Assembly: GCA_029269845.2 (NCBI GenBank)
Contig: CP149973.1
Coordinates: 180,001 to 212,000, forward strand
Origin: Opitutia bacterium KCR 482
Lineage (GTDB): Bacteria > Verrucomicrobiota > Verrucomicrobiia > Opitutales > Intestinicryptomonadaceae
Length of the DNA: 32,000 bases
Direction: 5' to 3'
How positions within the stretch are numbered: the first letter of the stretch is position 1; every line of letters begins with the position of its first letter. Below, in pieces: positions 1 through 32,000 of the stretch. The position numbers and the translations under genes are program-made. The notes beneath the pieces were generated by a model. It did not search any database. It worked only from the letters and a program-made list of their open reading frames with translations, and was not told the DNA's origin.

Positions 1-437
1 ACGCGTCGTTCGAGCTTCTCCTCTCGAAATTCCTGAAAAAACACAGCGACCACTTTGTGGTGCGCGGGTACAGGGTCATTGTGGAGCGCGACGAATTTGC
101 GAGAATCACGAAGTCGGAGGCAACGGTGAAGCTCGAAATCGGCGGCACTATCGAACACACCGTCGCCGAGGCGCACGGGCCTGTCGCCGCGCTCGACCTT
201 GCGCTCCGCAAGGCGTTGGTCGAAAAATTCCCGCAAATAAAAGACATCGAGCTTTCCGACTTCAAAGTGCGCATAATCGACAGCGGCGCGGGCGCAAACG
301 CAATCACGCGCGTGCAGATAGAGTCGAAAGACTCGAAGCGCGTCTGGGGCACGGTCGGCGCGTCCGACAACATCATCGTAGCCTCGTGGGAGGCGCTCAA
401 AGACGCAGTCGAATTCAAACTTTCGGAAGAGGATTGA
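1..437 (+). CDS. 3' part of a citramalate synthase / 2-isopropylmalate synthase family gene (C-terminal LeuA-type regulatory/dimerisation domain); 5' end lies outside the window
   Basis: The frame of ORF 57..437 stays open back to base 3 with no upstream stop, so the gene is cut by the window edge. Stop TGA at 435-437. The peptide HGPVAALDLALRKAL...DFKVRIIDSGAGANAITRVQIESKD...VWGTVGASDNIIVASWEALKDAVEFKL resembles the C-terminal domain of CimA/LeuA enzymes as I remember them. Confidence 0.7.
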   Translation, partial: ASFELLLSKFLKKHSDHFVVRGYRVIVERDEFARITKSEATVKLEIGGTIEHTVAEAHGPVAALDLALRKALVEKFPQIKDIELSDFKVRIIDSGAGANAITRVQIESKDSKRVWGTVGASDNIIVASWEALKDAVEFKLSEED

Positions 438-471
438 TTTCTTCGATTTTTTGTGCCAACATAAGCTCCCG

Positions 472-2346
472 ATGGATTCAAACGAAGAATACAAAGTCGT
501 CGATATTGGCTCGGCCATCTCGAACAAAACCCTCAAAAAATTCTACGGCTTTATAAAAAAGCCGTTCGAGGGCTTTCTCGGCATCACAAAGCTGAACTCG
601 ACATACGATTTTCTCAAAAGACACACGTCGGGCAACTTTTACGAACGCGCAATCAAGGCTATCGGAATTAACTACGAAATCGACGACGACGACTTCAAGA
701 AAATCCCCAAAGACGGCGCGCTCGTGGTTGTCTCGAACCACCCGCTCGGCGGAATCGACGGAATCATAATGGGCGCGGTGCTCCTGCGGGCGCGTCCCGA
801 CGCAAAGGTAATCGTCAACGGGCTTCTCGCAAAAATGCCCGAAATCAAGGAGTGGTCGATTTGCGTAAACCCATTCGGCGGCAAGGCGGCGACGGCGCAA
901 AACGTGTCGTCGATGAAAGACACAATCCGCCACCTCAAAAACGGCGGCTGCGTGGGAACTTTCCCGTCGGGCACGGTTTCGCACATCCACCTCCGCGACT
1001 GCTGCATTAGCGACCCCGAATGGAACACGAACATCGCGCAAATCGCCCGCCGCACAAACGCGAACATTCTGCCCGTCTATTTTGAGGGGCGCAACTCGTG
1101 GCTGTTTTATATCGCCGGTCTTATCCACCCGCGCCTGCGCACAATGCTGCTAATCCGCGAAATGTTCGGAGTGGCGAAACGCAGGAAAATCAAGATGAAA
1201 GTGGGCGGCGTGATTTCGGCGCGGAAACTTCCCGAATTTCCGACCGACGACGAGCTGACGTCGTGGCTTCGCATAAACTCGTACGTCTTGGGCGGGCGCA
1301 ACAACAAGGGCGAAAAACAGAACCCCACACAGTTGCAGATTATCCAGCGCAGCATAGAAAAAATCTTCCCGATTATGCACAGGGAAATGCAGGAGCTTAT
1401 CCTGCCAATCGACCCCGACAAAATGGCGAAGGAAATAGGCGCGCTTCCGCAGTCGGCGTGCATGATTCGCGGCGGGAAAATCTCGGTATTCTGCGCCGAG
1501 GCGTGGCAGATTCCGTGGACGCTTCTGGAAATCGGGCGGCTCAGGGAAAAGACTTTCCGCGAAGTCGGCGAAGGCTCGGGCAAGAGCGTCGACAACGACG
1601 AGTTCGACCAGTACTACCTCCACATGTTCATGTGGGACGCCGAAAACAGGAAAATCGCGGGCGCATACAGAATAGGGCGCACCGATAAAATCATGAATTC
1701 GCTCGGCGTGCAGGGGCTGTACGCGTCGACGCTCTTCCAAATTCAGCGCGAACTTATCGACAGAATCAACCCCGCGCTCGAAATGGGGAGGTCGTTCATC
1801 GCGAGCGAGTACCAGAAAAAACGCTCGACGCTCGCGATTCTGTGGAGGGGAATCGGCGAATACCTCTACCGCAACCCCCACTACCGCACGCTCTACGGGC
1901 CTGTCAGCATAAGCACCCACTACAATTCGATTTCGAAAGACCTGATGGTTCAGTTCCTGTCGGAGCGCAAAACTTCGGAAGAGCTTGCAAAATTCGTCAA
2001 GGCAAAAAAGCCGCCGAAAGTGAAGATGAAAAACATCGACAAAAAGGCTCTGCTTGAAGGCGCGCACGACATCGACCACATCTCCGCGCTCGTCTCGGAA
2101 GTGGAAATCGACAACAAGGGAATCCCGACGCTGCTCAAACACTACTTGAAGCTCGACGGCGAACTGCTGGCGTTCAACGTAGACCCCGATTTCGGCTCGT
2201 GCATAGACGGACTTATCATGGTGGACATGCTGCGGGTAGACCCCAAACTGCTGAAATCCTACATGGGCGACAAGCAGGCGGTCGAATACCGCAAACACCA
2301 CGGCTTGGATACCGAGCTTTTCGAAGCCCGCCAAGCCGAAAAATAG
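472..2346 (+). CDS. Fused acyltransferase: N-terminal lysophospholipid (PlsC-like) acyltransferase domain plus C-terminal GNAT/OlsB-like N-acyltransferase domain (OlsF-like aminolipid synthase candidate)
   Basis: ORF 451..2346. The track start at 451 is TTG and the in-frame ATG at 472 (MDSNEEYK) is more likely. The N-terminal half has the acyltransferase block VVVSNHPLGGIDGIIMG and FPSGTVS. The C-terminal half (FREVGEGSGKSVDNDEFDQYYLHMFMWDAENRKIAGAYRIG...EMGRSFI) looks like the hemolysin-like/OlsB-type GNAT fold. Confidence 0.75.
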   Translation: MDSNEEYKVVDIGSAISNKTLKKFYGFIKKPFEGFLGITKLNSTYDFLKRHTSGNFYERAIKAIGINYEIDDDDFKKIPKDGALVVVSNHPLGGIDGIIMGAVLLRARPDAKVIVNGLLAKMPEIKEWSICVNPFGGKAATAQNVSSMKDTIRHLKNGGCVGTFPSGTVSHIHLRDCCISDPEWNTNIAQIARRTNANILPVYFEGRNSWLFYIAGLIHPRLRTMLLIREMFGVAKRRKIKMKVGGVISARKLPEFPTDDELTSWLRINSYVLGGRNNKGEKQNPTQLQIIQRSIEKIFPIMHREMQELILPIDPDKMAKEIGALPQSACMIRGGKISVFCAEAWQIPWTLLEIGRLREKTFREVGEGSGKSVDNDEFDQYYLHMFMWDAENRKIAGAYRIGRTDKIMNSLGVQGLYASTLFQIQRELIDRINPALEMGRSFIASEYQKKRSTLAILWRGIGEYLYRNPHYRTLYGPVSISTHYNSISKDLMVQFLSERKTSEELAKFVKAKKPPKVKMKNIDKKALLEGAHDIDHISALVSEVEIDNKGIPTLLKHYLKLDGELLAFNVDPDFGSCIDGLIMVDMLRVDPKLLKSYMGDKQAVEYRKHHGLDTELFEARQAEK

Positions 2347-2394
2347 CCGCGCAAAAGCTCCGCCGCAAAATCGCGGGCGGCGCAGGCGCATACT

Positions 2395-2420
2395 AAAAAG
2401 CGGGAGGGCATTTCCGCCCG
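2395..2420 (-). terminator. Putative intrinsic terminator for the minus-strand ABC/TPR operon
   Basis: Hairpin CGGGAGGGCATTTCCGCCCG (2401-2420, one mismatch). Read on the minus strand it is followed by C+TTTTT (A-run 2395-2399 on the plus strand). Confidence 0.45.
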
Positions 2421-2441
2421 TATTCCCCGAAAACCGTGAAT

Positions 2442-2468
2442 CGTCCGCGAACATTCGGACGCTTTTTT
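2442..2468 (+). terminator. Putative intrinsic terminator after the acyltransferase gene
   Basis: Stem CGTCCG (2442-2447) / CGGACG (2456-2461) with an 8-nt loop, followed by CTTTTTT (2462-2468). Confidence 0.5.
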
Positions 2469-3195
2469 ATTGCGTCTTTTTAAGCATCAGGCGCGTGCGG
2501 GCAATTTGGTCTTCCAGAAGTTTTTTTAGGGGAGAGTCGGCGTCGGTTTCCGCCAAGACCGACTCCAAAACATCTATCGACTTTTGAAACTTGCCGTTTT
2601 TTGCAAGCAGCGACGCATAAATTCTGCGCGAGTAAACGGTGGGGGCGGGGCGCGTAGCAAGCCGCGCGTAGCACTCTTCCGCAAGTTTGTTGTCGCCGAT
2701 TGAAATTGCTATTTGCCCTTTTTGCAGCCAGAGCTGCTCGCTGTCGGGGTGCAGCTTCAAGCCGCGCTCGACAAGTTTCAGCGCAATCGCCGCCTGACGC
2801 TTTTTCAGCAGGCGCAGGGCGGATTCGTCGCGCTGTTTTGGCGGCAGTTTTTGAAGAAGCCAGTGGGGGGTGTCGAATGCAATCATCGCCGCGCCCTGAG
2901 TCCAAAACGTAATCATGGAGGGGTCTATTTTTGTGGCGAGGTCGATTGCCGCCATGCAACCGGCGACGTCCTTTTTCTCCCAGTCTATGTAGCCCTTTAT
3001 CCACGCGAAGTCCGAAACAAGGGAGCGGTACCCGCCGAGTATTCCCCAGAGCGCGCCGCCGCCCGCGCCTCCGAGCGATTCCGCAGAAAGCGTTTCGCCG
3101 CCGACAGCTATCGCGTTTTTTACTGGCATGCCCGCAATCGCCGCCGCGCCGAATGCCGCCGCCGCAAAGAGGAAAATCTGCGTTTTCTCGAACAT
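2467..3195 (-). CDS. Membrane-anchored TPR-like repeat protein, last gene of the ABC operon
   Basis: ORF 2467..3264. The ATG at 3195 (MFEKTQIFLFAAAAFGAAAIAG, one N-terminal TM helix) sits 1 nt after the stop of the upstream permease gene, so I prefer it over the arginine-rich extension. The C-terminal part has helical-repeat character (LKLHPDSEQLWLQKGQIAISIGDNKLAEECYARL...). Confidence 0.6.
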   Translation of the reverse strand: MFEKTQIFLFAAAAFGAAAIAGMPVKNAIAVGGETLSAESLGGAGGGALWGILGGYRSLVSDFAWIKGYIDWEKKDVAGCMAAIDLATKIDPSMITFWTQGAAMIAFDTPHWLLQKLPPKQRDESALRLLKKRQAAIALKLVERGLKLHPDSEQLWLQKGQIAISIGDNKLAEECYARLATRPAPTVYSRRIYASLLAKNGKFQKSIDVLESVLAETDADSPLKKLLEDQIARTRLMLKKTQ

Positions 3196-3196
3196 G

Positions 3197-3991
3197 CTAA
3201 AATTCCCTTTTGGAAAACGCGAATGCCGCAGCCGCAATCGCCGCCGCAGAATAAGCCGCGGCATAGGCTAACGCAGCCGCGAACGCGCCGCAGTCGACGG
3301 GCGCAAACGCGAACTTTTCGAGGGCGTTGAACATGTTGAAATCGGGAAAAGCATAGGAGGCGATTTTTGCAAAGCCCTCCGTCTTTCCGCCGAGCCAGAG
3401 CGTGATTTCGCCCGCGGTCGAAACCGCAAGCGCCATGAAAGACACTACCGCCGAGAAGAGCAGGGAGGTTGACACCGAGCACACGAACGCCGCAACCGCC
3501 GCAACCGCGCAAAGCTTGCACCATTGCGCGAACGCGTACGCGCAGACGCCCGCATAGTTTGTTTCAAGCCCCCCCGAAAGTCGCTCCGCCGCCTCTCCGA
3601 AACCCGCCCGCGTGATGAAAAGCATAAGGCACGTCGCCGCCGCGATTACTGCGGCGAAAAGCGCGAGAGCCGCCGCCGCGCCCAGAAACTTTCCAGCCGC
3701 AAACTGCGCGTACCCGACGGGCTTTGAGAGCAGGGTGATGACCGTCTTGTTTTCAAGCTCCGAATGGAAAATCTGGCAAGTGGCGACGACCGCGATAATC
3801 GAGCCGAAAAATCCGAGCGCGCCCGAACCGAAGTCGAACACAAAGCGCAGCTGTTCGTGCCCGAGGTCGAGCGACAGCAGGTATTTCGAGGAGAGCACGA
3901 GCGCGAGCGCAACGAGCGCCACAAGAATCATCAGCTTCTGCCTGAGCGTCTCGCGCAGAGTGTTTGCCGAAATCAAAAAGACGTTTCTCAT
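3197..3991 (-). CDS. ABC-2 type transporter permease
   Basis: 264 aa, multi-pass hydrophobic protein. The N-terminus MRNVFLISANTLRETLRQKLMILVALV and ...TVITLLSKPVGYAQFAAGKFLG are typical of ABC-2/NosY-like permeases. Its ATG overlaps the stop of the ATPase gene (ATGA at 3988-3991). Confidence 0.75.
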   Translation of the reverse strand: MRNVFLISANTLRETLRQKLMILVALVALALVLSSKYLLSLDLGHEQLRFVFDFGSGALGFFGSIIAVVATCQIFHSELENKTVITLLSKPVGYAQFAAGKFLGAAAALALFAAVIAAATCLMLFITRAGFGEAAERLSGGLETNYAGVCAYAFAQWCKLCAVAAVAAFVCSVSTSLLFSAVVSFMALAVSTAGEITLWLGGKTEGFAKIASYAFPDFNMFNALEKFAFAPVDCGAFAAALAYAAAYSAAAIAAAAFAFSKREF

Positions 3992-4824
3992 TTTCCCTCC
4001 ACGGTTTTTTTGAAAAATTCTTCGAGCGAAATTTTAGACGCCGATTTTTTCACGACATTCGCGCCGAGCGACTCGGCGAAGGCTGCTATTTTCGCAAGCC
4101 CCTCCGCGTCCGCGCCGTCGATGTCGAGGCTCGTGCGCCCGCCGATTTCAAGCAGTTTGTCGATTTCGCCGATTGCCGCGATTCTGCCCGCGCTAAGGAC
4201 AGCCACACGAGAGCACAGCCGCTCGACCTCGCCCATCATGTGCGAGCACAAAAGAATGGTCTTGCCCGCGTTTTTGAGCTTCACGACGATTTCCGCCATC
4301 GCCGACGTTCCAACGGGGTCGAGCCCCGACGCGGGCTCGTCGAGAATGACGACTTTCGGGTTGTGGACAATCGCCTGCGCAAGCCCCGCCCGCTGTACCA
4401 TTCCCTTTGAATAGAGGGAAAGCGGGCGGTTTGCGGCGTCGGAAAGCCCGACAGTTTCGAGCGCGTTTTCTGCGGCGGCGCGGGCGGCTTTTTTTCCCAG
4501 CCCGCAAAGTTCGGCGTAGAACGAAACGAGCTCAAGCCCGCTTAGGAACTTGTAAAAATAGGGGTTTTCGGGAAGGTAGCCGACTTCGCGCTTTGTAGCG
4601 CGGCTTGTCGGATTGCCGAGAATTTTGCATTCGCCCGAATTTTGCCTGAGTAGCCCCAGCAGAATTTTAATAGTCGTGCTCTTGCCCGCGCCGTTCGGCC
4701 CGACAAGCCCGAAAACTTCGCCTTCCGCAACGTCGAACGACACGCCGTCGAGGGCGCACACGCCGATTCCGCGTATGCCGTAGCGGTAATATTTTTTGAG
4801 ATTTTTTATCTCTATTGCGTTCAT
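3988..4824 (-). CDS. ABC transporter ATP-binding protein
   Basis: Walker A GPNGAGKST, signature variant YSKGMVQR, Walker B VVILDEP, H-loop LCSHMM. ATGA overlap with the upstream acylphosphatase gene at 4821-4824. Confidence 0.92.
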   Translation of the reverse strand: MNAIEIKNLKKYYRYGIRGIGVCALDGVSFDVAEGEVFGLVGPNGAGKSTTIKILLGLLRQNSGECKILGNPTSRATKREVGYLPENPYFYKFLSGLELVSFYAELCGLGKKAARAAAENALETVGLSDAANRPLSLYSKGMVQRAGLAQAIVHNPKVVILDEPASGLDPVGTSAMAEIVVKLKNAGKTILLCSHMMGEVERLCSRVAVLSAGRIAAIGEIDKLLEIGGRTSLDIDGADAEGLAKIAAFAESLGANVVKKSASKISLEEFFKKTVEGK

Positions 4825-5099
4825 AGTCTGATTTCGAATCCCTTGTAGGAAACGTCGGCGGTGTCGGCGCGTTCGTCGGTCGATTTAATGAAGTCGCGCA
4901 TGACTTTCGCGATTTCGTCGGCAAACGCCCGCGTTTCGGATTCGTCCCCGACGGCAAGCAGGTGCACGCGCCCGTCATCGAGATTTTCCACAAAGCCGCA
5001 CACGTCGAAGCCCGCCGCAATCTGCGTAGTTTTGTATCTGAACCCGACGCCCTGAACGCGCCCCGTGTACCAAATCTGCAATCTGTGTTTTTCCGCCAT
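4821..5099 (-). CDS. acyP: Acylphosphatase
   Basis: 92 aa. The motif YTGRVQGVGFRY matches the V-x-G-x-VQGV-x-FR acylphosphatase signature, followed by GFVENLDDGRVHLLAVG. Confidence 0.85.
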   Translation of the reverse strand: MAEKHRLQIWYTGRVQGVGFRYKTTQIAAGFDVCGFVENLDDGRVHLLAVGDESETRAFADEIAKVMRDFIKSTDERADTADVSYKGFEIRL

Positions 5100-5276
5100 G
5101 GCAGTTTCATCTCATATAGTCGGCGGGCTTGCAACTTTTTTTACGCCGCAAACCGCAGTTCGGCGCGGGGGGAAATTTTGCGCTTGAATTTTGGAACGCC
5201 GGCATATTTAATTTGTCTTAAAAGTCGTCGATTACATTTTGTAAACCGACGTTAATTTATAACAGAAAGAACTAAA

Positions 5277-5993
5277 TTGAAAAAGACATTCATCTCGACA
5301 ATGGCGGCGCTCGCCGCGCTTACGTCGGCAACATACGCCGCCGACAATACGAACGACGAATACATCAAGACCTTCGGCATGATGATGTTCGAACGCAACG
5401 GACTTTCCGACCTCAAACTTACTCCCGCCGAATTCGACGTTTTTGTCGCGGGTATGAAAGACTCTTTCGAAGGCAAGAAAATGCCCGAAAACATTCAGGA
5501 AATCGGCCCGAAAATGCTCCAATACCTGAGCGCGCGCGCCGAAGCGAACATCGCAAAGGAAGCCGCAAAGGCGGAAGCTGTCGCCGCAGAATACTGGAAA
5601 GAGCTTGAAAAGAAAGAGGGCGTCAACAAAACCCAGAGCGGTCTTGCGTACGAAATCATCGCAAAGGGCGACGGCCCGACGGCTAAGGAAGACTCCGACG
5701 TTACAATCAAGTACACGGGCAAACTCATCGACGGCACGGTTTTCGACACCACCGAAAAGGCGGGCGGCAAACCCGCAACTTTCAACCTTTCAAAGGTAAT
5801 CCCCGGCTTCCGCGAAGGCTTGCAGAAAGTGGCAAAAGGCGGCAAGGCTCGCCTGCACATTCCCGCAAAGCTCGGTTACGGCAACCAGCCCGTCCCCGGA
5901 ATCCCCGTCAACTCGACGCTCATTTTCGAAGTCGAAGTTATCGACGTAGATTCCGCGCCCGCGAAGATTCCCGCCGCTCCCGCCGCAAAATAG
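5277..5993 (+). CDS. Secreted FKBP-type peptidyl-prolyl cis-trans isomerase (FkpA/Mip-like)
   Basis: TTG start at 5277 gives the signal peptide MKKTFISTMAALAALTSATYA. The FKBP domain shows GLAYEIIAKGDG, YTGKLIDGTVFDTT, VIPGFREGL, IPAKLGYGNQ and LIFEVEVIDV. Confidence 0.88.
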   Translation: MKKTFISTMAALAALTSATYAADNTNDEYIKTFGMMMFERNGLSDLKLTPAEFDVFVAGMKDSFEGKKMPENIQEIGPKMLQYLSARAEANIAKEAAKAEAVAAEYWKELEKKEGVNKTQSGLAYEIIAKGDGPTAKEDSDVTIKYTGKLIDGTVFDTTEKAGGKPATFNLSKVIPGFREGLQKVAKGGKARLHIPAKLGYGNQPVPGIPVNSTLIFEVEVIDVDSAPAKIPAAPAAK

Positions 5994-6012
5994 CGCGACA
6001 GATTTTTTTTCG

Positions 6013-6047
6013 AAACCGCCTCCTGAATCGGGGCGGTTTTTTTGTTT
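6013..6047 (+). terminator. Intrinsic terminator after the FKBP gene
   Basis: AAACCGCC (6013-6020) pairs with GGCGGTTT (6032-6039), extendable inward, and runs into TTTTTTTGTTT. Confidence 0.75.
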
Positions 6048-6138
6048 CGCGGCGGCGGCGCAATGCCGCAAAATTCCGCAAACGCGCCCACAGGAAAACG
6101 CAAACTTGCTGCAAAATAAAAACGGGAAGCGTTATATC

Positions 6139-6166
6139 TTGACATTTTCGACGCAATTCAAATTAT
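6139..6166 (+). promoter_or_regulatory. Possible sigma70-like promoter for tRNA-Pro
   Basis: TTGACA at 6139-6144, a 16-nt spacer, then AATTAT at 6161-6166, about 18 nt upstream of the mature tRNA 5' end. Promoter rules for this lineage are unknown to me. Confidence 0.3.
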
Positions 6167-6183
6167 CTTCCGAATATTTTGTA

Positions 6184-6258
6184 CGGGTGGTAGCGCAGCC
6201 TGGCTAGCGCATCTGGTTTGGGACCAGAGGGTCGTGGGTTCGAATCCCACCCGCCCGA
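6184..6258 (+). tRNA. tRNA-Pro(TGG): tRNA-Pro (anticodon TGG)
   Basis: Folded by hand. Acceptor CGGGTGG / CCGCCCG (one G-U pair), D stem GCGC/GCGC, anticodon stem TCTGG/CCAGA with loop TTTGGGA (anticodon TGG, G37), variable loop GGGTC, T arm GTGGG-TTCGAAT-CCCAC, discriminator A. CCA is not encoded. Confidence 0.93.
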
Positions 6259-6280
6259 CATTTGGCAAACGCTTTTCGGT

Positions 6281-6364
6281 CAGAGCGCCGCCACTTCAAA
6301 AACCTGCTACTCTCGCGTACCCAAGTACGCCACGACCAGCAGGTTTTCTTGTGTCTGCGCTCTG
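6281..6364 (+). other. Extended three-tier nested hairpin (24 bp total) 23 nt downstream of tRNA-Pro; terminator or structured RNA/REP-like element
   Basis: CAGAGCGC (6281-6288) / GCGCTCTG (6357-6364); AAAACCTGCT (6299-6308) / AGCAGGTTTT (6338-6347); GCGTAC (6315-6320) / GTACGC (6325-6330) with tetraloop CCAA. All three tiers are perfect complements. Confidence 0.6.
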
Positions 6365-6533
6365 CCTCAAAAATCGTTGCGCCAAAACAAATCCCGCGCG
6401 TTGAAAGTTCCTACAATTATTTGCGTTTATTGTCGCAAAAAAAAATGTTCCGCAACGTTCCGCATTTTCGGCGAAAAAAAAACGGTTGACAAATTTCCGC
6501 GCATAATTTTTTTGTCTTAACAGTTCATTTAAC

Positions 6534-6710
6534 AGGGTGGATTTCGATTCCGCCTACGACATTTTTCAGACAAACGGAAGCCCGTGAGAATCGGGCGCGG
6601 TCGCGCCGCTGTAAGTGTCCGTTTCGCGCTAAACATTTTGCCACTGCAACAGCGGGAAGGCGTTTTGCGCGGGGACACAAGCCAGAAGACGAGTCTGAAA
6701 GATTCACCCT
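6534..6710 (+). promoter_or_regulatory. Cobalamin (B12) riboswitch aptamer
   Basis: Conserved blocks seen by eye: GGAAGCCCGTGAGAATCGGGCGCGGTCGCGCCGCTGTAAG (6576-6615), GCCACTG...GGGAAGGC (6640-6661) and a B12-box-like AAGCCAGAAGAC (6679-6690). Closing helices are TTTCAGAC (6564-6571) / GTCTGAAA (6693-6700) and AGGGTG (6534-6539) / CACCCT (6705-6710). It lies upstream of a TonB-receptor operon, the classic context. Confidence 0.85.
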
Positions 6711-6716
6711 TTGATT

Positions 6717-6790
6717 CCCGCGCAAGGATTTCCGAGGGCTTGTCGCGATGTTTCCGCGGGGCTTTTTATTTTTTTGTTTGCCCCGCAGTC
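6717..6790 (+). terminator. Putative riboswitch expression platform (terminator/antiterminator alternatives)
   Basis: CCCGCG (6717-6722) can pair with CGCGGG (6755-6760), followed by the T-run TTTTTATTTTTTT (6763-6775). Alternatively GCGGGGC (6756-6762) pairs with GCCCCGC (6780-6786), followed by AGTCTTTTC. Confidence 0.4.
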
Positions 6791-6848
6791 TTTTCGCGTT
6801 CGGGCTTCACGGTTTTCTCCGCGGGGCAACCAACGGAAAAGACAAGCT

Positions 6849-7832
6849 ATGAAATACCAATTAACATCAATACTCGCTTGCGGCGCGCTCATCGCGGCCT
6901 CAGCAAATGCGGCTACAATCTCGTTCGAAGACGTTTCTCTTCGCGGCGACTGGAACTACGAAGGCGTTGACTACTCCGTATACGGCGGGGAAGACTACTA
7001 TACTTGGAAGCCCTCTTCGAGCGGCAAAGTTTCGTCGTGGCAAAAGATGCCCGAAAGCGTCGGGCGCTTCGAATGGAATTTCGGAAAAATCACGAGCGGC
7101 CTGCATTTCAAGACAACATCGTATAATTATAATTACTATAATGCGGGCGGATTCTTGCTTTCGAATTCGACAAACAAGTCCGACACAACCTACGCGAACG
7201 ACCTTTGCTCGATTACGGGCGGCGGCGCGGGCGGTTCGTCGCAGTACGGCGTATTTTTCGGAAGCGTTGCGGACTCCAATTATGTTGCGCAAAAGCAGAC
7301 TTACAAGGGCAGGGAATATTATTCCACGCTTGCCGGCGAATATCAGCTGACATTCGACGACGTTTACAATGTCAAGTCAATCGACATCACAAACACCGCC
7401 GTTAACGGAAAAATCTTCGGCTCGCCCGACTCCGCCAGCAACATGGGCTACACGACCGACGACAACGGGAAAATCACATACAACAGCGTGTTCAACACCG
7501 AAGACGCGTTCATTGCAGTTCTCGTTCGCGGCATAGACACAAACGGCGAGCTTACGCCGCTTGACGACGCCGCGACTTTCGTGCTCGCCTCCTACGGCTA
7601 CCTCTGCGCCGATTGGGGCACGCTCGACTTGTCGAACCTCGCGACCGACGGTCTTATCGGGCTCGACTTCCAGATTATTTCTTCGTTCGGCAACACATAC
7701 GGCATGACTTCGCCCGCATACTTTGCCTTCGACAATATTCTCCTGAACGTACCCGAACCCGCGACATACGCAATGTTCTTCGGAATAATCGCGCTTGCGT
7801 TCGCCGTTCGCCGCAGGTCTTTGCGCAAATAA
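6849..7832 (+). CDS. Secreted PEP-CTERM-anchored protein, DUF4465-like (candidate corrinoid-binding surface protein)
   Basis: ATG at 6849 gives the signal peptide MKYQLTSILACGALIAASANA. The upstream part of ORF 6711..7832 overlaps the riboswitch platform and is not coding. The C-terminus VPEPATYAMFFGIIALAFAVRRRSLRK (7749-7829) is a canonical PEP-CTERM signal. The core YYNAGGFLLSNSTNKSDTTYANDLCSITGGGAGGSSQYGVFFGS resembles my memory of DUF4465. Confidence 0.75.
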   Translation: MKYQLTSILACGALIAASANAATISFEDVSLRGDWNYEGVDYSVYGGEDYYTWKPSSSGKVSSWQKMPESVGRFEWNFGKITSGLHFKTTSYNYNYYNAGGFLLSNSTNKSDTTYANDLCSITGGGAGGSSQYGVFFGSVADSNYVAQKQTYKGREYYSTLAGEYQLTFDDVYNVKSIDITNTAVNGKIFGSPDSASNMGYTTDDNGKITYNSVFNTEDAFIAVLVRGIDTNGELTPLDDAATFVLASYGYLCADWGTLDLSNLATDGLIGLDFQIISSFGNTYGMTSPAYFAFDNILLNVPEPATYAMFFGIIALAFAVRRRSLRK

Positions 7833-7837
7833 AAAAT

Positions 7838-7895
7838 AGCGGGGCACAAGCCGTTTTTTTTCGTTTTCGGCTTGCGCCCCGCTTTCCATTTTTTT
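7838..7895 (+). terminator. Strong intra-operon hairpin / partial terminator between the first PEP-CTERM gene and the TonB receptor
   Basis: AGCGGGGCACAAGCC (7838-7852) pairs with GGCTTGCGCCCCGCT (7869-7883), 15 bp with one A-C mismatch and a T-rich 16-nt loop, followed by TTCCATTTTTTTAT. Confidence 0.45.
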
Positions 7896-7916
7896 ATAAA
7901 ATAGAAAAACAGAAGA

Positions 7917-9908
7917 ATGTTTGACTTTATCGGAAAAACCGCGTTTGCGGGGGCGTTTGTAGCGTTCCCGCTCGTTTTGTTTTGCGCGGAGCCGCAAATG
8001 CTCGAACCCGTCGAGGCAACGGCGTACCGCTTCGAAACCGACGCGCTCGACCAGCCCGTAAATTCGACCGTAATCACCTCCGAACAAATCGAAAAAAGCG
8101 GGGCTATTACCGTTCCCGAACTTTTACAGCGCACGGGCAATATACGCTTCATGAGCTACACGGGGGATTCGTCGAACAGCAATATTTCAATGCGCGGCTT
8201 CGGCGAAAATTCGCAAATGCGCGTGCTTGTGCTCGTGGACGGGCAGAGGTACAACCGCGCCGACATGTCGGAAACAAACTGGCTGCAAGTGCCGCTTTCC
8301 AACGTCGAAAGCATCGAGATTTTGAAAGGCTCGCAAAGCGCGATGTACGGCAACAACGCAATCGCGGGGGTCGTAAAAATCAACACGAAAAAGGGCGCGC
8401 CCGAAAACACGCTCGAAGTAAACGGCATGATTGGCTCGTACGGCTTGTACAACGTGGACGCCGCCTTCAAGGGAAGCGCGGGCGACTATCTCTACAACCT
8501 CGACGTCAACCGCTACAACAACGACGGCTACCGCGAAAATTCGCGCTCGTGGGCGGACACCGTAAACGGGGCTGTCGGAATGGACATTACGGATTCGATA
8601 AAGCTCGAACTCACGGGCAACTTTTCGCTCTCCGAAACCGAATACGCAAGCGGCGGAAATTGGGAGGACGACCCCCGCAAGGCGGACCTCCAAATGCTCT
8701 ATAAATACAAGGGCGGAGTCTATGCGGCGACCCTCAAAACGGAGTCGTCGGCGGGCAGGGGGGAAGTCCAGTTCGGCGCGAATTTCAGAAACAGGATTAT
8801 CGAAGAGCCGAACGCTCTCATCAAAACGCAAAAAGTCAACGACCAGCTTACTTTTACGCTTTCGCCGCGCTTCGAGCTGGACAAATTCGAAGACTGGACT
8901 TTCTATACGGGCATAGACTCCGACTTCACCAAAATCGATTTCGACTCCCTCCGCTTCTCTCGCTATGGGCTGCAAAAACCCGACACCGCCGACGTCGAAC
9001 GCGGCGACATCGGCGGCTATATCGGCGCGGAGTACGATTTTTCCGAAGACCTGATTTTCTCGGCGTCGGGACGCGCCGAAGGCTCGTTCACAAGCGTCGA
9101 CTACAAAAAATACCGCTATGTCGGAGCGCGTCCGCCGCAGTTCCTTCCCGATAAATCGTACGACGAAAGCCAGTGGCAGGGCGGTTTTGCGGGGTCGTTC
9201 GGCGCGACATACAAGCTCGACTCCGAAAATTCCGTCTACGCCCGTTTCGACCAAATCTACCGCTATCCCTCCACCGACGAAATCGCGTTCTATCAGGGCT
9301 ACGACACGGCGTCGTTCCCGTTCAACAAAGACTTGAAGCCCGAAATTGGGCAGAACTACGAGCTTGGCTACAAATTCATTTCGGGCGGCTGGAACGTAAA
9401 CGCGAGCGGCTACGCAATGTTCCTCGACAACGAAATCATGTACGTCAAATCCACAAACCTCAACGAGAACCTCGCGCCCACAAGACGGCTCGGCGCGGAC
9501 GTGTCGGTCTCGTACGACGCCCGATATTTCGGCGTCTTCGCGGGAATGTCGGCGGTGGATGCGCGTTTTTGCGGGGGAATTTACGACGGCAAAAAAATCC
9601 CGCTCGTCTCGCCGTTTTCGGGTTCGGCGGGGGTCGTGGCAAAGCCGCTCGAACGGCTCGACATCACCGCCCGCGGCAACTGGTCCGTCCCGCAGGTCAT
9701 GGGCGACGACTTCCGGAACGTCCAGCAAAGCGTTCACGGCTATTTTACTTTCGACCTCCTTGCAAACCTGACCCTTTGCGACTACGCCTCGCTCTTCGGG
9801 GCAATCGAAAACGTCTTCAACGAAAAATACGCGGTTTTCGCATATTCAAACAAATACTATTTCTGCGCGGGTAGAACTTTCAAAATAGGAATTAAAATAA
9901 GGTATTAA
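7917..9908 (+). CDS. TonB-dependent outer-membrane receptor, BtuB-like (in a cobalamin riboswitch-controlled operon)
   Basis: 663 aa. Signal peptide, plug domain (ISMRGFGENSQMRVLVLVDGQRYN; IEILKGSQSAMYGNNAIAGVVKINTKKG), a long beta-barrel region, and a C-terminal FKIGIKIRY ending in an aromatic residue. Its size and the riboswitch context fit BtuB. Confidence 0.88.
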   Translation: MFDFIGKTAFAGAFVAFPLVLFCAEPQMLEPVEATAYRFETDALDQPVNSTVITSEQIEKSGAITVPELLQRTGNIRFMSYTGDSSNSNISMRGFGENSQMRVLVLVDGQRYNRADMSETNWLQVPLSNVESIEILKGSQSAMYGNNAIAGVVKINTKKGAPENTLEVNGMIGSYGLYNVDAAFKGSAGDYLYNLDVNRYNNDGYRENSRSWADTVNGAVGMDITDSIKLELTGNFSLSETEYASGGNWEDDPRKADLQMLYKYKGGVYAATLKTESSAGRGEVQFGANFRNRIIEEPNALIKTQKVNDQLTFTLSPRFELDKFEDWTFYTGIDSDFTKIDFDSLRFSRYGLQKPDTADVERGDIGGYIGAEYDFSEDLIFSASGRAEGSFTSVDYKKYRYVGARPPQFLPDKSYDESQWQGGFAGSFGATYKLDSENSVYARFDQIYRYPSTDEIAFYQGYDTASFPFNKDLKPEIGQNYELGYKFISGGWNVNASGYAMFLDNEIMYVKSTNLNENLAPTRRLGADVSVSYDARYFGVFAGMSAVDARFCGGIYDGKKIPLVSPFSGSAGVVAKPLERLDITARGNWSVPQVMGDDFRNVQQSVHGYFTFDLLANLTLCDYASLFGAIENVFNEKYAVFAYSNKYYFCAGRTFKIGIKIRY

Positions 9909-9910
9909 AG

Positions 9911-10888
9911 ATGAAAAAGACACTTGCAATATTATCCATAATACCGTCGCTGCTATCGGCGGGCGAATATTACATTCCGCAAAACGGCGAAAGCTACACC
10001 ATCGACGACTTCGGCATTCAGTATTGCGGAGCGGCGGGCGAAGACGCCTCGAAAACGTCGGAGGTCTTTTGGAGAAACAGCAAAATCAAGGCATGGGCGA
10101 CGGGCTACAAAGACCTTGCCTACGGAGCAAACGTAATCGACAAATGGAAGACGCCCGAAAAGGCACTCGGCTCGGCGGGGCTTACCGACTACGGCAATAC
10201 GGACCCGTCTTCGCCCAACTACGACCCAGACGCAAGCTCGCTTTACCATATTGTTTCGCTCGGCGACGGCGGCTCTATTACAATGACTTTCGACCGCGCA
10301 ATCACGAACGGGGGCGGATTCGATTTTGCGGTTTTCGAAAACGCGGTCAACGCGGGATTCCTTGAACTCGCATACGTCAGCGTTTCGACGGACGGCATAA
10401 ACTTTGCGACCTTCCCGAATTTCTATGTAGGCGGAGACCCGATAGGCTCGTACGACAACGTGAACTATCCCGAATACGTCTACAATCTGGCGTCGAAGTA
10501 CGTCAACGAATTCGGGCACGGCTTCGACCTCTCCGAGCTTGAATTCGCCTACAACTACGCGAAAGCGCACTACGACCCCGAAACGGACTCGGTTATCAAT
10601 AACAGCGCGTTTTCGCTCGAATACACCAAGCATATCATGGAGTCTTTCGAATTGATAGACATTAACGAAATCAACTACATTAAAATAGACGACATCGTAG
10701 GCGACGGCTCGTGCGTGGACAGCGCGGGCAACCCGATTTACGACCCGTACCCGACTTCCGAAAGCGGCGGCTTCGACCTGAACGCAATCGGCGTGCTCAA
10801 TCAGGTTCCCGAACCCGCCTCGACCTGCGCGGTATTCGCGGTTGCGTCGCTTGCGATCGCCGCGTTCGCAAGAAGAAAACGCGCATAG
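9911..10888 (+). CDS. Secreted PEP-CTERM-anchored protein of unknown function, translationally coupled to the TonB receptor
   Basis: Starts 2 nt after the receptor stop. Signal peptide MKKTLAILSIIPSLLSAGE. The core block SLGDGGSITMTFDRAITNGGGFDFAVFENAVNAGFLELAYVSVSTDGINF is a domain I cannot name. The C-terminus VPEPASTCAVFAVASLAIAAFARRKRA (10805-10885) is a PEP-CTERM signal. Confidence 0.75.
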   Translation: MKKTLAILSIIPSLLSAGEYYIPQNGESYTIDDFGIQYCGAAGEDASKTSEVFWRNSKIKAWATGYKDLAYGANVIDKWKTPEKALGSAGLTDYGNTDPSSPNYDPDASSLYHIVSLGDGGSITMTFDRAITNGGGFDFAVFENAVNAGFLELAYVSVSTDGINFATFPNFYVGGDPIGSYDNVNYPEYVYNLASKYVNEFGHGFDLSELEFAYNYAKAHYDPETDSVINNSAFSLEYTKHIMESFELIDINEINYIKIDDIVGDGSCVDSAGNPIYDPYPTSESGGFDLNAIGVLNQVPEPASTCAVFAVASLAIAAFARRKRA

Positions 10889-10901
10889 CAAGCCTTTTCC
10901 G

Positions 10902-10941
10902 AAAACGGAGTTTTGGGCGCGTCCCGAAGCTCCGTTTTTTT
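10902..10941 (+). terminator. Intrinsic terminator ending the riboswitch-controlled operon
   Basis: AAAACGGAG (10902-10910) / CTCCGTTTT (10930-10938) running into a T7 tract. Confidence 0.65.
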
Positions 10942-11047
10942 ATGCAAACACGGGCGGCGCGGATGTAAAACGCGTTTTTGTTTGACACGCTCGGAGTATG
11001 TTTTAACATCGAATTTTTAAATCTGTTGTTATCTAAAAAGGGGTATT

Positions 11048-12286
11048 ATGACTGTCAAAGGATTGGGAAAAATCGTTTTGATTGCGGCGTTTGCGGGCGT
11101 TTTCCCGCTGTCGTGCTTCGGGGCGCAGGCCGCTTCCGCGCCGGCCGACGGCGGAAACAAAATGACAAAGGCGGATTTCAGGCGCATTAAAATTACGCAC
11201 GGCCCGTGGGTGCATTCGCTCACAGACGCAAGCGCAATCGTCCTGTGGACGACCGACTGCGACGCCGTCTCGTGGGTGGAAGTCGCGCCCGACGACGGCT
11301 CGCACTTTTACGAAAGGGAACGCAAAAAATTCTATCAGTCGCCGCTCGGAAAAAAGGCGGCGGGCACTTTGCACGCCGTGAAAATCGACGGTCTGAACCC
11401 CGACACCCTCTACAATTACAGGGTGTTTTCAAAAAAAGTGATGTTCGAGCAGGGCGAGGCAACGTACTACGGCTTCACCGCCTCCACGAGGGTATACCGC
11501 AAAGATCCGCTTAAATTCAGGACGCTTGGCTCGTCAAAAAAGGAAATCAGATTCTCGGTTCTGAACGACACGCACGAGCGCGTAAAATACATTAAAAACA
11601 TGCTCTCCGTCGTCCCCGAAAAAACGGACTTCCTGTTGCTAAACGGCGACATGGTTTCGAACATCGTCTCGCGCGACGCCTTCCTTTCGTCGTTCGTGGA
11701 CGACTTCGCCGCGTTCTGCGCAAACGGGACTCCCATGTTCTACGCCCGCGGCAACCACGAGACGCGCGGGGCGATGGCAAAGGACATTCTCGAATACTTC
11801 CCGACCGACACAAACAAGACATACTACACGTTCAAGGTTGGGCCTGCAATGTTCGTCGTTCTCGATTCGGGCGAGGACAAGCCTGACAGCGACATCGAGT
11901 ATTTCGACCGCGCCGACTTCGACAGCTTCCGCGAACGCCAAGCCGAGTGGTTCAAGCAAGTTGTGGCGTCAAAAGAGTTTAGGGAAGCTCCCGTGAAGAT
12001 TTTGATTTCGCACATTCCGCCCGCGTGGGGGAATTGGCACGGCTCAAAGCACTTCCAGAAGCACTTTGCCGAAACAATCAACGGCGCGGGATTCTCGCTG
12101 ATTTTGAGCGGGCATCTGCACAAGCACGAATTCTACGCGCCGTCGAACTTGATTAACGTGCCGAACATCGTAAATTCGAACAAGGAAATGCTCAATGTAA
12201 AAGCGGGCGAAAGGAAAATCGAAGTGGCGTTTGTCAACGAAAAGGGCGAAAAGGCTCGCGACACTCTTGTGTTCGACGTCAAGTAA
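11048..12286 (+). CDS. Secreted calcineurin-like metallophosphoesterase (purple-acid-phosphatase-like architecture)
   Basis: AAGGGG lies 7 nt upstream of the ATG. A signal peptide is present. Ordered metallophosphoesterase motifs: VLNDTHE, LLNGDMV, RGNHETRG, ISHIPP, LSGHLHKHEF. The N-terminal roughly 100 aa form a beta-sandwich-like region (ITHGPWVHSLTDASAIVLWTT). Confidence 0.8.
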   Translation: MTVKGLGKIVLIAAFAGVFPLSCFGAQAASAPADGGNKMTKADFRRIKITHGPWVHSLTDASAIVLWTTDCDAVSWVEVAPDDGSHFYERERKKFYQSPLGKKAAGTLHAVKIDGLNPDTLYNYRVFSKKVMFEQGEATYYGFTASTRVYRKDPLKFRTLGSSKKEIRFSVLNDTHERVKYIKNMLSVVPEKTDFLLLNGDMVSNIVSRDAFLSSFVDDFAAFCANGTPMFYARGNHETRGAMAKDILEYFPTDTNKTYYTFKVGPAMFVVLDSGEDKPDSDIEYFDRADFDSFRERQAEWFKQVVASKEFREAPVKILISHIPPAWGNWHGSKHFQKHFAETINGAGFSLILSGHLHKHEFYAPSNLINVPNIVNSNKEMLNVKAGERKIEVAFVNEKGEKARDTLVFDVK

Positions 12287-12379
12287 ACCGGAACTCCGAG
12301 TTGCGGGAGGCGGCGCAATTCCCGTCGCTTCCGTCGTCCACGAAAAGAAAGCAAGCGCAGGCGGGCGCGGACTCCGCAA

Positions 12380-12413
12380 AAAAACGGTCGGGCTTTCCAG
12401 CTCTACCGTTTTT
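12380..12413. terminator. Weak bidirectional terminator candidate between convergent genes
   Basis: AAAAACGGT (12380-12388) / ACCGTTTTT (12405-12413) with a 16-nt loop. The stem is AT-rich, so support is limited. Confidence 0.3.
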
Positions 12414-12447
12414 GCGACTCGATTTTTACGTTCGCGCGTTCGGGCAT

Positions 12448-13494
12448 TTACTCGGAGCGCGGCGGAAGGCATTCGGCAAATTCGATATTTCCCGAAACTG
12501 AAATCCGACCCTTCAACTTGTGCGGCAGCAGAAAATAGTCTCCCTTTGCGAATTTGCGCGATTTCGAACCCCACGACAATTCTCCGCTTCCGTCGGTTGC
12601 TATGTAGATTGCGGGCGCGGAGGGCAAAACCGCCGACGCGCCGGTGAGCCGAAAGCGGTTTACGGCAAAGCACGGGGTGTCGTCGTAGCCTATCAGCCGC
12701 TCGATTTTTACGCCGTTTTTTTCGAGCAGTGTGCGGGGCGTCATGGCGCATTTTTTCACGGCGTCGCTCCCGAATGTATCGAAGTCGAAGCACTCCATTG
12801 CCGCCTTTTTGTCCAAGCCGAGGAAGCGCGTGGTGTCGTCGATTTTCCTGCCGAGGCACCACGATTCCGAAATAATCGTGAAGTCCGTCGGCTCCTGCAC
12901 CTCCAAAATCAGGCAGCCCGCGCCGATTGCGTGGACGATTTTCGGACGTATCAGAAACACGTCGCCGACTTTCGGCGTAATTGCGTTCATGCGCTTTTCG
13001 AACTCTTCGGGCTTTTCTTCGGCGGCGTCTACGCGCTCCAAAAACTCTTCGGGCGTCATCTTTTCCTTGAAGCCGAAATACAGCTTGGGATTTTCGCGGA
13101 CGCCGAGCACAAGCCAAGACTCGGTTTTGCCGTAGCCGCTGCCGAAATATTTTTTCGAAAACGGCTTGTCGGGGTGAACCTGCGACGGCAGGCGGATTGC
13201 GCTGTCGAGCACTTTCACGAGCACGCCGAAATCTTCCGCGCCGCCGAGAATTTCCTCCCCGCGCGTTTCGAGAAGCTCGGCAAGCGCAATGTCCGTTCCC
13301 TCAACAACCGACATTCCCTCGTTCGGCGGGCGGTTGGGCTTTATGGATTTCACGGCGGAGGCAACCCATTCTTCGGGATATTGCCCATCGACTTCCTCGT
13401 CGCCGAAGAAATCTCCGAAGAGTTTTCCGCCGCTGTAAAGGCGGTAAACCCTGTTGCGTTTGAAAAAAATCGGGGAGTCTATTTCGTATTTCAT
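12448..13494 (-). CDS. manA: Class I mannose-6-phosphate isomerase (cupin-type sugar isomerase)
   Basis: ORF 12448..13608. The ATG at 13494 (MKYEIDSPIFFKRNRVYRLYSGGKLF) is preferred over the basic N-terminal extension. Motifs LPSQVHPDK and GKTESWLVLG match the zinc-binding QxHP / ExW signatures of Bacillus-type PMI. Confidence 0.75.
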   Translation of the reverse strand: MKYEIDSPIFFKRNRVYRLYSGGKLFGDFFGDEEVDGQYPEEWVASAVKSIKPNRPPNEGMSVVEGTDIALAELLETRGEEILGGAEDFGVLVKVLDSAIRLPSQVHPDKPFSKKYFGSGYGKTESWLVLGVRENPKLYFGFKEKMTPEEFLERVDAAEEKPEEFEKRMNAITPKVGDVFLIRPKIVHAIGAGCLILEVQEPTDFTIISESWCLGRKIDDTTRFLGLDKKAAMECFDFDTFGSDAVKKCAMTPRTLLEKNGVKIERLIGYDDTPCFAVNRFRLTGASAVLPSAPAIYIATDGSGELSWGSKSRKFAKGDYFLLPHKLKGRISVSGNIEFAECLPPRSE

Positions 13495-13604
13495 GCGCGT
13501 AAACTTCGCCCGCAAGTCTATCGGTTTCGGATATTTCGCGCCATAAAAATAAATGGTATGCGCCCGCCGATGTGGTATGCGGAATTTGCGCCGAACGGGC
13601 GACT

Positions 13605-14582
13605 TCAACCCTTTTCCCGACGAGCCGCCGACGGCGTTGTCCCGAAATGCCGCTTGAACGCGCGCGAAAACGCGTACTGGTTTGCGTAGCCGAATTTCTT
13701 CGACGTTTCGGCGACTCCCGCGCCGTTTTTTAGCATTTGCATTGCGCCGTCAAGGCGCAGTTTGAGCGAAAGTTTCGCGAAGCTTAGCGAGTACTTCAAG
13801 CGGCAGAATTTTTCGAGAGTGTCAGGCGAAACTGCAAGCGATTTCGCCGTCGCCGCCGCCGAGCGGAAACGCGCTTTTCCCGCCGAAATTTTTGCAAGCT
13901 CCGTCTCGATTTTGCCCGCTTTTGCGTCGGGGGAGGGCGAGCCGCAGGCGATTCTGCGCATGATTTCGGTTATCGACTGCGCGGTGTTTGCAAGAACGGA
14001 CGGCGACTGTCTGCCTCTGAAAAGTTCGCACTCGTAGGCGTGAGCAAGGGCGAGCAGGGTTTCGGAGTCGGAAGGGGACTTTTTTACGGATATTTCGGCG
14101 CGGCTTTCGTCGAGCCAGTCGGGGGCGATGTGCGCCCAGAGAATCGAGGCGTCGGTTTTTTCGGCGCGTATTTGAAGCAAATCGGTTTCGGGCGGCGCAA
14201 TCAAAACGTCCCCGCGGGCGAGGACGCCTTTTTTGCCGCCGCCCGAGAATATTAGATTTCCGCTTTCCACAACAAACAATGTTATGAAACGCTGCCTGCT
14301 TATTATTTGGCAGTAGCCGCGCGCCTTGTTCGAGAAGCCTATTCGCATGATTCCGCAGCGTTCGAAAAACTTGGGGACCGGTTTCTCGGAACGCTTTATA
14401 TGCCGCCCCGCATCGCGTTTCAGGAAAGAGTCGGACATCAACAGCGGCGAGCCTTCGAGGTACACGTTTGTGGAGCGTTCCGTCCAGCGGAAGAGGTCGT
14501 TGTCTCCGCCGTATTGCCAGACGTATTTGCCGCCGCATTGTTCCGATTGTTCCATGAGGGCGACTATTTTCAAAATCGCCAT
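13605..14582 (-). CDS. AraC family transcriptional regulator
   Basis: The C-terminal HTH region ends in GYANQYAFSRAFKRHFGTTPSAARR. The N-terminal part is cupin-like and probably binds the ligand. It is divergent from the GH78 gene and upstream of the isomerase gene. Confidence 0.88.
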   Translation of the reverse strand: MAILKIVALMEQSEQCGGKYVWQYGGDNDLFRWTERSTNVYLEGSPLLMSDSFLKRDAGRHIKRSEKPVPKFFERCGIMRIGFSNKARGYCQIISRQRFITLFVVESGNLIFSGGGKKGVLARGDVLIAPPETDLLQIRAEKTDASILWAHIAPDWLDESRAEISVKKSPSDSETLLALAHAYECELFRGRQSPSVLANTAQSITEIMRRIACGSPSPDAKAGKIETELAKISAGKARFRSAAATAKSLAVSPDTLEKFCRLKYSLSFAKLSLKLRLDGAMQMLKNGAGVAETSKKFGYANQYAFSRAFKRHFGTTPSAARREKG

Positions 14583-14783
14583 TCACCGCAAGAAAATATT
14601 TTCTTCCGACCGAATCGCGGGCTTGCCGCATTGCGGGAGCATATGAAAACGGCGTCATAGAACTTTGTTTTTTGTAGGATTTGTATGATTAATGTGTTGA
14701 CGCGTTCGGGGCGCATGGCAGAATTGAACGCAAATTAACGGGGGCGGAGGAATGCCCCGTTTTGTTGTAAAAAAGGCATCTAT

Positions 14784-17531
14784 ATGAAGAAATATTATGC
14801 AATCTTTGCGGGGGCATTTGCGCTTGCCTGCGCGTCGTGCGTGTCGGGCGTTTTCACGGCGGGCGCGCCGACCGATTTGACTGTCGGCGAATTTTTCGAA
14901 AACCCGCTCGGCTATTCGCTTGAATCGCCGTCGTTTTCGTGGCGTTTGCCTGCGGGCGACGGGCAACGCCAGACCGCCTATCGGATTGTTGTTGCGGGCG
15001 AGCCGTCGATGTCGGCGGAATCCGTTGTGTGGGATTCGGGCAAGGTTGAATCGGCGCAAAATATAAAAGTGCCGTTCCCCAAAAGCGTGAAGTCGCGCGA
15101 AAAGCTTTACTGGAAAGTCCGCTTCTGGAACGCCGACGGCAAGCCGAGCGCGTGGTCTGCCGTCAACCATTTCGAGGCGGGGCTTGACTCCGCCGACTGG
15201 CGGGCGAGCTGGCTGTCGTCGTCCGACGAGCCGCAAGCCGCAGACAGAAAGTTCGACTTTCAGGAGCGTCAGGGCGTTCTGAAATACCGCAACGTTCCGC
15301 CGGCCTATTTCAGAAAGACTTTCGTGCTGAAAAAGGACGTCAAAAAGGCGCGCCTCTACCTCGCGTGCAGGGGGATTGCAAAGGCGCATGTCAATTCGGA
15401 GAAAATCGGCGACGACTATTGGTGCACGGGTTGGACCGAGTACCCGATACGCGTCCAGTCTACAAGCTACGACGTTTCCGAAAACCTCAGACGCGGCGCG
15501 AACGCAATCGGCGTCGAGCTTGCCGACGGCTGGTATTGCGGCATTCAGGCGTGGTGCTACCAGCTAAAAGGGCGCACGTCGCTCAACCGCTACAAGCCCG
15601 ACTTCATTTTACAGCTCGAAATCGAATACGCCGACGGCACACTCGAAACCCTGCTCAGCGACGCTTCGTGGAAATTCTCCTACGGCGCGAGGCTCGACGC
15701 CGACATCTACAACGGCGAAAAATACGACGCCCGCCGCGAGTTCGGCGCGTGGGTTTCCGCCGATTTCGACGACTCCTCGTGGCGCAAGCCCGCTGTCGAA
15801 CAACGCTCGGAAACTCCGCTCATCGAGCCGCGCCGCTGCGAGCCGATTCTCTGCACCGACACATTCAAACCCGTGTCGATTCGCAAGACGGGCGAAGGCG
15901 TTTTCATTGTCGATTTCGGGCAGAACTTTGCAGGCATAGAACGCCTGAACTTCCCGTCGCTTCCGTCGGGCACGTCAATCAAAGTGCGTTGCGCCGAAAT
16001 TTTGAAGCCCGACGGCTCTTTCCACACCGAAAACTACCGCTCGGCGGAATCGACCGACGTCTACATTTCAAACGGAAAACCCTTCGTTTGGGAGCCCGCC
16101 TTCACATACCACGGTTTCAGATATTTGGAGCTTAGCGGGCTGCCCGCAGACTTCGAGCTTAAACCCGAACACATTGCGGGTCTTGCGCTCCGCACCGCCG
16201 CGCGAATGGCTGGCGGCTTCGAGTGTTCCGACCCCCTCATAAACCGACTGCAAAGCAATATCCAGTGGGGACAGCGCAGCAACTTCTTTTCGACCCCCAC
16301 CGACTGCCCCCAGCGCGACGAGCGCATGGGCTTCACGGGCGACGTGCAGGTGTTCATGTCAACCGCGCTTTACAACATGAACCTCGACGCGTTCTTCGTC
16401 AAGTGGACGACCGACCTAATCGACGCGCAGGGCGAAGACGGCATCTACCCGTACTTTGCGCCGAATCTGCCGAAGTATTTGTACGCAACCCCGGGGTGGT
16501 CGGACTGCGGCGTCACCGCGCCGTGGGACGTCTACCTTTTCTACGGCGACAAAAAAATCTTGGAGCGCAACTACGGCGGCATGGTCAAATGGGTGCTCTA
16601 CCAGCAGAAAAATTCCGACGGGCTGATAGCTCCCAACAGGGGAATCGGCGACTGGCTTCAACCCAACCCGAAGCCCAAAAAGCGCATGCACGGCAAACGC
16701 TACGCGCCCGACACCCCCGACGACCTCATCGGCACGGCGTACTTTGTCCGTACAGCCGACATTCTCTCGAAAACGGCGGCGGTCTTGGGCAGGGCGGAGG
16801 ATTCGCGCAAGTTCGCGCAACTCGCCGAAGACGTCCGCGCCGCGTACATCAAACGCTTTGTGTCGCCCGACGGCTCGGTTGTTTCGGACGCGCAAACGGC
16901 GTATCTGATGACGCTCTCGAACGACATAATAAGAGACACCGCCCTGCGCGAAAAGTGCTTTGCAAAGCTTGTCGAAAGAATAGCCGCCGACGGCTACCAG
17001 CTGAACACGGGCTTTCTCGGCACTCCGCTGCTCAACCCAACGCTCTCGCGCTTCGGGCGCAACGACATTGCGTTCAGGCTGATGACGAACCGCACAATGC
17101 CCTCGTGGCTCTACGCCGTAGACAACGGCGCGACCACCATTTGGGAAACATGGGCGGGCGAGCCCGACATGTCGTTCAACCACTACGCGTACGGCGCGAT
17201 TGGCGAATGGCTTTACAGATACATCGGCGGGCTGTGGCTCGACGAATCCGCGCCCGCGTTCAGGAACATAATTTTTGCCCCGAAGCTCGACGGCGTTTCG
17301 CTAAGCTACGCAAAAACTTTCCATATCACCCCCAACGGAAAGGCGGAAAGCTCGTGGCGCAAAACCCCGAACGGGCTTGTGTGGGACATCGCAATTCCGC
17401 CTAACTCCACGGGCACGATAGAGCTTCCGTGCTCCGACGCGTCAAAGGCGAAGCTCGACGGCAAGCCCGTAGATTCGCTCGTGATAAAGAATGTCGCGAG
17501 CGGCTCGCACAGGGTCGAAATCGCGAAATAG
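14784..17531 (+). CDS. Alpha-L-rhamnosidase, glycoside hydrolase family 78, secreted
   Basis: 915 aa with an N-terminal signal peptide (MKKYYAIFAGAFALACASC). The block STPTDCPQRDERMGFTGDVQVF matches the characteristic GH78 catalytic-domain motif (DCPQRDER-GWTGD). Size and domain order (N-terminal beta-sandwiches, six-hairpin domain, C-terminal beta domain) fit bacterial rhamnosidases. Confidence 0.88.
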   Translation: MKKYYAIFAGAFALACASCVSGVFTAGAPTDLTVGEFFENPLGYSLESPSFSWRLPAGDGQRQTAYRIVVAGEPSMSAESVVWDSGKVESAQNIKVPFPKSVKSREKLYWKVRFWNADGKPSAWSAVNHFEAGLDSADWRASWLSSSDEPQAADRKFDFQERQGVLKYRNVPPAYFRKTFVLKKDVKKARLYLACRGIAKAHVNSEKIGDDYWCTGWTEYPIRVQSTSYDVSENLRRGANAIGVELADGWYCGIQAWCYQLKGRTSLNRYKPDFILQLEIEYADGTLETLLSDASWKFSYGARLDADIYNGEKYDARREFGAWVSADFDDSSWRKPAVEQRSETPLIEPRRCEPILCTDTFKPVSIRKTGEGVFIVDFGQNFAGIERLNFPSLPSGTSIKVRCAEILKPDGSFHTENYRSAESTDVYISNGKPFVWEPAFTYHGFRYLELSGLPADFELKPEHIAGLALRTAARMAGGFECSDPLINRLQSNIQWGQRSNFFSTPTDCPQRDERMGFTGDVQVFMSTALYNMNLDAFFVKWTTDLIDAQGEDGIYPYFAPNLPKYLYATPGWSDCGVTAPWDVYLFYGDKKILERNYGGMVKWVLYQQKNSDGLIAPNRGIGDWLQPNPKPKKRMHGKRYAPDTPDDLIGTAYFVRTADILSKTAAVLGRAEDSRKFAQLAEDVRAAYIKRFVSPDGSVVSDAQTAYLMTLSNDIIRDTALREKCFAKLVERIAADGYQLNTGFLGTPLLNPTLSRFGRNDIAFRLMTNRTMPSWLYAVDNGATTIWETWAGEPDMSFNHYAYGAIGEWLYRYIGGLWLDESAPAFRNIIFAPKLDGVSLSYAKTFHITPNGKAESSWRKTPNGLVWDIAIPPNSTGTIELPCSDASKAKLDGKPVDSLVIKNVASGSHRVEIAK

Positions 17532-17537
17532 ATTCGC

Positions 17538-17568
17538 AACGCCGAGCCTTTGCGGGTTCGGCGTTTTA
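17538..17568 (+). terminator. Intrinsic terminator after the GH78 gene
   Basis: AACGCCGA (17538-17545) / TCGGCGTT (17558-17565) followed by TTTATC. Confidence 0.5.
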
Positions 17569-17578
17569 TCTGCAATAA

Positions 17579-17619
17579 ACAAAAAAAAGGACGCCGCGTC
17601 CGCGGTGTCCTTTTGTTTT
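17579..17619. terminator. Bidirectional intrinsic terminator between convergent genes
   Basis: GGACGCCGCG (17589-17598) / CGCGGTGTCC (17601-17610), 10 bp with one G-U pair, flanked by A8 upstream and TTTTGTTTT downstream. Confidence 0.7.
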
Positions 17620-17637
17620 GCCGAATGCGTTTGACGC

Positions 17638-19446
17638 TTAGAAAAGCCTGCTCCAAAACGACGGCTTGAAAAGCCCGTACGACTTCGCCTTTACCGTCTC
17701 GCCCCGATATTCGAATGGAACGTCGCGGTAGTTGCAGAGCACTTTCTCGCCGTTCGAGTACTTGACAAGAAAAACGTCTTTTGCGATTTCGCGGTGGTCT
17801 TCGATGAACTGGAATTGCAGGTGGCGGAGTTTCATGTAGTCGTCGTACGCGCGTTTCATGGGCGCGAAGTCGGCGTTGTTGTAGTCTATGTAGTAGAACG
17901 TTGGCCTGCCGCCGAATTCAATCATTTTCAGATAGCGGTTTTCGGTCGAGCCGAGGTAGTTGAAAGACTCGTTGCTGTCGGAAAACTTCTCCGTATTGTG
18001 CGGGTAGGACGCGTCTATTGTGGCGTAGAACGGCCCGCCGCTCATGATTATTCCGTGGTAGACAACCTGCCAGAGCGGAACGGAGGTTTTGACGAATTTA
18101 GGATTTTTGAAATCGCCGCCGACCCAATCGACATACAGCGCGTAGTCGGTAGCCCCCGCGATGTGGTCTATGCCGCCCTCGCTGCTGAAACCTCCGAAAG
18201 CGTCGATGTACTTTTGCGAAACCCTGCGCTGCCATTCCGCCATTTCCTTTCTGTTGTTGGGGTGGAGCGGATTGTTGCAGGTTGCGGGCGGGCGCGCCGT
18301 CGTAACGTCGACGTGCATTACGCCGTCGATTCCCAGACGCTTTATGCCCGCGATGTCTTCGTCGAGCCACCTGTCGTGGACGACCTGAAAGCATGTGAAG
18401 TAGACCTGCCCGCCGGGGAGCACGGTGTATTTGAATTCGTTGCCCTTTTCGTCCCAAGCAACGTCCAGCTTGTTGTAGCGCGACGCCGACTGCACGGCGT
18501 CGTGGTTGTTGCCGTGCAGTGTCATTTGGAAACCGAGTTTTTTGCCGAAATCGATAGTCTCAACCATGCCCTTTTCGCCGCCAAGCTCTTGGGGAATCGG
18601 GAAGAGGTCGGGGTAGGGGCCGTCGTGCCCGCCTTTCTGCCAGCCCACAAAGCAGAATTCGACGTCGTCCATGCCCGCCTTTTTTATGCGGTCGAGAATC
18701 TTGCGCCCGTCTTCGAACGTGTACTGGACGGTCATGGGAATCTTCGCCCATTCCGAGTAGGGCACACCCCTGCGCACGCGCGTTGAAAATTTGACGCGCA
18801 CATATATTGAGTCCGCCGCCTTTTTCAGGCTCTTGCTGTCCTTGACCCTCTCGGCAAGCGGGCGCACCTCGCCGCGCGAAAGCTGGTAGTTGCGGTAGAC
18901 CTTTCCGACGTCCACATAGCTTGCGCCGTTGCCGAGCTTGTAGAAGTCTACCACGATGTCCTCGTAGGGGTCGCAGCGGATTTCCTTGATTTTGAAGCGC
19001 GGGAAGACTTCGTAGTTGCCGCCCGACGCCTCCGCCGTAGGCTCGAATTCAAGCCCCAAGCCCTTTACGACGACCGCCGCGCTTCCGCGGGGAGTCTTGA
19101 AGCCGAACAGCGGCATGCGTCGGCGGCACGAATATTTGCCGCTATCCTGCGTGAATTCTACAAGCGAGCCGTCCGCCAAGACGTACCAGCCGGCCTCGCC
19201 TTTTTTTGCCTTTGCGGCGTCGGCGACTACGTCGAGATACAGCGCGCCGCGCGGAATTTCGCGGACGGGTATTTTCACGCGGCGGACATCGCCGCCGTCG
19301 GGATTTTCGGCGGGTCTTTCCGCCTTTACTTGACGCGTTGAAACTTTGCCGTCGGGCATTGTGATTCGTATTGTCGCGGTATCGAGCGCGAACGCCGACG
19401 CCGCGCACAATGCCGCAAAAATCCCCGTTAATAATTTTTTGACCAT
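17638..19446 (-). CDS. Secreted hypothetical protein, probable TIM-barrel-type glycoside hydrolase (possibly DUF5696-like; family not confidently recognised)
   Basis: ORF 17638..19530. The ATG at 19446 gives the signal peptide MVKKLLTGIFAALCAASAFA. Blocks FCFVGWQKGGHDGPYPDLFPIP, LGIDGVMHVDVTT and VPLWQVVYHGIIMSG resemble GH31-like/DUF5696-type carbohydrate-active proteins. It sits among GH genes. Confidence 0.55.
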   Translation of the reverse strand: MVKKLLTGIFAALCAASAFALDTATIRITMPDGKVSTRQVKAERPAENPDGGDVRRVKIPVREIPRGALYLDVVADAAKAKKGEAGWYVLADGSLVEFTQDSGKYSCRRRMPLFGFKTPRGSAAVVVKGLGLEFEPTAEASGGNYEVFPRFKIKEIRCDPYEDIVVDFYKLGNGASYVDVGKVYRNYQLSRGEVRPLAERVKDSKSLKKAADSIYVRVKFSTRVRRGVPYSEWAKIPMTVQYTFEDGRKILDRIKKAGMDDVEFCFVGWQKGGHDGPYPDLFPIPQELGGEKGMVETIDFGKKLGFQMTLHGNNHDAVQSASRYNKLDVAWDEKGNEFKYTVLPGGQVYFTCFQVVHDRWLDEDIAGIKRLGIDGVMHVDVTTARPPATCNNPLHPNNRKEMAEWQRRVSQKYIDAFGGFSSEGGIDHIAGATDYALYVDWVGGDFKNPKFVKTSVPLWQVVYHGIIMSGGPFYATIDASYPHNTEKFSDSNESFNYLGSTENRYLKMIEFGGRPTFYYIDYNNADFAPMKRAYDDYMKLRHLQFQFIEDHREIAKDVFLVKYSNGEKVLCNYRDVPFEYRGETVKAKSYGLFKPSFWSRLF

Positions 19447-19657
19447 CGTTATATTTATTGTTTGCGTTGTTGTTTTTAGCAGAGCGTTAAAATGCGCAGA
19501 AATCAAACACGCGCACGCGTTTTTTGTCAACTTATTAACGGCGGATTCCTCCCGACAAACGCCAATTTACTCTTTACAAACTCGACGTTCGCTCTATTAA
19601 TTTTAGGCGTATTAACCTACGGCGCATAAACACAAAGAGAAACAAACAATACTATAT

Positions 19658-22600
19658 ATGAAAAAACTATTATTTGCCGCGCTTTTTGCGTGGGCTGGGG
19701 CATCGTTTGCGGCGGAGTGGCATTTTCCGCTGTATCTTGACGGCGGAGTTCCCGCGGCAAACAGAATTGCCGTGGACATTACAAACAAGGGAACGAAGCC
19801 CGCCGACGGCGACATTCTCAAAATTCCCGCGTCCGAGCTCGGGCTTGTCGGCAAAAAGAAAAAGTCGATAAGGGTAGTCGGCGCAAACGGCAACGAGCTT
19901 CTCTGGGCTGTGTCTCCCGACGCGGAGAGAATCGGCAAAAAAGCGTCGATTGTAGTTCCCGTCGAATGCGCCCCGCAAGGCTCTACGCGCGTCTGGATTT
20001 ACTACAACGCCCCCGCCGCGCTCGAACAGCCCGACTACCTTGCCGTAGACAACGTGCTGTTCAAAGAGTCTTTCGAAAAGATGAAGTCTTTTGAAGAGGG
20101 CGGCTGGACGCAAAAGGACACCGACGAAAACCACGTCAATTCAATCACGACAAAATACGCCCATAAAGGCAAAAAATCCGTCCACACGCACGTAAAGGAG
20201 GGCTCGACGCCGAACTGGGTTGCGGTAAAGCGCACGTTCACGGTTTCGCCGTCAAAGGGCAGGGTCTCGATGTGGCTGAAATCGGAAAACGCGGTTGTCG
20301 AGAAAAACCACAGGGGCGTAAGCTTCTACGTCGCGCTCTTCCCGACCGAACGCGGAAAGAAAATCCTCTTTTTCTCTCCCAAAGTATGCCTGCGCGGAAC
20401 GACGGACTGGACAAAAGCCGAGGCGTTTGTGGAAATTCCCGAAGGCTACAAAACAATGGCAATCGGAACCGTCGCGCAAATTTCGGGCGGCGACGCGTAC
20501 TTCGATTCGGTGAATCTCGAATTCAAAAACGACGGCGTGGAGCTTGCGTACGCGCTCAACAAGCCCGAAAAGCTTTCGATTGAAAAAATACCCGAAGCCG
20601 ACACTTGGGACGTTTCGCCCGACGAATACGATGTCCGCATGGTGTCGTCGGTCTACAACCTTTCCGAAAAACCGTCGATGGCGGGCTTGGGGTATATCCC
20701 GATTAAGCGCGTGTCGGCTGGCAATTTTTCGCAGTCCGACTTCGCGTTCTTCCGCGGCGGCAAAAAAGTGGATTTCATGCTGATGGGCGACTATATGCTC
20801 TTCGCCGTAGACCCAATCGCCCAGAAGTCCGAAATCCAATACTCGCTTTATTTCAAGCGCGACAGAAAAAACCAAATCGTGCAAACGGGCGGCACAAAGC
20901 AGTCGAGCTACGTCATGAGCGACCAGCAGGCGAACACCCGCACGGTTGTAGACGACGCGGCGTTCGAAAAAATCGTGGCGTCGCCCTCGAACATGCTCAA
21001 AAACCCCGTTTTTGCAAACGGGCTTGACTCGTGGCGAAAACGCGTGGAAACAAGCGACGAAGGCGCGGTCGTGGACGCCGACGGCAAAAAGGCGTTCCAC
21101 CTCAAAATAACAAAAGACGACAAAAAATGGTACGGCGTGTACCAGAATATCGACGTGCCGCGCGGCTCGTACATCTATCTTGCAAAGCTGAAATCGAAGA
21201 ACAAGACGGTAAGGATTCCGAGGCTTAGCCACTACAAGCGCGGCGGCAAGCAGCCGACATACCTGATGACGAAAACCGATGCCTCGGACGACTGGCAGTA
21301 CAGCGCGCTCATCTCGCAAAACCGCTTCGACAGGGGAATATACACGGTAAACATCAACGAGTCGGGCGAGACCGACTGCCTTGTGTCGTCGGTCTATTTC
21401 GGCTCGGTGCGCCGCGCGGAAAACTACGATTACAGAACCGCGTTCGACGACGGCAAAAACGGAAAACTCGCCGCGTGGCAGGTAAATTCCGTCGCCAAGG
21501 TTTTCCCGTTCTACGCGCCGCCCGCAAAGAAAACTGCGGCGAAAATTTCGCTCGCCCGCAACGAGGTAGAAAACCTGCAACTCGCAGTACGCGCAAATAC
21601 GCGCCTGAACGGAACGGAAATATGCGTCTCCGAAGCGGTCTCGGCTGACGGCTCGAAGCTGTCGGCTTCGCAGACGGCGGTCGCGGGCTATGTGGTCGTA
21701 GACTCGAAGTCGAACTACTACGGATTCTCGGAGCTGAAATTCCACGAGCTTTGCGTGCCGCCGAACTCCATGGCGGAAGTCTATCCCGACCCGATTATTC
21801 CGCAAAAGACAATCGACCTTTCGCCGAACAAAACGGAGTCGGTCTGGATTGAATTCAAGGCGGACGAAAACACGAAAGCGGGCGTCTACAAAGGGACTGT
21901 CGAATTCAAGGCGGACGGCAAGGTTGTGGGCGCAGTCCCCTACGAGGTCAACGTGTTCGATTTCACGCTACCGAAAAACACCCACCTCATGGCTCTTTTC
22001 GACAAGCGCAGCGAGGGCAGCAGCGGAACATGGCGTCAGCCCGCCACCCAGAGGGGCATTCACAACAAATTCTACGACCGCACCGCGCTCCAACGCTTCA
22101 TGGCGACAAAACGCGTCTCGGTGGACTCGCACGACCGCCTTTCGTTCAAAATCGAGAACGGCAAATATTCCGCCGATTTCACCGAGTTCGACAAGTTCTG
22201 CAAGCTCTCGTTCGACGAGCTCGGACTGCCGATGATGTACCTGATGCTTCTGCCGGGGCACGCGTTCGGCATGCCGATTCCGAAGGTGGACGGCAAGGCT
22301 CCCTACGACACAAAATGGCCGTATACCGACACAAAAGACTACTCAAAACTTTCGCCCGAATTCGTCAACGCGGTATCGCAGCGTGTTAAGCTTGTCTTCG
22401 ACCATATCCGAGAAAAGGGCTGGGCAAAAAACTTCATTCTGTTCATGTCGGACGAGCCGTATTATTGGAACAAGAACGTAGCAGACATGCTCAACGCGTA
22501 CTTCGGGCTTATCCACAAAAACGCCCCCGACGCCCGCGTCTACACAAGCACGTGGGGCTACGCCGAACCGCTCGAAAAGCAGGTCGATGTCTGGGGGCTG

Positions 22601-23182
22601 AACGTCTCGGCGGCGGCGACGCCCGCGGAAATCGTAAAAATCGACAAACAGGGACAGCAAAAAGTGTTCACAACCGACGGCAACTATTGCATAGACACTC
22701 CCTACAACGCGCAGGAACGCATGATGGCGGCGTTCTGCTTCGCGGGCGGATTCCTCGGCTACGAATACTGGGGGGTTGACTGGTACATGCAGAACCCGTT
22801 TAAATGGGGCATGCACAAAGACAGAATCAGCGCGCCAGCCCCGGGAATCAAGCGGCGCAACCGCTTTCCGAACGGCGACGGCTACTTCATCTACACGGGC
22901 GAAATCATCGGCCGCAACGAGATTTTCTCTTCGGTTAGAATGGAGTCTGTCCGCGACGGACAGGAAGACTTCGAATACTTCGTCATGCTCGACAAGCTCG
23001 CAAAGGAAACGGGCGACAAAGACGCGCTCGCTACGGTAGAAAAGATAAAGTCGTACGCAGTCTACCCGAACCCCGGAGCGAGAAACTCCGCCGAAATGAT
23101 GCCCGACCCCGACGCCTACACAATCACACTGCGCGAAGAGGTCGCAAGGCAAATCGAAAGGCTGTCAAAGCTCAAAAAGTAG
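19658..23182 (+). CDS. Large secreted multidomain protein with a C-terminal DUF4091-like putative glycoside hydrolase domain
   Basis: 1174 aa with signal peptide MKKLLFAALFAWAGASFA. The mid-region has CBM-like beta-sandwich stretches (NPVFANGLDSWRK...). The C-terminal part has SVRMESVRDGQEDFEYFVML, which I associate with DUF4091. Confidence 0.65.
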   Translation: MKKLLFAALFAWAGASFAAEWHFPLYLDGGVPAANRIAVDITNKGTKPADGDILKIPASELGLVGKKKKSIRVVGANGNELLWAVSPDAERIGKKASIVVPVECAPQGSTRVWIYYNAPAALEQPDYLAVDNVLFKESFEKMKSFEEGGWTQKDTDENHVNSITTKYAHKGKKSVHTHVKEGSTPNWVAVKRTFTVSPSKGRVSMWLKSENAVVEKNHRGVSFYVALFPTERGKKILFFSPKVCLRGTTDWTKAEAFVEIPEGYKTMAIGTVAQISGGDAYFDSVNLEFKNDGVELAYALNKPEKLSIEKIPEADTWDVSPDEYDVRMVSSVYNLSEKPSMAGLGYIPIKRVSAGNFSQSDFAFFRGGKKVDFMLMGDYMLFAVDPIAQKSEIQYSLYFKRDRKNQIVQTGGTKQSSYVMSDQQANTRTVVDDAAFEKIVASPSNMLKNPVFANGLDSWRKRVETSDEGAVVDADGKKAFHLKITKDDKKWYGVYQNIDVPRGSYIYLAKLKSKNKTVRIPRLSHYKRGGKQPTYLMTKTDASDDWQYSALISQNRFDRGIYTVNINESGETDCLVSSVYFGSVRRAENYDYRTAFDDGKNGKLAAWQVNSVAKVFPFYAPPAKKTAAKISLARNEVENLQLAVRANTRLNGTEICVSEAVSADGSKLSASQTAVAGYVVVDSKSNYYGFSELKFHELCVPPNSMAEVYPDPIIPQKTIDLSPNKTESVWIEFKADENTKAGVYKGTVEFKADGKVVGAVPYEVNVFDFTLPKNTHLMALFDKRSEGSSGTWRQPATQRGIHNKFYDRTALQRFMATKRVSVDSHDRLSFKIENGKYSADFTEFDKFCKLSFDELGLPMMYLMLLPGHAFGMPIPKVDGKAPYDTKWPYTDTKDYSKLSPEFVNAVSQRVKLVFDHIREKGWAKNFILFMSDEPYYWNKNVADMLNAYFGLIHKNAPDARVYTSTWGYAEPLEKQVDVWGLNVSAAATPAEIVKIDKQGQQKVFTTDGNYCIDTPYNAQERMMAAFCFAGGFLGYEYWGVDWYMQNPFKWGMHKDRISAPAPGIKRRNRFPNGDGYFIYTGEIIGRNEIFSSVRMESVRDGQEDFEYFVMLDKLAKETGDKDALATVEKIKSYAVYPNPGARNSAEMMPDPDAYTITLREEVARQIERLSKLKK

Positions 23183-23215
23183 CATTCCTCCCGACAAAAA
23201 CAGGGCGACCATCAC

Positions 23216-23251
23216 ACAACAGCGCGGCTTAGCTCCGCGCCGTTGTTTTTA
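23216..23251 (+). terminator. Intrinsic terminator after the DUF4091-like gene
   Basis: ACAACAGCGCGG (23216-23227) / CCGCGCCGTTGT (23235-23246), 12 bp with one mismatch, followed by TTTTTAT. Confidence 0.7.
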
Positions 23252-23277
23252 TAAAAATGCGTTCCCTTTGCGGAGAT

Positions 23278-24558
23278 TTATTCTTCCGAATTTTCCAGAC
23301 GCTTTACAATTACTTTGTCGATTCTCGCGCCGTCCATATCGGCAATTTCGAACTCGAATCCGCCCCACTGGGCAATTTCCCCCGCGCGGGGAATGTGTTT
23401 TAATACCGAAAGAATCAATCCCGCAACGGTATTGTATTCGGCGTTTTCTCCGTCGTCCTCGACATCGAAGAAAATCAGAAAATCGTGAAACGGGCACTGC
23501 CCGTCCACAAGAAATGTGCCGTCGCGACGTTTGACTATATCCGTTTCTTCGTCGGCTTCGGGCATATCGCCGAGCACGGCGTCGATAATGTCGTTTAGCG
23601 TTACCATTCCGAGCGTTACGCCGAACTCGTTTGAAATTATGGCGTTTTTGAGCCGCAACTCGCGCATTTGTTCGAGCGCGCTGTAAACCTGCGTGTCCTC
23701 TTTGAAAAAATGGGCGGGCTTGACAACAGAAAGCACCGAAAAATTCGGATTGCCGAGTTTGCCGAAGAGGGATTCCAGCTTTACCGTTCCGATTATATCG
23801 TCGAGCGAGCCTCCGCGCGTTATCGGATACACCGAATGCTGGGTCTTCTCCACGATTTCCGAAATCTCCGCGTTTGAAAGCGATATATCTATGCTTTTCA
23901 TGGCGTTTCGCGGGGTCATTATCGATTCCACGCATCTGTCGCCGAGCGTAAAAACGCGTTCTACGATGTTGCGCTCCACGGGTTGGACTTCTCCGTCGGA
24001 TTCGCCTTCTTCGATTAGGGATTTTATTTCGCGTTCGGTGACTTTCGATTTTACGTTTTTTATCCCCAAAAGCCCGAGCACCGCCGAACTCGATTTGCCG
24101 AGAATCCAGACAAACGGCGCGGTTGCGACGGAAAGCGCGGTCATTGCGCCCGACACAAGCTTCGCCACTTTTTCGGGCGCGGCAAGTCCGATTCGCTTGG
24201 GGACGAGTTCTCCGAAAACCAAAGTTAAATAGGTTGCGGCAAGCAAAACCGCCGCCTGCCCGCCGAAAACCGCCCAGCTTGCGGGTATTCCGAGCTCGCG
24301 CAGGCGCGCTCCGAGCTTTCCCGCTATTGCGTCGCCCGAATAAATGCCCGTGAGAATTCCGATAAGGGTAATTCCGATTTGGACGGTCGAAAAAAACCTT
24401 TCGGGGTTTTCGGCGAGTTCAATGGCGCGCTTTGCCGATTTACTTCCGCGTTTTGCGTCCGCCGCCAGATTTGCCTTGCGAAGCGACACAAGGGCTATTT
24501 CCGACATTGCGAGTATTCCGTTTGAAATTATCAGGACGGCGATTATAACAAATTCCAT
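23278..24558 (-). CDS. CNNM/CorC-HlyC family protein (DUF21 transmembrane domain, CBS pair, CorC_HlyC domain)
   Basis: ORF 23278..24585 starts with TTG. The ATG at 24558 (MEFVIIAVLIISNGILAMSEIALVS) is the typical family N-terminus. The C-terminus GEIAQWGGFEFEIADMDGARIDKVIV matches the CorC_HlyC transporter-associated domain. Confidence 0.85.
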   Translation of the reverse strand: MEFVIIAVLIISNGILAMSEIALVSLRKANLAADAKRGSKSAKRAIELAENPERFFSTVQIGITLIGILTGIYSGDAIAGKLGARLRELGIPASWAVFGGQAAVLLAATYLTLVFGELVPKRIGLAAPEKVAKLVSGAMTALSVATAPFVWILGKSSSAVLGLLGIKNVKSKVTEREIKSLIEEGESDGEVQPVERNIVERVFTLGDRCVESIMTPRNAMKSIDISLSNAEISEIVEKTQHSVYPITRGGSLDDIIGTVKLESLFGKLGNPNFSVLSVVKPAHFFKEDTQVYSALEQMRELRLKNAIISNEFGVTLGMVTLNDIIDAVLGDMPEADEETDIVKRRDGTFLVDGQCPFHDFLIFFDVEDDGENAEYNTVAGLILSVLKHIPRAGEIAQWGGFEFEIADMDGARIDKVIVKRLENSEE

Positions 24559-24810
24559 AAAGTCCGCTGAATAGTACCTGCGCAAAATTTCGAGTCAAGA
24601 AAACTTTGACAGAAGCAGGGCGTTATTTGAATACCCCAGACATTATCGTAATTTTTCCCGAAAAACAACGGGCGGAAAGTGCGGGCAAAATATAGGCATA
24701 AAATCCAGACACCTCCGCGCCGAACAATTTTCTGTAAGTTTCAAAGAAAATGTTGGAAAAAGATTGAAATTTATTTGGGCGTTTGTACATTAAATTCCGT
24801 CAAACGATTT

Positions 24811-27800
24811 ATGTCATTTATGAATTATAAAAAACTACCTTGCCTACTTTTCGCATTCGCCGCACTCGGAATGGGCGCGTGCACGGGCGGCGCCGACAAC
24901 GCGCAATCCGCGCCCGAAAAAAAATGCGCGGTCGATTTGAACTACGACAAAAATTCGCAGTTCTCTCTTGAAGATTTCAAGAATCCGCCCGACGCGTACA
25001 GAATTGTTCCGTTCTGGAGCTGGAACGAAACAATGGAGCCCGCGGAGGTTCGCCGCCAGCTGCGCCTCATGAAAGAGGCGGGGTGGGGCGGCTCAATGGT
25101 TCACAGCCGCACGGGACTGCTGACCGATTACCTCGGCGAAGACTGGTTCAAGGCGGTCGACGCGTGCGTAGACGAAAGCCGGAAGCTCGGAATGTTCGTT
25201 TGGCTTTACGACGAAGACAAGTGGCCGAGCGGGTTCAGCGGCGGCACGGTTTTGCAAACCGACATCAACTATGCGATGAAGTCGCTCTTCGCCCGCCCCG
25301 TCGGCGCGGAAGTTCCCGCCGAAGCAACGCCAATCGGAAAGCCGAAGGACGGTATTCAAATTTATGTATACCGCGCAAAACAGGGCAATCCTTGGTTCAA
25401 CGGTACGTCGTATGTCGACACGATGTCGAAAGCGGCAATGGGCGAATTCAAACGCTTGGCGTATGAGTCGTACTACAACCGCTACAAGGACGTTTACGGT
25501 TCGACGATTGTCGCAGAGTTTACGGACGAGCCTGCGATCTCAAACCGCAGTGTTTCCGAATGCTGGACAAACAGTGTTCCGTATTCGTCGGACTTCATCG
25601 TAGCATTCAAGAAAGCATACGGGTACGACCCTGTTCCGCATTTCCACAAGCTATTCAGCGATTGCGACGGCGCAAAAAAGTTCCGCCTGCAATATTTCCG
25701 CACGCTCAACTCGCTCTTTGAAAAGAATTTCATGGGTCAGCTTGGCGACTATCTCTCAGCCCGCGGCGCGGCTCTGACTGGCCACTGCATGGCTGAGGAC
25801 GCTGGAACCATACAACACACTTGGAGTGGCAGGGTAATGCCGTACTACCGCAAAATGGGAATTCCGGGAATCGACCATTTGAGCCGCAGGGTATTTGGAA
25901 TCCAGACGGGAAAACAATGCCAGAGCGTCTGCAACCAAATGGGTAAAACGCGCATGCTTTCCGAAATGTATGGTTGTAGCGGCGGTTCTTTGACATTTGA
26001 AGACCGCGAATGGATTACACACCAGCAAATGATTTTGGGGGTCAACCTCATCGTGCCACACTTGAGCCTTTTCTCTATGACGGGTTGCCGCAAGCGCGAC
26101 TTTCCGCAAAATATCAACTACCAACAGCCGTGGTGGAATCTCAATTCTTATGTTGACGTTCCGCTCGCACGCGCCTGCTACGCGATGGCGCAGGGCAAAT
26201 ACGCCGCCGACATTCTCGTACTTCACCCACAGGAAAGCATCGCAATGAATTGGTTCCTTGCCCCCAAAGACGGCGGGCCTTATTCAAAACCGCGTGTCGT
26301 GCGCGAGCGCGTTTCGAAAATTTCGGAATCGTTTCACCCCGTTCTCGCGCAGCTTTGCGGCCAGCAGCTTACATTCGACTTGGGCGACGAGCAAATGCTT
26401 GAAGAAAACGGATTTGTAGACGGCAAGAGAATCGGAATAGGGCAGATGTCCTACGGCGTGGTTGTCGTGCCCGAAATCGATACAATCAGACCCTCGACCT
26501 TCGACAAACTCAAAAAATTCAAGTCGGCGGGCGGTTTGATTCTGCGCACGGGAAGCGCGCCGAAGTTTATCGACGGCGAAAAGTCGGCGGAGCTTGACAC
26601 GTTCTTTGCCGACGTAAAATCCGTAAACCCCGAAGACTTGGGCGGCGAAATCGAGAAATTCTCGCCAGCATTCGTAAAGCTCGAAAAGAAATCGGGCGAT
26701 TCGTCGCAACTGTGGACGCACGTCCGCAACCTCAACGACGGCTCGCGCCTGATTATGCTGGCAAACCTCAGCCGCGCCGAAAAGCTCGACGGCGTCGCGA
26801 AAATTCGCGGCGGATTCTCCCGCGCACAGGTGCTCGACGTCGAGACGGGAAAAATTGCCGACATCGCCGCCGCGAAAGAGGGCGACACTCTCGAACTTCC
26901 GATTTCAATAGAAACTGCGGACGCACTGTACGTCCGCGTTTCAAGGGAATCGCCCCAACCCGACGCCGCGCAGCCGAAAGCTGTCGCCGAACGCGAAATT
27001 TCGGGCTGGAGCGCAAAACGCCTCGACGACAATTCAATGACCCTCGACTACGTTTCGTTCTCGTACGACGGCGGCAAAAAGCGCATCGACGGCGAAGTTC
27101 CCGTTCTCGAAGCGATGAACTATTTGAATTCGATTAAGTACGACGGCGACGTAAAGGTTGTCTACGCTTTCAACGCCAAGAATTTCGACCCGAACCGCAA
27201 ACTGCGCCTTGTGGTAGAATACCCCGAACGCGCGGAAATCAGGGTGAACGGAAAGGAAGTCAAGTACGCAGGCCTGCCTGCGTGGCGCGACTTCCGCTGG
27301 CTGCCCATTGACATCACGGGGCTTGTCAAGGACGGCAAAAACACAATCGAAATGCACTACCGCGACTTTAAATACGGCGACCTCGCCACATACAAGCCGC
27401 AGTGGCGCAGATACGGCACGGAGCTTGAAGCCGTGTACTTGGTCGGCGACTTCTCCGTCGTTTCGGTCGATACGGGAGCGCGCCCCGTCAACCCGCAGAA
27501 CCTTGACTACAAGGCGAAAATTCCTAACATCGTGATGATAAAAAAAGACGCGCTCGCAATCACAAACCCCGCGCCGCTCAAACTCGGCGACGCAACTACG
27601 AACGGACTTCCGTTCTACGCGGGCAGACTCGCGTATTCCGCAAACGTCAAAACGCCGAAGAAAGAGGGCGAACGCATCGTGCTCAAACTCGGCAACCTCG
27701 ACTGCCCCGTGGCGGAGGTTCTCGTTGACGGCAAACGCGCGGGCGTAATAAAGAACACGCCGTTTGAAATCGATATTACCGGTTCTGTCTCGAAGCCCGA

Positions 27801-28050
27801 AAGCAAAATCGAAGTAGTCCTGTACGCCTCGCTGAGAAACCTGATGGACTGCCCGCACCACGCGCTCGGCGAACTCATGAGCATCTGGCCGCGCTTCTAC
27901 ACAATCCAAGACCTGCCGCGCGGCGCAAAATTCTTCGATTCGCTCAAAGCGTTCGCAGACGGAACGTGGAAATCCAAGGATTGGAATTGGGACTATTGCC
28001 AAATCGAATTCGGCAACGTCGGCAAAATTTCGCTTATCACGAAAAAGTAG
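24811..28050 (+). CDS. Large putative glycoside hydrolase lipoprotein (GH106-like / jelly-roll glycosylhydrolase type; family assignment tentative)
   Basis: ORF 24679..28050. The ATG at 24811 (or 24820) gives MSFMNYKKLPCLLFAFAALGMGAC with a lipobox-like GMGAC. The N-terminal catalytic-type block YRIVPFWSWNETMEPAEVRRQLRLMKEAGWGGSMVH...VWLYDEDKWPSGFSGG and TDEP, GIPGIDHL, SEMYG motifs resemble proteins generically annotated as glycosyl hydrolase and related to GH106 rhamnosidases. Confidence 0.6.
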   Translation: MSFMNYKKLPCLLFAFAALGMGACTGGADNAQSAPEKKCAVDLNYDKNSQFSLEDFKNPPDAYRIVPFWSWNETMEPAEVRRQLRLMKEAGWGGSMVHSRTGLLTDYLGEDWFKAVDACVDESRKLGMFVWLYDEDKWPSGFSGGTVLQTDINYAMKSLFARPVGAEVPAEATPIGKPKDGIQIYVYRAKQGNPWFNGTSYVDTMSKAAMGEFKRLAYESYYNRYKDVYGSTIVAEFTDEPAISNRSVSECWTNSVPYSSDFIVAFKKAYGYDPVPHFHKLFSDCDGAKKFRLQYFRTLNSLFEKNFMGQLGDYLSARGAALTGHCMAEDAGTIQHTWSGRVMPYYRKMGIPGIDHLSRRVFGIQTGKQCQSVCNQMGKTRMLSEMYGCSGGSLTFEDREWITHQQMILGVNLIVPHLSLFSMTGCRKRDFPQNINYQQPWWNLNSYVDVPLARACYAMAQGKYAADILVLHPQESIAMNWFLAPKDGGPYSKPRVVRERVSKISESFHPVLAQLCGQQLTFDLGDEQMLEENGFVDGKRIGIGQMSYGVVVVPEIDTIRPSTFDKLKKFKSAGGLILRTGSAPKFIDGEKSAELDTFFADVKSVNPEDLGGEIEKFSPAFVKLEKKSGDSSQLWTHVRNLNDGSRLIMLANLSRAEKLDGVAKIRGGFSRAQVLDVETGKIADIAAAKEGDTLELPISIETADALYVRVSRESPQPDAAQPKAVAEREISGWSAKRLDDNSMTLDYVSFSYDGGKKRIDGEVPVLEAMNYLNSIKYDGDVKVVYAFNAKNFDPNRKLRLVVEYPERAEIRVNGKEVKYAGLPAWRDFRWLPIDITGLVKDGKNTIEMHYRDFKYGDLATYKPQWRRYGTELEAVYLVGDFSVVSVDTGARPVNPQNLDYKAKIPNIVMIKKDALAITNPAPLKLGDATTNGLPFYAGRLAYSANVKTPKKEGERIVLKLGNLDCPVAEVLVDGKRAGVIKNTPFEIDITGSVSKPESKIEVVLYASLRNLMDCPHHALGELMSIWPRFYTIQDLPRGAKFFDSLKAFADGTWKSKDWNWDYCQIEFGNVGKISLITKK

Positions 28051-28061
28051 CGAATAAAACA

Positions 28062-28096
28062 AAAGCGGGGCGGCATTGCAACCGTCCCGCTTTGTG
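28062..28096 (+). terminator. Possible terminator after the GH106-like gene
   Basis: AAAGCGGGGCGG (28062-28073) / CCGTCCCGCTTT (28082-28093), imperfect, with a weak T tract. Confidence 0.4.
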
Positions 28097-28185
28097 CGCA
28101 AAAACCCTTTTCAGACAGCGCAGCGCAACGTTTTGTTTGCAGAGCGTTTTCTCCGCTTCGAATCGGTAATTGTAAGCGTGCCTTG

Positions 28186-28227
28186 TCAAAAAAACAATAA
28201 ACCGTGCCGAATGCATATTCGGCACGG
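28186..28227 (-). terminator. Strong intrinsic terminator ending the activase-GRE-sugar porter operon
   Basis: Perfect 11-bp stem CCGTGCCGAAT (28202-28212) / ATTCGGCACGG (28217-28227) with loop GCAT, 8 nt after the porter stop. On the minus strand it is followed by TTTATTGTTTTTTTG. Confidence 0.8.
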
Positions 28228-28235
28228 CTAAAATC

Positions 28236-29564
28236 CTATTGTCCCGTAAGCTCGCGTTGGATTTCCTCGAGCGATTTGTCTTTCGTTATCGGAAGTTTTA
28301 GGGCGAATACGAACGTCAACGCCGCCATCAATGCGAAAAAGCCGAACGTGCATGTGGAAAGTCCGCTTTCGACGAGTATCGGAAACGCCCACGTCAGAAG
28401 CGCGCACCAGAACCAGTGTGTCATACTGCCCAAGACCTGCCCCTTCGCGCGGACGCTCGTCGGGAAAACCTCCGAAATCAGAACCCAAATTACCGCTCCG
28501 AGCGACAGCGCGAAAGCCCCGATAAACAGCATCAGCGAACCGAGCATAAAGTACCCGCCAAGCTCCTTATACTGGAAGCCCGCCGCCACGGAAAGAAGCG
28601 CAATAGTCATAAATACCGAACCGATGTAGAGCAGATTCTTGCGCCCGAACTTGTCGATAAGCAGCATTCCGAGCATCGTGAAAACAAGGTTTGTCATACC
28701 GATGAGGATTGACTGCAAAAGCGCGGATTCGCGGAACACGCCCGCGCTTTCGAGGATTCGCGGCGCGTAGTAGTTGATTGCGTTGATGCCCGAAAGTTGG
28801 TTGAATGTTGCTACAAAGAATGCGATTGCGATGGGCTTCCAGTATTTCTTCTGGAAGAGCGGCTCGGAGGCTACGGTGTCGGCGAGCGAAGTTTTGATGT
28901 CGGCAAGCGACTGCGAAACGTCGGTGTCGCCGATTTTGTCGAGCACTTCGGCGGCGCGCTTTTCCGCGCCGGTTTTTACGAGCCAGCGCGGGCTTTCGGG
29001 AATCGTGAAAAGCAGCGCGGCGAAGAGTACCGACGGAAGCGCGAGAACCCCTAACATCCAGCGCCAGTCGTTTTCGATTCCGAGCGTGCTAATGTACCAG
29101 TTCGAAATGTACGCGCTGACAAGCCCGAAAACGATGTTGAATTGGAAGAATGCAACGAACCTGCCGCGCCAGTTCGACGGCGCGATTTCGGCGATGTACA
29201 TAGGTCCCACAACCGACGACGCGCCCACCGCAAGCCCGCCCATAAAGCGGAAGAATACGAGCGTCCACCAGTTCAAAATGACCGCGCAGCCGACCGCCGA
29301 AAGGAAGTACAAATACGCAACGACCTTCAGCGATTCGAGCCTGCCGTACTTTTCCGCGGGCTTGCCGCAAACGAGCGCGCCGACAATCGTGCCGAAGAGC
29401 GCGACCGCCATCGTAAAGCCGTGAACCCAACCCGAAAGCCCGTAGAATTGCTGAATCCCCTTTTCCGCGCCCGACACCACCACCGTGTCGAACCCGAAAA
29501 GAAAGCCGCCGAGCGACGCCACGAACGCCACATAAAACATATAGCCTTTTACTTTTTCCTTCAT
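28236..29564 (-). CDS. MFS transporter, sugar porter family (sugar or polyol:H+ symporter)
   Basis: 442 aa and about 12 TM helices. Hallmarks: GGFLFGFDTVVVSGA, GRLESLK, PESPRWL, QLSGINAINYYAP, FGRKNLL. It starts 18 nt after the GRE stop. Confidence 0.9.
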   Translation of the reverse strand: MKEKVKGYMFYVAFVASLGGFLFGFDTVVVSGAEKGIQQFYGLSGWVHGFTMAVALFGTIVGALVCGKPAEKYGRLESLKVVAYLYFLSAVGCAVILNWWTLVFFRFMGGLAVGASSVVGPMYIAEIAPSNWRGRFVAFFQFNIVFGLVSAYISNWYISTLGIENDWRWMLGVLALPSVLFAALLFTIPESPRWLVKTGAEKRAAEVLDKIGDTDVSQSLADIKTSLADTVASEPLFQKKYWKPIAIAFFVATFNQLSGINAINYYAPRILESAGVFRESALLQSILIGMTNLVFTMLGMLLIDKFGRKNLLYIGSVFMTIALLSVAAGFQYKELGGYFMLGSLMLFIGAFALSLGAVIWVLISEVFPTSVRAKGQVLGSMTHWFWCALLTWAFPILVESGLSTCTFGFFALMAALTFVFALKLPITKDKSLEEIQRELTGQ

Positions 29565-29582
29565 AAAAACAATCCTTTTCTA

Positions 29583-31649
29583 CTATCCGAGGGCGAACTC
29601 GGTCCGTGCGATTACGTGGTCTTGGTAGCATTCGTCAAGCTCGACAAAATAGCCGCTCCAGCCCCAGACGCGCACGATTAGGTTGCGGTATTTTTCGGGA
29701 TGCGCCTTTGCGTCCAAAAGCTTTTCGCGGTTGACTGTGTTGAGCTGCAACTGGTGTCCGCCGAGCGTTATGAACGTGCGCACAAGCATTGCAAGCTTGC
29801 GCACCGACTCCTCGTTGCGGAAGACCGACGCGTCGAATTCGAGCGTCAAAGGCCCGCCGTTTGCGACGTTTTTTAGGTGCGGCTTCGCAAAAGACTTCAC
29901 AACCCCCATCGGGCCTTTCTGCGACAGGAAGAGGCTCGGCGAATAGTTGGCGGGCAGCGGTTCGCCCTCGAGCCTGCCGTCGGGCGTTGCGGGACGGTCC
30001 TTGCCGTGGAAGACGTAGAACATTGCAGTGCCCGTTCCCGCGCGGTAGCCGCCGCCGCGCTCGTTGCGCTTGTCCCCGAACGCGTCGGCGAAAGAATCCA
30101 GAAGGCGCACGGCGAGCGCGTCGGCGCAGTCGTCGTCGAGACCCATTTTCGGGGCTTCGTTGCGGAGTTTTCTCAGCAGCTCGGGCGCGTTTTTGAAATT
30201 CGTGCGGACGGCCTCGAGCATATCGGAAGCCGAAACGGATTTTTCGTCGAAGCAGTATTTTTTCACCGCCGCCAGCGAGTCAACCGCCGTCGAAATACCC
30301 GTTCCGTGCACGCCGTAGTTGTTATATTTAAGGCCGAACGAAATGTCGCGCCCCCTTTCGATTGCGTCCGACATAACCGACATCATCGGCGCGGGCTTCA
30401 TATAAATGTTGCGGTGGCGCAGACACATTTCGTCGGCGCGGGCTTTGATTTGGCGCTCGACGAGCGAGTAAAACTCGTCGAAAGTTGCGCAGGTCGGCAG
30501 GTCGGCAAGCGCGAAGCTTACGCAGTCGACGAGCGAAAGCGCGTCGATGTTGGGAATGTCCGTGCCGCACTTGGGCACGATAAACTCCCAACACGCGGCA
30601 ACCACGTATTCGTGCGCGTCCTCGGGCGAATAACCCTTCTCGATGAGGCTCGGAATCACAACGTCGTCGTTGCTGTACTGCGGGAAGCCGAGCCCGATTT
30701 TGGTAAGCTCCGACCCCTTTTCGAAAACCTCGAGCGGCGTTTTCGAATCTACGCGGATATTGATTTTGGGGTCGATTAGCGCAAGTTCGTAGCTTGCCCT
30801 CAGCGCCATTTCGGAAAGCTCGTTGAACATATATTCGCCCGAAAGCGAACGCCCGCCGAGCACAAGGCTCTGCCCGTTGTCGCCCTGCTGCATTCCGATG
30901 TAAAGGTCGCTGTCCTTGTTGCACGAAAGGAAAAATTCTTCGAGCAAATCGAACGCCTCATCTTTCGAAATTTTGCCGCCGTCGACGTCTGCGCGGTAGT
31001 ACGGATAAAGGTATTGGTCAATCCGTCCGAGCGTGTTGTGGTAGTTGCCCGCCGCCCATATCGAGAAGTGCATAATGCGTAGCAGCTGCAACGCCTGGCG
31101 GAAGCTTTTCGCCGCGCCTCCGCGCACTGCCCGCAGGACTTCGGCGATGTCCGGCTGTCCGATTTTCTCCGCTTCTATCGCATACCTGTCTATCAAATTC
31201 TGAACGGCTTCAATCGAGCGGATTGCCGATTCCAGAAAGATGCGCCCCTGCGCGTCGGCCGTTTCGAGCCCTTTTTTTGCCGCGGCCTTGCGCGAGTCCA
31301 AACCCTCGGCGAGAACGCGCTCGTAGTCGGGCGAAAGGTTGAAGACCTCTCCCTTTTCGTGGATGAAATGCGTCGTCGAAATCTGCTCCCATTCCGACGG
31401 CGTGAAGTAGTCGGGAATGTCCCTTATCGTGCGGGTGAAAACTATTTTTTCGTTCGGCAGAATAACGGGAGTTTCCGCGGCGAGAAACGCCTCGAACATT
31501 CTGCCCGACCGCTCCTGCGCCGTCATTCCCGCCGCCCGGAAGTCCTCCGCCAGTTCGTCGAGACGCGCCGATTTCGCGTCGCGGCGGAAGGCTCTGTGAA
31601 GCCTGTCGTCCACGATATATTTTTTTAGTGATTGTATGCGTTTGTTCAT
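29583..31649 (-). CDS. Glycyl radical enzyme of the PFL2/dehydratase-like class, unusually short (688 aa); substrate unknown
   Basis: GRE blocks: LGRIDQYLYPYY, GFPQYSNDDVVIPSL, ATPDGR and GGHQLQLNTVNREKLLDAKAHPEKYRNLIVRVWGWSGYF (glycyl radical motif, Gly663 at 29661-29663). A single catalytic-loop Cys occurs in AAC353-W-E355 (30585-30593), a Cys-x-Glu arrangement rather than the Cys-Cys of PflB. Confidence 0.88.
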   Translation of the reverse strand: MNKRIQSLKKYIVDDRLHRAFRRDAKSARLDELAEDFRAAGMTAQERSGRMFEAFLAAETPVILPNEKIVFTRTIRDIPDYFTPSEWEQISTTHFIHEKGEVFNLSPDYERVLAEGLDSRKAAAKKGLETADAQGRIFLESAIRSIEAVQNLIDRYAIEAEKIGQPDIAEVLRAVRGGAAKSFRQALQLLRIMHFSIWAAGNYHNTLGRIDQYLYPYYRADVDGGKISKDEAFDLLEEFFLSCNKDSDLYIGMQQGDNGQSLVLGGRSLSGEYMFNELSEMALRASYELALIDPKINIRVDSKTPLEVFEKGSELTKIGLGFPQYSNDDVVIPSLIEKGYSPEDAHEYVVAACWEFIVPKCGTDIPNIDALSLVDCVSFALADLPTCATFDEFYSLVERQIKARADEMCLRHRNIYMKPAPMMSVMSDAIERGRDISFGLKYNNYGVHGTGISTAVDSLAAVKKYCFDEKSVSASDMLEAVRTNFKNAPELLRKLRNEAPKMGLDDDCADALAVRLLDSFADAFGDKRNERGGGYRAGTGTAMFYVFHGKDRPATPDGRLEGEPLPANYSPSLFLSQKGPMGVVKSFAKPHLKNVANGGPLTLEFDASVFRNEESVRKLAMLVRTFITLGGHQLQLNTVNREKLLDAKAHPEKYRNLIVRVWGWSGYFVELDECYQDHVIARTEFALG

Positions 31650-32000
31650 AGAACAGTATATTTTATATTGTTTTTTGTGAATTCGTCAATAAAATGCGGT
31701 TGTTTCTCTGTGTCGAATGTCGGAGAATATTTTTTGCCTACCATGTAATATTTTGCGCCGGCCGTCTTGTGGTACGGCAGAATTTCGACGCGGACAAGGC
31801 TTTTCGCCCCCGCGAGAATCTCCGAGAGCGCGAGCATATTTCCGCGCGTGTCGTTGACCGCCGGAATCAGCGGAACGCGCACGATAAACGGGCGCGCTGC
31901 GGCGCAGAGCCATCGCAGGTTTTCGAGGATTTTTGCGTTGTCGACCCCCGTAAATTTTTTGTGCGTTTCGGAATCGACGGCCTTGCTGTCCATTAGAACC
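31646..32000 (-). CDS. Glycyl-radical enzyme activating enzyme (radical SAM), 3' part; 5' end outside the window
   Basis: The frame stays open to the window edge. The C-terminal peptide VRVPLIPAVNDTRGNMLALSEIL...VEILPYHKTAGAKYYMVGKKY is typical of PFL-activase family proteins. Its TGA overlaps the GRE ATG (ATGA at 31646-31649). Confidence 0.82.
   Translation of the reverse strand, partial: VLMDSKAVDSETHKKFTGVDNAKILENLRWLCAAARPFIVRVPLIPAVNDTRGNMLALSEILAGAKSLVRVEILPYHKTAGAKYYMVGKKYSPTFDTEKQPHFIDEFTKNNIKYTVL

Follow-up and report, generated by a model that had tools for sequence, protein, structure and literature searches.

The locus lies on the forward strand of a 32-kb window (the whole stretch of DNA that was analysed, 32,000 nucleotides) and comprises a cobalamin riboswitch, three co-directional genes and an intrinsic terminator, as the initial annotation had read it. 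A covariance-model search of the window placed the riboswitch aptamer, previously drawn at 6534-6710, at positions 6528-6712 (+), with 68.7 bits against RF00174 (gathering score 31.5; E 3.8e-15); the match spans the full model (1-189), the GCCACUG core included. Downstream of it, a stem UCCCGCG...CGCGGGG followed by CUUUUUAUUUUUUU (6716-6776, +) represents a candidate expression platform and is a plausible, if weak, candidate for an intrinsic terminator. Since this segment (dG -17.9 kcal/mol, z about 0) folds no better than its shuffled versions, we claim no mechanism for it, either transcriptional or translational.

The first gene (6849-7832, +) encodes protein 1, a BtuJ-like protein of 327 aa with a DUF4465 domain and a PEP-CTERM tail. 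Between it and the receptor gene there is a hairpin (7838-7897, +), whose 16-bp stem (7838-7883) precedes UUUCCAUUUUUUU. This hairpin is strong (dG -31.5 kcal/mol, z -6.2, with 0/200 shuffles folding as well), similar hairpins stand 3' of the DUF4465 stop codon in loci L005, L007, L010 and L071, and it may serve as a partial terminator or a 3'-end stabiliser. The TonB-dependent receptor gene (7917-9908, +; 663 aa, Plug and TonB_dep_Rec_b-barrel domains) comes next, and the gene of the BtuH-like protein 3 (9911-10888, +; 325 aa) starts 2 nt past the receptor stop codon. The operon ends with an intrinsic terminator (10901-10941, +) made of a hairpin with a 17-bp stem (10901-10938; dG -24.6 kcal/mol, z -4.9 versus shuffles) and a UUUUUUU tract. 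None of BtuF, BtuC and BtuD is encoded in the window, in agreement with the earlier reading; the sole ABC genes in it (3197-4824, -) were considered as BtuCD and ruled out, as they are of the ABC-2 exporter type and lie on the opposite strand.

Protein 1 and the DUF4465 family

Protein 1 consists of a Sec signal peptide (..ASANA/AT), a DUF4465 beta-jellyroll (aa 94-297) and a PEP-CTERM tail (aa 301-327, nt 7749-7829). It matches PF14717 (DUF4465) with E 3.6e-18 and 67 bits (cut-off 25), from position 3 to position 176 of a profile of 176. DUF4465 corresponds to the BtuJ family, represented by BT1491 and BT1957 (PMC13616437, PMC13398666); hence, we refer to protein 1 as BtuJ-like. The initial annotation had tentatively placed DUF4465 in BtuH, which these papers correct, and had proposed looking for it in both accessory proteins: protein 1 carries it, while the Pfam search with protein 3 returned no domain.

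Single-sequence PDB searches with protein 1 and protein 3 gave nothing useful, and family profiles were required. The profile of the protein 1 family (A3) matched 9HMU (E 2.5e-56), 9FCT (BtuJ1; 2.5e-38) and 9I2L (BtuJ2; 1.4e-21), all of them B12-bound crystal structures. The HI-loop of protein 1 reads TSPAYFAFDN, versus NTPAYFAMDN in the family; in the B12-contact loop NTPAY, which includes Asn291 and Tyr295 of BtuJ2, protein 1 retains Pro, Ala and Tyr and has the conserved Asn replaced by Thr (TSPAY), and its homologues from a neighbouring clade have NTPAY. B12 was bound with high affinity by 8/8 DUF4465 proteins tested, two of which come from Verrucomicrobiota (PMC13398666).

A possible lipobox in protein 1 (Cys11, ..SILAC/G..) was rejected, as Cys11 is not conserved among homologues; given this, along with the hydrophobic core running on to ASANA/A, we treated the signal as SPI. 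The surface-lipoprotein feature (SPII plus the Bacteroidota lipoprotein export signal) defines the Bacteroides proteins and not the PF14717 family.

Protein 3, its family and the receptor

Protein 3 is composed of a Sec signal peptide (..LLSA/GE), a BtuH-superfamily domain of about 280 aa (aa 18-297) and a PEP-CTERM tail (aa 299-325, nt 10805-10885). [quoted passage not shown] The AF2 model (pLDDT 92.8) retrieved 7biz_A, 8blw_B and 7biz_B as the top three Foldseek matches in the PDB (2.4e-5 to 6.7e-5); these BtuH-domain chains were the only PDB matches below 1e-3, about 100-fold ahead of the next one, a discoidin domain. The TM-scores between the predicted model and BtuH were 0.36-0.40, and once the signal peptide and tail were removed before prediction, the E-values became about 10-fold better, while the TM-scores still did not exceed 0.40; hence, we call the relation superfamily-level. 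The best PDB sequence match of the family profile was 8blw_B, and hhalign aligned the family with BtuH domains with a probability of 93% (E 3.3e-7, 48 columns confidently aligned) over the core SLG-GG-IT-F...DF..(E/G)N...E...VS.D. In the global alignment the probability falls to 54%, and the core block and short terminal motifs appear to be the only reliably alignable parts. Reciprocally, a BtuH HMM built from Bacteroides sequences recovered 82/85 family ORFs among 3405 ORFs, the window protein 3 with E 6.8e-4 in the same set, and two bridging proteins matched both the BtuH and the protein 3 family profiles. As a homologue-search query, a 40-aa BtuGH fragment yielded no candidates, and a 55-aa chimera of two fragments retrieved Bacteroides btu loci from metagenomes.

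The ligand and metal residues described for BtuH2 comprise a metal and nucleotide-loop site (N399, E406, D522, S582, E584), corrin contacts (Q333, H476, Y510) and F401 (PMC13616437). BtuH2 residues were numbered through an offset inferred from the 7BIZ SEQRES. In the alignment, N144 and E152 of protein 3, which are invariant in 60/60 family members, are the counterparts of N399 and E406. F401 aligns with F146 (F in 41/60 members, V in the window protein) and Q333 with the PAAGQ motif (Q in 26/60 members, with E at Q44 in the window protein), while H476, Y510, D522, S582 and E584 fall outside the confidently aligned block. The window protein thus lacks the Gln44 and Phe146 of its family, as might be expected if it did not bind corrinoids and were instead a structural partner of the receptor (a lid, a docking platform or a discoidin-like module binding glycans or EPS) that holds the BtuJ-like binder in place. 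Such a role would also fit the second-tier Foldseek matches, which are discoidin and F5/8-C carbohydrate-binding domains, the precedent of BtuK2, a B12-locus paralogue that did not bind B12, and the tight coupling to the receptor gene, which suggests a stoichiometric complex. However, the most conserved block of the family coincides with the metal/phosphate-loop site of BtuH2 (N399, E406), and B12 binding has been shown for each of the three B. thetaiotaomicron proteins with a BtuH domain that were tested; we consider a purely structural role unlikely.

The protein 3 family forms about 2,000 clusters at 50% identity (E up to 1e-10) and has no Pfam model. We analysed its genomic surroundings in 80 genomes, taken at species level and belonging to at least eight phyla. 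A cobalamin-clan riboswitch was found upstream on the same strand in 57/80 loci, and at least seven of the 23 loci in which it was not found are cut by a contig end. A TonB-dependent receptor is present in 48 and a DUF4465 gene in 45 of the 80 loci, six DUF4465-protein 3 domain fusions occur in these genomes, and in about 30 loci the protein 3 homologue comes directly after the receptor gene, the two overlapping or lying a few nucleotides apart. Moreover, some related operons include BtuF-like, ABC ATPase, ExbB, TonB and BtuR/CobO genes. The protein 3 family is tied to B12 uptake by this context. Because of the riboswitch linkage, we rejected a generic PEP-CTERM surface protein or carbohydrate-binding module as the main reading of protein 3.

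The receptor has the plug and 22-strand barrel architecture (Plug E 6.4e-26, TonB_dep_Rec_b-barrel E 3.8e-31; Pfam) and stands under the control of the B12 riboswitch. In the PDB, its sequence comes closest to those of YncD, PqqU and E. coli BtuB (E 1e-14 across the plug). The scores of 114.8 bits against TIGR01779 (TonB-B12; cut-off 599.7) and 89.4 against NF007926 (cut-off 836) lie below the BtuB equivalog thresholds; hence, by sequence, it is a generic TonB-dependent receptor, presumed to be a BtuB-type corrinoid transporter, and we infer its corrinoid substrate from the riboswitch and the partner genes. The haem and siderophore receptor models score as high as those of BtuB, all of them under the cut-offs, and this, along with YncD and PqqU as the closest structures, would also be compatible with a cobinamide-type precursor, another tetrapyrrole or a cobalt chelate as the cargo, the riboswitch merely coupling its uptake to B12 status. 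B12 riboswitches also govern cobalt transport and precursor salvage. Nevertheless, characterised members of both partner-protein families bind cobalamin and cobinamide, and BtuF-like and BtuR/CobO genes accompany related operons, which makes such cargo highly improbable.

PEP-CTERM tails and the site of corrinoid capture

Both accessory proteins combine a Sec signal peptide with a PEP-CTERM tail and possess no lipobox. Protein 1 ends in ..NVPEPATYAMFFGIIALAFAVRRRSLRK and passes the cut-off of TIGR02595 (22.0 bits; cut-off 16), while protein 3 ends in ..QVPEPASTCAVFAVASLAIAAFARRKRA and scores just under it (14.5 bits), its motif (VPEP, hydrophobic helix and RRKRA) being complete by eye. A regular expression for PEP-CTERM-like tails, applied to all six frames of the window, matched proteins 1 and 3 only. 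No exosortase (EpsH/Xrt) gene was found in the 32-kb window or in the 21 kb read of the source contig, CAYBYZ010000011.1.

PEP-CTERM cargo known so far is mostly of unknown function or tied to EPS and flocculation. In the literature searched, PEP-CTERM or exosortase was never connected with B12 capture, and no PEP-CTERM nutrient-capture role was coupled to a TonB-dependent receptor. The suggestion that a PEP-CTERM-anchored B12 module had not been described therefore stands with regard to any paper linking the two, but a Verrucomicrobiota DUF4465 protein, that of Coraliomargarita, has already been crystallised with B12 (9HMU). The 9HMU construct ends in ...VVPE, and relatives of the protein (59-64% identical) run on as VVPEPS...RRRR; hence, D5EK51 is probably natively a PEP-CTERM protein, so that a B12 binder of this kind has probably been characterised already with its anchor left unmentioned in the paper.

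PEP-CTERM tails begin as inner-membrane anchors, and, to our knowledge, the final destination of PEP-CTERM proteins has rarely been shown and their fate is poorly established experimentally. Proteins 1 and 3 might thus be periplasmic rather than surface-located, either tethered uncleaved to the inner membrane by the C-terminal helix and arginine cluster or cleaved and released, and might take B12 from the receptor as BtuF does and deliver it to a transporter of the inner membrane. The missing btuF in the operon would thereby be accounted for, and the DUF4465 paper describes those members that are not lipoproteins simply as having signals for periplasmic targeting. On the other hand, in Bacteroides the homologues BtuJ and BtuH are exposed on the cell surface (PMC13616437), and some related operons possess a BtuF-like gene of their own in addition. 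Sorting modules that are clearly extracellular are also found in both families: dockerin occurs in each of them, DUF4465 is joined to Por_Secre_tail/T9SS tails, and the protein 3 family includes VPLPA-CTERM as well as giant surface proteins with many domains, the largest reaching 2569 aa. A periplasmic location consequently seems distinctly unlikely to us, and we favour capture at the cell surface.

Proposed function and comparison with known systems

Taken together, we think it probable that the locus is a B12-repressed corrinoid-scavenging operon of the BtuJ-BtuB-BtuH-like type, without BtuG and with both binders PEP-CTERM-anchored; its host is probably an Opitutales-like gut bacterium of the Verrucomicrobiota. 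The initial annotation had proposed that the accessory proteins are analogues of the Bacteroides corrinoid-capture lipoproteins; the counterparts exist, but as judged by DUF4465 and the BtuH profiles they are homologues and not mere analogues. At low intracellular cobalamin, the riboswitch would permit expression of the operon, and the strong hairpin after the first gene would probably raise the amount of the BtuJ-like protein above that of the receptor pair. Proteins 1 and 3 would be exported by Sec and displayed at the surface; with PEP-CTERM tails on both binders, their retention or display beyond the cytoplasmic membrane would depend on exosortase and not on lipidation as in Bacteroides. 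There, the BtuJ-type jellyroll of protein 1 is expected to bind corrinoids tightly, protein 3 would probably hand the corrinoid to the receptor, and the BtuB-type receptor would import it across the outer membrane. BtuFCD or equivalent inner-membrane transport and TonB-ExbBD would be encoded elsewhere.

Accessory B12-capture proteins have so far been seen as particular to Bacteroidota and as based on surface lipoproteins, and BtuH has been described as a fold without structural homologues. Our results suggest that the BtuH superfamily is much larger, with a divergent multi-phylum branch that is riboswitch-controlled, receptor-adjacent and sometimes fused to DUF4465, and that the anchors are interchangeable, the same capture domains being carried on different sorting modules: PEP-CTERM and dockerin in both families, VPLPA-CTERM and a CFI-box-like tail besides in the protein 3 family, the T9SS tail in DUF4465, and a lipid anchor in the Bacteroides homologues. 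They also give PEP-CTERM cargo a definite biochemical function that can be tested. More tentatively, we speculate that the minimal BtuJ-BtuB-BtuH module without BtuG may, outside Bacteroidota, be the widespread route by which Gram-negative phyla scavenge B12 at the outer membrane, with the BtuH-like protein, and not BtuG, as the dedicated partner of the receptor, and with binders displayed or released via exosortase, possibly EPS-attached or shed as a community B12 sponge. If true, exosortase/PEP-CTERM sorting gains its first nutrient-acquisition cargo. The locus also supplies candidates for B12-binding assays, and makes it easier to predict how far Verrucomicrobiota, Planctomycetota and Desulfobacterota of the gut and the environment can take up cobamides.

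Compared with BtuJ1 and BtuJ2 of Bacteroides thetaiotaomicron and D5EK51 of Coraliomargarita akajimensis, protein 1 shares PF14717 above the Pfam threshold, its family profile aligns across the whole jellyroll, including the HI-loop (N/T)(T/S)PAY..D, and it is similarly equipped with a signal peptide, riboswitch-controlled and co-operonic with a TonB-dependent receptor. It differs from them by about 35 extra residues near the N-terminus and, from BtuJ, by an SPI-type signal and a PEP-CTERM tail in place of the lipobox. Both tailed proteins fit the PEP-CTERM/exosortase system (TIGR02595; Haft et al.) in their VPEP motif, hydrophobic helix, terminal Arg/Lys cluster and N-terminal signal peptide.

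Protein 3 was compared with the BtuH domain of BtuH1 (BT1488), BtuH2 (BT1956) and BtuGH (BT1490; 7BIZ, 8BLW chain B). The lengths agree (roughly 270 aa for the C-terminal domain of BtuH, about 270-280 aa for that of protein 3), the motifs Y.PA(P/A)GQ, SLG.GG.IT..F...I.N..G.DF...(G/E)N, E....VS.D and I.(F/Y)V(K/R)I are collinear, and, as for BtuH, the gene adjoins a receptor gene under a B12 riboswitch. Identity is about 12-13%, with about 60 aa inserted in BtuH; protein 3 carries no N-terminal PKD domains and no BtuG fusion, and is PEP-CTERM-anchored rather than a lipoprotein, its signal peptide (MKKTLAILSIIPSLLSA/GE) being devoid of Cys. While the BtuH proteins reported so far come solely from gut Bacteroidota and three Firmicutes, the protein 3 branch extends over Verrucomicrobiota, Planctomycetota, Kiritimatiellota, Desulfobacterota, Myxococcota, Proteobacteria, Spirochaetota and Cyanobacteria. 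Among curated sequence models, only NF033170 (LIC_13355 family lipoprotein, Leptospira; NCBIfam) matched the family repeatedly, if weakly. It represents lipoproteins without an assigned function; 52/60 members match it in the same conserved core with E-values no higher than 0.1 (the lowest being 9e-7), and the scores stay far under its 120-bit cut-off (14.3 bits for the window protein).

The Bacteroides BtuB-BtuG complex likewise joins a riboswitch-controlled TonB-dependent receptor with co-expressed extracytoplasmic B12-binding accessory proteins. BtuG, a seven-bladed beta-propeller lipoprotein, was found neither in the operon nor in the window. BtuG is universal in the B12 loci of Bacteroides, whereas here it is the BtuH-like gene that adjoins the receptor gene instead.

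Operon layout and regulatory elements

The locus is a putative B12-repressed corrinoid-scavenging module in which a BtuB-type receptor is joined by homologues of BtuJ and, more distantly, of BtuH. A search with the Rfam cobalamin riboswitch model (RF00174) returned a full-length forward-strand match at 6528-6712 (68.7 bits against a gathering score of 31.5, E 3.8e-15), followed on the same strand by three reading frames: protein 1 (327 aa, 6849-7832), a TonB-dependent receptor with Plug and TonB-dependent barrel domains (663 aa, 7917-9908) and protein 3 (325 aa, 9911-10888), which begins 2 nt past the receptor stop codon. The operon is closed by a forward-strand terminator at 10901-10941 (a hairpin with a 17-bp stem, then a U-run; dG -24.6, z -4.9). 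The Rfam, ORF and hairpin analyses thus bore out every detail of the architecture described in the initial annotation (riboswitch, three genes, terminator, no btuFCD); neither btuFCD, nor tonB, nor an exosortase gene was found within the window. A tRNA gene (6184-6258, 64.7 bits) lies approximately 270 nt upstream of the riboswitch, and the window elsewhere encodes glycoside hydrolases, a sugar transporter, a glycyl-radical enzyme and an ABC-2 exporter. Four assemblies, MAG GCA_964313555.1 among them, carry an identical operon, while the closest species-level relatives are gut Opitutales MAGs (protein 3 identity 40-49%).

The aptamer of the riboswitch is firmly established, but its expression platform is not: a terminator may be formed by the stem at 6716-6761 and the U-rich tract after it, but shuffled sequence folds just as well. 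The sole obvious promoter-like element ahead of the aptamer is a TTGACA hexamer (6486-6491), at which a sigma-70 scan reported no full promoter. A far stronger hairpin with a U-run is located between the protein 1 and receptor genes (7838-7897, dG -31.5, z -6.2), and similar hairpins, differing in sequence, occur just past the DUF4465 stop codon in four related Verrucomicrobiota loci (L005, L007, L010 and L071). We infer that this element acts as a partial terminator or stabilises the 3' end, so that more of the BtuJ-like protein is made relative to the receptor; it may serve as an intra-operon attenuator fixing their stoichiometry. Such an excess would parallel the situation in Bacteroides thetaiotaomicron, where BtuJ1 is more abundant than any other Btu protein.

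Homology of the two secreted proteins to BtuJ and BtuH

Judged from its sequence, protein 1 is a BtuJ homologue. The Pfam search detected in it a DUF4465 domain (PF14717) above threshold (E 3.6e-18). The initial annotation had proposed that the two secreted proteins may be analogues of the Bacteroides corrinoid-capture lipoproteins and had tentatively placed DUF4465 in BtuH; the functional idea stands, as does the architecture, whereas the literature assigns DUF4465 to the BtuJ family (PMC13398666, PMC13616437), and BtuJ, not BtuH, is hence its Bacteroides bearer. The B. thetaiotaomicron proteins BtuJ1 and BtuJ2, both surface lipoproteins, have pM to nM affinity for cobalamin and cobinamide, and B12 is bound by eight divergent DUF4465 members, including two from Verrucomicrobiota: Coraliomargarita akajimensis D5EK51 (PDB 9HMU) and a protein of Haloferula luteola (PMC13398666, PMC13616437). 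When compared with solved structures, the profile of protein 1 and 18 homologues adjoining protein 3 relatives matched 9HMU (E 2.5e-56), BtuJ1 (9FCT, 2.5e-38) and BtuJ2 (9I2L, 1.4e-21). The conserved HI-loop, NTPAYFA.DN, reads TSPAYFAFDN in protein 1, so that the corrin-contacting Asn of the BtuJ2 HI-loop is replaced by Thr.

For protein 3, the Pfam domain search gave zero matches. Its relatives comprise 3,746 matches in the 90%-clustered collection, and an exhaustive search of 50%-identity representatives yielded 3,462, 2,081 and 1,318 clusters at E up to 1e-3, 1e-10 and 1e-30, respectively; the only curated model to match recurrently, if weakly, was NF033170 (LIC_13355 family lipoprotein; 52 of 60 members). 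AlphaFold modelled protein 3 with a pLDDT of 89.7 over the full protein and 92.8 over residues 18-297, and Foldseek, run against 350,542 PDB chains, returned only 7biz_A, 8blw_B and 7biz_B below 1e-3 (2.4e-5 to 6.7e-5). All three chains contain a BtuH domain (7BIZ is BtuH2, and chain B of 8BLW is BtuGH), and the next matches were discoidin domains at 2e-3 or worse. Independently of the fold search, 8blw_B was also the best PDB sequence match of the protein 3 family profile. Moreover, hhalign aligned this family with nine BtuH domains (the Bacteroides BtuGH and BtuH1 sequences being taken from gut metagenome contigs) at a probability of 93% (E 3.3e-7), pairing IVSLGD-GGSITMTFDRAITNGGG-FDFAVFENA...FLELAYVSVSTDG with VISLGGFGGTITVGFHQSIRNSKGEYDFRILGNA...SAEPGIVLVSKDE; a relaxed alignment added the collinear end motifs PYAPAAGQ versus EY.PAPGQF and I.YVRI versus IDFVKIY. 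Among the 3,405 ORFs of the related loci L001-L084, the Bacteroides BtuH HMM gave 95 matches at E up to 10 and recovered 82 of the 85 protein 3 family ORFs, the protein of the window scoring E 6.8e-4. Two proteins from these loci (L040 1441-2277 and L022 1307-2470) matched both profiles strongly (BtuH HMM E 3e-7 and 4e-8; protein 3 family HMM E 1e-10 and 6e-7) and appear to form an intermediate branch of BtuH beyond Bacteroidota. They adjoin DUF4465 or protein 3 homologues, and one carries a VPVP-type PEP-CTERM-like tail.

In BtuH2, N399 and E406 hold the nucleotide-loop phosphate via Ca/Na, F401 stacks on the corrin and Q333 hydrogen-bonds it (PMC13616437). With the numbering offset inferred from the 7BIZ SEQRES, and the remaining contact residues unmappable, N399 and E406 correspond to family N144 and E152, each invariant (60/60); F401 corresponds to F146 (F in 41/60, V in the protein 3 of the window) and Q333 to Q44 (Q in 26/60, E in the window). 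Identity between protein 3 and BtuH is approximately 12-13%, TM-scores are at most 0.40, and BtuH differs by an insertion of about 60 aa. The relationship, though remote, is real.

Genomic association with cobalamin riboswitches

With each GTDB species represented by one genome, a scan revealed that at least 583 genomes encode a protein 3 relative, and the 80 best loci, from Verrucomicrobiota, Kiritimatiellota, Planctomycetota, Desulfobacterota, Myxococcota, Beta- and Gammaproteobacteria, Spirochaetota and Cyanobacteria, were examined in detail. Rfam scanning of all 80, together with phmmer searches and clustering of their ORFs, revealed the following co-occurrence: a cobalamin-clan riboswitch lies upstream on the same strand in 57/80, a TonB-dependent receptor is present in 48/80 and a DUF4465 gene in 45/80. 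Of the 23 loci in which no riboswitch lies upstream, at least seven are truncated at a contig end. Since cobalamin riboswitches occur at an estimated density of about one per megabase of genome, chance alone would place approximately one in the 0.8 Mb covered. Verrucomicrobiota and Desulfobacterota show the gene order DUF4465-receptor-protein 3, Betaproteobacteria the order protein 3-DUF4465-receptor; hence selection, rather than descent alone, maintains the association. In about 30 loci the protein 3 homologue directly adjoins the receptor stop codon or overlaps with it; also found repeatedly in the neighbourhood are BtuF-like binding proteins, ABC ATPases, ExbB, TonB and the corrinoid adenosyltransferase BtuR/CobO. 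In 6/80 loci (L044, L055, L062, L074, L082 and L083) one ORF contains both the BtuH-like domain and DUF4465 and thereby links the two families in Rosetta-stone fashion; the Planctomycetota fusion ORFs exceed 1,100-2,000 aa, and some are cut by contig ends.

Several loci contain a second cobalamin riboswitch close to the first operon (L065 8155-8345, minus strand; L021 3973-4167; L036 1935-2119; L049 4793-4980, minus strand), so that B12-regulated genes cluster there. A c-di-GMP-I-GGC variant riboswitch (RF03167; 63-64 bits against a gathering score of 59) lies directly 5' of DUF4465 genes in two Desulfobacterota loci (L036 3538-3615 and L040 502-585), in L036 in tandem behind a cobalamin riboswitch (3228-3429). 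In 12 loci of Planctomycetota and Kiritimatiellota (e.g., L015 6999-7808, L029 4911-5891, L074 4384-5304, L082 and L083), a riboswitch-controlled protein 3 homologue occurs together with a pseudopilin-like protein that bears a prepilin N-terminal methylation motif (PF07963); phmmer found no TonB-dependent receptor in most of them, which hints at a different uptake route in the two phyla.

Sorting signals and comparison with the Bacteroides system

Proteins 1 and 3 each open with a Sec-type signal peptide, and at their C-termini VPEP is followed by a hydrophobic helix and an Arg/Lys cluster; no other reading frame in the window has such a PEP-CTERM-like tail (TIGR02595: 22.0 bits for protein 1, above the cut-off of 16, and 14.5 bits, slightly below, for protein 3). 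The tails of 60 aligned protein 3 family members include 27 PEP-CTERM, 10 VPLPA-CTERM and, in Desulfobacterota, Cys-containing GGCFI-type signals; many Verrucomicrobiota relatives bear an additional C-terminal domain ending in FWRL or FYRL, and some sit within giant multidomain proteins. Almost all DUF4465 proteins adjoining protein 3 relatives have VPEP, VPVP or VPIP tails, and in databases DUF4465 is also paired with the T9SS Por_Secre_tail and with dockerin. Hence, the capture domains are paired with each lineage's own extracytoplasmic sorting module, which argues for an extracellular or surface role, the predicted location of proteins 1 and 3. The crystallised D5EK51 construct stops at ...DQVGVVPE, whereas its 59-64% identical relatives run on as VVPEPS..LLAGL..RRRR, so that the construct ends inside their PEP-CTERM motif. 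Thus, a natively PEP-CTERM B12 binder has probably been characterised already; the 9HMU publication says nothing of a C-terminal sorting signal, and the literature searched did not link PEP-CTERM or exosortase with B12 capture.

Already known were the pairing of the riboswitch with a receptor and the binding of B12 by DUF4465 proteins of Verrucomicrobiota. New are the exchange of the anchor, the recurrence across phyla of a BtuG-free three-part module, and the recognition of protein 3 and its large multi-phylum family as a BtuH superfamily branch tied to B12 riboswitches. The locus gives directly testable predictions. Compared with the Bacteroides system, the module described herein lacks BtuG, and lipoprotein anchoring is replaced by putative PEP-CTERM sorting.

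What the first reader, a model, noticed from the sequence alone, without database searches (positions are those of the whole stretch)
28186..32000. Compact operon: radical-SAM activase, 688-aa glycyl radical enzyme, MFS sugar porter
Seen in sequence: three minus-strand genes are packed tightly. There is an ATGA overlap between activase and GRE, an 18-nt gap to the porter, and an 11-bp perfect-stem terminator right after the porter. The GRE has all core blocks (GRIDQYLYPYY, ATPDGR, RVWGWSGYF). Its Cys353 to Gly663 spacing is about 310 residues, so the shortening is N-terminal. Established knowledge: the characterised Cys-x-Glu GREs I know (glycerol and propanediol dehydratases, CutC, HypD, IslA) are roughly 800-850 aa. 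They are usually found with microcompartment, aldehyde dehydrogenase or sulfite-handling genes, not with a sugar-porter-family MFS transporter. Inference: this is an N-terminally trimmed eliminase-type GRE acting on a neutral sugar, deoxysugar or polyol imported by the dedicated porter. Given the flanking rhamnosidase-type hydrolases, the substrate may derive from rhamnose-containing glycans. I do not know of a characterised GRE with this architecture and context.
Basis: partly seen in the sequence, partly recalled or inferred. Interest (0 to 1): 0.8.

Follow-up and report, generated by a model that had tools for sequence, protein, structure and literature searches.

The report
Uncharacterised compact sugar-linked glycyl radical enzyme
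This is a real, intact operon for a short (688-aa) glycyl radical enzyme, its activase and a dedicated sugar transporter; the family is found in hundreds of gut and rumen anaerobes, has no characterised member in the literature I could search, and most likely performs radical C-O bond cleavage on a free plant-derived sugar, which no known enzyme of this superfamily does.

Summary
Three minus-strand genes (activase 3' end, 688-aa GRE, 442-aa sugar-porter MFS) are packed as described and end in a strong terminator. In a 97%-identical syntenic contig a GalM-type aldose 1-epimerase sits just upstream of the activase. The short length is a family trait, not a truncation: more than 240 homologues from over 380 species are 686-703 aa. 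The GRE has the Gly loop and the Cys-x-Glu loop of eliminase/isomerase-type GREs, but it misses every curated equivalog cut-off and is only about 27% identical to any solved GRE. An MFS orthologue lies within 4 kb in 87 of 93 Verrucomicrobiota/Bacteroidota-type loci. Epimerase occurs in 46 of 93, and GH51-like, GH127 or melibiase-like exo-glycosidases in 46 of 93. The Bacillota/Spirochaete-type clade shares 180 invariant residues with the window's clade. It swaps the MFS for a ribose-type ABC importer and sometimes adds an isomerase, a kinase and a class II aldolase. Best reading: a radical C-O-cleaving enzyme acting on an imported free neutral aldose. L-arabinose or a galacto-configured relative is the leading guess, rhamnose less so, and the product is probably a deoxy-keto sugar. 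A June 2026 GRE review and eight full-text searches show no characterised member. The substrate is not established.

The parts
31646..32000 (-). 3' part (117 codons) of the glycyl-radical activating enzyme (radical SAM); the gene runs off the window. The full-length orthologue (L081) is 251 aa and lacks the ferredoxin-like auxiliary-cluster insert.
   Evidence: TIGR02494 match of the fragment. The full L081 protein scores 237.6 bits against a cut-off of 174, in two stretches split where the insert is missing. Its Cys residues are only at 28/32/35 plus three scattered positions. Alignment A2.
29583..31649 (-). 688-aa glycyl radical enzyme: Cys loop AAC353-W-E355, Gly loop RVWG663WSGYF, family-specific invariant motif MQQGDNGQS (253-261)
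   Evidence: PF02901 1e-91 and PF01228 3e-20. TIGR01774 scores 329.6 against a cut-off of 678. AF2 model pLDDT 86; Foldseek best hit 1r8w, TMq 0.87, 27% id. 180 positions are invariant in 238 homologues.
29565..29582 (-). 18-nt intergenic spacer with a purine-rich AAAAGGA stretch ahead of the porter ATG (translational coupling distance)
   Evidence: Sequence read directly.
28236..29564 (-). 442-aa sugar-porter-family MFS transporter, the conserved partner of the GRE
   Evidence: PF00083 6e-101. TIGR00879 scores 322.8, above its cut-off of 237.8; the XylE equivalog scores 336.6, below its cut-off of 608. An orthologue (at least 45% id) lies within 4 kb of the GRE in 87 of 93 clade A loci.
28190..28229 (-). 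Intrinsic terminator: AGCCGTGCCGAAT-ATGC-ATTCGGCACGGTT followed by TATTGTTTTTTT
   Evidence: -22.2 kcal/mol, z -5.4, 0 of 200 shuffles fold as well.
24679..28050 (+). Context only: convergent 1123-aa secreted glycoside-hydrolase-like protein with weak GH106 (alpha-L-rhamnosidase) similarity and a rhamnosidase-type jelly-roll domain
   Evidence: PF17132 49 bits; NF045579 53.7 bits. No close PDB relative. The same gene is in the same place in L081/L082.

Best explanation
The locus is a self-contained 'import and radical activation' module for a free, neutral monosaccharide. Periplasmic or surface exo-glycosidases encoded beside it in many genomes release the sugar from plant glycans (inferred). 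The sugar-porter MFS brings it into the cytoplasm (inferred from family and linkage). Where the GalM-type mutarotase is present, it supplies the anomer the enzyme needs (inferred). The 251-aa radical-SAM activase installs a radical on Gly663 of the GRE (inferred from homology). The radical passes to Cys353, and the thiyl radical abstracts a hydrogen from a carbinol carbon of the sugar. Glu355 of the Cys-x-Glu loop deprotonates that hydroxyl. The resulting ketyl radical expels the neighbouring oxygen substituent, either a hydroxyl (dehydration to a deoxy-keto sugar or 2-deoxy-lactone) or the ring oxygen (ring-opening isomerisation). The product radical then takes the hydrogen back from Cys353. 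The product feeds an isomerase, kinase and class II aldolase route. That route is encoded next to the GRE in some Bacillota/Spirochaete-type genomes and presumably elsewhere in the Opitutales genome of the window. The leading substrate guess is L-arabinose or another galacto-configured aldopyranose (about 30%). The general statement, a free sugar undergoing C-O cleavage by the Cys-x-Glu mechanism, is what the confidence value refers to.
For: Shown directly: GRE and activase domains and motifs, and the GRE fold. The Cys-x-Glu motif is shared by all characterised GRE C-O, C-N and C-S eliminases and by the isomerases (review PMC13450708). The length is family-wide: 686-703 aa in more than 240 proteins, and 381 species-level genome hits. 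Linkage statistics on 169 loci are as follows. In clade A, the MFS is present in 87 of 93, the GalM epimerase in 46 of 93, GH51-like/GH127/melibiase-like enzymes within 4 kb in 46 of 93, and any of five GH types in 58 of 93. One operon GH127 copy is a close relative (E 5e-207) of the solved six-hairpin glycosidase 6ex6 and of GH127 beta-L-arabinofuranosidases. In clade B (n=76), a ribose-type CUT2 ABC importer and a LacI regulator replace the MFS (about 19 and 31 loci). Clade B also carries a XylB-type kinase (486 bits, above the 380 cut-off) in 8 loci, a FucI/SftI-like isomerase in 7 and a class II ketose-bisphosphate-type aldolase in 6. The two clades share 180 invariant residues, including every polar candidate active-site position, and have only 22 conservative fixed differences, which suggests one substrate. 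The positions that align with the GD active site are more polar than in GD: N104, H204, N205, Q254-S261, D364, Y545.
Against: No biochemical datum exists for any member. I had no model coordinates, so the pocket could not be measured or docked. The GH partners are heterogeneous: GH106 rhamnosidases in Opitutales, GH51-like/GH127 in Bacteroidales, and none in 35 of 93 clade A loci. They may mark general pectin/arabinogalactan islands rather than one sugar. Classical non-radical pathways for L-arabinose, D-galactose and D-xylose are well known, so the benefit of a radical route is unexplained. The mutarotase is present in only about half of clade A. The GD general acid His164 is Asn here, so the leaving-group chemistry may differ. 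Downstream enzymes are seen in only a minority of clade B loci.
Confidence: 0.6

Rival explanations
1. Ring-opening isomerase of a non-reducing cyclic sugar ether (1,5-anhydro-alditol or similar). It would work like YbiW/PflD but on the unphosphorylated compound brought in by the porter, giving a 1-deoxy-ketose that a kinase and an aldolase then process.
For: YbiW/PflD are the only sugar-acting GREs known and use the same Cys-x-Glu chemistry. PflD is the second-best PDB sequence hit. Clade B contexts contain a XylB-type kinase (E. coli XylB also phosphorylates 1-deoxy-xylulose, from my own knowledge), a PfkB kinase, a class II aldolase and an Fe-ADH, which resembles the downstream half of 'anhydroglycolysis'.
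Against: A GalM mutarotase in 54 of 169 loci makes no sense for a compound without an anomeric centre. The linked exo-glycosidases release reducing sugars. The PflD equivalog scores 273.6 against a cut-off of 1109. PflD keeps a His at the position aligned with GD His164, where this family has Asn104, and has Ser where this family has His204.
Confidence: 0.12
2. Dehydratase for a polyol or cyclitol (pentitol, hexitol, inositol). It would be an enlarged-pocket version of glycerol dehydratase that makes a 2-deoxy-aldose, 1-deoxy-ketose or deoxy-inosose.
For: The closest solved relative is glycerol dehydratase. Sugar-porter MFS and CUT2 ABC families both include polyol and inositol carriers (own knowledge). 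Scattered inositol-like neighbours occur: an IMPase in 7 loci, an IolM-like Zn-ADH, a TIM-barrel IolE/IolO-like protein, PfkB and a PF01116 aldolase as in IolC/IolJ, and small cupins.
Against: Those neighbours are rare and mostly not co-directional. The mutarotase and the arabinofuranosidase/rhamnosidase-type GH partners are far commoner and do not release polyols. GD residues His164 and Ser282 are both Asn here.
Confidence: 0.12
3. Radical ether lyase that removes methanol from an O-methylated plant sugar (e.g. 2-O-methyl-xylose or -fucose, 3-O-methyl-rhamnose). This would be the C-O analogue of choline TMA-lyase.
For: As far as I know, no anaerobic route for alkyl methyl-ether sugars is known, and the GRE eliminase mechanism tolerates varied leaving groups. 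Such rare sugars occur in the pectic and AGP glycans that the neighbouring GHs attack (own knowledge). One Bacteroides lineage places the GRE next to a corrinoid methyltransferase set with GH31/GH141.
Against: The corrinoid linkage is confined to one lineage and would be an alternative to the GRE, not a partner. Nothing in the conserved core points to methylated sugars. Such sugars are scarce compared with the wide distribution of the family.
Confidence: 0.07
4. An N-terminally trimmed glycerol or 1,2-propanediol dehydratase. It would act on the diol produced downstream of rhamnose/fucose catabolism; the porter would be a bystander.
For: The best HMM is the PFL2/glycerol dehydratase subfamily and the best structure is GD. 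Rhamnosidases flank the window locus.
Against: TIGR01774 scores 329.6 against 678.2. There are no microcompartment, aldehyde dehydrogenase or 1,3-propanediol dehydrogenase genes in any of about 170 loci. GD His164 and Ser282 are replaced. The near-obligate partner is a sugar importer in both clades.
Confidence: 0.05
5. A pyruvate formate-lyase / formate C-acetyltransferase, as public databases name several members.
For: Names given by sources.
Against: There is no Cys-Cys pair (the sequence is A-A-C-W-E). TIGR01255 scores 72.9 bits against a cut-off of 994.2, and only over the C-terminal third.
Confidence: 0.01

Closest known systems
B12-independent glycerol dehydratase (Clostridium butyricum DhaB1, PDB 1r8w) and the PFL2/GD subfamily TIGR01774
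   Same: Ten-stranded GRE barrel. Gly loop and Cys-x-Glu loop. His281, Arg287, Asp289 and Asp447 equivalents are conserved (H204, R209, D211, D364). Best sequence hit (E 7e-78) and best structural hit (TMq 0.87).
   Different: 27% identity and about 100 residues shorter (787 vs 688). The proton donor His164 is Asn104 and Ser282 is Asn205. GD's FGGYPMYQN segment is replaced by the invariant MQQGDNGQS. The activase has no ferredoxin domain. The partner is a sugar transporter, not 1,3-propanediol genes. The HMM score is half the family cut-off.
YbiW / PflD (1,5-anhydroglucitol-6-P and 1,5-anhydromannitol-6-P ring-opening isomerases; PDB 8id7, 8id0, 8yjo)
   Same: They are the only characterised GREs that act on carbohydrates. 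They share the Cys-x-Glu chemistry, and the downstream logic (aldolase cleavage of a deoxy-ketose phosphate) resembles some clade B operons.
   Different: Their substrates are phosphorylated and arrive via PTS; here a proton-symporter-type MFS or an ABC importer delivers an unphosphorylated compound. Identity is about 24-26%. They are 765-810 aa. PflD keeps a His where this family has Asn104. Here a mutarotase is linked.
1,2-propanediol dehydratase, HypD, CutC, IslA/HpsG (other Cys-x-Glu GRE eliminases)
   Same: Fold, radical relay and general mechanism.
   Different: All are about 790-850 aa and 22-27% identical. Their NCBIfam equivalog models are missed by a factor of 4-5. They come with microcompartment, amino acid, choline or sulfonate contexts and with activases of about 300 aa.
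PFL-activating enzyme (PflA) as the model of a minimal activase
   Same: A single radical-SAM domain with only the CX3CX2C cluster, about 250 aa.
   Different: By sequence the activase belongs to the TIGR02494 (eliminase-type) activases, not PflA (174 bits against a cut-off of 232). Its sister clade retains two CX2CX2CX3C motifs, so the minimal form is a secondary loss.

Membership tests
Glycyl radical enzyme superfamily (PFL-like) | PFL-like barrel domain plus C-terminal glycine-radical domain | tested here: met
   PF02901 1.2e-91 and PF01228 3.3e-20. AF2 model with Foldseek probability 1.0 to more than 40 GRE structures.
Glycyl radical enzyme superfamily (PFL-like) | Gly loop RVxG[FWY] and a catalytic Cys on the Cys loop | tested here: met
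   R660-V-W-G663-W and C353 are invariant in 238 homologues.
Glycyl radical enzyme superfamily (PFL-like) | Cognate radical-SAM activase encoded alongside | tested here: met
   ATGA-overlapping upstream gene. The fragment matches TIGR02494 and the full orthologue scores 237.6 against a cut-off of 174. The activase is adjacent in most loci.
Glycyl radical enzyme superfamily (PFL-like) | Formation of a stable glycyl radical | not testable with these tools
   Needs anaerobic reconstitution and EPR.
GRE 1,2-eliminase / isomerase class | Cys-x-Glu motif on the Cys loop | tested here: met
   C353-W354-E355 is invariant. The motif is defined in the review PMC13450708.
GRE 1,2-eliminase / isomerase class | Substrate with a hydroxyl next to a leaving group; C-O/C-N/C-S cleavage | not testable with these tools
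   Only inferred from transporter and neighbour genes.
Glycerol dehydratase / PFL2 subfamily (TIGR01774) | HMM score above the curated cut-off | tested here: not met
   329.6 bits against 678.2.
Glycerol dehydratase / PFL2 subfamily (TIGR01774) | GD substrate-binding and catalytic residues His164 and Ser282 | tested here: not met
   They align to invariant Asn104 and Asn205.
YbiW/PflD anhydro-sugar-phosphate isomerases | Equivalog-level similarity (NF007437) and PTS / sugar-phosphate context | tested here: not met
   273.6 bits against 1109. I saw no PTS genes in the loci examined; MFS or ABC importers are present instead.
HypD, CutC, HpsG/HpfG, arylacetate decarboxylases | Equivalog HMM cut-offs | tested here: not met
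   287/1100, 228.5/1050, 257/1000, 200.8/1100 and 168.6/1150.
Pyruvate formate-lyase | Adjacent Cys-Cys pair and the TIGR01255 cut-off | tested here: not met
   The sequence is AACWE. 72.9 bits against 994.2.
Sugar porter family of MFS (TIGR00879 / PF00083) | HMM above the cut-off over the full length | tested here: met
   322.8 bits against 237.8; PF00083 covers positions 1-451 of 452.
D-xylose transporter XylE (NF007484 equivalog) | Equivalog cut-off | tested here: not met
   336.6 bits against 608. Transporter specificity is therefore open.
Eliminase-type GRE activases with ferredoxin-like domain | Two CX2CX2CX3C auxiliary-cluster motifs after the radical-SAM motif | tested here: not met
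   No motif in 67 of 69 clade A activases, including L081 (the window's near-identical relative). Two motifs in 55 of 64 clade B activases.

The most novel reading that the evidence does not exclude
A glycyl radical enzyme that works directly on an unphosphorylated plant aldose, most plausibly L-arabinose or a galacto-configured relative. For example, it could abstract the anomeric or a ring C-H and expel a neighbouring oxygen. That would be the first step of a previously unrecognised, oxygen-, NAD- and ATP-independent 'radical' route of sugar catabolism, built into polysaccharide-utilisation loci of gut and rumen Bacteroidota, Opitutales, Clostridia and spirochaetes. The enzyme would be serviced by a minimal activase that has dispensed with auxiliary Fe-S clusters.
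Probability: 0.4. Interest if true: 0.85.

Novelty: new variant of a known kind. Interest (0 to 1): 0.66.

Why it matters
GREs are the main way strict anaerobes carry out chemically hard C-H activations, and each newly assigned clade has exposed a new gut metabolic pathway (choline, hydroxyproline, isethionate, anhydroglucitol). This clade is abundant: over 380 species in the genome collection, single 90%-identity clusters with up to 1689 member sequences, and sources in human, chicken and ruminant gut, termite-associated Treponema and digesters. It is embedded in glycan-utilisation loci and has no assigned function. If it acts on a free sugar, it would add radical chemistry to primary carbohydrate catabolism in Bacteroidota and Verrucomicrobiota and could change predicted fermentation products from pectin or arabinogalactan fibre. 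The family also contains matched activases with and without the ferredoxin-like domain, whose function the 2026 review calls unknown. That makes it a clean system for addressing the question. The compact 688-aa scaffold shows which peripheral elements of the GRE fold are dispensable.

Tried and rejected
(1) Truncation or assembly artefact: rejected, because all relatives are 686-703 aa.

(2) An exact-sequence contig lookup of the window protein failed. P0001 gave L081-L083, which are 97% identical in DNA, not the same contig.

(3) Eight full-text literature searches paired glycyl radical terms with Bacteroides/sugar, arabinofuranosidase, mutarotase, polysaccharide utilisation, anhydroglucitol, arabinose, monosaccharide and apiose. 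Together with the June 2026 review, they found no paper on this family.

(4) The corrinoid methyltransferase/GH31/GH141 neighbourhood looked like a lead to methylated sugars. It is confined to one Bacteroides lineage.

(5) The rhamnose hypothesis applies only to Opitutales. GH106 is found in 5 of 93 clade A loci and in no Bacteroidota locus.

(6) Pocket geometry and docking were not possible, because model coordinates are not exposed.

(7) My greedy longest-ORF gene calling missed genes under spurious antisense ORFs, for example c11 over the MFS in L150-type loci. I replaced it with tblastn counts.

(8) PDB searches with the clade B binding protein gave only generic ribose-binding-protein relatives. 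The FucI-like isomerase gave no PDB hit. Neither yields a ligand inference.

(9) The inositol idea rests on IMPase, IolM-like, PfkB, PF01116 and cupin neighbours. These are too sporadic, so I kept it only as a rival.

Full report
OBSERVATION. The 3' end of a radical-SAM activase lies at 31646 to beyond 32000. A 688-aa GRE lies at 29583-31649 and a 442-aa MFS at 28236-29564. The activase stop overlaps the GRE start (cta-TGA / ATG-A at 31646-31649). Eighteen nucleotides containing AAAAGGA separate the GRE stop from the porter ATG. The porter is followed at 28229-28200 by a hairpin with an 11-bp perfect stem and a T-rich tail (-22.2 kcal/mol, z = -5.4). Pfam and NCBIfam confirm the identities: PF02901 + PF01228; PF00083 with TIGR00879 above its cut-off; TIGR02494 for the activase fragment. 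All quoted motifs, and Cys353 and Gly663, are present.

A contig that is 97% identical in DNA and syntenic with window 23001-32000 (L081) shows the rest of the operon. It carries a 251-aa activase preceded by a GalM-type aldose 1-epimerase (NF008277 289 bits, above the 240 cut-off). The window's unit is therefore most likely epimerase-activase-GRE-porter, with the epimerase just off the window end.

NOT A TRUNCATION. The 5.8-billion-protein search returned 120 listed relatives at 60-100% identity, nearly all 686-691 aa, from Opitutales, Bacteroides, Parabacteroides, Alistipes, Prevotella and Fermentimonas. A scan of one genome per species found 381 encoding loci. A second search seeded from a Clostridium member found a sister clade of 686-703 aa in Lachnospiraceae, Flexilinea, Treponema and other Spirochaetia.

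In the library clustered at 50% identity, the family forms about 25-30 clusters at 41-60% identity and roughly 650-710 aa. It is followed by other short GREs (630-750 aa) at 33-37% identity, and only then by the classical 780-800-aa enzymes.

Relative to glycerol dehydratase the missing 100 or so residues are distributed. About 60 are missing before residue 102, about 20 before the Cys loop and about 20 between Cys and Gly. 'N-terminal trimming' is therefore only partly right.

WHAT KIND OF GRE. The AlphaFold2 model (pLDDT 86, pTM 0.88) superposes on every solved PFL2-type GRE. The best match is C. butyricum glycerol dehydratase 1r8w (TMq 0.87, 27% identity). The solved PFL2-type relatives listed are 746-871 residues long.

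The enzyme has the Cys-x-Glu loop. The June 2026 review (PMC13450708) describes this loop as common to the C-O, C-N and C-S eliminases and to the new isomerase class (HplG, YbiW, PflD). It fails every curated model: TIGR01774 329.6/678.2, HypD 287/1100, PflD-type 273.6/1109, HpsG/HpfG about 257/1000, CutC 228.5/1050 and PFL 72.9/994.2. It has no Cys-Cys pair, so the public names 'pyruvate formate-lyase' and 'formate C-acetyltransferase' are wrong.

Using the alignment to GD and conservation over 238 family members, GD His281, Arg287, Asp289, Cys433, Glu435 and Asp447 are retained as H204, R209, D211, C353, E355 and D364. The proposed GD proton donor His164 is an invariant Asn104 and Ser282 is Asn205. 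GD's Tyr339 segment is replaced by the family-specific invariant MQQGDNGQS. The aligned positions are thus more polar than in GD, which fits a polyhydroxylated substrate larger than glycerol (inference).

NEIGHBOURHOODS. I collected 175 loci. For the 169 loci held at that point, I counted partners by tblastn with annotated seeds (annotation).

Clade A holds the loci whose GRE is closer to the window's (Verrucomicrobiota and Bacteroidota types), 93 in all.
- The porter orthologue (at least 45% identity) lies within 4 kb in 87 loci.
- The GalM epimerase is present in 46.
- A GntR/periplasmic-binding-type regulator is present in 37.
- A GH51-like alpha-L-arabinofuranosidase-type enzyme is present in 33.
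- GH127 is present in 18. One copy is a close relative of the solved six-hairpin glycosidase 6ex6 (E 5e-207) and of GH127 beta-L-arabinofuranosidases.
- A melibiase-like GH is present in 5, a beta-helix protein in 9, and bona fide GH106 rhamnosidases in 5. The GH106 cases are all in the Verrucomicrobiota/Opitutales group and lie directly downstream of the porter.
- Forty-six of 93 have a GH51-like, GH127 or melibiase-like gene within 4 kb, and 58 of 93 have one of the five GH types.
- Several loci sit inside SusC/SusD PULs with hybrid two-component regulators.

In the window itself the flanks are a weak GH106-like protein, a GH123-like protein, DUF5696 and a GH78 rhamnosidase.

Clade B holds 76 loci (Bacillota, Spirochaetes and Flexilinea types).
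- The MFS is replaced by a ribose-type CUT2 ABC importer (about 19 loci) with a LacI regulator (31).
- Additional genes are a XylB-type FGGY kinase (8 loci; 486 bits against a 380 cut-off), a FucI/SftI-like isomerase (7), a class II ketose-bisphosphate-type aldolase (6), a PfkB kinase, and a small PF04115/DUF4867 cupin placed where the epimerase sits in Opitutales.
- One recurrent operon is isomerase-ABC(4 genes)-activase-GRE-LacI-aldolase-kinase (L101, L102, L106).

The two clades share 180 invariant residues, including all candidate active-site positions. They differ by only 22 conservative fixed substitutions, so I take them to have the same substrate.

INTERPRETATION. The invariant core is 'importer of a neutral monosaccharide plus GRE plus activase'. 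None of the roughly 170 loci examined showed microcompartment, aldehyde dehydrogenase, PTS or sulfite-handling genes.

The mutarotase implies a reducing aldopyranose, and the GalM type suggests galacto-, gluco-, arabino- or xylo-configuration (own knowledge of GalM specificity). The commonest glycosidase partners release L-arabinose. In Opitutales the partners are rhamnosidases. These enzymes co-occur in degradation of arabinogalactan-protein and pectin. The isomerase, kinase and aldolase set of clade B is the classical way to dispose of a (deoxy)sugar.

I therefore propose that the GRE performs Cys-x-Glu-type radical C-O cleavage on a free aldose. That means either dehydration to a deoxy-keto sugar or 2-deoxy-lactone, or ring-opening isomerisation. 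L-arabinose or a galacto-configured relative is the leading candidate at about 30%. Every step beyond the domain, motif and linkage facts is inference. Why a radical route should exist beside the classical arabinose, galactose and xylose pathways is unexplained.

The rivals are an unphosphorylated anhydro-alditol isomerase, a polyol or cyclitol dehydratase, a methyl-ether sugar lyase and a trimmed GD/PD. They are weighed in the rival section. The mutarotase and GH linkage argue against the first three, and residue replacements and context argue against the last.

ACTIVASE. The review states that nearly all GRE activases other than PFL-AE and RNR-AE carry a ferredoxin-like domain of unknown function. 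Here 67 of 69 clade A activases, including the window's near-identical L081 copy, have no CX2CX2CX3C motif. These proteins are 251-257 aa, with Cys only at 28/32/35 plus three scattered positions. In contrast, 55 of 64 clade B activases of the same GRE family carry two such motifs in a roughly 35-residue insert. By HMM the short form is still a TIGR02494-type activase, matched in two pieces around the deletion. It is not a PflA. One Bacteroides lineage (L024, L172-L175) has no adjacent activase at all.

KNOWN OR NEW. The 2026 review lists six C-O eliminases (GD, PD, HpfG, HypD, HpyG, HpzG), CutC, three C-S lyases and three isomerases. None acts on a free sugar, and none of the solved ones is shorter than about 765 aa. 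Eight full-text searches found nothing on this family. [quoted passage not shown]

I class the locus as a new variant of a known kind. It is a GRE of the eliminase/isomerase mechanistic type with a new compact architecture, a minimal activase and a new genomic and substrate context. The function is not established, and the library searched does not cover all subscription journals.

VERDICT. Interest is 0.66. The target is strong, testable and widespread, but unknown GRE clades are expected, and the chemistry is probably a variation on a known theme.

Noticed in passing
window 31646-32000 (activase 3' end); L081:9249-10004; alignment A2: Activases of the Verrucomicrobiota/Bacteroidota clade (251-257 aa) have lost the ~35-residue ferredoxin-like insert with two CX2CX2CX3C motifs. 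The Bacillota/Spirochaete clade of the same GRE family keeps it (67 of 69 without, against 55 of 64 with two motifs). This is a natural with/without pair for studying the auxiliary clusters.
   Followed up: yes
L172:1-9772 (same in L024, L173-L175): In one B. thetaiotaomicron-like lineage the GRE has no adjacent activase. Its regulator is co-transcribed with an MtaA-like URO-D methyltransferase and a methionine-synthase-type B12 reactivation domain. Next to these are a 602-aa B12-binding protein, an SSF transporter, GH31 and GH141. This may be an anaerobic corrinoid-dependent sugar O-demethylation locus.
   Followed up: partly
L080:8613-9104, L079:1487-2056, L084:7628-8119, L089:7655-8128, L092:85-555: A small cupin (PF04115 ureidoglycolate-lyase-like / DUF4867, 157-189 aa, no NCBIfam match) sits immediately upstream of the activase in several clade B loci. 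That is the position occupied by the GalM epimerase in Opitutales.
   Followed up: partly
L101, L102, L106 (also L103, L104, L087): A recurrent clade B operon is FucI/SftI-like isomerase - CUT2 ABC (4 genes) - activase - GRE - LacI - class II ketose-bisphosphate-type aldolase - XylB-type kinase. The isomerase has only a remote match to sulfoquinovose isomerase SftI (151 bits against 700) and no PDB relative.
   Followed up: partly
window 24679-28050 (+): A 1123-aa secreted protein has only weak GH106 similarity (49 bits) plus a rhamnosidase-type jelly-roll domain, and no close solved relative. It may be a divergent or new glycosidase subfamily. It is conserved in the same position in L081/L082.
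   Followed up: partly
window 14784-23182: A glycosidase island lies upstream of the operon: a GH78 alpha-L-rhamnosidase (14784-17531, +), a DUF5696 protein (17638-19530, -) and a 1174-aa GH123-like protein (19658-23182, +). An AraC-type regulator lies at 13605-14582 (-).
   Followed up: no
window 6711-9908: A PEP-CTERM-tagged DUF4465 protein (6711-7832) sits next to a TonB-dependent receptor (7917-9908). This is consistent with a Verrucomicrobiota origin.
   Followed up: no
one search hit list (P0269-P0390): Beyond this family there are further clusters of short GREs (630-750 aa) at 33-37% identity to the query. Compact GREs are therefore a broader, apparently uncharacterised radiation.
   Followed up: no
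(source names): Public records name family members 'pyruvate formate-lyase' or 'formate C-acetyltransferase'. The Cys-Cys pair is absent and TIGR01255 scores 73 against 994 bits, so these names are misannotations.
   Followed up: yes
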